Source: Camelus dromedarius (Eukaryota). Taken from it: DNA of 64,000 bases. How positions within the stretch are numbered: the stretch's first letter is position 1; each line of letters starts with the position of its first letter. The stretch covers positions 74,898,001-74,962,000 of the forward strand of contig NC_087436.1 in assembly GCF_036321535.1 (NCBI RefSeq), given 5' to 3'. The position numbers and the translations under genes were made by a program. The notes below the pieces were generated by a model, which saw only the letters and a list, made by a program, of their open reading frames with translations, was not told the origin of the DNA and ran no database searches. Shown in pieces: positions 1-64,000 of the stretch.

Positions 1-425
1 GCTTTAGAAGCTGCACGCATAGTCCCTGGAGCACTGGGCCGTGGACCACACTGAAGATCTGATTCCAGGTGAAGAATACAGGCCATCTTGCCTGGGTGAT
101 CATGGTCTGTTCAGAGGACCGACCACTCAGCACACTTTCCTTCAGTCAAGACTTTAAAAGCTCATTCAACTTCAGCTACAAATTCATTTTCAATGTATTC
201 AATGACAAGAGGGGGGATTAATTAGCCAGCTTGTTCCTTCTTCATTTATCATTTTCTCATTAATTTCATCTCAAATTATCTCCATCTACCAGCTTAGGGT
301 GGGGTAGCATTAAAATAATTTTAGTAACAAGATTTGTAGATAATTTTATAGAAATTTAAAAATGCAGAGAATCAAACAGTGAATTTCCACAATTCTACCA
401 TCTCATCTTGCTACTATTAACAACT

Positions 426-812
426 TGTATTAGTTTGCTAGGGCTGTCATAAAAATTACCACAGACTGAGTGACTTGAATAACAGAAGTTGATTTTCTCA
501 CAGTCCTGGAGGCTAGAAGTCCAAGACAAGGTATTGGCAAGGTTGGTTTCTTCTAGAGCCTCTCTCCTTGGTCTGTAAATGGGTGTCTTATCCCTGGGTC
601 TTCATGTGGTCTTCCCTCTGTGTGTATCTGTATGTAAATTTCCTCTTCTTATAAAGACACCAGTCCTATTGGTTTAGAGCCCACCCTAATGACATCACTT
701 AACCTTAAGTACCTCTCTAAAGACCCTTCTCCAAATACAGTCACATTCTGATGTACTGGGGATTAGGACTTCAACATATAAACTTTGAGGGAACACACTG
801 CAGCCTATAACA
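426..812 (-). mobile_element. MaLR solo LTR (MLT1A/B-like)
   Basis: Begins tgtattagtttgctagggctg and ends cagcctataaca, the reverse complement of MLT1 termini; near-TSD caact/ctact. Confidence 0.9.
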
Positions 813-1156
813 CTACTTTAGTATATATTCCTATGTATCTGAATCATAAACATTTTTACTTTGTGAAATTGGATAATGCATTAGATAATATATATTAATA
901 CACTAAATAAAAATTTTTTCTATGTTAAATATTCATGAAATAGGTTTAGTGACTAAATGCCAACTCAACCTAAAATAGATCTTCATATTATCAAGTGTTT
1001 CACGTGGTAAAATATGATGTATGTCTTAGCTTAATCCTAAGGATGGTGATGGTGATGACAGTAGGTAAATAGAAAAGGAAAATGATAGAAAATACATTCA
1101 AGAGGGAGAAGCCTGGGGTAACTTGAAATCTGGATAAAGTGACACTGAAAGGGACC

Positions 1157-1560
1157 CATTCATTCACCAAATCTGCTGGTTTATTAAATACTTGGCGCTT
1201 AGCCCAGGTGCCGAGGCTTCAAGTGAGAAAAGACACAAGGTCCCTGGCCTGATGGAGTCTGCACAACATGATGTAAGTGAAGATGGTGACAAGAAACAGA
1301 TAAGTAAAACTGCAGACTTGGGTAAACGTAACAGAGGGAGACCAGAGCCACAAGAGAGACTAACAGAGGACCAACTTAAGGAAGTCAAGGGAGACCTTTC
1401 TGAAGCAGTGGCCTTTAAGCTGAGACTCAGAGTTGAAAAGAGCCAGCCACATGGGGATCCAGGCAGACTGGTCACAGAGCCATTGTGTTTGCTGGCCAAA
1501 CGAGAAGAGTTTGACGTGCTGAAGATGCTGACAGAGGCCAGTGGGGCTGGAAAATGGTGG
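1157..1560 (-). mobile_element. LINE-2 3' fragment
   Basis: cattcattcaccaaat tail motif followed by L2-like aagacacaaggtccctggcctgatggag; explains the overlapping chance ORFs. Confidence 0.65.
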
Positions 1561-1682
1561 GCAAGTTGGTTTCCTTTTGTGAATATCAGGGACTGGAACT
1601 TTGGCAAACAAGACCCTAAGAATGAGTGAGCAAGCTGGCAGGTAGACTTTGCTTGTATTAAACATTTTTAAATATGCCTGTG

Positions 1683-2555
1683 ACACATTTCACCAAAGAA
1701 GACATACAGATGGTCAATAAGCATGTGAAAAGATGCCTAACATCATTAGTTACAGGGAAACACAAAACCACTGATAGAGAGCACGACACACCCGTGAGAA
1801 CAGCTAAAATGAAAACCAGCTGTGATGCCAAAGGCTGGTGGGGAGAAGCAGAGACTGGGTGGATAACTCATACATTGCTGGTGGGAACATAAAGTGATAC
1901 AGCCACTCGAGACAACAGTTTGGCAGTTTCTTTAAAAACTTAATAAGCAGCTACCATATGACCCAGCAATTGCACTCCTGGGAATTTATCCCAGACAAAT
2001 GAAGATTATGTTTACACACAAAAACTGGAATATGATGTTTATAAGAGCTTTATTTCTAACAGCACAAAACTGGAAACAAACAAGATGTCCTTCAACAAGT
2101 AAACGGTGAAACTGTGGTACATCCACAGCATGGAATACCACTTAGTAATAAAAAGAACAAATTATTGACACACTCAACCACCTGGTTGAATCTCCAGAGA
2201 ACTATGCTGAGTGGAAAAAGCTGATCCCAGAAGCTTATATACTGTTATGATTCCACGTAGGTAACATTCCTTAAATGACAAATTACAGAAATGGAGGACA
2301 AATTAGTAGTTACCAGTCGTTAAGAAGGGGGTGGGGCAGGAAGAAGTATGTGTGGTTATTTCAGGACAACATAAGGGATCCTTGTGTTAAGAAGAACATT
2401 CTGTATCTTCACTGCATCAGCATCAATATGCTGGTTACAATGTTGTTTTATAAGATCTTATCATTGGGGAAAATGGAAAACATGAGATCTCTATTATTCT
2501 TATAGCTGTGTGTGAATATACAATTATCTCAAAATAAAAAGTTCAATTTAAAAGA
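1683..2555 (+). mobile_element. Old LINE-1 3' end (L1MB/L1MC-like)
   Basis: ORF2 C-terminal remnant (HFTKEDIQMVNKHVKRCLTSL), gacccagcaattgcactcctgggaatttatccc, 3'UTR ending attatctcaaaataaaaag. Confidence 0.85.
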
Positions 2556-3275
2556 TATACCTCTAAGAGAAGTGGGGAGTTTGAGTTAGGATCTATTTCA
2601 AATTTTTCATAAATAACAGAAGTCCAAGCAGTGTAGATCTTAGGTGTGCCTCTTAACGTCTCATTTCCAGTTTCCATGCTTGCAAAATAATGGGGTTGGG
2701 CCATAAAGAGGTACTAAGGTCTCTTTTTGCTTCTTTAATTCCATGACTAGAGTGAAGTATATACATTTGTGGAACCTTGCTTTCAATGTTATCATATTTA
2801 TCGAAGACCTTCTGAAAATCTTTTTGAAACCAGCACTAACTGTATTTTCAGCATTACCTCAGAAGTAGAGCCGGCCTTCCAACCCTCCTGAAGACTGCTT
2901 TGCATACTATGGCAAGATTTCTGAAGTTATAAAAGGGAAACGCTGAGCAATTTCTTTCCTGAATAAAAAGCTCTTTCCCACCCATACTGTCCTCACAATA
3001 TCCTCTTTCCGAGAGAGAAAGAAAAAGAAAGAGAGAGAGGAGCAGGGAGGAAAGAAGTTCTTTCAGGGGACATACAAGGCATGGTCAAGAACATTCATTT
3101 TCACAGGAAGAATTGGGGGTATTTTAGGAACTTGGTTCTGAATCCATTTTTTTTTAAGCCTAGAGGGTACCTTGAATAACAGTTGTATAACATGCTGCTT
3201 CTTTTACATTTTCATAAATTTTTTAATACACTTCTTTCTCTGCTAGGCATGCCTCTCCGGTTGAGCCATACTCAT

Positions 3276-3867
3276 TGTGTACTTTCCAAAGATGACTGCA
3301 AAATCTCTCCCATCCCACATGCTTTTCTTACAATGTGACCTTGACATTTCTGCCATAAAGTGTTGTCATCTATATTCTCTCTCCTTTAATCTGGGCAGAG
3401 CTTTGTGACTATTTTGACCAAAAGAGCTCGATGGAAGTGGCACTGTGCAACCCCCAAGGCTAGAACATAAAAATGTCAAGCATGTCAATCTGCTTTCTTG
3501 GGGACACTCACTGTTGGAACCCAGATGCTATCTGTGAAGAAGCCCAAACTCGCATAGGTGGGGAGGCCAACAGTGAGTCCATATGGAGATATTTTGGCCA
3601 AATATTCATCTAAAGTCCCAGCCAATAACTAACATCAGCTGCTAGACATGTGAGTGAACATGTCTTAAGATAATAAGCTCCCAGCTGTGAAGCCACCTTT
3701 AGCCTTGAGTTCCAGATAAGATCCTAAACACAGTGGAGCAGAGAGAAGCCATCCCCACTATGCTCTGTCTGAATTCCTGACCCAAAAAATTTGTGAGCCC
3801 AATAAAATGGTAATTTTATACCACTAAATTTGAGATAATTTGTTAAGCAGCAATAAATAACTATACA
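3276..3867 (+). mobile_element. MaLR solo LTR (older MLT1F/G/H-like)
   Basis: TG...CA termini; MLT1 end ctgaattcctgaccc...aataaaatgg...gcagcaataaataactataca. Confidence 0.8.
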
Positions 3868-4293
3868 GCACATTAGAATAAATACCCTAGTTTCCCTCTC
3901 CTCCCTGAATCTTCTGCTGGGGCCCCTCTACTGGTCAAAATCCACTGGAATCCAGGGAGAAAGGGAGCCCACTGATGCAGCCTGTGTAAGTCGGCTTCCT
4001 GGGCAGTAAGCAGAGTAAAGTGCACATCTGGAGAGACCGGCAGATAACCAGCATGGTTGGGAGTCTCATTTATATTCTGCCTTATTTCCGTGATGATGTA
4101 AGGTAAACAAGATGAAAGTTGGGATGCCTAGATTTGGTCTACAATAGGATAAATAGTAATCAGCAATACTTTAACCATCCTTTAGTTGAATCTGTAAAAT
4201 GACGGGTTTGAAGTAATTAATTTTCAAGCTCCCTTTCAGCTCTGGCATTTATCATGAAAAACTACCAGAACTCAGTCATTAAGAGCATGGACT

Positions 4294-6034
4294 ATGGTTC
4301 CATACCACCCAAAGCCATCTATAGATTCAGTACAATTCCTATCAAAATTCCAAGTTGATTTTTCATAGAAATAAAAAAAACCCCAATAATCCTAAATTTC
4401 ATATGGGACCACAAAAGACCATGAAGTCAAAGCCATTATGAGAAAGCATATAAAACTGGAGGAATCACATTTCCTGGTTTCAAACTATACTACAAATCTA
4501 TAATAATCAAAGTAATATGATACTGGCATAAAAAATGGAGACATAGACCAATGGAACACAATTTAGAGACTAGAAATAAACCCTCACATACATGGTTAAC
4601 TAATATTTGACAAAGTTGCCAATAATACTCAGTGAGGAAAGGATAAATGGTGTTGGGAAACTGGATAACCATACGCAGAAGAATACAATTCAATCCCTAT
4701 CTTATACCATTCACAAAAATTAACTTGAACTGGATTAAAAATTTAAACATAAGAACAGAAACCATAAAATTCCTAGAAGAAAGCATGGGGAAAAAAGTTC
4801 CTTGACATTGATCTTGGCAATAATTTTTTGGATGTAACTTCAAAAGCACACAGAAGCAAAAATTAATCAATGGAAGTACATCAAAAGAAACAATCAGCTA
4901 AATGAAAAGGCAACATATGGAATGGGAGAAAAATATCTGCAAATCATGATAAGGGGTTAAGATCCAAAGCATATAAAAAACTCACACAGCTTAAGGCCAA
5001 AATCCAAATAATCTGATTTTTAAATGGGCAAAGGACCTGAATAGACTTTTTTTTTTTTAAGAATACATACAAATGTCAACAGGTACATGAAAAGGTGCTC
5101 AACATCACTAACCAGGGAAATGCAAATCAAAACCACAGTGAGACATTACTTCATACTGTTAAATGGCTGTCATAAAATATCAAGGGATAACAAGTGTTGT
5201 AGAGGTTGTTGAGAAAAGGGAACCCTTGTGCACTGTTGGTAGGAACATAACCTGGTACAGCCACCATGGAAAATAGTACGGCAGTTCCTCAAAAAATTAA
5301 AAATAGAACTACCATACAATCTAGCAATTCTCCTTAGGGGTATATATCTAAAGGAAATGAAAACAGGATTTTGAAGAGATATCTGCACTCCCATATTCAT
5401 CGCAGGATTATACAAAATAGCCAAGATGTGGAAAAAACGTAAGTGTCCATCAATGTATGAATGGATAAAGAAGACATATACATATGTGTATATGTAAATA
5501 TATAAATATATATAAATACAAACACACACACACAACGGAATATCATTCAGCCATGAGAAAAAGGGAAATTTTGCTTTTGCAGTAACTTGGATGAAACTTG
5601 AGGGTATTATGCTAGATGAAATAAGTCAGCCACAGAAAGACAAATACTGTATGATATCACTTATATGTGGAATCTAAAAGAAGCCAAACTCATAGAAAGT
5701 AGAATGGACTGGGAGGGTGGTAGAAGTGGGGAGATGCTGGTCAAAGAATACAAATTTCCAGTTATAAGATTAATAAATTCTGGGGGTCTAAGGTACAGCA
5801 TGGTGATTATAGTTAACAATACTGTATTATATACTTGAAAGTTGCTGAGAGAGTAGATCTTAAATATTGTTACCACAAAAAAGTGGCAATTTATATCACA
5901 TGATTGAGGTGCAAGCTAACACTATGGTGGTAATCATTATGCAATATACGAACACATCAAATCATCACATTGTACAGATTAAATTCACACAATATTATAG
6001 GTCAATCATATCTCAATTAAGCTGGGGGGAGGGG
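4294..6034 (+). mobile_element. 5'-truncated LINE-1 (L1MA9/Laurasiatherian type) inserted in a MIR
   Basis: Degenerate ORF2 3' third plus 3'UTR (gttaacaatactgtattatatacttgaaagttgctgagagagtagatctt); TSD aagagcatggact (4281-4293) / aagagcataaact (6035-6047). Confidence 0.92.
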
Positions 6035-6275
6035 AAGAGCATAAACTCAAAAGCCTGTCTGCTTGGATTCAAGTCCTGGCTTGTTGTTAATTAGCTGTGG
6101 AAGTTTGGATAACTCCCTTAGCCTCTCTGTGCTTCAGTTTCTTCACCTGTAAATGGGAGTGAAAATATTGCTCACTTTATGAGTTTCTTGTAAAGGTTAA
6201 ATGTGCTAGTCAGGGTAAAGCACTTAGCATGGTGCTGGGTGAGAATAAATGCTCTATAAGTGTTAGACAGTATTG
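6035..6275 (+). mobile_element. MIR SINE
   Basis: Core cctctctgtgcttcagtttcttcacctgtaaatggg...gtaaagcacttagcatggtgctgg. Confidence 0.85.
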
Positions 6276-6917
6276 TAACAGAGGAGGGGTAGATTACAGG
6301 GTCAAACTGTGATGGGGAAACAGGAGATGAAAAAGTAGCAACATTTTTTTCCTTTTCCTTTTTAACTTTTCCTTTGAAAAGTTAAACAGTGACTGCAGTA
6401 GATAAGAAGCTACCCAGGGCTACAGGGGTCACAGGGTGAGAGGAGTCCTAGAATGGCATCTAGCTGTACTGCCTACCAGATATCTTAGGGAAAACCAGCC
6501 CTCTAACTGGAGGCAAGAAAGGTCTTAAGCTATAATTAGGTATTTTATTTCCTCATTCTGCATCATATAACACAGTCCTAAGGAGGATGCTAGCTATGCA
6601 AAATATTTCTTCACTTCCAGGATGTGGTTTGTAGCAGCATTCAAAATTTTTTTTTTATTCAAACAGAATGATGGGTATTTTTCAGTTTCAACTGTGAAAC
6701 AGTTCTTGATTCATGTCTTTAATATAGTTTTTTTTTTTTTTTTTGCCAGGAACAGTATACTAAAATAACCCAATGTTAAAACACAGTATTCAAACAAGCT
6801 CTTACAGCATGTTCATTCTTAGGGAGTGAGCATAGTTCTAATGATGTTTAGCTTTCTGATTCTGACTCCAGTTTCAAAAAGGAGAATAAATTAGCACCTA
6901 TAAAAGGAAAGCTGTTT

Positions 6918-6948
<31 letters not shown>

Positions 6949-8439
6949 TTACATCAGTCTCCTTCCCAGGATAATTCCTAGTCTACAGAACTTATAGCCT
7001 AAGGAGGGAGGACAGGAAGTTTGCACAAATAAGATTTTTGCCTTTGCTACAATTTCTTTCAAAAAGGTTATAGGAGAGAGAGTAAAAGAAATCTGCTGTT
7101 AATACTAATGGTAATGATAGAGCTAGCACTTACTGAGCTGGACACTGCTCTGAGCACTTCACACATGCAGGTTTGTAGTGCAGTCTTTCGCACACAGAAG
7201 TTCAGCATTGCTTGAATGAAAATTGCTAAGCATCAACGGTCATCTTCCCTGGTTCGTTTTATCTCCTCTCGGAGACAGACAGCTGACTAGGGCACATTTT
7301 GTTTTGCAGCTGTTTCTCTCCATCCTCTACAAACGCTGAGATGTTCTTTATTTTTCTTCTATATTTAAAGTCTTAAGCACAGGGGCTCAAAAATTTTGAA
7401 TAACACACTGAACACACAGTTTATTCACTAGAGAGGAAAGCAGGCAGAGCAGGAGAGTTACTCATGCAGACTTTTCTTGTGTGAAAAAGGGTCGAGTTTC
7501 TCTAGATCTCAGCACTATTTCACCCACCTCCTGGTCAGCCACACAGTCACTCTTGCAATTCTTGGGCAGGACACCTGTGGCTCAGTTCATAGCCAACTTA
7601 GGCTGCCCTGGAAGCTTTCATAGAGTTCTCTTCCCTTCTCAGTCTTATTAAACATTTTCTTAACACTCAGTGAAGAATGACTCATGATTGTTTATCTTGA
7701 AGGTGTAACAGTAAATTGCTGAGAGGTTTATTTGGTGTACTGCACATTTTTTCTTTCTTTCATTCTTTCTTTCTTTCTTTTTTTTTCTTTTTGGTGGGGG
7801 GTGGGTAGGTATAGACTCTTCCTGGGAAAAAGAAATCAGAAAATATTTCCTTTTCTTGGCACTCATCCCCAACTTCCTCCCTTGCACTGTAGAAGCCAAA
7901 GTTGACTAGGTTGGTTTATTTGAAGAGAAAGATGGTAAGGGCTCTGTGCTTTACGAGTAGATGAGGAAATTCTGGTTCACTCTGATGAGGCTCACTAGTG
8001 ACGGGCAGAGCCACTGGCAGAGACAGTTGCCTGGATACGCACGGGAAGCTCTAACCATCTCAGCCTTGCAGTCTCCCATGGAGGGCCCACGTCTGAGCTC
8101 AGCAGTAGGGGAGGGAACAACCAAGTCTCACCAAACCTGGCAGCTTTCCACTGAGCCATGTGGGCCTGGGCAAAGACCAACGGCAATGACATCGAAAAGT
8201 GATTAAGAACCAACAGTCTCCACTATTTTCCATGATCATTAGCTCAGAAGGGTCATAAAAACAGAGACATATTGGCATTTCTATCAACCCTGATGAGAGA
8301 AGAAACTAGCTTGATAGAACTCTTTTTAGAAAATAGACACATAATATTTCTTGCATTCCACGTTACAGAGCAATTGTTATCTCCCTCAGCTTTGTGTCAT
8401 TTATGTGGCAAATTTTAATGTATTTAATAACAAGATACA

Positions 8440-10995
8440 AAGCACTCAATAGAATGACTGAGGGTACAGCAAAATCCAACTATTTTCTGTTTGCAAGAAA
8501 CCTTTCATAAATAATTTTTTAAACCCTATTAAATTAAAGTAGAAGGATAAAAAATATACCTTGCAAAGATTTATTTTCAGAAAACTAGAGTGATACCTCA
8601 GGACAAGAAATATGACTAGAGATAAAGAGAAACTTCTCATAGTGAAACTGAGTCATTTCATCAAGAAAATATAATCATAAATGTGTTTATAACTAGTTAC
8701 TTCAAAAATACATGAAGCAAAACCTGACAGAACTGAAACTAGAAACAGATAAATACAGTAATACCTGGAAAAGTTCAACTCTCTTTTCTCAGTAATTGGT
8801 AGAATAGAAAGAAAATTCCTTAAGAAAACAGAAGAATGAAATAGCAATATCAGCTGACTTGAGCTAGATGTTTATAGAACATTTATAGAACACTTCACCC
8901 CAAAACAACAGAGTATGTATATACTATTTTCAGATGCACATGGATCATTCACCAAATCAGACCATATACTGGACTGCATAGAGTCTGAAGAAATTTAAAG
9001 CACTGAAGTCATATAGAATGTGTTCTCTGAGAACAGGGTAAATTAGAAATCAGTAACAAAGGGTCACTGAAAAATGCACAGATATTTGTAACTTAAACAA
9101 CACATTTCTAAATAATCCATATATCATACAGTCTATCACAAGGAATATTAGGATGTATTTTATCTGAAAAATAATGAAAATGCAACACATCATAATTTGT
9201 AGGATGTAAAGCATTGATTAGAGGGAAATTTAGAGCTTCAAGTGCTTATATTAGAAAAGAACAAAACTTTAAAATCAATAACGCAAGATTCCACATGAAA
9301 AAGCAAGGAAAAAGAACAAATTGAGCCGAGAGTAAGTAGAATGTGAGAAACAATAAAAATACAAATGGAATCATGAAACAGAAAACACAAGTTACAGGGG
9401 AAAAAAATCAATGAAACCAAAAGCTGGTTCTTTGAAAAATTATTAAGCCTCTAATCAGACTAGTCAAGAAAAAAGAAGATACAAAAGATTAAAATCAGGA
9501 ATAAAAGAAATAACTTCACTCTAAGATATTAAAAGGATACAAGGGGACTATTATGAACAAATTTATGCAATAAATTGGACAAGTTAGATGAAACAGACAA
9601 ATTCCTTGTATGACACAGCTACAAAACTAACATTAAAAGAAACATTTTAATAGCTCTGTATTTATTAAAGAAAATGATTGTGTCCAAGTAATTCAATTGC
9701 AGAAAGAGCGTTTTTTCAACAAATAGCACTTGAACAACTGGATAACCATATGAAAAAATATGAACTTCAACAACTTCACACCAAATGTAAAAGGTAACGA
9801 AATTGAATATAAACTGAAATGTAAAAACAAAAATTACATAATTGCTACAACAAAACATAAGAAAATATCTTCACAAACTTGGGGAAGACAAAGACTTCTT
9901 GGATATGAGATGAAAGCACAAAATATGAAAGAAAAAGATTAATAAAAGGTCTATCATAATTAAATACTTTTGGCAAATATCAACTTTGAGAAAATGAGAA
10001 AACAACCCAAAACAGACTGGTAGAAAATATATTCTTTACATATATCTGATGAAGGACTTGCATCCAGAATATATAAAGAACATTTACAGCTTGATAATCA
10101 GATGACAATAACCCAGTTTTTAAATTGGGCTGATAATTTGATCCTTAAAATAAAGAAGATATGAGATTGGCCAATAGATAGACAAAAAGATGCTCAACAT
10201 TCTTAGCCACCAGAGAAATACAAGTTAAATCACGACATATTATTATAAATCCATAGAATGGCTAAAAAGAAAAGCAGAAACAAAATCTGAGACTACCAAA
10301 TGGTGAGAATATAGAGCAGTTAGAACTCTCATATAGAGATGGGGCAAATATAAAATGGCACAACCACTTTGCAATAGAGTTTGGCAGCTCCTTATAAAGT
10401 TAAATTTACATTTGCCATTTACATTTGCCATATCTACTCCTAAGTATATAACAACAAGAAATGAAAACATATATCCTCACAAAGACAACTGTACATAAGT
10501 ATTCATAGCAGCTTTGCTCATAACAGCCTAAAACTGGGGACAACCCAAATGTCAATTAATAGGTGAATGGTTAAACAAATGGCATATCCATATAATAGAA
10601 GCCTGCTTGATAACAAAAATCAACAGACTATTAATGCACACACTGTGGATTTCAAAAACACACTAAATGAAAGAAGCCAGACACCAAAAAATATATACTG
10701 TATGATTCCTTTGATGTGAAATTTTAGAAGAGGAAAATTAATCTATAGTGACAGAAAAGAGATCAGCAGTTATTTGTGTCTGGTGGGGTGGGGATGGATA
10801 TTGATGATAAAGAGGCATGAGGGAACTTTTGGGGGTAATGGAAATATACCATACCTTGATTGTAATAACTAAATGACTTGATTGGAATAACTAAATAACT
10901 TGATTAGGGTGGTAGGTACACAGATGAATACCTATCAAACTGTAAACTTAAAGTGGATGCATTTTATCATATGTATATTAAAGTTGATTTTTAAA
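8440..10995 (+). mobile_element. Old, internally deleted LINE-1 (L1MD/L1ME-like)
   Basis: Heavily decayed ORF2 segments (aatcaatgaaaccaaaagctggttctttgaaaa; aaattggacaagttagatgaaa) and a 3'UTR ending aaagttgatttttaaa. Confidence 0.85.
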
Positions 10996-11112
10996 TCTTT
11001 GCAAAAATAGGCTTATAAAAGTACTAAAATATAAGGAAATCTTCCATTTAAAGACATAAAATATAAAGATAAATCCAGAAGATTAGGTCTACCATCCAAG
11101 AAAATGGGAAAT

Positions 11113-11598
11113 GGAGCTTCCCCAAGATGACAGAGTCAGAAGACCTGTACCCACCTCCTTCCATGGGCACACCAAAATTACAGCCATTTACAGAGCAACT
11201 ATGAGAATGATTTGAAGACTAGCAGATAAGATTTTCCATAACTAATGATCTAAAGAAGGATACATAACAAAATAGATAGGAGGGGCGGAGATGTGATATA
11301 GTCAGGACCTGCACCCCAGGGTTGGTTACCCCAAAACAAGAGGAATATCACAACTACAGAGGTTCTCTCCAAGAAATGAGTGGGTTGAGCCCCAGATATG
11401 GCTCCCCAGATCAGGTGTCCTACACTGGGCAGATGAACACCCAGAAGGTCTGGCACTGAAAACCATCGGGACCTACATTTGGAAGAGCCAGAGAACTGTA
11501 GGAAACAGAGCTACCACTCTTAAAGAGTGCATGCAAAATCTCATACACTCCAAGTCACAGAACAGGGCAGTAGTTTGAAAGGAGCCTGGGTCAGACCA
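11113..11598 (+). mobile_element. Isolated LINE-1 5'UTR fragment
   Basis: Starts ggagcttccccaagatgacagagtcagaagac, resembling the ccaagatggcg YY1-type L1 start; continues as Laurasiatherian L1 5'UTR-like sequence and stops abruptly. Confidence 0.7.
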
Positions 11599-12911
11599 TC
11601 CATTACCCTTTTGTTCCTGCCATACATTACTAAAATTGCTCCTACTTGGCTTCAGATGATTGTCCTCTATAGTGTGCATGTGGGGGTGGGAGTGGAGCTG
11701 GAGGGATGTCCTAATATTAGTGAGCCCAGTTTTGTACTGGCATTTGCTACTGTCAACCCTGGTCTGCTAAGGATTGCCAACACTGAACTTCTAACTGCTG
11801 CTAGTGACCCTTTTACCAGGGAGATCCTTATTGCTTCACAAAATAGTGTATCTTCTGGAACACAGATGTTTGGTGGGTTTTCCAGTCTTATGTGGAGTAC
11901 CCACTCTAGCATGTGTACTTCTCCCAGTCTTTTATTTTTTTTGTCTACCAACTGCCATGGCAACCCTGGTACTTCTTTTCCCGTTTAGAGTGAGCTATTG
12001 CTTTTTCCATGCTCTAAAGAGCCACCCTAGGAGTGTGTTTGCATCATCTCTTGGTGTCCTTGATTTTTAAATCACGTATCTTAGAAGAGCCTCTCAAATT
12101 GATAAACTCTGTTTACAAGCAATATTCCAGCATGCTCAGAAACCAACTCCATCCATAGTCTTCTGGTCATGTTTATAAAAGATGACTCAGTCTGGTAATA
12201 CCTTTGGGGTATGGTCCCTTTTCTGCCTTATCATGCCCAGCATTCCTCTGGCTGTGTTTACTGCAACTTACAGTTATAGACCTTGTGGCCAACTGGGTAG
12301 GTAGGGCCAGATCCTGAGATGGACATACGCTGTCCTGTAAGGAAAAGGCTTCTGCATTGTCTCTGAACAAGAGAGGATTGCTAACCCTGAATAGAGATGG
12401 GTATACTATCTCTGTATATCTGTAGGGCTCCTGGGAATCTGGAGATTCAAGATTTGGGGGTGTGGGGTAGCAACCCAGGTGTCCCCATCCCACATGTCAG
12501 GGTCTTATTTTTACTCAACCAGGGCCCTGCCCTTGGCATAGCAGATCTGCCTAGGCCGAGAGTCTAACCTCCACTGAAATTTGCTACTCTTATGCTAGTT
12601 CCTGGGCCTGGTCCTCAACTTCCTCAGCTCTTCTGCTGAGGGACATAAGAGGTTTATATGCTACTAAGGAGAACCTCTGCCTTCCACCCCTCTAGATTAT
12701 CTGTTTTCCAAAGCCTCAATTGAGTTAAAAAAAAAAAAACTCACCCAATTCTATTGTCTTTAAAGTATTTCCCTCATATTCCAGCACTAGCTAACATACT
12801 TTCTTCTACCAGCATACCCTCCAACTTCATTACCTGTGATCATTTTAGTTCCTACCCTACCACCTTGTGCCAAGAGCCACATGTCCTCCGCCTACTGTCT
12901 GCAATAGCACC
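11599..12911 (-). mobile_element. ERVL (class III, LTR16-associated) internal region, 5' part
   Basis: Directly follows an LTR16-like LTR on the minus strand and contains a gag relic. Confidence 0.8.
11667..12200 (-). pseudogene. gag: Degenerate ERV-L gag
   Basis: ORF 11667-11963 (PWQLVDKKNKRLGEVHMLEWV...PEDTLFCEAIRISLVKGSLAAVRSSVLAILSRPGLTV) follows the HERV-L-type Gag pattern PW..V.....RL.E..MLEW...PED..F...R...V.G......SSV.A.L.RP.LTV; disrupted upstream. Confidence 0.8.
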
Positions 12912-13332
12912 TGTCACAGGTTGCTTCTCCAGTAAGAAGACTCTAAGACAGAAATTACTATGCAGGAGGTTTATTAGGGAGTGCCCTTAGGTTCAACACT
13001 TGTGAAAGAAAAGGAAAGAAACAGGATTGAGCAAAAGGAGAAACTGAGATGGGATGCTGTCTAAATGAAGCTTTAGTAGACCCTGATGATTCAGTAGACC
13101 TCTGGAGATTTCTGAAGATGGACTGATCCTTCAGAGCTGTTCATAATTGCAGTGAGAAGGCTCAACTGACATCCCTGTGTCAACAGTCACTGGCTATGGA
13201 CTACCCAGAGAAGGGGTATGACTTTGAGCAGGTTGCTCTCTTCAGCTAGAAGGAACTCCCAGTGTGGTGGGTTACAGCTCCTTTATTCTGAGGGGGGATT
13301 TGGGCAGCACATCTAGCAACCACCCACCCACA
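12912..13332 (-). mobile_element. LTR16-like 5' LTR of the ERVL provirus
   Basis: tgtcacaggttgcttctccagtaagaagactctaagac...aggaggtttattagggagtgccc (reverse-strand poly(A) signal) ... cacccaca. Confidence 0.8.
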
Positions 13333-13534
13333 TTTTTCTTCTATGAAAGAGCACATGCATGTGTATTACTGACAGTATAACCTGAAGCTACATGCTCCCA
13401 GGTATCTTGGGGCTCCAGTCTTCGTGACCCCCTTCACCTCCTAGAACTCCCTGGTCAGAAGCACTGCTGTGACTACAATGAGGTTTCTTCTTTCAAAGAA
13501 ATTTTGCTGGCCTTTCTCCTTTCTGTTTTGATTA

Positions 13535-13790
13535 TGTTAATAGGTACTGTTTGTCAAACACTTATCTATTAACTAGGCCCCGTGCTAAGGAATATACACG
13601 AATTAACTTCCATGGATTATCTCATTTACTCAGCCCTTCAATCCTATTTAGAAAACATGAAATCATCATTTTATGAACTAGAAAGGAAATTCAGAGGGAA
13701 TAGTGTTTCCAAGTCACACAGCTATTTCTTATTGAAATCGGTGTGTGAACCCAGATCTGACTCCAAATTCCATATTCTTAGTGCTGATGC
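13535..13790 (-). mobile_element. MIR SINE
   Basis: ccaagtcacacagcta...tgaacccagatctgactccaaa. Confidence 0.7.
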
Positions 13791-14629
13791 TTCTACTGGC
13801 CACCTGCCTCTTGACCTCCACCTCTCTCAGCAGGTTATAAGTGCACTGTGGTCCGGGGTTCATAACCAAGCCCTGTTACTAACACATATTCCAAAACAAT
13901 GCCCTTTTTGAACCACATTTTATAGAATCACTTTATTATAGTTTTGATCATTTCCCTATACATTCCCACTGTATTCAAACCCAAGACTCATCTGTCCTCT
14001 GAAGGCTTAGTTGAAATCTTCCTTCCAAACTGTACTTTTCCTAGATATTCCAGACCAAAATAATCTCCCTCTACCAAAACTCTCCCACTAAGGAGAACTA
14101 TATATTCACATTTTTACTGCTTGGTATCTGCATGTATGTGTCTGTTCCCCTCAACACAATGTAAACATCACGTACTCTTTTACATCACTGCCCCTACATA
14201 ATGTATGGCACATAGGAGACATCTCAAAGCACATCCTATTTATTTTGGATTAATGTCATGAATTGCTTAGAAATATGCCTTTGGGTTCTCTTCCTTTTCC
14301 TCATTCCCTAATAATGATGCAATTTTTTTCTTTTCTTAGGCTTCCCATAATGCTGAAATCCTTATCTATCCTATATATTTTTCATTTTGCACTTCCTCTC
14401 TTGTGTAACTCTGCTCTGGGAATCCCAGTCGGTTAAGTTTATTAGTGGTGATTAACCCAGCTGGTTGTCCTATTCCCTATAAGGCTAACAGCTGTCATGG
14501 ATATAATCAAACCTCTTTTTTTTTTTTTTTTTTTTTTTTTGGCTATGATGAAGCTCTACAGATCCAGGGAAAATATTTTGTGATTTACTGCATATAGTGA
14601 TTTAAAAGAAATCTTAGAATGGTTTAAAA

Positions 14630-14806
14630 TCTTGCTGCAGTAAGTATGGTCCATGGACCAACAGCATCCTATCAAGCTGAAAGCTTGTTAGAAAAGCAGA
14701 ACATTACCCCCCCCCTGCCCCCAACCTGGTATACTTAATCAAAATTCTACATTCTAACAAGGTTTTTAAGTGAATGCTATGAATATATAAGTTTGAGACA
14801 TACTGG
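14630..14806. mobile_element. MER5-like hAT-Charlie MITE
   Basis: tggtccatggaccaacagcatc...cttgttagaaa...taacaag...aagtttgagacatactg. Confidence 0.7.
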
Positions 14807-15057
14807 TTTAAAAACAACTGTGGCAGCTCTATATATAAATGGCAACATCTTATGTTTCATACGGTTCTAATCATCCCAACAGCCCTGACAGTAGGTAAGT
14901 TGTGGTATTTCTATTTTATAGATGAAAAGTTGACGCTCACATGTTAACTTACCCGAATCATTCTGCCTCTAATCAGTAGCGCTGATCTTGGAACCCAGCG
15001 CTATCTGCTTTCCAATTTTCTCTGCAGCATAGACTCTTTCCAGTTCAACATTATAGA

Positions 15058-15410
15058 TGTAGCAGACGCTCCCAGCATCTGCCCGTCCCTGAGGCCTTAC
15101 TGTCCCAGGATGCACTGGCAGGATGGAGCCCGGCCCCCCCGTCAGCAGTTCTCAATCAGTGACTGATGGGAGTGGGTAACTAAATGTCCCTTGAGCCCGT
15201 AGGGGAGATAATTCTGTGGTGTAGGTTTTACACAGTATCTCAGAGTTTCTCAATATGATTAATTTCCAATCAATCAGTGGGAATGCTGGCTTAATAATTC
15301 ACCTTCTCTCAGCTGCTTTTCCTTCCCTCCTGTCCTGCATCTCCCAATAACCTACTGATAACTAAATCCTTATCTCAGGCTCTGCTTCTGGGGAGAATCA
15401 CCATTAAGCT
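15058..15410 (+). mobile_element. LTR16-like ERVL solo LTR
   Basis: tgtagcagacgct start; end aaatccttatctcaggctctgcttctggggagaa. Confidence 0.75.
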
Positions 15411-15875
15411 AGCAGAACAGTCAGCTTGGTTTCTGTGAAGATTCCTCACAGCGCAACAAAAGAAGTACTAAAAAATGAACAGTTAACCTCCTTCGCCAAT
15501 AATGAGCACAACACCTTTATGAAGAGTGAGGTCTTTTCATGAGACTAGTAACAGCTGAAATATGAGATTCTGGGATGTTTATCAAAATGAAGTGTCAGGG
15601 GAATCCAAGAAAAAAAACTGACGTAACTCCCCAGCAGAGAGAGAGAGAAGATACCACGTTCTTACTTCTATAGGAATCTGTCATATAGGTCTTCAGACCG
15701 AATCTCTTGTCTCTTGTTTACAATTATTTTCTGTGGGAGGAATAAACAAGTGTCTTATATATATACTTTCTGTCCTTCAAGCCTTTGTGCATGAACATCA
15801 GGGAAATCTCGTGTAAATTGAATATCCCATCCTGACTGGCATAAATGAAGGCTTAATGATGCTAATGTCTGTACT

Positions 15876-16008
15876 CAGGGCCAGCTTCACAGCCCTGCAC
15901 TTGGTTTAATGCTCTACTGCCACTGCCTTGACATTCTTAATAATAGTGAACAAGGTACCCCACACTTTCATTTTGCACTGGGTCCTGAAAATTACACAGC
16001 CAGTCCTG
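15876..16008 (+). mobile_element. MER91A-like hAT-Tip100 MITE
   Basis: TIRs cagggccagct...agccagtcctg; internal cttggtttaatgctct...ttcattttgcactggg. Confidence 0.8.
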
Positions 16009-16619
16009 CTTGTACCAATTAAAAATTGTTTAATATATGGGTTTTCATGATACAGGAAACAGAAGTCCAGCTCAAAGAACTATTAAGGGTTGAATAACAA
16101 AGTATCTTTAGGGAAACTAGAACCAACAAAAGCTTGAGTTTCTAGTGTCTCCTGGGAGTTGTCATTAAAGGTTTGCGGCAGAGGCAGCAGGAGGAAAGCT
16201 GTGGCACCCGGATGCGCTGCAGTCCTCAGACTGACATAGGCATAGGAATAGCAGAGGTGTGACTGCGGAGACCGCGTGTTTGGCTTGACATCTGCAAGGA
16301 GTTCAGGAGACCCAGAAAGCTGGGAGCAAAAGGAGCGACCCACCATTTTCTGCATCAGGCCAGAAACCATCTGTATTCCCAATGACATATAGCGTCTACC
16401 AAACATTTACTCTGTGCCTGGCACTGTTCTAAGGTTCTTGCAGTCATTACCTGATTTAATCCTTATAGCAACCCTATGCGGCAGGTGCTAGTCTGTCCCG
16501 ATAGCGCCAGTGAGACAACCTAAGACAAAACGAGAATGAGAGATGTCCAGACTCCTGCACCCAGCAAGTCGTGGAGCCTGGAGTCAGCCTCAGAGCCCAA
16601 ATTCTTAATTACAACATGT

Positions 16620-16990
16620 AGCTCCCCTCCCCAGCGAAACAGCTTTGACTGCAAGAGGCGCGATGAGCAGATACTGCGCAGAAAGGACCCCAGTGGAGAA
16701 GTGGAAGGAGAGAGGCCGTGTGGCAGTGAAGCAATCTTGAGCGCGGCAGTTCCCCATTCCCCGACGCGTGGGGGAGGGGCGGGCAGCAGAAAATAAACAG
16801 CCTCAGACTTTGCGGAGCCCGTGTGGGGTTTTCCTGCGCCCATTTTGCTTCACAAGCACATTTTCCATGGATTGTCACCAAATTGCATCAGGTTGTCAGT
16901 GGTCTTCAATCTGGCCCACTAAGTCTGCGTTTCAGCTGATGTGGCGCAAAATTCTTGGAGGGGGAGAAGGGGTTCAGTGGAGGAGCTCTG
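16620..16990. promoter_or_regulatory. Candidate enhancer/promoter (CpG-retaining, motif-dense)
   Basis: About 15 CpGs in ~350 bp of non-repeat DNA; GC box 16770-16783, forkhead aaataaaca 16791-16799, kB-type ggggttttcc 16825-16834, C/EBP-ATF attgcatca 16882-16890, E2F-like tggcgcaaaa 16942-16951. Confidence 0.5.
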
Positions 16991-18664
16991 GCTCTTGCTG
17001 CTTCCACCTGCCCCGCTGCACTTTTACCTGCTTTAATCTAAATATAAGGATTATGCGTAAGAATTCTTTTGCAAAAAGATGAGGTTCTGCAGCTAGAAAC
17101 AAATGTTTAAAAAGCATTGCTCTGGCTGGGTTGTCACTTAAAAGCAAATTGGAGTGAAAATGAACTGACTGTAGGTGGATCCCAGCCTGGGTCATTAGAC
17201 AAAAGATAATGTGAGTATTTGGTGATTTTGGAACCCTGGGCAGAACAAATTTGAAACTTTCCTATGCCAAATGCTTGCTCATTAACTGTTTGTTCCTAGC
17301 TTAAGAAACAGTTAAGTGTTTGCACCAGGTCTCTCCAGGAAAAGCAAAAAAAAAAAAAAAAAAAACACAAAAAAAACAAAAAAAAAACCTTACAGGGCCA
17401 ACTCAGAAGACTTTACAAGAAAGTGGCCTAGACCTTCTTTCATGCAGGAGCTGGAATTAATTGTCCTTTCCACCGTTTTCCTACAGCATCCAACAATTAT
17501 TTGACTATCTGTTATGTGTAAAACACAACGCAGCCTGTCTTCAAGGGACACACACTCTAGTAGGTAAAAGGAGCTAAGTCATGGCAACGGTCACTTTCGG
17601 ACTCGTGTTGCAGAAGGAGAGAGTGCTGATGGCTGTAAGACGTGGGGAAATTGATGAAAGAACGGTACCCAGGTTTGGCCTCAGAGAAATTACAGTCCAC
17701 TAGGTGGATATGTATGTTTCCCAAGAGGAAGGTGAAACAACTGCTATGTAGAGGTTCCAGTAACGTGAACAAAACCCACAAACCCTGAAAAGCCTCCTTT
17801 GTGGGTGGGAACTTGGTTTTTTCATATTTTCCCTTATTCCACATGCTCTTCAACATCTGGGCCTATGCATCAAATTTATAGACCTTTGTTTATGGTTCAG
17901 ATGGACCTCTGTATAGCTCAGCTCAAGTTTGATGATGAAAGCACATCTTCCTTATTAATATAATTCTATTAAAATATGTGTCAGCAAGCAGTGTTTATGG
18001 AGAGTCAAATGTGTGTGGCCATCTGGGACAATCTAATTATTTACTAGAAAATATATATTTAAAATTTTCTAAAACATCCAAGGCTACTGGTGTGTATTCC
18101 TACCTCTTGTTTACCAGTCCATTCAGGGGATTAAAAAGTGCACCTCTTATAAAAGCAAACCATGACACAAAGCTTTGGCTCACTAATTGGCAATGTTCCT
18201 TCAAATAATACGGATTGGAGAAGAGACCAAGTATAACTTAAGACATGTCAGCTCTGAAACTATTACTGTTTTTATTTCTTGGACCATACCTCTTCCCCCA
18301 ATTTAAAAATTATTGTGATAAAATAAAAATAACATAAAATTTACCATCACATAACCTTGTTTTAAATTATAAGTTCTTAGAATGTGAAATGTGAAAGTCA
18401 AGATCTTTGAAAGTTCTTTTTTTAATTTGTAGCTTTTGTTTTTCCCACTAGTACATAAAACACCAAAATACTTTGGAACCTTATATTCCTCCATCTCCCA
18501 GTTTTAGAGCATGCTTCCTTTCCCTCTTTTATCCTAAATTAATGTCGTAAACAGCAATGAGTAAAACGTATCAGTCACCTGTGAACTTACCAACACATCA
18601 GTAAGAATGGTTTTAGGTATCCAACTAGTTGTACCTTTTGAGTTAGGTTACAAATTATGTTTTT

Positions 18665-18810
18665 TAAAACACTTTTATTGTGATATAATTCCTGTACAGT
18701 AAACTACACATATTTCAGACGTACAATTTGATGAGTTTTGTTAGATGTATATACCTATGAAACCACCACCACAATCAAGATAGCTAACACTTCCATCACT
18801 CCCCAAGAGG
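18665..18810 (-). mobile_element. Old LINE-1 3' tail (L1MB/MC-like)
   Basis: ttttattgtgatataatt...gtacaatttgatgagttttg...aaccaccaccacaatcaagata. Confidence 0.75.
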
Positions 18811-18811
18811 T

Positions 18812-19262
18812 GCAAATTTCAAACACCTTTTTATCCCTTCCCACTCACTTTACCCCTGGGTAACCATAAGTGTGTGTCTGTGAGTTTTTTTTCCTGTTTT
18901 GTAGATAAGTTCATTTGTGTCCTGTGTTTTAGATTCCGCATGTAAGCGATATCATATGGTATTTTTCTTTCTCTTTCTGGCTTACTTTCCTTAGAATGAC
19001 AATATCCAGGTCCATCCATGTTGCTGCAAATGAGATAATTATATTCTTTTTTATGGCCAAGTAGTATTCCACTGTATATGTATACCATAACTTCTTTATC
19101 CAGTTGTCTATCAGTGAACATTTAGGTTGTTTCCATGTGTTGGCAGTTGTAAATAGTGCTTCTGTGAATATTGGGGTGCATGTGTCTTTTCAAATTATAT
19201 TTTTCTCCAGATATATGCCCAGGAGTGGGACTGCTATATCATAAGGTAAGTTTATTTTTAAT
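18812..19262 (-). mobile_element. Lineage-specific (cetartiodactyl/camelid-type) LINE-1 3' fragment
   Basis: ttttagattccgcatgtaagcgatatcatatggtatttttctttctc...gatatatgcccaggagtggga; similar to the 3' end of the L1 at 49528-54087. Confidence 0.88.
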
Positions 19263-19489
19263 AAAAAAACACTAAAAACAAATTATGATTTTAAAGGACA
19301 TTTGAGGATTCCAGGGTATGTCCCAAATCTTGATATTAAGTTAAAAATAGTAGCCATTCTCCTCACAAACACTTCTTGGCAAGGTTTATAATCCATTCAG
19401 GGACTTTTCACAAAATGGAGGGGAGATATTTTCTCTTCCATATCATAACATCTAAAGGAACTAATAACAACTAAAGAAGCATGAATCAG

Positions 19490-19570
19490 AGTGGGCTGTC
19501 TCAAAGTAGCTCCCCTGTCACTGAGGAGATTTAAGCAAAGGCAAGATCACCTGCTGGGAATGCTGCCCAG
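19490..19570 (+). mobile_element. CR1/L3 3' fragment
   Basis: gggctgtct...agctcccctgtcactgaggagatttaagcaaaggc; related copy at ~42000-42110. Confidence 0.5.
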
Positions 19571-19894
19571 AGGTAGAGGAGTGTTGGGAATTTATGGGTT
19601 TTGAGGACTTGGCTTAGAAGACCAGCACTGCCAAGGGACACACTAATAATAAATAGGAACTTTTCCCCTTTTTTTGTGCGTCTCCTGGCCATCCTATTGA
19701 ACCTGCCACCTAGGGTGTGAGAAATCTCTTAGGTACAGAGTAGAGAAGTCTTCCACATCTGGAAGTCCATGAGTACTCGTGAAGCATGGGAATATACATC
19801 TCAGCATGCAAGCCACCAGAGTTTTGTACTGTGTCTGTGAACATCTGTGCTTTATCCCAATTTATTATGAGCATCTGTTAGCAAGATGTGTCCT

Positions 19895-19980
19895 AAGGTA
19901 ATGGCTTCTTTGCTTTACACAATTTCAGCTTACGAAAGGTTTCCTGGGAACACTCTATTTTCGGATAGCAGGGGAAACTT
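19895..19980. mobile_element. TcMar-Tigger-type terminal fragment
   Basis: cagcttacgaaaggtttc...ctctattttcggatagcaggggaaact followed by TA. Confidence 0.55.
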
Positions 19981-21039
19981 ATACTCATTTAATCGTAATT
20001 GATATCGTTTTACCCAAACAGTTTTTCAGAAGGCTCCTAAGGAGTCACCCTCCAGGTGGAATTTTGAAAAGCTGGAGCTGGGACCCTTTTTCTGAGGAGG
20101 TGTGTTTGGATGCTGCTGTTCACCCCATCAAGGATGTGGGGCTGGCAAACACTGCCCCTCAGTCCAACCACAGCCTCAGCACTGTGATGCAGTAATTATC
20201 ATCAGATGTAATTATACTCCAGCTAGAAAGTTGTTGATGTTTTCCCAACGTATTGTGCTAATGGAGCCCCCTGTGGTCTAGCAGTCCGTAATAGCTCTGT
20301 GTCCGACTGTCTGACTCATCTCCATATTTTAAAGATGTTCCTCTGTTCTTATGGTTTTCCTGAAAATTCCAGAGTTTTGTGCCCTGGGATGCTGCTGAAG
20401 AACTTTTAAAAAAAATTCTGAAGAATGCCAAGCCCTTGAAATGAGACCTGCCAGCCTCTTAGGAATGGTGTGCTCAGCTGCCTGGAAGTCCTCTGCTTCT
20501 TTGCAGAGGATGTTTTCTGGATGGTTGTCTTCATTACAAGCAAAATACCTTGAATGAGTTGGGGCTAGGTGCCCAGGATCCTAACATTATTCTCCGTTTT
20601 CTTTTCTTTTTTTTTTTTTTTTTTTTTGCCTGTTCTGAGCAATGTTGGTGACTAGAAGCAAGGACTTACTCAAGAATAACATCCTGAAAATGGTTCTGCA
20701 ACCCAGGGTGAAATTTTTAATTTTTAGTAACAGACAGGGCAAAGGCACAAATAGATCAGAGCTTGGCTGTCTAAACAACTAATACAACCAAACTTGTACA
20801 CACCAGCAGACTCTCAGCCCTGGTGCAGACTGACTGTCAAAATGAAAGTCTTCATGCAGATTGATGCTTGAAGTGTCTTGTACCCATGGTTGCAGAATGC
20901 CTTCAGGAGTTATTTCTGCCTTTGCCTTTCCCTCATTTCTGAAGGATAGTTTTCCAACCTTGACTTATTCTTCTCTCCTCTACTTGCCTTAGTGTTGGGA
21001 CTACCTGGTTTTTCCTTTCACTTAAAAAAATACCCTCCC

Positions 21040-21283
21040 CTAAGTGAAAGAAGCCAGTCACAAAAGACCAAATATATGGCTCCACTTAAGTGAAATGTCC
21101 AGAATAGGCAAATCTATAGAGACAGGAAATAGACTAGTAGTTGCTAAGGGCTGGGGAAGTGACAGATAGGGAAGCGATAGCTAAAAGGTTCAAGGTTTCT
21201 TTTTGAGATGATGAATGTGTTTTAGGATTGTCTGTGGTGATTGCTGCACATGTCTGTGAATTTACTAAAGACAACTGAATTGT
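21040..21283 (+). mobile_element. L1MB-like 3'UTR fragment
   Basis: ctaagtgaaagaagccagtcacaaaagacc...gaaatgtccagaataggcaaatctatagagacag. Confidence 0.85.
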
Positions 21284-22250
21284 GGCTGACTTTTGGTCCA
21301 CATGGACCACCTGACTAGGTTTAGACCCAAACCTCAGCCTTTGGGAATTGAACAGGGATCAATGCAGCTTGATAGGAATACAAAATCCCTCAGAGATGCC
21401 TTTCCATCCTTTATTCCTGCCACCCTTATGATTTCACAAATATTCAAAATTGCACTATTCAAGCCATAGCCCCAGGTAGCGAAGAAAAGATAGGAGAGCA
21501 AGTGATAAAATAATTATTTTCCTAAATGTGCCACTCAACCTTTTCAGAGTGAACTACTTCTTCCCCTGCACTTCCTTTTGTGCTTCAGCTCGGGCCCTTT
21601 CGTACAGCACTTCTTGTGCACCTGATGGTACTGAGTTGTCCTTTCCTTAGATCCTAGAGGCAGTTGTAATAAGGACTCAAACGGCTTTGTTGTTACTTCA
21701 CCAGATTAAAAAGCATACAAATTATGGTGAAACATTGATGGGCCCTCTGACTGGCGGAGAAAGCGCTAGGTGCTCATCCCCATCAAGGCTCTCCTTAGGC
21801 CATTATGGAAAAGCACCTGGTAGAAGTGAAGGCGAGGCACAGAGGACAGCCATCTGAAGTGTACTCTTCAAAGGTGAGGTGGTTTGTTTGGTATTTATTG
21901 TTTTTGTTTATTTGTTTTGTCTTGTTTGTAACTTTGTTTTGGTTTTTCTTGCATTGTTTTGGGTTTCAGTGAGCTCACTTAAAAAACATGACATACATCC
22001 TTCCTCAATTCTTACTTTCTGCCTTTAAGTTTAAGTAAGTGGTAGCCACGGTAGAACCCAGGGAAAATGGGCCAGGGATACTACTGAGATTGATCTAGTG
22101 TAGGTCCTGAAAAGGAGGGGCATGAGGTGACCTGATGGTGATCCCATGTCATTGATTTAGAATACCATATTTGAGTTTACGGCCAACATACAGACCAATA
22201 GCATTGTTCCATGATCTAGAAAAGTCTTTAAATATTATTCCTCAAAAACC

Positions 22251-22286
22251 ATGGTGTGGCCACTAGATGGTGTGGCCATTAGATGG
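22251..22286 (+). repeat. 16-bp tandem duplication forming two CTCF-like motifs
   Basis: atggtgtggccactag atggtgtggccattag atgg. Confidence 0.6.
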
Positions 22287-24544
22287 CTACTCAGGATTTG
22301 TACTCCAACCACTGATTAACAATTACCTTCCCAGCGCCACTAACTATACAGTTCTGTCGATATCACTTTGGTCTAGTAATCATTCCACCGACATCCTCTG
22401 TTTAAATCCACCAACATACCATCTACATTAGCTAGTTGAGGAAACCGATGTGGGTTCAGAATAGTGAAGAAGGCCATTCCAGGCTGCCTATCATTTTATG
22501 CTGACATTTTTCCAATTTACAGAAAATAGAGAAATTAATACTCTTTCCCTAGTTGCTATCTGAAATCAAAATAACCTCACAATTTGAGAGAAAACAAAGT
22601 TACTCCAGATCATTTCAAAGCCTTCTAAAAATCTGAATTATCTTTAGAAGATACATTTTTAACAGTATGGAGAAATTTACTGGACAGAAGCCATGGCTGA
22701 ATTTGACTTTCTGGGGCACAGGAATGCTAAGGAATCAACTGAAAGAGAGGAGGAGAAGCATTGTTATTGGCCCAGAATATTCAGCGTACTGATTATCTCA
22801 GAAAGTTGTGAACAGGAAAGAATTGCCTGAAAGGAGATGGAAAATCTAGTCAAGGAATTCTACCTTTGGGAGGGGACAAATAGGATACTCTGATCTGCCT
22901 TCTTTTGTTTAGGTTTTACTTAATAGCAAAAGTAAGGAGATATATTAGGCATCATAATCCAAGCATCTCAAAATCAAGCACCGTGAATCCTAAAGCTGCT
23001 TTAATGACAGCTATTACTTAACATCTGTCCAAAACCTAGTATATGCTCTAAAAAATTCTTCCTCTCCAGAGACTTCAAAATGAAAAGACATACAGCTGAT
23101 TGATCCCATGTCTTCTTACTAGCTTTTCTAAAAGAGTGCCCTGAATCACACTCATTGGGGCACCATTCCGCAGCACTGCTATATCCCAGAATTCCCTGTT
23201 GGGCCACTAAAAGCAGAGGCTTTACCAAAGCTGTTGGCTTTCTTATTTAATAAAAGGCTCAGTCTTAGAATTCTGGTTATTTAAAATCTCTCTCCAAGTG
23301 TGGATGTTCAGGGGCTGGGGGACTCAGTTGATGTGAGTCAGTAATATTGAATTTAAGGAAAAATTAATTTTCAAAAAAATGTTTACTTAAACCATGATGA
23401 ATCTCAAGGTCTGCAGAGCAGTTTAGTGTTGATGCCATTGGCTGCTATTTACTTTCCCAGAAGCTGTAGTACTTATTCCTAAATATCCTTAGGAACATTT
23501 TATAATAAGCTTTTCCAACAATACACACAAAAATGATAATTGGGAAGTCTAGTTAACATAGCCTAATGAAAAGGGAAACTTTTCATTAGCTCCATCTCCT
23601 TTGCATTCAAGTGCAAAGGGTCAGGGAAAGAGAAGCTGGACCATTCAGTGAACACCAAATCTGTGGCCTTTCAAACCTAATCCATGATTAATGTTTACTA
23701 ATAATTAGGTAACCATAGTCACTTGAAGAATATTTTCCTAGAACTGGACATTTGTGGTAAAATAACAGGCCATGTATGCTTCGAATGCTTTAAATCATTT
23801 GAGAAGCTGCAATTAGCCCTCAAACAGTTGGCTGATAACCTTTTCACTTCCACAGGGCATGCAGCGAGTTTTGCCATGTAAGGCAAAATCAACACCTAGT
23901 GGTTCTTTTGAGAACTTAGATGCTAATCATCAAGCACTTCCCAGAGGTTGAGCCCTAGTATATTTAACAGGAACTGTCAAAACAAGGTTACAAAAACAGA
24001 GTGTATTTTAAGTGTTTACATTTAATGAATCAACATGCGTAAAACATATAAACTTAATACAGTATAATTGTACTGTTCACAAAGTAGTTTATAAGTATTA
24101 ATTCAGGCTCTGTAATATCATGATGAGATAACTGTATAGTTGCATGAAAAAAAAAAGTCTTTTACTTCTGTCCTGGATCTCTCTGACAATAGGTATAACC
24201 TCATTTGAAGTTAAGGTGGAAGTCTAAAACACACATTTTGTAACATGAGGCCTAGGCCAGCTCTAATGGCCTCCTAGATGAGTTATCCTGGGCTAGGCTT
24301 TACCCTTCTTCCTCTCAAAGGGACACAATGGAATCATATTTCAAAACTATTTTAAAAGAACAAGATTATTAAATTTGGTGAGAGAGTACTGTTCTTAAAA
24401 GCAAAATGTTGGTTTTTCATCTTTGCTAAGCTTTTCAATATCTCTGGTCATGCAATACCATGGTATATCATGGTCTGGTTTTTATTCATGGTTTATTGCT
24501 TATCTCATGCCAAGTCAGCTGAATATGAGCTTAAGGGAATTTAA

Positions 24545-25319
24545 CAAACAGGTAATAATAGTGATTTATAAGTCATATATATATATGTTGTTACATATAA
24601 ATCTCATGATAACCACAAATGAAAAACCTGTAATAGATACACAAACAAACAAACAAAAAGAAATAAATCCAAACATAACACTAAAGTTAGACACCAAATC
24701 ACAAGGGAAGAGAGTAAAAGAAGAAAGAAACAAAAAAGAACTACAAAAACAACCTGAAAACAATTAACAAAATGCCAATAAATACATACCAATCAACAAT
24801 TACTTTAAATGTAAATGAACTAAATGCTCCAGTCAAAAAGCGTACAGTGGATCAGTAAATTTAGGAAAATAAGACTCATATATATGCTGCCTATAAGAGG
24901 CTTACTTCAGATCTAAAGACACAAACAGACTGAAGTGAGAGGATGGAAAAATATATTCCATGTAAATAGAAATTTTTAAAAATCTTGGGGTAGCAATAGT
25001 TATATCAAAAAATAGACATTAAAAAAGACTGTAACAAGAGACAAAAAAATACATAATAAAGGGATCAATCTGACAAGAAGATGTAACAATTGTAAATATA
25101 TATTCACTCAACATAGGAGCACTTAAATACATAAAGCAAATATTAACAAACAGAGAAGTTGATGCTAACACAATAATAGTAAGGGACTTTAACACCCTAC
25201 TTACACCAGTGGGTAGATCATCCAGACAGAAAATGAATAAGGAAACATTGGCCTTAAGTGACACCTTAGACCAATGGATGGAGATACACACACACATACA
25301 CACACACACACACACACAC

Positions 25320-25370
<51 letters not shown>

Positions 25371-27960
25371 CATAAAACATTCCATCCAAAAACAACAGAA
25401 TATTCATTCTTTTCAAGTGCAGATGGAACATTCTCCAGGGTAGATCACATGCTAGGCCACAGAACAATTCTCAATAAATTTAAAAAGACTGAAATCATAT
25501 CAGGCATCTTTTCCAACCACAATGGTATGAGACTAGAAATCAAATACAAGAAAAAACTGAAAAAATGCAGACATGTAGAAGCTAAACAATATGCTACTAA
25601 ACAACAGTGGATCACTGCAGAAATCAAAGAAGAAATTTAAAAAAATACCTGGAGACAAATAAAAATAGAAACATGACCCCAAATCTATGAGACTCAACCA
25701 AAGCAGTCCTAAGAGAGAAGTTTATACAGATACAAATCTACCTCAGGAAACAAGAAAAATCCCAATATACAATCTAACCTTACACCTAAAGGAACCAGAA
25801 AAAGAAGAGCAAAATACCCAAAGTTACTACAGGAAGAAAATAATAAAGATCAGCATGAAGATAAATGAACTAGAGACTTAAAAAATGAAAAATGTCAATG
25901 AAACTAAGAATTTTTTAACAACATAAGCAAAATAGATAAACCTTTATCCAGACTCATCAAGAAAAAAGGAGAGAGGATTCAAATCAATAAAACAGAAATG
26001 AAAAAGGAGAGATTACAACTGACATCATAGAAACACAAAGGATCAAAATATATTACTACAAACAATTATAGCCAATAAATTGGACAACCTATAAAAATGG
26101 ATAAATTCATCGAAATATACAGTCTTCCAAGATTAGAGATTCTAGTTCAGGAAGAAAAAGAAAATAGGACTGATCAATTACCTGTAATGAAATTGTGTCA
26201 GTAATTTAAAAAAGCTCCTAAGAAACAAAGGTCCAGGACCAGATGGCTTCACAGGTGAATTCTACCAAACATTTAAAGAAGAGTTAACATCTATTCATCT
26301 CAAACTACTCCAAAAAATTGAAGAGAGAGGGATGCCTCCAAACTTCTTCTACAAGGTTAGCATCACCCTGATACAAAAACTGGACAAAGATATCACAAAA
26401 AAAAGAATATTATAGGCCAGTATAGCTGATGAACATAGATACAAAAATCCTCAACAAAATACTAGCAAGTCATATGTAACAATAAATTAAAAGGATCATA
26501 CACTGTGATTAAATGGGATTTATCCCAGGGATGCAAGGATATCAATATCTGAAAATCAGCCAATGTGATACACTGTGTTAACAAACTGAGGAATAAAAAT
26601 CATGATTATCTCAATAGATACATAAAAAGCTTTTGACAAAATTCAACATCCCTTTATGATTAAACTCTCAGCTAATGGGTATAGAGGGAACATACTTCAA
26701 CATAATAAAGACCATATATGACAAACCTATAGCCAACATCATACTCAATGGTAAAATGTTGAAAGCATTTCCTCTAAGATCACAAACAAGACAAACATGC
26801 CCACTCTTGCCACTTTTATTCAACATGGTATTGGAAGTCCTAGCCACAGCAATCAGACAAGAAAAAGAAATAAAATCAATCTAAGCTGGAAAGGAAAAAG
26901 CAAAACTGTCACTGTTTGCAGATGGCATGATGCTATACAAGGAAAATCCTAAAGATGCCACCAAAAATCTACTAGAGCTCATCAATGAATTTGGTAAAGT
27001 GGCAGGATACAAAAGTAACATACAGAAATCTGTTGCATTTCTATACACTTTCAATGAACAATCAGAAAGAGAAATTAATTTTTAAAACCCTATGTACAGT
27101 TGAGTAAAAAATACTTAGGAGTAAAATTAACCAAGGAGATGAAAGACCTGAACTCTAAAAACTATAAGAGATTGAAAAGTGCAATTAAAGATAACACAAA
27201 CGAATGGAAGGATACACTATGCTCATAGATTAGAATAATCGATATTGTTAAAATATCTATACTACCCAAAGCAATCTACATATTCAGTGCAATCCCTATC
27301 CAAATTCCAGTGGCACTTTTCACGTAAGTAGGACAAATAGTTCTAAAATTTGTATGGAAATACAAAAGACCATGAATAACCAGAGAAATCTGAAAGACAA
27401 GAACAAAACTTAAGGTATCATGCTCCCTGATTTCAACTATATTACCAATCTACAGTGATCAAAAGAGTATAGTGCCAGCACAAAAGCAAACACATAGATC
27501 AATGGAACAGAATAGAGAGCCCAGAAATAAACCTGCACTTATATGGTCAATTAATCTACAACAAAGAAGGCAAGAATATACAACAGTGAAAAGACAGTCT
27601 CTTCAATAAATGATGTTGGGAAAACTTGACAGCTATTTGCAAAAGAATGAAATTGGACTACTTTCCCACATCATGTACAAAAATACACTCAAAATGGATT
27701 AAAGACTTAAATGTAAGACCTGAAACCATAAATCTTCTTGAAGAAAACATAGGTAGTATCCTCTTTGACATCACACTTAACAATATTTTTTTTTTGGATC
27801 TATCTCCTCAGGCAAGGGAAACAAAAGCAACAATGAAAAAAAGGGACTATATCAAAATAAAAAGCATTTTCACGATAGAAGAAATTATCCAACTAATATA
27901 ATATAATATTGTAAGTCAGTTATTCTTCAATAAAAAATGATGAAATGAAATAAAATAAAA
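24545..27960 (+). mobile_element. LINE-1 (inter-ORF region + degenerate ORF2), with deletion before the 3' tail
   Basis: Endonuclease remnants (YSFFSSADGTFSRVDHMLGH), RT remnants ([21 protein letters not shown]); A-rich tail after ttcttcaataaaaaa. Confidence 0.95.
25285..25372. repeat. Compound (CA)n-(TG)n-(TA)n microsatellite
   Basis: Seen directly, inside L1 ORF2. Confidence 0.95.
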
Positions 27961-28989
27961 TATAACTCCCCTGTGTCCACAAGGGAAAACAGAATGTGCC
28001 CTGGGCAAGAGATGTGGATAATTCCCTGTATAAACTGGCTCACCAGACGTGCCTATTCAGGACAGGGTCTCTGACAGTGAGAAAAGAATGGCTTTTTGTT
28101 GGATTGCTTAGCAGCCATATTTTCCTGGCTTCATTTGTAGATAGAGGGCTGAGACATTAGCTTCATGTAAGCTTGTTGTTGGTCAGAGATGCTTTGAGGG
28201 AATGTTTTGTGGCTTAAGGGAAATTTTATGGCAGGGGTTAAAGTCCTTGGAAGAAAAAGATCCAGATAGCAATTGAAAATTGTGTGAAAATGAAGGCAAG
28301 TTTGACACCACGGCTCCCATATACAGACTGACTACAGACCCAGCTGCAGGAGGTGCGGGTGAAATGCGAGAAGACTCCATCCGCTCTAGCAGATGACAGG
28401 TAGTGTGAAACCACACTGTGTCTTGGCAGCGTGGGGCTGCTTCTTCTTCGCCATTCCTAATTCAACAGCCTAGCGTGGAAACTCCAATGAGCCTTCCTTG
28501 CATGCTTCTTTAAAAGTAAACACAGCCTAGACTTCTGTTGCTCACAAGCTAGTCAACAAGATTCAGAATAAAATCCGGTAAGTCTGGTGTCTTACTTGCT
28601 GAACCAGTAAAAACAAGAAGAGGATGCTATGTTGGAACATTCCCCTTGATTAATGAAGACCTCTAGTTTCATTTCTCCCCACCACCATTCCGCTTTTATT
28701 CATGCCCTTACTCATTCAGTCAGCAGAGGAACTGTGGGGATCCAAGAAACTTTCATTGAGCCCGCACTAGTGACAGTGCTAGTTACAGTGTGAAGAATAT
28801 AGAGCCATGAGGTCTTGATCTCTTCCTGTAGGAACTCACAGTCCAGCTAAGGAGAATGTATAAAAATAAATAGCTGCATTCCTCAGGGCTGGATGCAATA
28901 ATGAGGGTGGGTAATTGGTGGAACAGGGGCTCAAAGGAGGGAGACAAGGAATCTGCTTAATTGAAATCTTCACAAAAGCTGATATCTCT

Positions 28990-29160
28990 GTGCCAGGCAC
29001 TGCATCAAATACTTCACCTCCTTTAGCTCACTTCATTCTCCAATGACTATCATTTTAAAAATTAGAAAACCAAAGTGTCAAGAAAGCAGGTAACACACCC
29101 ATGGCCATGAAACTAGTAAGAGGCAGAGCCAGGATTCAAGTCTAGGACTGTCTTTTCAGG
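28990..29160 (-). mobile_element. MIR SINE
   Basis: tgtgccaggcactg...ctagtaagaggcagagccaggattcaagtctagg. Confidence 0.75.
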
Positions 29161-32100
29161 TCTCTGATACTCCTCAGCAAGTGACTGATTGCACGGACCA
29201 TGAGCATGGACTGCCCAGTCCATTGGCCTAGAGAGCATGAAACCTGTGTGTGGACGGGCTTGAGCCAAGGACGACTGCTCCTGGTTGCAGAGGAGCTGGA
29301 TGGAGGATGCAACCCTCAATTAGGACTGGCATAAACTCTGACCAGCTTTCTTCACCTCCCCATCCTTTTCTACTGCTTTCAAGGATGCCTATGTCTAACT
29401 TTGCAGCCTTATCTCCACTCCTGAAAGGCTTTTAAAATAATGTAGGGCACCAGGATTGATAGCCAAGCGGGTTTTCTCTGATTCCCTTTGCATGATCTCC
29501 ATTTCGTCTTTCTACCCTTGTTAGATTCAGGAAAGAAATGAAAATGTCTCTGTAATTAAATAGTATGATTCCTACATTAATTGTTCAAGAAGGCTGCTCC
29601 CTCTATTCCCGCCATGTAGTCTTCATAGAAACAATCGCAGTGAACAATCAAATGTTACTGTGAATTTGGGTACATACTTTATTCTGTTTCTTACTCCCAT
29701 CCCCACCCCGGAGGTATAAGACAAACTACAGTTTGGAAGAGTGGGTCACCACAATTGGGGGTAGGTGGGAAAGTAGATGGGTCCCAATTCCCCGGAATTC
29801 TAGTACCATCCTTGCTGCCCACCTCTGTTCTGCTAGCGCTAAGTGTCATTAGTACCTTCGTACCCCCATCAGCTTAGGTCAGCCTTGTGGCTGTTCAGCC
29901 CCATGCATTAGACAATACTGGTGCCAGCTGACAGAACAAATCAGAATTATTTTTAAACCTGTACTCTTTGCTTCTTTGTCCTTGGAACATGCATATGTCA
30001 TCTGTGGAGCTTCTCCCCAAAACTACCTACCTGGCAGTTCTGTCCTCTAAACTCTGGGTTTTCTGTAGCCTGGAATGTGAATCTGGCTCCATCCTCATTC
30101 TCTTCACCTGTTCTCATGGATCCTCTTTCTCTATTTCTTTGCCTGGGTTGACTTCAGAGGCTCTGATCACCCTCAACCCTCCCATCTCCGACATAGATAA
30201 ACAAGAACAAAACTGAAAACTCCCATCACAGTCGCTATTCACTACTGTTAAAACTACTAAAGGAGTGTATACAGGTAAACCAAACCAGCAGGACTAGGTT
30301 AGAAGGTTTCCTTTTACAACTAACAGAAATGAAAATTACCCCTCCGGGTTGAAGCAATTTCCTCTGAGCCACTTCTATTTTCAGTCTGTCTAAGTTTCTA
30401 TTTCAGACTCATGGCTTGAAGGGCTGCGGATGATTATAGACCATACCTATTTTGTAATTTACAGAAGTACTTGCAGGGGCCTCACTTTGCTCATAGGCAG
30501 GGTAGAGGAAATTGTTGAAAGTTATATCAAAGTTCTACTTCCTGACCCCAGGGTTGAACACCAAGTGCTGGGCCTAGAGTTGGCATTTGACAAATGTTTG
30601 CGAGAGACTGTTTGCTTTTCTGGAAACATAGAGATTGGAAATTGTTCATGTTTTCAACTGGTTCAACCTGTTCTATCAATTAGACGTAGAAAAATGCTCA
30701 ATGAAATTTATTGGTGTTTGAAGTATGTAGAAAGACAGTTTTTATTAAAGTGTGATCACAGTCTGTCGGGATTTGCAGGGGAGTTCCAAGTCAGAGAACT
30801 TTGTATTGAGTGACTCCAGGAGATGGTAAGATATAATTTTAAATCAGAAGAGACTAATTTCCCAAGTTTACATATAAGTTGCTAACCACTTACCACACGT
30901 GTCAGAAATGTCCTTTTAGAGAATATCTCTTCTTCATCTTTAGAAACCAGTTTCCATAGGAGGGAGAAGCAGTCTAAGGTAAAACATAATCTTTTTCTTC
31001 CAGCAGAGCAATGTGTGGGCCAAGGGCAAAAGTGCTCATTCAAGTTACCATCCCACTTCAAAGAAGCTGATGGCGTGGGGGATTCACAGAGGCAATTTAT
31101 GGGAAGTTTGAACTCTTCACTCATTTCAGCCAATACAAGCGTTATTCCTTTTTTTCCCCCAAATAAATGGTTCTAAATAGAATTGCACATGACAAAATAA
31201 TTTAAGAAAGCAACACAACATCAAAATACTGATCATAAACTTACCTCCGAAAGGCCTAAAGAATGTGTTTTCCATGGACACAAGTTACACTGCAGTTCCT
31301 TTCTTTTCTGCCCACTCCTGGGTTTCAAACCAAAGGGCCAAGATAAGGTCTGTTGGCAAGACAGTAGCCCATGAATTATCCCCTCCCCTCTAGAGATGCC
31401 ATACGCTAATTCCATGAGGTGGGGTGAAGATAGCAAGTAAACGCAGGGGGCTTAGCCTATGTGTAGTCCTGCTCTCCAGGACAGGGCCAGGATTTTTGTT
31501 TTGTGACTAGAAAGTCCATCTTAAGAGCTATTTGCCCCCCTGCAAAGTGTATCCATAAGAACGCTACCTGCCTTATGCTATTTACTGTGTATATACACTC
31601 ATACTATCTATGGCTGGTACCAACATATGAGGAAAGAGTCTCAAATTTCAGCAAGCACCAGGATTATTTGGGGAGCTTATTAAATATACCACTTCCCTAG
31701 TCTGACCTCCAGACATTCTGACCCATCAGTTGGACCCTGGAGTCACATGTATGTTAAATGCCCTGATGGTCCTGATGCCTGCAGGGTGCAGGCCACACTC
31801 TATAGCCCTGCACTGGATTTCCATCCATGTCATCGCCATCAGGTCCCTCATGCCAGCAAAAGCCTGGCACAGAGTCAGGGTGCAAAAAACATCTGCTCTA
31901 TGATGGACTTTGGAATCAGAACACCTAGATTTGAGGATTTGTTCTTCTTTAACTGATCGGTTAAACTCTGAGTTCCAAATTTTCGTATCTATAAAAAGAG
32001 AATAGTGTTTGTCTACATAGGGGTCTAGGTTGTCAGTGACGAACAACAGCAACAAAAACAATTCTGGCTGTCTTGAGCCAAAAAGAAATACTTGAAAGGA

Positions 32101-33972
32101 CATTGTACAGGTCATGGGATCCAAAGAAAGGCTGCAGAACCAGGGGGAAGCCATGGGGAGCTGGGCAGCAGGACCTATGCCAAGATCACACAGGGCACTC
32201 CAGTTAAGTCACTGACTTTGAATCACTCAGTATTCCAAGTTTGGAGTGGGAACACTCTAGTTGCCATCCTGCATCTTGTGCCCTGAGTACCAGGGGCCTT
32301 TTCAGACTCCGTAGCGGAAATGAGACCTTACTGTCCCCAAGACTCACACAATAGGAGATTTCTCCAAAACAAGAAATTTTGGATGCTGAGCAGCTAAATG
32401 TACAGTACAGTATTGTCAGCTCCACTTTAAAGATGGAGAATCCAGAGAGGTTAATAACGTGCCAACAAGTGGGCAGAGTCGTGATTTTAACTCAGATCTT
32501 CCTTTCTTCTCTCTAGACCACTCTCTTTGGGAGCTTGTCTTTCATCATTCTCTTGGTCTCAGGCAACTCTTTGCCCTCATCCGTTCTCTGAAATTAGCAA
32601 GGCAAGAAAGTCTTGACTGGAGGAGATCGGGAGAAATTGAAAGGTTGCACCATTTCCCTGACTGTGGCTGTTGTGAATCATTTGGTAATAAAACAAAACT
32701 GTTTCTAAGCACAAATTAAACATTTTAAGAGCCAACTCAGCTTGAAAGAGCAGAGAGAATCACCTCCAATTTACAGTAAGGAAGAGCAATCACCGTTGCA
32801 TCACATCATCTCCCAGATGTGCCCTCTGCTGGGAGTCACTCCAAAGTCAGAGGTCTGTCACCCGTGCTGTCACGATGAATGAGTGGATAGTCCCTTGAGA
32901 CCTAACTTTTCAAAGCAAGACTGATAAACTCATGTGGCTTTGTGGAAGCTGACCTTGGGAATTAAAGTTAATGGAAATGTATATGTAGAGCAATGGAGAG
33001 GTAGTGAAATACCTTACATTTCAAATCATTTTATGTTTTATGAAGTACTTTCACATACATTAACTTCTTATATCACCCCTCTGTAGATAGGTATTTCTCC
33101 CTTTTTGTAGCTGTGAAAATTTGGAGCTCAGAGTTTAACTAGTCAGTTGAAGAACAATGAGTTCCCAAATCGAAGTCTGATTCCAGTGAAAACCTTGCAG
33201 TGTTTGAAGACAAAAGGTGTTCTTGGACAAACAAATGCATGCCACAGTGGACTACCAGCTGGGCAAGCACCTCTGTCCCCAGACAGCAGAGAGGAAGGGG
33301 AGGACCAGTGCTACCCCACGGGGGGGAGCAGACAGACAGCTGCTTGGAAGGAGGAGGACAGGGGTCCTTCCAACATTTGTCAGGGACCAAACCCAGAGAC
33401 TGGGCTGGGTGAGGGGATAAAGAGGGGCAGTGCCACTCTCTGCGCACCAGCAAAAGGGCAGCATTGCCACTGTGTGAAATGGAATTCATACTAAAAGCCA
33501 CATCATAGCAGGCCAGTCTGCTTTTCCTTAAGTGGCCTCCTGGCAATACGTGCTTGCAGTGCAAGTGAAGCTCAGCGTTAACGGTAAGAGCATTGGATTT
33601 TGAGTTAGAAAGGCTAGATTCTAGTATCTCAGGAGCTCACCAGAGTGAGTCATAAAGAGGAGGAGGGGGTGAGCTCCCAGACAACTGGCTTCAGGTCTGC
33701 AGAGATCCAGCTTCTCCCTCTGACCTGGAACCTGGGTCCACAGAGCTTCCTTGTGTGTCTCGGGCCCCAGGCAGAGACCCTGGTAAGCACCACTTCTCTG
33801 GAGAACAAGATGATGGGGGGCAATTTGTCTCTGCCACAAACAGGGACAACAATAAAAATGTTGAGACGGGGAGCTGGTCAGGGATTCCACTGATACTTGA
33901 ATCAACTGATCCATTTTGTCAACTTCATCATTAGTGCTATGGGCAGTAGCATAGCTCAAAAACTTCCATCTG

Positions 33973-34380
33973 TCATTCATATACATACATATATTCCTTT
34001 TCATATTCTTTTTCATTATAGGTTACTACAAGATGTTGAATGTACTTCCCTGTATTATACAGAAGAAACTTAATTACCTATCTTATTTATAGTAGTTAGT
34101 ATCTGCAAATCTCGAACTCCCAATTTATCTCTTCCCATCCTCTTTCCCCCCTAGTAAACATAAGTTTGTTTTCTATATCTTGAGTCTGTTTCTGTTTTGT
34201 AAATAAGTTCATTTGTATCTTTAACATGATGCTATACACCAGAAATTGGCACATTGTCATCTGACTATACTTCAATTAAAAAAGCAATGTATAATATGTA
34301 TCAAATAATCACATTTATATACCTTAAACTTACACAATGTTATATGTCAATTAGATCTTAATAAAGCTGGGGAAAAAATA
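33973..34380. mobile_element. Composite short L1 insertion: inverted segment + forward tail + second older L1 tail
   Basis: 33973-34220 minus-strand L1 3'UTR; 34221-34283 plus-strand tail with poly(A); 34284-34380 L1MA-type tail; flanked by aaaacttccatctg / aaaacttccctctg. Confidence 0.85.
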
Positions 34381-34499
34381 GAAAACTTCCCTCTGGCCAT
34401 CCACGTGTAGAAAGTGGCACTGCCTGCCCAGGCCTCTGCTATGATGAATATCAAGGCACAGAATAAACCTTTAATGTCACAGAGACAAAGACAGCGCCA

Positions 34500-34692
34500 G
34501 GCTCCGTGGACAGGCACTTGGGCAGGTGCTCTAACAGTGCTCATCTGTCCTCACTCCTCTTCCATGACCTCACTTGGGTAGCTTGAAATTGACCATGGTA
34601 GGAGTATTTACATCATGGAAACAAGCAAATGCCACAAATCAGAACTTACTATTTTCCAGAATGTTTGTTTTAAAACCTTTACCAGAACATTT
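34500..34692 (-). mobile_element. MER63-like hAT-Blackjack MITE
   Basis: ggtagcttgaaattgaccatggtaggagtatttacatcatggaaa...gcaaatgccacaaatcag. Confidence 0.7.
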
Positions 34693-35859
34693 CTTTGTTG
34701 TTGTTGTTGTTGTTGTTGTTTTCTGCCAAGAAAACAAAGCTGTTTTTGCATATCGCTGAGGCAGATAGAAGGTCTACAGACGTGACTCCCTAATTTCAGC
34801 TCATGTAATTCAGTACAGGCAGCGGCTGCTTTTGAGTTCTCTACCAAGACTGCTTATGCTTTGTAATTAAGAAAACATGTTGGATTAGGACCTTTCAACC
34901 CGCTGAGACAGCCTGAGTGAAAGTAATCCAAGTTTGTGCTTTTAAACTGGGTCAGGATGTATTGAGCTGAGTACATGCAGTAAAGGTGCTAAACTTGAGG
35001 CTGGTTTTCACAGGGTGTGGACCACTTTCCTTTTGTGCGCACTGCACAGTGCCTGGCATTGAGCTGACACTTGAGTCGGTTTGCTCATTTGAGGGCAAGA
35101 ACAGAGCAATGATACTGAGTTCATTTGTGGGCCCTAAATTGAACTGAGTCATGGGGAAGATTGAATAAGCATCTCTTGTTCACCACCCATAGAAGAGCAT
35201 GGCATAAAAGTGTGAACACCAGCACCTTTGACTATAAACACAACCATGTGTGTGTCGATACCCTGTCCCATAGTTCTGCCAGCATGTCTGCAGGACTGCT
35301 GCCCCCCACGCCCACAGAGCGCCCCACTGGCTTCTGGGAGACGTGCAACAAGACTGTTGAGATTTTTTCTCTTGCCTCTGTGTCAAGATCCATCACTGCT
35401 ATCCAACCAGGGCCCTCTCTGAGGATGCTGTTCCATCACCCTGAGCCTTCAGAGTCTGGAGTTCTATGAATGTCTGCAGAGCATTTAGGGGAACTGGCCC
35501 CCTCCCCAGTTCTCTGTTCCACTTCCTAAGACCATGTTCCTTGGGCTCCAAACAAGCATGCTTGTGTCCAGAGTCGTTATCACACAGAGCCTCCCCAACT
35601 TGGCATTCCAGTCCTCTCTTAGTGGTCCCAGTCTCTCAGCCTCGATTGGGATGAGGAATTGACCACCACATGCTACCCCTCTATTGACCTTTTCACACTC
35701 CAAAAATTGTTGCCTACCTTTTATGAATAGATCAAAAACCCTTAGCATATCACTGAGACAGATAGAAGACAGTGTAACAGGAAATATAGGGGTATTTTCC
35801 TGGTGTCCTGGATGGGTGCTAAGATCTAAAGCCAATGAGCAAAATCTCTAAGAACATGT

Positions 35860-36330
35860 GTCCATTAGGATAATTTTTTTAAGTAACCAAAATGCATCTA
35901 AAATGGCTTAAATAGTAAACAAATATTTTATCTCAAATAGTAGGAGTATCTCCATTCTTTTGACAAGGAACTCCGTGTGTTGCCTTTGTGAGAGCTGGCT
36001 GTGACCCCCAGAGCTGCTGCAGCAATGAGAGAACCCAGCCTGAGGACAGCATCCACAGGCAGGAAGAAATCACCTCTTACACTACCTTGATTTAAAGAGT
36101 TAAACCAAAATGGCTTTCTCAGATCCCAGGTATAGAAAAGTGGAATCATCATAACTGGCTTAAGATAATGAGGATTTCCCCTCAGGGTCTTGGAATAGCT
36201 CATCGGATGCACATGGCTGTGTGAAAGAGGCTGAATATTCAAAGTAAATAGAATTCTGTTCATAAAGTGGAAGTACAGGAGTGGATGTGGGGTGGACAAG
36301 CTGCAGGATCTGCTGTGTAGCCACATTCTA
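35860..36330 (-). mobile_element. Old MaLR (MLT1I/J/K-like) LTR fragment
   Basis: aagtaac...aaatggcttaaatagtaa start; ggctgaatattcaaagtaaatagaattctgtt...aag end. Confidence 0.5.
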
Positions 36331-37719
36331 CATCCAGGGCACTACAGGTACCAGCACCAACCACCTGCTCATAGGTCTACCAAGAGGCACTCAGTCAAAG
36401 AACCATCCCACCCTCTCAATATAAGGGGAGACCAGGAGAGATAAGAGGTCTTTGGGAGACTGCCAGGTGTGTAAAAGAAGCTCTTCCTTCTCTCTCTTCT
36501 GAACAGTGGCCAGCCACTAAAGGACAGAGGACTTGATGCTGTTGGAGCTTGGAGAGAGGGGAAACAGAGACCAATGATGCTAAGAGAGGAGGTACCAGTG
36601 AGGCAGCCTGCTTCTCCCCTGGCTAGCACAGCACAACCTTTAATCTTCTGTGGGCTGAGTGGATACCACAGCAGACAACCAGCCTTGGCCATCTCGCCAG
36701 TATTCCACCTCCAAAAGGGCTGGCATGGGGTGAGGGGAGCCAAGCAACAAGTAGCTGTGGACTACGTCCCTGTGGCAGAGGCTGGAGAGTTATGGAAGGA
36801 GTTAGTTCAGAGTCTGCTCCCCCACGTTAGGGAGCTGTACATTAGGGGGGCTACTCAAGGATTCCCTGAGAGAGCCAGCCATGCCACACAGCAGGCATCC
36901 GCAATGATAGAAGCATCCACAACAGGGCAGCAGTAATGAGTAATGGGCTGGGTGGGGGCTGCCAGCTTGCCATGGAAGATAAGCATTCCCGCCCCCCTCC
37001 CTCTTCTCTGACAGTCACACAAGCCTGGAAGAGAAAGGGGAGGTATAGGACATCCAGAATATGCTTCTGTCACACACTCCAAACCCTCTAGTCAAAGTTT
37101 TCATCTGCATTGGCTGGAAGGGAAGAGAAGTGCTTTGAATCATGCAGTATTGATTTTTTTTTTCCAGTAAACAAAGAAATGATTATTTGAATAACAAAAA
37201 ATGGCCAAAAGATGTTATCAAATCAGGGCAAGATGCCTCACACAGCAGGAGAGAACATCAATTCGGTAGAGTTGGGGGTTTGGGGAGAAATTTTTTCTTC
37301 ATTATACACGAACAAGTTGAGACTCCAAGGTAAATATGGTTTACTTAGGAGCGGGGAGGGGGTTACCCAACTCTAAACTTCAAAAATACCCACGTTCCAT
37401 TTCTAGTCCTGATACAACCCCTATTGTTGACAATAAACATAAATGAAGCCATAGAAATAGAGCTATGCGGGGAAAGCATTTTTTAAAAATCCAGCTGCTG
37501 CCAACGAGGAAGGAAGCCCTCACTTGGAATACAAAATTGAAGTCCTTATACAAGGTGTTCAACCTGTAAACTTCAGCCCCCTAGTGGAAGGCAGAGTTAT
37601 TGCAAAGGGTCCTCCAATCTGTCTGAAAAGTTAGGTGGAGAGCAAGGGAGTGGGGCAAGAGATGAAACTGGAAACAACAGCAGGCTCCACAGAGGGCTGA
37701 TCCACATAAGGACGGTGAG

Positions 37720-38330
37720 AAACCTTTGAAACAGAGCAACGACATGAGCAACTTTGTGTTTTGGAAACAGTACTCTGGCTGCAGGGTGGGAAATGGATGG
37801 GGGTGGGAAATGGATGGGAGAGGGAATACAAAGAAAGCAGTTAATGGGCCATTGCAGCAGTTTTAACAAAAGGCAAAGGTGCCTTGGAATCAGAGGTGGG
37901 GATGAAAGCGAGAAAAGTGGACAAAACCAAGACACTTTAATAGATACAAGTAGCAGCTCTTGGAGACCAAATAAATATGGGGATTAAGGGAGGTGAAGGA
38001 ATTAAAGATGACTTACTGGTTTCTGAGCAACTGAGTGAATGAGACCACTTCCTAAGACCAGGAATACTGGAGGTAAAGCAGATTTTAGAGAAACTAAGTT
38101 CAGTTTTGAATATGACTGGTTGAAGGGATTTAAGATATCTCTATGAAGCAACGACCACTAGGGTACTGGATAGATACCAACTGAGTGGACTTACATCTAA
38201 ACTTGAAGTAGGGAAGAGACATGCTTGCCTTGGGAGAGAGTACACAGTGAGAAGAGGGTCTTAATGTCCGGATAGACAAAGTGGAGACACTGGCAAAGGA
38301 GTACGAGGCCAAGAGGATTACCCGGGAGCG
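37720..38330 (-). mobile_element. LINE-2 fragment
   Basis: Purine-rich L2 pattern (ctctggctgcagggtgg...gagcaactgagtgaatg...aagttcagttttgaatatg). Confidence 0.65.
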
Positions 38331-39514
38331 CCTGAGGTTTGAGGATCAGCAGCCATTAAAAGCGCAGAGTGATATGCTCAAAACTTTCAAAATTAAATCA
38401 GGGTACTCTTGGCAGAAAATGAAACCACTGGCTTTTATTTATAACATCCAGCACTCCATACGTGGTTATAACATAAAGATGGGAAAAGATGTGAAAGAGA
38501 ATAAAGCAGATGATGAGACAATATGTACGTTATAGAATCCAAGCAGGAGAAACAAGGTGACTATTTTGTTACTGCTCACTGTGCTGTGCTGGAAAACTTG
38601 ACCATCACCTTGTTATTGGTATTCGGTAGCCTCACTGCTAGAAAACTTTCTAATCATGGAAACTTCACACTCATCTGTTGCTGAGGCTTAATGTAATTGC
38701 AGGCCAAAGAATTGATGCACAATCTGATTTTGCAACCTCAGGGCCAAGAAGTTGGACGGGGCCCAGAATTTGTTGGATTACTTCAGATTTTTAGGGGTTT
38801 TTCTTTCCTCTTTGATGAACACTTCAGCCTCATGAAAAAAATCTCAAGACTCACAATATTTAATTTTTTTTAAAAAAGCAATAAATGAAATTAAAAAAAT
38901 GATTTGACCGATGAAATAATTTGCAACCCAGCCCTCTTGTCAGCAGGGTCTTTACCTGTGGCCCTGCCTTTTCCTTTCTGCAGGCTGTTTTTGTACGTAA
39001 TACCGCCACCTAGCAGTCTTCAGGAAAATCACCACCCTAACACAGGAAAGAAGTTTTAGATAAAACACATTTTAGGTTTGTCTGGGATTCACTGTATTTG
39101 AGATGAACTTGAGTAACGTTTGAAATATGAACTTCATTACTTTGAAAAGTACCTTTTCCACAGCTACGGGTCTTGAAACCATCGTCTAGCAAACAACAGG
39201 CTGTCATAAACAATTCGGTCAAGATGAAAATGATGGCAAAAGGCAAAATACTCCCTTTGTAAAACTTCAGTACATTTGTAACTAATATAAAACTCCACAG
39301 GTAGATTCTTGGGGAAAGGAGATCAATATTTTTGTTCCAAATGGGTAAAAACCGAGTGTGAGTGATCAGTCTCAAAGAGGAACAGATTCTCGGCCAGAGG
39401 ACCTAGAAATAAGGCATCATATATGCCCAGTAGAAACCTGCGTGACATTTTAATCCATGTCAGGAGCCTGACTCACAAACTAAGCCAAAGTTGCTTCCTA
39501 AGAAAGCTGACTAA

Positions 39515-39650
39515 GCTCTAGAGACCTGCTGTACCACACTGGACTAGAGCCAACAACAGGGACGTTTCGTATACTTAAAAATGGTTAAGAGGGTAGATCT
39601 CATGTTAAGTGTTCTTACCACAATAAAAGAAAATAAAATTAAATTTTAAA
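39515..39650 (+). mobile_element. Short old L1 3' tail
   Basis: ttaagagggtagatctcatgttaagtgttcttaccacaataaaa plus A-rich tail. Confidence 0.8.
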
Positions 39651-41136
39651 AATAATAAGCAATAAGTTTTTGTGTTTTCACATAGGTTAAAAAATCTAAC
39701 TGGCTGAGTGTTTTCTATTTGTTCAAACACTACGCACAGCACTCTGCCGTCACCGTTACGTTCCCTGCAGGACTTTCAAAGGAGGTATGATTGTTATTGG
39801 TGCCAATGACATGGAGGAACGGAGCCTTGTGGGTGGTAGCAAGGCAGGTTAGTGCTGGAGCGAGGATGCAAACCCAGACGGTCTGATTTCAGAACCTGAG
39901 CTCTTACCTGCTAGGTTGTAATACTTTCCTGTTGTGCTGAAAGTTTGAAGTAGATGTCAGATGGTCAGTGGGTTAAAACATTTGTTAACAGAATAGAGCA
40001 AGTTTTTCTTTTCTAGTTGAGTTGCTTTTTAAGTGGCAAGAAAGAAAATATTCTCAGCTTGGTCACAACAGCATTTGTCTTGTCTCCTATTATATTACAA
40101 GAAGGTAAAATTATTAAAGTTCTGATTCTTTTAATCATTTTAGACTGTCATAGGCCTTCTGTTCAATGCCTGTTGACTAGCTGCATGGGTAGATGCTTTG
40201 GTCAATTAGGCTGTCTCTCTAGTTTAGTGACACCTCACTTTGATATCTCGAGAGAGAGTTCTCTTCTTGTTACTGTCACTGCTGCGCACTGAGCAGTCAG
40301 TGAGTATGTTTGTCCTGTCCACTTTCGCTAACAGATTTGTGCATCATACCCCGATGGGACGATTGGTACAAACACTTCTCTGAAGACAGTTCGAATATGT
40401 GTATGGCTCGTGCTATACTAGACCAGTGTTTCTCACATTTTAAGGTACATTCAAATCACCTAGGAATCTCATGAGAATGCAGAGCCTAAGATTCTGCATT
40501 TTTAACAAGCTCTCAGGTAAAGATGATCTAGTCCATGGACCACAATTTGAGTACTGAATTACTCAAAACTACCCAGGTTTTCTTGGGTCTGAGAGAAAAT
40601 CTGGTTTGATTTCAAAGTCATGGAAAAAAATCCTCCCCATAATTTTCTCATTTTCTCTAGGTTTTTACATATCTGATCATAAAAATCAGGTTTGATATAA
40701 ACCAAGTGATATGTTTTTATGTTTCCGAACAAAGATGTCTATAAAAACTATTTAAAAAATAAAATGTTTCCATTTGTGCCCTAAATCTATTGATTTAAAA
40801 CATTTTTCTTCTTGGCTTCAAAGTTTTTGAAATGTGTATCCCTATTGTAAATGAGATCACAGAGAATCTGACTTGAAACTTCTAGAATCATCTGGCTGTT
40901 ACAGAGCTGCCCATCTTCCAGTCTTATCTTGGGGCAGGCAGGTATAAAGCTTTTGAACGCATTCTATCTGCCATGCACACATGAGAACTCTGCATATACT
41001 AGATGCCTTTATTCTCCAAACAATCCTTTAAAATTATCCCTACACAAAAACTGGTAAATCTGAGGCCTAGAAAAAGTAAGTGACCTGTCCAAAGCCATTG
41101 ACCAGGAGACTGCACAGTTTGTGCCCTTAGCCTCTG

Positions 41137-41566
41137 TGTGATAGCCATGGGGGTTCACTGCACAGATCTCCCTCAAGGAAACAGGGCTGGCCAGTGGGGA
41201 GAAGTGCAGCTGGCTGACAGCCTCCAGGTGCTGACACCATCAGGCTGGGCTTCAACTTTCTACAGAGACCAGGCTGCTTCTGAGGGGCCCCGGCCAAGGA
41301 CTGAGCACAGCAGGGTGGTGGGGCTGGACTTCTGCTGGTCATGGAGCTCCTCTGATACACAGCCTTTTCTTGGGAGATCCTGCTGAGTTGTCATGGACAG
41401 TCAGAGCAGTGCTGCCATCAGTCGGCAGGCCCACTGCTGTTGCCTCCCTATGCTGGTCTATCACAAGAGAGAAAGAAGAAAGAGAAGAAAGAGAGGAAAG
41501 GAAAGGAAAGGAAGAAAAGAAGAGAAAGAGAGAGAGAAAGAGAGAAAGAGAGAAAGAGAGAAAGAG

Positions 41567-41613
<47 letters not shown>

Positions 41614-41635
41614 AAAGAAAGAAAGAAAGAAAGAA

Positions 41636-41691
<56 letters not shown>

Positions 41692-41692
41692 A

Positions 41693-41744
<52 letters not shown>

Positions 41745-41876
41745 AAAAGAAAGAAAGAAAAAAGAAAGAAAGAAAGGAAGGAAGAAAGAAAGGAAGGAAG
41801 AAAGAGAGAGAGAGAAACTTCTTTTACTACAACATGCATCCCAGCATATGCATCCTGGGGGACCCAGCTCACACAC
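41137..41876 (+). mobile_element. LTR16-like ERVL LTR interrupted by a microsatellite
   Basis: 5' part cagatctccctcaagga...gctggctgacagcctc; 3' part gcatcctgggggacccagctcacaca resumes after the GAAA tract. Confidence 0.55.
41465..41817 (+). repeat. (GAAA)n/(GA)n/(GGAA)n polypurine microsatellite, ~350 bp
   Basis: Seen directly; source of the K/E/R-rich and F/L/S-rich pseudo-ORFs. Confidence 0.98.
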
Positions 41877-44792
41877 CCTGTCTTTAAATATTTGGAATAC
41901 CGCCACACGAAAGAGCAAGTGTTTTCATATGGTGATAAGGGCTGAATTAGTACAAAGTGACTGAACCAGTAGGAAAGTGGCTTTCACCTGTACAGAAGGG
42001 AGAACTTTCTAACATCCAGAACTGCCCAGCAGTGGAATGGGCTGCCTCAAGACTAAGTTCCCAGGCACTACAGTCATTCAGGCCAATTGGAGGACTGCTT
42101 GGTCCATGAAGGGCGTATGACATTACTGCAACCCCCACCCCACACACACTGGAGCATCCAAGATGCTCAACATCCACAATGCTGACTGAGTAGCAAAAAT
42201 CAAATTGTTTAGGAAGCCACACCAGGAAGACCAAATCTTTGATTTTTCAGCGGCTCCACGGGTCTGGTTTCACACATCTGCACTTGGAACACATGTCCCA
42301 GGGCAGCCCAGTGGTGCTCTAGGTCAGGCCAGCCATTATCCACATATTTTTCTTGTTTTTTTTTTTTAATCAAAGAGCCCCTAGAAAGTGAGTTAAGGCT
42401 GTGGGCTGATTGTGCCCATGGGCTACTTAGCCAGATCAAAATCAAAATGCACATATGCTTTATTAAACAATCTGCAGTATGGGGTTCAGAATCTGATGAA
42501 ATTCTAACGACACCATCCACTGACACCTGGTTCTCAAGCTCAAAACCTTGCCTACTGGAGCCAGAAAGATTCTCTTCCGTGAAGCTGTTGCCTCCCTCGT
42601 TTCATCAAGACACAGCCACACCAGTGGAGGGACACACCTTTGCCCCCTTCCAGGATTCCCATGATGGTGAGACTACATATGTAATCATATCTTTCAGACA
42701 GTCAAATAAGAGGTGGGAAAGTCTGGTAAAGAAACAGTAACCTAGTCAGCATAGGGACCTTCATTAGATCTACAAATCTACTTACTGAGCACCTATCAAA
42801 GGCTGGACTCTCTTGCAGGTGCTAGGAACACAACGATGTGCCTGACAGAGTCCCTGATTTCCTGGAGGATATATTCAAATACCACTAAGAGAGTCCACTG
42901 ACCCTTCACTTAGAGAAGCAATCAAAGCCACAACCACTGATTCGATCCCAGAGCACCCCCAAATTCCTACAGCACTCCTGCCATGTATCGCCTACGTTTT
43001 CAAGAAATACTTTATTACACTAATAGTGCTCCGAAGCCAATTCATAAAATTTGCAAGAAGAGTTCAAAAAAAGCAAGCTCAGCAATTTTGAGGGCTTTTA
43101 AAACTGATGATGCAGCTGACCTACTGGAGACAAAGGCAGGGGGAGGGCCTTACTGGTACAAATAAATAGGAGTGTCCGTGCTGAGAACCCACAGTTGAGA
43201 CTCAGAGCTGAAGTCTGAACTCCACCTTGAGGCAGAATGAGGTTCACCCTGGGATTTCTGCTTCTCCTGCTGCTGGTCTGCAGCCTCTCTCCAGTCCATG
43301 GTGAGAACTTTCACTTCTGCTGTCACTGTGCTTAAATGGGAATGGTCTTCAGCCATTTCATTTTTTTTTTTTAATTAGAAAATGTGGGGAAGTAAGAATG
43401 AAGGAGGAAAAGCTGTTCAATTGCTCCTAGATTTCTAAAAGTAAGGTGCTTAGGGATTTAACCTTAGGGGCTGGAAACATTTATATTGTTGAGATTGTGG
43501 CCCAGAGAAGGAAGAGATACTGGAGGTCCAACGTCCATGTGACTTACCCTTGGTTTGCCTATTTCTGGCCTTTTTCAGATTCAGGTCTGCCTATAACTCA
43601 TTCTTTCCAGGTTTCTCTTCTTCATTGTGCCTTTTACTGATACCCCTTCTGACCAAACCCTTTATAGGGTTTAAAAACTATTGTCCTCAACCTGTTGGTC
43701 TCCCAAAGGGAACGTTTGATGCAATTTTATACAGTTAGCTCTGATGTGAACCATTGTAATAGGGATATTAAGTACACATTTTCTGCAGAGAAGCAAATTT
43801 CCAAGTCAAAATGGGGAGGTCTTCTTTGCGTAAAGAGGTAAATATCCAGTTGGTGTGGTAAATGTTTATACAGCTGAAGGAATCTGATGTATGTGTGGGA
43901 TGATACACTCTGTTCAGGTATAGATGACTAATTTTGGTTCTTAAAATGCAGGATTTTTTCCAATTTGTATTTTGCTTCATATGTTACTTTCATTCTTCAA
44001 GACCCTCATCTCTCTCTTCCTCCCTGAAGCTTTTCCATTGCTCTTGTCAAAGTCCCCTGTTCTCATTCCGGCAGCCTGAACTGCAGGTGAAATACAGCAT
44101 TGTGTGGTATTTTAGGTTTTGTTCATTTGTTTCCCCCACTAAATTGTAAATGCCCTAAGAGTGGGGTCCTTTTTATTTGCAAATACACGTCACACACAGT
44201 GGTAGGCACTGGGGTTAAAGAAGGTAGAATTGGTTAATATGCATGAGGTGGGTTACCTGTAAAAATATCCAGTGCTATTAGCTTTTATTGCTGAATACAA
44301 AGAGTTGAATTTTTATTATTAGCTTTTGTTTGGTATTGATTTGCAACTGAAATGGAGGACCAACATATTAAACAAAAACAATAAATATCTTTCGTGGCAT
44401 TTCCTTGGAGAGACAGGGAGGGTTGGTGGGGCGAGGGTGTGATGAGAGAGACAACTCTGCTACCGCTGGTTCATGCTCCGGGGACTCAGTAATGAGTTCC
44501 TGTCCTCTGTTTTATGTGTGGGGAATGAAGATCAGTCAATTTTATAACTGCATTAAGAATAACAGTTGTAAGAACTCACAGTGGCAATTTTCAAATATTA
44601 TCATAAGGACCACCACCTGAGTACCAACATAACGCTATCACAAATTTCAGTAAGTGTTGTGTTTTTAAAAAGCTAGTTCTATCTTTAAGGTTTTGGTAGA
44701 AAATATTTGAAAATAAGCCAAGACAAGCAGAAATACAGAAACTAAAGGCATAGGGTGGAAGCATCGACTTGAAATTTTTAATTTTCTAAAAA

Positions 44793-44979
44793 AACTGAAG
44801 TAGAGCTGTTTTTCAATGTTGTGTTAATTTCTGGTGTACAGCATAGTGATTCAGTTATACAAATATATATTCCTTTTCATATTCTTTTCCATTATAGGCT
44901 ATTACAAGATATTGAATATAGTTCCCTGTGCTACACAGTAGGACCTTGTTGCTTATCTATTTTATATGTGGTAGTTAGA
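44793..44979 (-). mobile_element. Short lineage-specific L1 3' end
   Basis: aatttctggtgtacagcatagtgattcagttatac...caagatattgaatatagttccctgtgcta. Confidence 0.88.
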
Positions 44980-45284
44980 AATCTTTAAATACACAGTATG
45001 AAAGACTGCTGATTAAGTTCTAGTTGTGAATTATATTCCAAAGAGATTAAAATAACCAATTCTGTGTTTATAGGTGTTTTGGAGACCCTTAACACAGACT
45101 TAAAGTGTAGATGCATGCGAGAGACCATTAAATCCTACCCTATCCGCTTCATCCAAAAGCTTCAAATCTCACCCCCTGGGAACGGATGTCCAAAAAAAGA
45201 AATAATGTAAGTCATAATAAATATATATGATTCCTCAAAGTGATTTACTTTGAGTGGTGCTAGCAATTCATTCTCAAGCTAATA

Positions 45285-45500
45285 ATGAGAATCAGCAATA
45301 CTTGTTAAGTACTTATTTGCAGGGGTCTGGAGCTAATGCACATGCTTTATGCCCATTCACACGTTTTATTCCTTCAACAGCCTTATTAAGGTATGTCTAC
45401 TGTTATCAATCCTTTAAAGATGCAGAATCGGAAGCTTAGGGAGGTTAACTAACTGCCCTGAGGCACACCATTAGAAAGGGACAGAGCCAAGACTCTTACC
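45285..45500 (-). mobile_element. MIR SINE
   Basis: ccttcaacagccttattaaggta...agatgcagaatcggaagcttagggaggttaactaactgcc. Confidence 0.75.
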
Positions 45501-46984
45501 TGCCAAATTCCAGTTGCTAGCAGAAGCAGACACTTTGTTCCCCAGAAGTTAAAGAGCAAGCAGATAAGTACCCACAACAGCCCTTGGTTGGAATGTCCAT
45601 TTTGTGGAACTGTCTTTTAGCTTTAGGTTCTATCAGCTTTGATCCCATAACTCTGATTATAAGTTAGGCTGAGGGGATAGTAGTGACTGCAAGATCTTAG
45701 ATATTTTCTTTTGTTGAAATGGCATGACCCCTTCCTTCCGTGATCCTCCCTTTTCTGTACTCCCAGAGAGCTATGTGGATGGCTTTATCAGAGCAGCCTC
45801 CACGGAACATCACATGAGACTACACATTGCAGGGAAAGCCCCTAGTACCGTGCCAGGCACGGTGGTAAATATTCAGTTAATTGTTAAATAATTGGTAAAT
45901 ATTCATTATTGCCAGTGCTTCATCCTGTACCTGGCCTAGAGAAGAGGCTCACCAAATGTTGAATTGTTGCGTTGAGTATTTGAAATGAGGCCTGTAGATC
46001 TTTTGCCCGTCCCTGCTTAGAACTGTGATTTCTTCTTCCTGGATCCACCCTGAATGAACCACACCCCCACAGCACTTCAGAGTACAGGCAGGGCATCCTT
46101 TTCAGGGCACCCCCACGGGGCTCGGCGTTCATCAGCAGATCTCCCCTTGGGCTGCTTCAGAATTTTGAGGCGTTTGGAAGCAGCCACTTTTTGTTTGTCT
46201 TATTTTGATGTCTGTGCTTTGGGTCCACTTATAACCAGGAAATACGGGGTATCAAAAATAAGCATGGAAATTCTTCATTCAAAAGGCATTGTACTTTCAC
46301 TACTGCCTTTGACAATGAACGTTTTGACTAAACCGTGACTATTGCCTTCAAACTCAGAAATGTGAAATCTAGCCATGACCTATTTGGGAGCAGTTTCTGT
46401 GACTGTCTAGAAAAACGAGGCTCCTTTCTTTTCATTACACTTTCTCTCTCTTGAGTTAAGTCTCTCATCTCTCAACCAGGGGAAGCGGTGCATCCTAATT
46501 TTCTCTACTTTGACTTCAATCGTCTTGAAGTGACAAAAATTTGATTTCATGTCTTCTGATCAAATTCTGCATTTCGGAATTTAACCAGATATAGAAACAA
46601 AAGCTGCAAATTATTATGAGAAACTCATGGCAGTCAGGAGTGAAAGTGCTGTGAGTCCAGATGGTCAGAAATCTGTTTTTCTATCATGAACTCAGAAACC
46701 AAGTTGGAAGGCTCTATTGAAGAACCCCAGTTCTATGATCTCTGACCTCTCTGAGATTCAACTTCCCAGGGTGGAATTTCAAAGTTAGATGGATGGGTCC
46801 TTGTTGTTTGTGATTTTATAGCTAAAATAAATGACACATCAAGAAATTGTTTTGTTCGAGGTCACCCCAACAGTGAGTAAAGTCTCCCAGTTTGCTGTCA
46901 CCTGTGAGACCTCACTTCTTCCACTGCAGGTAAAACATTCCACACCATATCTGGTACTTGATGACCATTCAGATCATGCCCATG

Positions 46985-47240
46985 TAGAGCAGTGGCTGAA
47001 AGTGTGGGTTCCAGAAACACATAACCATTATTTGAATCCTGCTCTACCATGCGTTTGTTGTGCAATATTATGCGATCTTTTTTAAACTCCCTAAGCCTCA
47101 AGTTCCTCATCTGAAGGTGTGGAAATAATAGTTCCTCTAGCACTGGATTTTTGTGAGATTCATCGAGATAATTCATGTTCCCTGCTGAGCACAGTGGCTG
47201 GCACATTGTAAGTGCTTGATCAATATCAGCTGTCAATTAT
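46985..47240 (+). mobile_element. MIR SINE
   Basis: tttgaatcctgctctacca...ccctaagcctcaagttcctcatctg...tggcacattgtaagtgctt. Confidence 0.8.
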
Positions 47241-49527
47241 AGGTACTGCTTCTATTGTTGCTTAATTACATAGAGCATCGGAAATCTCATTCACTGATGG
47301 TTCAGCCAAATGCAGATGTCACTCAGAGTAATCAGCTCTGCAACCTCTCCCACGATAAATTTCATTGGTTTTTTTTTTTCCCAAATAAAAGGTCCTTAAG
47401 AGAATGTTTCCTATAGTCTATTTTGTTCTCCCAAGCTCAATGGACAAACACATTTTAAAGATATTGTGATATAGCTTTAGAAGTGAGCCAACCTTGGAGT
47501 CAGCTATTTGGTCCATTTCCAATTCATATAAAGGTTGTCAACTAGATACTAACCTCTGACCTGTGAGATTCTGTCAACTCGTATTCAGTTCCACTAGCTC
47601 ACACATATCAGTCACAAAATGGTGTTTCTCTTATTCATCAGACCTCATGCTATAAATCACCTACTCCAGATCCAAAGCTGCCTACCTCCAATTTCACTTC
47701 ATGTGGAAATCATTATTTTTTTTTACTCAAATCTTTCCTTAAGTGCAGGACTGACCAAAATATAACACCACTTTATTTTGATTTATTCTCCCCCAGAGCC
47801 TGGACAAAGTCTAAGTCAATTGTCTGCTTGGATCCTAAAGCCAAATGGATACAGACACTAATATGGAGAATGTTACAGAGGTGAGCCAGGCATACCAAGA
47901 GTTTGCAGATTCCAGTTGTACTGAAGGGGCAGTCAAAATGGGGACCATTTTAAATTTGTGAAATATTCCTGAGACAAATGCCTATTCTCCACTACTATTA
48001 CTTATCAGATGGAGTTGGGGTGACTCATACCAGCAGCTGCTCAGTAAACTAAACTGGAATGAATTTGCACAGTATCCCTTATTCTATATCTCTTAGTTTC
48101 TGGTACATCTTTCTCTAACCATGACTCTCTCGTTTTAATTTCACAGAAGAAATGCTTCCTCAACTTCACCAGTTCCAGTGGTTAAGAAAAGGGCTACCTG
48201 ATGCCAATATCCCCACCAAGGACACCTGCACTACCCCTTCATTCCTGCTCTGGGTTTTAGATTTGTGTTTGGTTGTATCTTTTCCAGGAAAAAATCTTTC
48301 CCATTTAAGTAAGCATGAGAATATATGTAAAAATAAAAAAAATCTGACGGGGTGATCTTGAGCTTCTTTTGAATATAGTACCTTACATCTTGGAGTTTGC
48401 ATTCTTACTCATGAGGTAGGAAAGTTCCTTTGAGGATACTTAGTTATAAATCATATAGGTTTCTTTCAATAATATACCTGTTGTTAAATGCTTAATTTTC
48501 CTAGAAAATAAAGGAATGAGAATTTTTAAAACTCAAATCTGAACATATGGCTTGAGTTAAAGAGGAAATGATGGAATGTGTTTCAATCATTTTACACCCC
48601 AAGAAAAGCAAGCTTCCATAAGAGATTTGAAAAGCTGAATACCCATGATATTTCAGTCTGACAAGAGACAGAGGGTCCACATCATAGATATCCTTCATTT
48701 AAAAGCTCACTATTGAGAAGAACAGTGTCCTACTTTTAAAGTGTTCCTTTATAAGATTTATTGTCACAAATAAAAACTGATAATATTTAAAGATCCCCAG
48801 ATTTAAATTCATAGAATATTCAGGAAAAGCATTTAAATGGTGATCTTTAGATGTAGTCTTTTATATATTTGCTTTGACAAACTTTTTTAAAAATCACATC
48901 TTTTGCACAGACTTTTTTTTTTTTTTTTTTTTTGGTCTCTGGTGTCCAATTCTTTAATGCTTCATATTAATCTAATGCTATCCAATAAACGTGCACAAAT
49001 ATTTTACTTAATTATGAGCAATTCATTCTTAACAGAGGGTTTACTCAAATTTAGTCATTCTCTGACTCTTCATAATGAAAAGTAGGATTTCATCATGTTA
49101 ATTTTTCTTTACATGCTGCTTACATTTTAATTTGTGACCTAAATTACATGGCAAAGGGCAAGTGAAGTTATTCCTGATATTAACACAGAGGGAAATGCTT
49201 GCCTCCAAGAGCCTCTTCTCCTTGATACACTAATCATGATTTCTTCCAGAAATGCCCAAACTCTAACAAAAACCCATTTTCACTATCTCATTATATTGAT
49301 TCTGTAAACTGAAATAAATGCATAGCCTAAAAGTTGAGTTATGTTTTATTCAAAAGACATTTCTGAGGATTTGAATCCCTTCAAGCCCAGGATGACAGCC
49401 TCTCAGATAGCTCTGAGGGACTGCTCTGAAGAGATAGAGGAGGAGCCAAAATATATAGGAGTTTTACAACAAAGACCAGGTATTCAGAACATTAAAGATT
49501 ACTGTTAAAGAAAACCAGATATCTCAA

Positions 49528-52500
49528 AAAAAAAAAAAAAAAAGACATTAAAATCATAAAGGGTGGGAGATGGAGCAAGAAAATACAGATTTTTTCCTCT
49601 CTCTCTTCATTGTTTCCTTTTTTCTTTTTCTTTCTTTTTTTTTTTTTTCCTTGTTCTTTTTAGGGTGTGTTTGAGCCTACATGACTGCCAGTCTAAAGCA
49701 AACAGATACAGTAAGGGGTTAACATACTTGACATAACAGGGTAACCACAAATCAAAGGCATACAATAGAGTCACAAAAAACAAAAAGAAACCAGGCTAAT
49801 ACAAAAGAAAATTATCAAACCACTCACAAAAAAAAAAAAAAAAAAAAAAAAAAGGAAAAGGAAAAGAAAGGAACAAAGAAGAAATACCAAATCAACTGGA
49901 AAACAATGGTCAAAATGGGAATAAACACACATCTATCAATAACTACTATAAATGTCAATGGACTAAATGTTCCAATCAAAAGACATAGAGTGGGAGATTG
50001 GATAATAAAATAAAAACCTACAATATGCAGCCTAAAAGAGACCCACTTTAGAGTAAAGGACACACATACATTGAAAGTGAGAGGATGGAAAAATATATTT
50101 CATGCAAATAGAAACGACAAGAAAGCAGGAGGAGTAGCAATAATTATATCAGACAAAATCGACTTTAAAACAAAGGCCATATAGAAAGATAGAGAAGGAC
50201 ACTATGTAATGATCAAAGGATCAATACAAGATGAGGATATTACACTCATTAACATATATGCACCCAATATAGGAGCATCTACATATATAAAACAAATACT
50301 AACAGACACAAAGGGAGAAATTAATGTGAATACAATAATAGTAGGAGACTTTAACACCCCACTAACATCATTGGACAGGTCTTTCAGACTGAAAATCAAT
50401 AAGGCAATGGAGATACTAAATGACACAATAGAACAGTTGGACTTGGTTGATATTTTTAGGATATTATGTCTCCAAAACACAGAATATACATTCTTTTCAA
50501 GTGCTCATAGAACATTCTCTAGGATAGACCACATATTCAGGCACAAAAGAAGCCCCAACAAATTTAAGAGGATAGAAGTTATTTCAAGCATCTTCTCTGA
50601 TCACAATGCCATGAAACTAGAAATCAACCACAGAAAAACAAAGGAGAAAAAAAAATGACATGGAGAATAAAAAACATGTTACTAAAAAGCCAATGGGTCA
50701 ATGATGAAATCATAGAAGAAATTAAAAAATACCTTCAGACAAATGACAATGAAAACACAACCACACAAAATCTATGGGATGCAGCAAAAGCAGTCCTAAA
50801 AGAAAAGTTCATAGTGATACAGGCCTCCGTCAAAAAACAAGAACAATCTCAAATAAACCATCTAATCTACCACCTAAAAGAATTAGAAAAAGAAGAGCAA
50901 ACAAAGCCTAAAGTCATCAAGAGAAAAGAAATAATAAAGATCAGGGAGGAAATAAATAAAATGCAGATTAGAAAAAAAAAAACAATAGAAAAAAATCTAT
51001 CAAACCAAGAGCTGGTTTTTTGAAAGAACAAATAAAATGGACAAGCCTCTGCCAGGCTCTCCAAGAAGAAAAGAGAGAAGACACAAATAAACAAATAAGA
51101 AAGGAAAATAGAGAAATTACAACCAACACCACAGAAATACAAAATATCAGAAGAGAATACTATAAAGAACTATATGGCAATAAATTGGACAACTTAGAAG
51201 AAATGGATACGTTTCCAGAAACATACAGTCCACCAAAACTGAATCAACAAGATATAGATCATTTGAACAGACCAAGCACTAGAAGTGAAATAGAATCAGC
51301 AATAAAAAGCTTCCCTGCAAACAAAAGTCCAGGACCAGATGGCTTCACCAGGGAATTCTATCAAACATACAAATAAGAGCTCATATCAATCCATCTCCAA
51401 CTCTTCCTAAAGATTGAAGAGGTGGGAATACTTCCAAACTAATTCTATGAAGCCACCATCACACTGATACAAAAGCCAGACAAAGACACTACCAAAGAAG
51501 AGAACTATAGGCCAATATTGTTGATGAACATAGATGCAAAAATCCTCAAAAAATATTAGCAAACAGAATCCAACAAACATAAAAAAGATTACACACCATG
51601 ATCAAGTTGGGGTCATCCCAGGGACATAAGGATGGTTCAACATACACAAATCAATCAATGTGACTCACCACACATCAAGAGAAAGGACTAAAGTCACATA
51701 ATCATTTCAATAGATGCAAAAAATTTTTCATGAAATTCAGCACCCATTTATGATAAAAATTCTAACCAAAGTGGGTATAGAGAGAACATATCTCAACATA
51801 ATAAAAGGTATTTATGACAAACCTATAGCCAATGTAATACTCAATAGTGAAAAGCTGAAAGCTTTCTCACTGAAATCTGGGAGAAGTCAAAGATGCCCAC
51901 TCTCACCACTTCTATTCAATGTAGTATTGGAAGTCCTAGCCATAGCAATTAAACAAGAAAAAGAAATAAAAAGGATCCAAATTGGAAGAGAAGAGGTAAA
52001 ATTGTCATTATATGCGGAAGATATGATACTGTATATAGAAAACCCTTAAGACTCCACAAAAAAACTACTAGAGCTGATAAAAGAATTTGGCAAAGTAGCA
52101 GGATACAAAATTAACATACAAAAATCAGTGGCATTTCTTTACAATAACAACGAAATATCTGAAAAGAAATGTAAAGAAACAATTCCTTTTAAAATTGCAT
52201 CCAAAAAAACAAAACACTTAGGAATAAATCTGACCAAGGAAGTGAAAGACATACACAGAGAACTACAAGACACCGACTAAGCAAATTAAAGATGACTTAA
52301 AGAAAAGGAAAGATATCCCATGCTCTTGGTCTGGAAGAACTCGTATTGTTAAAATGGCCATACTACCCAAAGCAATCTATAGATTTAATACAATTTCTAT
52401 CAAATCACCCAGGACATTTTTCACAGAATTGGAACAAATAATACTAAAATTCATATGAAATCACAAAAGACCCAGAATTGCCAAAGCAATACTGAAGAAA

Positions 52501-54087
52501 AATAATGAAGCTGGAGGAATAACCCTCCCAGACTTCAGACAATACTATAGAGCTAAAATAATCAAAACAGCATGGTACTGGTACAAAAACAGACATATAT
52601 ATCAACGGAACAGAATAGAAAGCCCAGAAATAAACCCACAGACTTTTGGTCAATTACCTTTGACAAAGGAGGCAAGAAAGGAGGCCTTACAATGGATTAA
52701 GGCAGTCTCTTCAGCAAATGGTGTTGGGAAAACTGGACAGCAGCATGTAAAACAATGAAGCTAGAACACTCTCTTACACCATACACAAAAATAAACTCAA
52801 AATGGGTCAGACTTAAACATAAGACAAGATACAAAAACCTCTTAGAAGAAAACATAGGCAAAACATTATCTGACATAAATCTCAGCAATGTTCTCCTAGG
52901 GCAGTCTACCCAGGAAACAGAAATAAAAGCAAAAATAAACAAACAGGACCTATTAAACTTATAAGCGTTTGCACAGCAAAGGAAACCATAAGGAAAACAA
53001 AAAGACAACCTATGGAATGGGAGAAAAATACTTGCAAAAAATTAGACTGAAGGGCTTTATTTCCAGAATATATAAACAGCTAATACAATTTAATAAGAAA
53101 AAAAACAAACAATCCAATCCAAAAATGGGCACAAGACCTAAACAAGCAATTCTCCAATGAAGACATATAATGGCCAATAGGCCCATGAAAAAATGCTCAG
53201 TAGCACTAATATCAGAGAAATGCAGATCAAAACTTCAATGAGGTATCACCTCACACCAGTCAGAATGGCCATCATTCAAAAGCCCATGAATTATAAATGC
53301 TGTGGATAAACTGTGTGGAGAAAAGGGAACCCTCCTACCCTGTTGGTGGGAATGGAGTTTGGTGCAGCTGTTATGGAAAACAGTATGGAGATTCTTCAAA
53401 AGACTAAAAATAGACTTTATTATATGATCCAGTAATCCACTCCTGGGCATATATTCAGAGGGAAACTTAATTCAAAAAGACACATGCACTCAAATGTTTA
53501 TAGCAGCACTATATACAATAGCCAAGACAAGGAAATGACCTAAATGTCCATGGACAGATGACTGGATAAAGAAATTCAGTATATTTATACAGTGGAATAC
53601 TACTCAGTCATAAAAAAGAATAAAATAATGTCATTTACAGCAACATGGATAGAACTGGAGGTTGTCATTCTAACTGAAATAAGCCAGAAAGAGAAAGAAA
53701 AATATCATATGATATCACTTTATGTGGAATCTAAAAAAAAAGACAACCAAACATATGTAAAACAGAAAACAGACTCACAGAAATAGAGAACAAACTTATG
53801 GTTATGGGTGGGGGAAGGAGGTAGGTTGGAATAAATTGGGAGTTTTAGATTTTCAGATACTAACTAATACATATAAAATAGATAAGCAATAAGTTTATAC
53901 TGTATAACACAGGGAACTATATTCAATATCTTGTAGTAACTTATGGTGAAAACAGAATATGAAAATGAATATATGTATGTTCATGTATGACTGAAACATG
54001 CTGTACATCAGAAATTTATACAATATTATAAACTGAATACACTTCAATTAAAAAAAAAATATATATATATATAAACACATATAAAAG
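49528..54087 (+). mobile_element. 5'-truncated lineage-specific LINE-1 (~4.6 kb)
   Basis: Inter-ORF region, whole ORF2 span, 3'UTR, A/AT tail; 21-bp TSD aaagaaaaccagatatctcaa (49507-49527) / aaagaaaaccagacatcacaa (54088-54108). Confidence 0.97.
49915..53735 (+). pseudogene. LINE-1 ORF2 (endonuclease/reverse transcriptase), inactivated
   Basis: MGINTHLSITTINVNGLNVPIKR start, VGDFNTPL and FSDHN endonuclease motifs, [11 protein letters not shown] motif decayed to YAEDMILY; many stops and frameshifts. Confidence 0.93.
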
Positions 54088-54114
54088 AAAGAAAACCAGA
54101 CATCACAAGTTAAA

Positions 54115-55369
54115 AATTTAGTGCTTTTCTATGTAAAGGAAGGAGCAAACATTTGGGCTCATTGAAACCATTCCTTTGACAAGCACCTAGCTATCCAGGG
54201 CCAACTTCCTGTCCTTTCACATTCTGAGTCCCCTCAGGGTGCACCATTGTGGGTGGCTACAGACGCCCAGCTGCAGGATTGTCTTCACTGGGGGGGGGGG
54301 GGGGGGGAAGGACGATGGCGGCAGCTGCTGATGATTTGATGGCTTCAGCATTCTTTACTTACTGATGTGGCTTGCAGTATGTTTCATTCACATTGCTCCC
54401 CCTTGGTCCTAAAGTCGACCAGTATTTTGAGAGACATTTCATGACCAATTTTGTCCCACGGTGCTAGGCTCATTCCTAGATCAGGTGAAGATTCTGTCGA
54501 CATGCCACTCAAAGTGCCAATTTTTGGATCAGGCCCTGTTGATAACCAAAAATTCTCTGGATCGCCTGCCTTACTAGTCTGTTATGATCCGGGAAATGTT
54601 TTTCCCTCATTGCTCATTCCCATACCTAGAATCACACTATTACAATTATTCTTTGCAGGGTTGTAATGTGATCTATTGTTTAGCCATCTTGTCAGAGGCC
54701 TAGTTACACACTGGGAAATGTAAGAGACAACAATCTTATAAAATAGAATAAGTAATACAGTTAGGAACATTAATAAAGCCATACAAAGCATAACAATTTA
54801 GAAACAAAGAACAAATTAAAACAATGATTAGTATAACTAGTTGTAATGTAGTTGCAATAACCATCAAGTCCACAGGGGAGCCTGCTGAAGTCAAATTCTG
54901 GAAAGATCAGGTAGAGAGAAAAAGATAAATGTTTCCTTCTTGTTTACAAAGGCACACTTTATCAATTTGTTGTATGTCATAGAATAAGAGGAAAGGTTTT
55001 ATGGAAAATAAAGAATGAAGGCCAGTATGTTCCTCAAAAATCTCAAAAATCATAAGGTTATCAATCATATTTATCAGCTCATTCAGTTCCATGTAATTAA
55101 TTTCTGTTTATCTGGATGAAGTCATCAGGTTTCCATTAGAGTTTCATAATTTACCCAGTTCAGAGGTATGATCTAAAAGTTATCAGGAACACATTTGTTT
55201 AAAAGTCCCTTTTTTTGTAAATCTTCCTGAAGATCTCCATTTTATAAAAACATCAGACTGAAACAGTGACTGTTTATATAAGTGCCAAGACTTAAAATGG
55301 CATGGTTAAAGATTTGATTATAATGCAATTGACAAGCAACTTAGATGTTTCTGACATACAATATTTTAA
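54115..55369 (-). repeat. Inverted repeat, left arm (LTR U3 part + PPT + ERV internal 3' end)
   Basis: Reverse complement of 57363-58614; mirrored ORFs in the track (54451/58066, 54582/57941, 54907/57640). Confidence 0.98.
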
Positions 55370-58339
55370 ACCCTAAAATTTTATAACATAAAACTGTTTA
55401 TTTAGGAATCTTCTCACAGAAAAAAAAATCAAATTTAAAAAGATGCATTTGGACCCAGGTGACAGACAAGTTCTTTGGGAAACTAATAGCCACTATCTTT
55501 GTCTTACCAATCAGAAATGTAAATACAACAAAGAATGACCTGAGACTGAGCCTAATTATAAAACCAAAAAAAATTTTTTTGGCATTTTAAAACTCAAAAC
55601 TCTGACAAGTCCTTCAGACTTTATCAAGGACAAATACAAATCTTAGAAGTCTTTTCCATAAATAGTAAGCCTTAGTGATTTGAGCAAGCAAATTCAATTT
55701 ATTCCAACTGTTATTTATAAGCAGTAAGTTTATATTTTAATACCTAATTCATAACTAAGTTTTGAAGTGAAGCTATAAGATCTCTAGTTTTATCTGTTTA
55801 TATGTCTGTGTATACATTATAGATATGAGATGTCTCTACTGCTAAAAAATGTCAAAATTAAATTTATAAAATAGCTGTAATTAATTGACTTAGAAGTAAG
55901 TGCTTACAACTTAAATTTTCCAAAATAAAAACTGGCTAAATTGACTTTCAGGTTCATGAGAACTAGGAAATATGCAATATTAAGTTAATACCTGGTATTA
56001 AGTTTAGTTTAAGTTTGTTGATCTAATTAATACAGACACATCTTTAGAGTCATCAATATTAAGTATAATCTTTTACTGTACCTGGGTTTAATGAAAGTCA
56101 AATAAAACCTTGCTATATCTGTTGCAGATTTGTAAAAAAAAAAAAAAGTAATGAGGTGTGATAAAATTCTTATAAGTAAATTAAACACAAATGAGATAAG
56201 AGCTTTTGCTGTAAAAACGCTTTAAAAATAATTATATTTTAGAAATGTTTGCTTGAAATAATCGCTACAAATATTTGGTATCTTAAAATTCCAGACTTGT
56301 GCTAAATTAAGTTAAATGATGGGAGTTTATTAAATAACTAGGTCATTCCCAATTAAAACATTAATTACTAAACATTGGCTTCCCGTTACAGAGAAGCTAA
56401 AGGTATTTGGGACTATTGATAAATATGTTTGGTGACACCCTGAGAGATTTTCTATAAGGAGCCCATGGGTTTAGAAATTATTATTGGTGTTTATGTTTGT
56501 CAATCTACAGAATGCTAATATATAAGACAGTTCATAATTGCTTATTTTCTAGTTTTGCCTGGAAAGTAAGGATTTTAAGAGTTCAGTGTTCTAATTTAAA
56601 TATGTCGACTACTTGTTATTTAAATATATCTACTACAAATAATGAAGAAAACATTTTGGTATACAGTAGAAAAATAAAATGTGTGTTTTCAGCAAAAGAA
56701 GGTATAAGAGATAAAATTGCATTTTGCTACATAGAGTTGGTAGTTTCTAGTCGAGAGAATTAAGTGATAAAATAATATGGATACAGAAAGTGATAGAAGG
56801 TTATGGAGAAGGAATCCTGAGAAAAAGAGTTTTTGTATGGTCAGGATTGACTAAGTAAATGAGTTTTTGTTAAAAGCAAGCTGATATAAGACTGGATTTT
56901 AATTCCCTATGTTAAGAAAACAAAGTTTCTTAGAGTGCTACTTTTGATAACAGATTGTGTGTCTGTGCTTTAAGTGATTTTTATCTCTTTCTAAAACCAT
57001 TGTCACTTTGGTTGAGTAAATAAATATTGTTTCACAGTGACCTATGATTTTTATCTGACCAAGTGTTTTGAAACATTTTTTACAAGCTTCCCAAATATCA
57101 AACTTTGATTAAAGTTCTTTTGACCTCCAGCTACCTTTGGGATGCATCAGAGGGGCCTCTGAAACATCCAAAAGAGACATATTAAACTAACTAGATTTAT
57201 CTGGTATGTTAAATTATTTAAAAAAACATTGTCAAGTTATGGGGGATAAAGCTTAGGTTATATTGAGGAGATAAAAGCCACTAATATAGTTATTCCAAAA
57301 TTTGTATAAAACTCCTAAAAATCTAATATGTACTAGTATCAGTCATAATTCTAATTATTATCTTAAAATATTGTATGTCAGAAACATCTAAGTTGCTTGT
57401 CAATTGCATTATAATCAAATCTTTAACCATGCCATTTTAAGTCTTGGCACTTATATAAACAGTCACTGTTTCAGTCTGATGTTTTTATAAAATGGAGATC
57501 TTCAGGAAGATTTACAAAAAAAGGGACTTTTAAACAAATGTGTTCCTGATAACTTTTAGATCATACCTCTGAACTGGGTAAATTATGAAACTCTAATGGA
57601 AACCTGATGACTTCATCCAGATAAACAGAAATTAATTACATGGAACTGAATGAGCTGATAAATATGATTGATAACCTTATGATTTTTGAGATTTTTGAGG
57701 AACATACTGGCCTTCATTCTTTATTTTCCATAAAACCTTTCCTCTTATTCTATGACATACAACAAATTGATAAAGTGTGCCTTTGTAAACAAGAAGGAAA
57801 CATTTATCTTTTTCTCTCTACCTGATCTTTCCAGAATTTGACTTCAGCAGGCTCCCCTGTGGACTTGATGGTTATTGCAACTACATTACAACTAGTTATA
57901 CTAATCATTGTTTTAATTTGTTCTTTGTTTCTAAATTGTTATGCTTTGTATGGCTTTATTAATGTTCCTAACTGTATTACTTATTCTATTTTATAAGATT
58001 GTTGTCTCTTACATTTCCCAGTGTGTAACTAGGCCTCTGACAAGATGGCTAAACAATAGATCACATTACAACCCTGCAAAGAATAATTGTAATAGTGTGA
58101 TTCTAGGTATGGGAATGAGCAATGAGGGAAAAACATTTCCCAGATCATAACAGACTAGTAAGGCAGGCGATCCAGAGAATTTTTGGTTATCAACAGGGCC
58201 TGATCCAAAAATTGGCACTTTGAGTGGCATGTCGACAGAATCTTCACCTGATCTAGGAATGAGCCTAGCACCGTGGGACAAAATTGGTCATGAAATGTCT
58301 CTCAAAATACTGGTCGACTTTAGGACCAAGGGGGAGCAA
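55370..58339 (+). mobile_element. AT-rich non-coding ERV1 internal region (MER4-group-like, non-autonomous)
   Basis: Runs seamlessly into PPT aagggggagcaa and the LTR at 58340; no gag/pol ORFs; hydrophobic env-TM-like remnants near 57850-58050. Confidence 0.75.
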
Positions 58340-58614
58340 TGTGAATGAAACATACTGCAAGCCACATCAGTAAGTAAAGAATGCTGAAGCCATCAAATCA
58401 TCAGCAGCTGCCGCCATCGTCCTTCCCCCCCCCCCCCCCAGTGAAGACAATCCTGCAGCTGGGCGTCTGTAGCCACCCACAATGGTGCACCCTGAGGGGA
58501 CTCAGAATGTGAAAGGACAGGAAGTTGGCCCTGGATAGCTAGGTGCTTGTCAAAGGAATGGTTTCAATGAGCCCAAATGTTTGCTCCTTCCTTTACATAG
58601 AAAAGCACTAAATT
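57363..58614 (+). repeat. Inverted repeat, right arm
   Basis: I found only one substitution (54590 vs 58142) and G18 vs C15 relative to the left arm. Confidence 0.98.
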
Positions 58615-58848
58615 CTTTAACTTGAGATGCCTGGTTTTCTTTAACAGTAATCTTTAATGTTCTGACTCCCTCGTCTTTATTGTAAAACTCCTATATATCC
58701 TGGCTCCTCCCCTACTTCTTCACAGCAGTCCCTCCCTGTGATCTGGGAGGCTGTCATCCCGGGCTTGAAGGGGTTCGAGTCCTCAGAAATGTCTGCCGAA
58801 TAACACATAACTCTCAACTTTTAGGCTGTGCATTTTTCTCAGTCCACA
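58340..58848 (+). mobile_element. MER41-like ERV1 3' LTR (uninterrupted)
   Basis: tgtgaatgaaac...ctatatat...gaataacacataactctcaacttttaggctgtgcatttttctcagtccaca; preceded by a PPT. Confidence 0.92.
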
Positions 58849-59140
58849 CATGGAACCTCTCACAAAGTGAGCTGAGCCTCTGTTGCTCTGCTCATACTCA
58901 TCTGACCAATAGAGACCCAAGAAGGAAAAGATTCTGCTTTTCCAAGGGAAGCAGAATTCTCCCTTCTCCCAACTGAAGTAGCTCAGCCCCACCTTAGCAG
59001 GAAATGGCTTACCCAGCTGCATGAGTTCTGTCCTAGTCTTTTCCATTTCCCATCACCTTCCTTTCTACCATTCTCCCCTCTCACTGAGATGTGCCATTTT
59101 ACTACTCCCAGCTCTAGGTAAGGGTTGAGATATATACATA

Positions 59141-59640
59141 TGTTGGCTGAAATAAAGTGTATAACTTATAAGTTGAGAGTTACGTTTTATTTGCCAGACT
59201 TTCTGAGAACTCAAACCCAGGAGGCAGCCCCTCAGATAGCGCTAAGAGATTGTTCCAAAGAGGAGGGGGAGGAGCCAGAATACACAGGAGTTTTGCCCCA
59301 AAGACCAGGTAGTTGGATTATCAAAAGATTACTGTTAATTAAAGAAAACCAGACATCTCAGTTTAAAGAATTCAGTACTTTTCTATGTATGCAAGGGTCT
59401 GGGCTCACTGAAATCATTCCTTTGAAAAGCACCTAGCTGTCTAGGGCCAGTATCCTGTTCTTTCCCATCCTGAGTTCCCTCAGGGGGCGCCACTGGGGGT
59501 GACAGCAGAAGCCGGGCTGCCTGCTCGTCTCCATCCTGAGCTCCCTCTGCTTTCTGTCCGGGGTGGCTGTAGCAGCCGATGACTTGATGGCCACAACACC
59601 CTTTGTTTACTGGAATGGCACGCAATATTTTCTATTCACA
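59141..59640 (-). mobile_element. MER41-like ERV1 solo LTR
   Basis: Diverged homolog of the other two LTRs; TG...CA; flanks cata/tata; no PBS or PPT adjacent. Confidence 0.9.
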
Positions 59641-59846
59641 TATAGCCCAGGGTTTACTTGCTCTGAGGTAAAGTTTGGTGGTCCTTTTGAACAGAATCAA
59701 TGTGCTGGTCTACAAAACAAAAACACAAACAAACAAACAAACAAACAAACAAACAAAAAAACTGGATGGAACTGAGAAAGAGAGGAGGGCCATGAATCAG
59801 AAGGGTAATAATTAAGAGACATCACACAACTTGTGACCCTCAAGGA

Positions 59847-60875
59847 CAGAGGTTCTCCATGTGTAGTCTTTGAAGCACTATCAGTAGCATCTGGAAACTT
59901 GTTAAAATACATATTCTCAAGCCCCTCTCCAAACCTAATGAATAAGAAACTCAGGGGTTGGGCCCAGCAATCAGTGTTTAACAAACTGTGGTATAATAAA
60001 AATTATATTTGGTCTTTGTCCCTGGTTCCTGGCACAGAACTCCAAAACCCCTTGGAATTTCCTGACTGATAAGAGTGTCTTTTGTTATTCACAAAGAGTC
60101 CCTTTCAATCCTACCTGAGTGTATACTAATGAGATGACTACTGGCGGCGAACCCCTAGGTAGCTTCAGGATGGGGGTCAGTTGCCAGAGGAAACAACCAT
60201 GTGATTAGAGGTTTGGAACTTTCAGCCTCACTCCTGGACTTCCAGGGAAGGGACACAGGCTGGAGGTGCAGTCCAATCCTCAATGGCCAATGATCTAATC
60301 AATCATGCCTACATAGTGAAACCTCCATAAGAACTCCTAAACAACAGGCTTTGGAGAGTTTCTGGGCTGGTGAACACACTGAGGTGCTGGGAGGGTGGTG
60401 CACCTGGAAAGGGCATGGAAACAATGTGCCCCGCTCCCTCCACATCTTATTCTATGCATTTCTTCCATGGGGCTGTTCCTTAGCTGTATCCTTTGTCATA
60501 AACAAGGAATAGTAAATAAAGTACTTTTCCATGTTTTATGAGTCTTTCTAGCAAATTACCAAATCTGGGGTGGTGGGGGGGAGTCATGGGAATCTTCAGA
60601 TTTGTAGTTGGCTGGGCAGAAATGTGAGTAGCCTGAGCACCCCATTTGCAGTTGGCATCTGAAGTTGGGGGGGGGACAGTCCTGTGGGACTGAGCCCTTA
60701 ACCTGTGGCATCGGTGCTAGGTACAGACCATTAGCATCAGAATTTAATTGAATTGTTGGACACCCAGTTGGTATCAGAGAATTGGAAAATTGGTTCGTGG
60801 TGGTAAACACTTGAGAAAAAAAGCTTTTACAAATCTTCCAGGTGATTTTGATGGTACTAAAGTTTGAAAAGCATT
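59847..60875. mobile_element. MER5A-like MITE split by an LTR
   Basis: First half ends gggcccagcaatcagtgtttaacaa (~59985); resumes tccaggtgattttgatg...aaagtttga (~60830). Confidence 0.75.
59987..60810 (+). mobile_element. MER21-like LTR
   Basis: atatttggtctttgtccctggttcctggcacaga...gtgattagaggtttggaactttcagcc...ggacacccagttggt. Confidence 0.85.
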
Positions 60876-61021
60876 ATTCTATGATAAGAACTTTCAACCC
60901 TCACAGTACATTAGAGTCATCTAGTGAACTTTGTTAATATGAAGTTAGTTGTTATAATTTACATACAGTAAAATTCACCCTCTTTAAGTTTTCAGTTCAA
61001 TGAGTCATTCTGAATAGCCCC

Positions 61022-61396
61022 TGTCCTAGTTAGCTTGGGCTGCTCCAACAAAGCATCATAGACTGGATGACTTATAAACAGAAATTTATTTTTCACAATC
61101 TGGAGGCTAGGTGTCCCAGATCAGAGGGCCAGCATAACTGGATTCTGGTGGAAGCCCCTCTCCTGGTTCCAGGCTGCTGAATTCCTGTATCCGCACACGG
61201 AAGAGAGCAGAGAAGGGAAGCGAGCTCTGTGATGGCCTTTGTAAGTCCACTAATCCCATTCAGGAGGGCTCCACCTTTACGGCCTCATATTAATACTAAT
61301 TACCTCTGAATGGCCCCACCTCCTAATACTATCACATTGGAGGGTAGATTTTCAACATATGAACTTGGGGGTGACACTAACATTCAGTCCATTATA
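61022..61396 (-). mobile_element. MLT1A-like MaLR solo LTR
   Basis: tgtcctagttagcttgggctgct...aacattcagtccat; near-TSD gcccc/ggccc. Confidence 0.88.
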
Positions 61397-61561
61397 GGCC
61401 CAGCCCCTGTTCTGTTCTATAATTTTGTTTTTTCCAAAATGCAAAATAAGTGGAACCATACAATGTAGAGCCTTTTGTCTGACTACTTTCACTTTGCATG
61501 ATGGTTTTGAGATTCATCATCTTGTTGAATGTATCAGTAGTTTATTCTTTGTTGTTACTAA

Positions 61562-62122
61562 TGAAAGAGTAGGAAACTAACAAAATGTCTTCCCTCATGC
61601 TAAAACTGTTGGCTGAGTATTGACTTAGAATTCTTGCTACTTGTTTTTCTCTTTTTTCTGACAAACCCCCATCTCTGCTTTACGTGCTCAACTGCTTTTT
61701 TGCTAAATGGCCCCCAACACTTCCATTACACTCTCTACTCCCTATATATTCTCTACCCAGAATAGCTTGTTCTTTAGCCCAGAAGCTGTGTTCCAGGAAG
61801 GCGGTCATGGGCTGATAGCCTCAGAAGATTGAACAGACCCTCCAGAGTTTCTCCATGACGCCAGACAGATTTATCAAGATTAAGAAGAATCAGCACCCCG
61901 GAAAATGCCCTGATTGTTGTCGCCTTTCTGTTCCATCTGGTTTTTCTATAAAACATCAGGACACCAACCCCAAGATGGATTCACAGTTTCCGAGGCATTA
62001 GTCTCCTGTGACTCCCCTTTGCCTGGGAAAGCAATAAAGCTGCTCTCTTCAAATTCTCCCAGAACTCTGCCTCTGAGTCTCAATTTGGACATCGGGGTAC
62101 AGAGGCCAGTTTTTTGGCAACA
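61562..62122 (+). mobile_element. ERV1-type solo LTR
   Basis: TG...CA termini, ctataaaa, gcaataaagc poly(A) signal, perfect 4-bp TSD ctaa/ctaa. Confidence 0.85.
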
Positions 62123-63539
62123 CTAACCAACATACTATTCCATTGTATCGATATACCACAATTTGTGTATTCATTCACTAGTTGATGGGCATTTAAGTTG
62201 TTTCCCATTTTGGTCTACTGTGAATAAAACTCCTATAAACATTCACACACAAGTCTTTATGGAAACATGATTTTGTTTCTCTTGAGTAAATACCTAGAAG
62301 TGAGATTGCTGGGCCACGTGATATATGTATATTTAACTACATTAAGAAGCTAGCTGCTAAACTATTTTGAGAAGTGGCTGTAGTATTTTGCATGCCCACC
62401 AGCAATATATGAGAATCCCAGTTGCTTCACATCTTTAGCAGCACTTGGTATTGCTAGTCTTTTAAACTTTAGACATTTCAGTTGTATAATCTCTTGTGAT
62501 CTTAATTTGTATTAATTAATTAAAATGGCTAATGGTGTTGAGCAGTTTTTAATGGGTTTGAGATCCATACATCTACATTTGAAATTTACCATACATGAAA
62601 GCCTTTCTCCACTGAGTCACATTGGCAAAATTATCAAAAAGAAATTGACCATTTAAGTGTGGGTCTACTTCTGGCTTCCTATTCTGGTTTATTGATTTAT
62701 ATGTCTATCCTCATGCCAATACCATATGGTCTTAATTAGTGTAGCTTAATAGTAAGTCTTAAAACTCAGTAGCACGAGTCTTCCAATTTTGTTCTTTTTC
62801 AAAATTATTTTGTACTCAAGTTCTTTGCTTTTCCATATAAATTTTAGAATCACTGTCAATTTCTATGCCCCTTAAAATGATTTTGATTGGAATTGTGCTG
62901 AATTTAGAGGTCAGTTTGGGGATAAATGGCATCTTGATAATCCTAAGTCTTTCAGTTATGAACACAGTATATCTCTCCATTTATATAAGACTTCTGTAAT
63001 TTCTCTCACAATGTTTTATAGCCCACATTCAGATCTTGCTTTCCCCCTAAAACAAACCATGAGCTGCAGCCTTTGAAGGACATTCATCTGTAGGAGCAAG
63101 ACAAACAGGTACATTTCCTAGCTATCATTCATATCATTTGGGAATTGGTCAAATGTGGATTCTAGCCTAACTTTAATGGGACAATATTGCTCTTTTTCAC
63201 AGAAAAATAGTGAGTCACTTAAGGTGATTACACAGGACACACTCAAATTCTCTCCACCAGATCTGCAAGTCTAGTCAAATCTCCTTCCATCTTTGTCAAT
63301 TCCTTTTTGCTACATTAGAGTAGGTACCTCTCCTTCTTATTCCTCCAAGGGCAATCCCTCTACCTGTGTTTTAAACCTTATCCTTTCTCACTATCTCAGG
63401 AACCACACACTATTAACCATCCTTTGTTTTGTTCTCCACTACAGTCAACCACTTCCTCCCAATTAGTTCTATCTTCATATCATTTAAATATATTTTAGTC
63501 ATTCTCATCTCAAAAACAAAAACAAAAAAAAGCCTCTTC

Positions 63540-64000
63540 CTATTAACATTGTTAAAATGGTCATGCTACCCAAAGCAATCTACAGATTTAATGCAATCCG
63601 TATCAAATTATCCAGGACATTTTTCACAGAACTAGAATAAATAACCCTAAAATTTATGTGGACCCACAAAAGACCCAGAATTGCCAAAGCAATCCTGAAG
63701 AAAAAGACCAAAGCTGGAGGCATAACCCTTCCAGACTTCAGACAATACCACAAAGCCACAGTAATCGAAACAGCATGGTAATAGAACAAAAACAGACATA
63801 TGGATCAATGGAACAGAATAGAAAGCTCAGATATAAACCCAGACACCTATGGTCAATTAATCTTTGACAAAGGAGGCAAGATTATACAATGGAGAAAAGA
63901 CAGTCTCTTCAGCAAGTGGTGTTGGGAAAACTGGACAGCCACATGTAAATCAATGAAGTTAGAACACTCCCTCACACCATACACAAAAATGAACTTAAAA
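63540..64000 (+). mobile_element. Lineage-specific LINE-1 ORF2 fragment, runs off the window
   Basis: Closely similar to 52345-52800 (cccagaattgccaaagcaat...ccagacttcagacaatac). Confidence 0.93.

Follow-up and report, generated by a model that had tools for sequence, protein, structure and literature searches.

Two nearly identical arms in inverted orientation lie directly 3′ of CXCL13 in Camelus dromedarius, and they probably arose, at a probability of about 0.6, from one recent template switch or one-sided repair in which LTR homology was used at one end. The window analysed is a stretch of 64,000 nucleotides (contig NC_087436.1, positions 74,898,001 to 74,962,000, forward strand); its relevant features are listed in Table 1.

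Table 1. Features of the CXCL13 3′ region, in window coordinates
Feature	Position	Strand	Description
CXCL13 gene	43237..48201	+	coding exons ~43237-43300, 45074-45206, 47797-47880, 48147-48201
CXCL13 candidate polyA signal	48984-48989		
Left LTR, outer (3′) half	49303..49527	-	split from inner half by L1; AATAAA on LTR strand at 49345
L1, old, 5′-truncated	49528..54087	+	4560 bp, broken ORF2
Unhomogenised edge of left LTR	54088..54114	-	27 bp, 3 differences from right LTR
Left arm	54115..55369	-	1255 bp: inner LTR part (54115-54394) and ~975 bp of adjoining ERV-like internal sequence
Spacer	55370..57362	+	1993 bp, 28% GC, without internal or end-to-end homology
Right arm	57363..58614	+	1252 bp: ERV-like internal 3′ end (57363-58340), LTR start at 58341
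Right LTR, outer half	58615..58848	+	ends in CA; G/C-shifted relative to left outer half
Third solo LTR, same family, more distant	59141..59642	-	74-80% identity; served as outgroup

Identity of the arms

Self-BLAST aligns 54088-55369 with 58642-57363 at 99.45% identity over 1283 columns. In the global alignment of the core arms, a single substitution is present among 1237 non-run positions, at a CpG (54590/58142), together with a run-length difference, G18 (54290-54307) versus C15 (58425-58439), which appears as a 3-base gap; the arm divergence is 0.8e-3. The edges of the arms are asymmetric. The innermost 779 bp, up to the arm/spacer edge, match perfectly, whereas the 27 bp adjoining the L1 contain differences at 54100 and 54105 and a 1-bp indel at 54114. 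Three differences in this 27-bp edge have a probability of ~1e-5 at the difference rate of the arms and are typical at the rate of the outer LTR halves.

Farther outward, the left outer half is ~85% identical to 58622-58848 (K2P 0.154), and 49303-49506 differs from the right LTR by 29 substitutions and one 2-bp indel. At this outer rate of 13%, the chance of finding at most one difference in 1252 bp is ~4e-74. As the arms are near-identical while the outer LTR halves have diverged, homogenisation of the arms took place long after LTR divergence. A preliminary description of this DNA had reported the same arm coordinates, CpG substitution and run-length difference, a spacer of ~1.99 kb and an outward drop in identity (3 differences in ~27 bp, then ~29 substitutions and one indel, ~85%), all of which are confirmed by self-BLAST and alignment; its argument that the arms are too similar for their surroundings is sound in view of the chance given above.

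LTRs, L1 and the neighbouring gene

Several features of ERV LTRs are present, namely a purine tract followed by TG at 58341, CA at 58848, TG at 49303 and 59141, and an AATAAA, on the LTR strand, in both the left and the third copy; the polypurine tract of the right arm is located at ~58328-58338, and three diverged LTR copies occur within the window. The LTR family may be MER41-like ERV1 (MER41_Vpa), and the spacer presumably corresponds to ERV1-like internal sequence continuing into the right arm. No Pfam match to gag, pol or env remains was obtained in the arm and spacer frames, which fits a non-coding internal region without proving it. MER41_Vpa is listed for camelids in a published supplement, and a search of 11 of the 16 files of that supplement did not find four motifs from the window (PMC9435751). 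The third LTR carries one GAS-like motif, at 59201, and its orientation is such that it faces the repeat.

Beyond either LTR end, the local alignment score is 16, compared with a shuffled mean of 17.4, and inside the spacer ends it is 20, compared with 20.5 for shuffled sequence. Given that the two LTRs have no common flank and that homology stops at the LTR terminus, they look like separate insertions. An old duplication including flanking DNA is ruled out by the same lack of flanking homology. The outer LTR halves would have been diverging for roughly 35 Myr.

In the L1, Pfam matches to Exo_endo_phos and RVT_1 fall in separate short frames, with 157 codons as the longest open stretch, and the 21-bp target-site copies (49507-49527 and 54088-54108) differ at two positions. 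These domain frames and the alignment bear out the earlier account of an old ~4.6-kb L1 with a wrecked ORF2 and target-site copies differing at 2 of 21 positions.

CXCL13 was recognised by its exon-2 frame, which matches CXCL13 in the PDB (E=9e-11) and also Pfam IL8; the exon edges were placed by eye from splice signals, and the exons sum to 336 nt, in frame. The first LTR piece begins ~310 bp past the candidate polyA signal. CXCL13 is autosomal in mammals, and since it adjoins the repeat, the repeat is autosomal as well. Of the 254 stop-to-stop frames that reach 62 aa, 204 were searched against Pfam profiles (the 50 omitted lying mostly in L1 copies or the simple repeat), and only CXCL13 and L1 domains scored above the cut-off. 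None of the 12 frames of this size in the arms and spacer has a match to a Pfam family at E up to 0.05, and an Rfam search of 43000-64000 gave no matches, so that nothing is visible that could be selected for upkeep; the repeat is probably neutral. An exact-sequence search with 10 open frames taken from the arms, the spacer and the flanks found none of them in the protein collection, and a homologue search with one 73-aa arm frame found nothing. Exact searches for the inner junction among metagenome contigs, and for an LTR stretch among metagenome and viral contigs, gave 0 matches, which carries no weight because mammalian DNA is not expected in such collections. A literature search, with most subscription papers outside its reach, found no paper on a camel inverted repeat near CXCL13.

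Age of the last homogenisation

With a published camel mutation rate, the last homogenisation of the arms dates to ~0.18 Myr ago (95% range 0.005-1.0 Myr), a date that covers homogenisation and not the origin of the repeat (PMC7305198). The arm divergence is of the same size as the nucleotide diversity reported for camels, 0.52-0.88e-3 (PMC7305198). At 4.4 Myr, ~24 substitutions per arm would be expected by computation, and at 1.1 Myr ~6. If the time of a single event is taken as uniform over the ~20 Myr since L1 insertion, the chance of at most one substitution is ~2% by hand calculation; a single event must therefore be very recent, and only ascertainment offsets this low chance. A single event would be younger than ~1 Myr; it is therefore predicted to be missing from the other genera of camelids, and it may still segregate as a polymorphism.

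A probable single recent copying event

In the proposed course of events, two LTRs would have inserted separately in opposite orientation, the left one now being split by the L1. At one of the LTRs, a strand that had broken or stalled could then have paired with the nearby inverted LTR, with the L1 limiting outward pairing, and could have copied the inner LTR and ~1 kb of internal sequence. Rejoining at 55369/55370 would have occurred without long homology, with the intervening DNA likely lost. In the simplest version, the right element would be the donor, by a template switch of the order 1-4-3-2 or by one-sided gap repair. A mirror version, in which the left element would be the donor and the spacer would be inverted (order 1-3-4-2), would yield the same product and is indistinguishable here. 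The left arm is likely the new copy; the substitution spectrum gives a Bayes factor of only 1.8 for the direction of donation.

The two edges are consistent with such an event. The outer switch point falls inside the LTR homology and preserves its register. The inner junction is blunt, with no homology visible beyond the arm, although microhomology could hide inside the arm when the ancestral allele is not at hand. At the rate of the outer edge, absence of differences in the inner 27 bp has P=0.04. In a toy simulation that assumes symmetric edges, a single recent event gave the observed edge pattern in 8.4% of 20000 runs. Recurrent conversion gave it in at most 6.0% of 300 runs at the best of 24 settings, which is close to the single-event value, and in at most 2.3% at 21 of the 24. 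A hairpin at the inner junction was also considered and is unsupported (z = -0.01).

The preliminary description had proposed either recurrent arm-to-arm conversion or a single template switch between the inverted LTRs. Both are reasonable, and the evidence within the window leans weakly to the latter, by the lack of a common flank, the blunt inner edge and, in a weak test, the absence of a GC step (see below).

Recurrent conversion and other, less probable explanations

Alternatively, and in our estimate at clearly lower probability, the repeat may be old and kept identical by recurrent conversion between the arms, perhaps with spacer flips, with the L1 shielding the outer LTR halves; an older copying event followed by upkeep is included here. 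The required rate, c = 2u/d, is ~2.8e-5 per nt per generation (range 5e-6 to 1e-3), near the 4.5e-5 reported for primate X palindromes (PMC8981503). Conversion between transposon copies is reported to be elevated within 10 kb (PMC6598467), recurrent inversion in humans is described for flanking repeats down to 654 bp in length (PMC6748972), and long inverted repeats are described as outliving their sequence in nematodes (PMC1803023) and yeast (PMC9731477). Lucky timing is also unnecessary under recurrent conversion. An end of the tract as close as 27 bp to the L1, which a uniform single exit yields ~8% of the time, also speaks for it, but a stop at the L1 as such fits both explanations, as a single event would have to stop there too. 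On the other hand, 1.25 kb of autosomal DNA without genes would have had to undergo conversion at ~5 times the allelic autosomal rate (5.9e-6) over millions of years, and the internal arm segment would still require a founding event.

Base composition bears on this alternative in both directions. The outer LTR halves show a skew of 23:3 in the A/T-versus-G/C direction. CpG decay alone is ruled out as its cause, as 20:3 remains at non-CpG sites, and APOBEC-type editing is ruled out because G-to-A changes on the LTR strand are a minority in the site list. The right outer LTR is shifted toward G/C at 9 versus 3 polarised sites, with transversions at 6:0 when unpolarised, which fits long-term recombination nearby. 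The 23:3 skew hints at a long recombination history, beyond what a single event explains. In the homogenised part of the LTR, by contrast, 18 of 120 A/T sites and 29 of 124 G/C sites have changed relative to the third LTR, which is no clear G/C shift and speaks against recurrent conversion. The inner edge, too, lacks an eroded zone. Across the arm/spacer boundary, GC is 30.1% versus 31.1% with 700 bp per side (p=0.73), showing no step in what is a weak test with the spacer as a poor control; comparisons over 200-700 bp against this poor control give p of 0.43-0.93, and the best change point, 58017, lies within the arm. The test is weak because in primate X palindromes as well spacer GC is reported not to differ significantly from that of the arms (PMC8981503). 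In the same report, <20% of the GC excess of these palindromes is attributed to conversion since the human-macaque split (PMC8981503).

In the boldest form of recurrent conversion, which we regard as doubtful, a gene-free 1.25-kb autosomal palindrome of dead retroviral DNA would have kept its arms identical over millions of years by conversion as frequent as in X palindromes. The outer LTR halves, frozen by the L1, would then serve as a clock and as a control, and the G/C drift of the right outer LTR would record the driving recombination.

An assembly or polishing artefact, in which one arm was copied or overwritten in silico, is improbable. Assemblies are known to fail at inverted repeats that are nearly perfect, but the two differences between the arms are of the commonest real kinds, one being a transition at a CpG and the other a change in the length of a long G run, and the window is free of any N. 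Polishing would not be expected to make 85%-identical copies identical, nor would a fold-back read retain a spacer of 2 kb before passing in register into a different LTR 27 bp from the L1. Merging of two haplotypes of a heterozygous inversion would likewise not be expected to yield the 55369/55370 junction.

Selection for the duplex, as long double-stranded RNA or a CXCL13 regulatory structure, is very improbable: the element starts close to the candidate CXCL13 polyA signal, the third LTR with its GAS-like motif faces the repeat, and MER41-type LTRs are reported as interferon-gamma enhancers in cattle (PMC9435751), but the arms lie 5-10 kb beyond that signal and are separated from it by an L1 on the sense strand that has a 3′ end of its own, the two arm LTRs are directed outward and contain no GAS motif, and selection for pairing would not require identity at the DNA level.

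Comparison with known systems

The preliminary description had regarded this repeat as a candidate for an undescribed system, a claim that falls away since both explanations are already in print (PMC4617611; PMC5453318; PMC6748972; PMC1803023; PMC9731477). Inverted duplications are reported at 54% of 229 resolved human inversion sites, nearly all of them <1 kb and at most 5 kb from their source (PMC4617611). Like these 'Inverted Dup' structural variants of the 1000 Genomes Project, the repeat described here consists of a stretch and its almost identical inverted copy less than 5 kb away (99.9%, with a 1993-bp spacer), and the replication error or template switch to which the variants are attributed is the mechanism proposed here (Sudmant et al., 2015; PMC4617611). 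The arm, at 1252-1255 bp, slightly exceeds the <1 kb that is their norm without being a strict limit; unlike in those variants, one breakpoint falls, in register, inside an inverted LTR that was already there and is 85% identical, and in the present case only the allele with both copies is known (PMC4617611).

Four-point template switching yields a product of the same geometry, an inverted repeat whose spacer is either retained or inverted, and can make an imperfect inverted repeat perfect (Loytynoja and Goldman, 2017; PMC5453318). The types 1-4-3-2 and 1-3-4-2 account for 31% and 23% of the short events reported (PMC5453318). The process was modelled for short-range local mutation clusters, whereas the stretch copied here is 1.25 kb, or 3.2 kb if the spacer was inverted (PMC5453318).

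Recurrent human inversions are described between repeats >90% identical and 654 bp to 24.2 kb long, with a short segment between them, and are mostly autosomal (Aguado, 2014, PMC3961182; Giner-Delgado, 2019, PMC6748972). The present repeat falls within that range (>90% identical, at least ~650 bp), with only one spacer orientation known here (PMC6748972; PMC3961182). Non-allelic conversion between transposon copies, LTRs included, likewise leaves nearby copies too alike for their age, but the tract described here extends ~975 bp beyond the LTR into internal sequence, up to a junction without homology (Fawcett and Innan, 2019; PMC6598467).

In primate X palindromes with GC-biased conversion, the median arm divergence is 0.47e-3, the same order as the 0.8e-3 found here; unlike them, the present repeat is autosomal, 1.25 kb long and gene-free, and shows no GC step in the weak test above (Jackson et al., 2021; PMC8981503). 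Of the features that define palindromes of this type, arm identity >99% is present (1 substitution in 1237 positions and the run change), whereas X or Y location, large size and genes in the arms are absent. The analogy with sex-chromosome palindromes drawn earlier is weakened by the autosomal location and the gene-free arms. The repeat also falls within the Lirex definition of long inverted repeats (arm >30 bp, identity >85%, GC >20%), its arm/spacer ratio of 0.63 being larger than the mismatch rate (PMC5414712). That class is descriptive, without a mechanism, and the arm here is far longer than its tabulated examples, which include arms of 32-122 bp (Wang and Huang, 2017; PMC5414712).

Implications

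If relatives show concerted arms, the locus would be a compact natural experiment on autosomal non-allelic conversion with an unconverted internal control. Long-term self-maintenance, if true, would mean that small neutral inverted repeats maintain themselves on autosomes without selection, and would offer a natural measure of the reach of conversion toward a large insertion (~27 bp). If the arms instead result from the single recent event favoured here, the repeat would be an ordinary structural variant that could serve to mark lineages or populations, and it would show cleanly how a template switch of kilobase length is seeded by inverted LTRs of 85% identity. In its present form the repeat is a substrate for spacer flipping, and such an event would have placed a site that may be prone to flipping close to the 3′ side of an immune gene.

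Anatomy of the inverted repeat

The inverted repeat lying downstream of CXCL13 is real in the sequence. Self-BLAST of the window aligns 54088–55369 with the reverse complement of 57363–58642 at 99.45% identity. On alignment, the core (both arms without the 27-bp edge at 54088–54114) has a single substitution, at 54590/58142 (a CpG transition), in the 1237 positions lying outside a G run, and a run-length difference between G18 (54290–54307) and C15 (58425–58439); the 779 bp adjoining the inner edge are free of differences. In the 27 bp separating the core from the L1 there are two substitutions and an indel of 1 bp, and past the L1 the comparison of 49303–49506 with the right LTR shows 29 substitutions and a single 2-bp indel. 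The arm coordinates and all these counts of differences had been given in the preliminary description and were recovered here, the coordinates exactly. Its further claim that the arms are far more alike than their surroundings is borne out, as the probability of at most one difference in 1252 bp is ~4e-74 at the outer rate of 13%, which places arm homogenization long after LTR divergence.

Features of the inverted repeat and its surroundings
Feature	Position	Strand	Remarks
CXCL13	43237–48201	+	four exons by eye, 336 nt in total, in frame
Left LTR	49303–54394	opposite to right LTR	interrupted by L1
L1	49528–54087		within left LTR; remnants of endonuclease and reverse transcriptase, each in its own short frame
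Left arm	54115–55369	-
Spacer	55370–57362		1993 bp
Right arm	57363–58614	+
Right element	TG 58341 ... CA 58848	+	in order: internal sequence, purine tract, TG ... CA
Third LTR	~59141–59642	-	more distant copy

By its sequence order, the right element is an ERV-like 3' end plus LTR. We take the element to resemble MER41/MER4-group ERV1 repeats, and the spacer presumably runs on into the right arm. The supplement of PMC9435751 lists MER41_Vpa for both alpaca and wild camel, and four motifs from the window are absent from the 11 of its 16 files that were searched. There is no Pfam match in the arms or spacer and no Rfam match in 43000–64000. Homology between the left and right LTRs stops at their termini (local score past the termini 16, shuffled mean 17.4), and they thus look like separate insertions; the two spacer ends likewise share none (20 vs 20.5), making the inner junction (55369/55370) blunt. 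The L1 is old, as previously described, with broken ORF2 remains and two differing positions between its 21-bp target-site copies. At its 5' end (49528–49880), a T-rich stretch (~49590–49670) is loosely complementary to an A-rich one (~49820–49880), probably through low-complexity chance.

The third LTR, a same-family copy used as outgroup, is flanked by two nearly matching 4-bp sequences, the pattern expected for a solo LTR; it faces the inverted repeat and contains one GAS-like motif, at 59201, which is absent from the arm LTRs. In place of the pure G18/C15 run it has ~30 bp of mixed sequence, suggesting that the homopolymer replaced an LTR segment before arm copying.

CXCL13 in the window is apparently an intact four-exon gene (111 codons by eye), and its exon-2 frame matches solved CXCL13 structures (E=9e-11). 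The left LTR starts ~310 bp past a candidate CXCL13 polyA signal, and the 11 kb following the 3' end of the gene contain three related LTRs. The stretch 41465–41817, ~1.4 kb upstream of the start codon, is a long simple repeat of mostly pure (GAAA)n type, and an inverted pair that is small and old (114 bp, 75% identity, ~1 kb apart) lies at 31911–32024 and 33075–33185.

Dating

With a clock of 1.1e-8 per site per generation and a generation time of 5 years, values that derive from Old World camels (PMC7305198), the last arm homogenization is placed at 0.18 Myr (95% range 0.005–1.0 Myr). For the outer LTR halves the estimate is ~35 Myr; for the L1 target-site copies it is ~22 Myr, its range being very wide (2.6–78). 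The arm divergence of 0.8e-3 equals camel nucleotide diversity (0.52–0.88e-3; PMC7305198).

Single copying event or recurrent conversion

Of the two models proposed in the preliminary description, a single recent template switch is favored over recurrent arm-to-arm gene conversion: we give a probability of about 0.6 to one recent copying event having produced the near-identical arms. This reading is supported by the apparently separate insertion of the two LTRs and by a blunt inner edge opposite an outer 27-bp edge that retains three differences (at that rate, an inner 27 bp without any difference has P = 0.04). GC content does not change stepwise where arm and spacer meet (30.1% vs 31.1% in the 700 bp to either side, p = 0.73), a comparison weakened by spacers being a poor control (PMC8981503). 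Inverted duplications are also a common class: among 229 human inversion sites that could be resolved they account for 54% (PMC4617611), nearly all <1 kb and at most 5 kb from their source. In a toy simulation of 24 recurrent-conversion settings (300 runs; the single recent event given a uniform exit point), the edge pattern arose in at most 6.0% of runs under the best recurrent setting and at most 2.3% in 21 of the 24, compared with 8.4% under a single recent event; the best recurrent setting is near the single-event value, and these tests are weak. The single event must moreover be very recent, with a ~2% chance by hand calculation if timing is uniform over 20 Myr, which nothing but ascertainment offsets.

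Recurrent conversion is less likely, also when an older founding event with later upkeep is counted in. To keep the arms alike, ~2.8e-5 conversions per nt would be required in each generation, a rate near the 4.5e-5 found in primate X palindromes (PMC8981503) but ~5x the allelic autosomal rate; this is demanding in gene-free autosomal DNA, yet not impossible because in humans inversions are recurrent between repeats of as little as 654 bp (PMC6748972). The tract end at the L1 is indecisive, as single-event pairing would also be bounded there. That the inverted repeat maintains itself is doubtful. The sex-chromosome setting first invoked for recurrent conversion is inapplicable, because mammalian CXCL13 is autosomal. 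An assembly or polishing artefact is very improbable on indirect arguments, as both core differences are typical of real mutations, the switch to another LTR occurs in register, and polishing, fold-back reads or merging of inversion haplotypes would not be expected to yield the junction pattern.

For the single copying event, the following features are seen in the window: inverted related LTRs lacking common flanks, the left one carrying an old L1, and nearly perfect identity that begins 27 bp inside the L1 edge and ends at the blunt junction. A stalled or broken strand would pair with the inverted LTR, ~1.25 kb would be copied inward, and rejoining would proceed without long homology, the DNA in between likely being deleted. 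With the right element as donor (the element copied from), the order in the notation of PMC5453318 would be 1-4-3-2; if the left element were the donor and the spacer became inverted, it would be 1-3-4-2 with an identical product. The substitution spectrum of the homogenized LTR part favors the right element as donor only slightly (Bayes factor 1.8).

Skew of the outer LTR halves

Between the outer LTR halves (49303–49527 vs 58622–58848), 23 sites are A/T in the left half and G/C in the right half, and three are the reverse (p = 9e-5). CpG decay does not explain this skew, since it persists at non-CpG sites (20:3); among transversions it is 6:0. Polarized by the third LTR, a distant outgroup (K2P ~0.3), the right half shows nine changes towards G/C and three away, and the left 11 away and none towards, with four sites ambiguous. 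In a post hoc test, the pair has the strongest skew among 16 repeat-pair alignments in the window (p = 0.0003; next 0.006). The skew may be a trace of GC-biased repair at a hotspot by the right LTR, or may merely reflect local GC (26–38% in 48300–49500 vs 39–55% in 58341–60740); no other observation here hints as strongly at a long history of recombination.

Relation to known systems

The proposal of an undescribed system does not hold at the level of class: inverted duplications (PMC4617611) and self-maintained long inverted repeats of nematodes (PMC1803023) and yeast (PMC9731477) are already in print, and conversion between neighboring transposon copies has been reviewed (PMC6598467). The repeat is no member of the sex-chromosome palindromes, being autosomal, small and gene-free, although it could work alike. 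A literature search, with most subscription papers outside its reach, found no paper joining CXCL13, an inverted repeat and camel, so the locus itself may be new to the literature. Except for the usual size, the repeat has the geometry of template-switch inverted duplications, and, judged by that geometry, it would work like a kilobase-scale member of them, with inverted LTRs as the seed.
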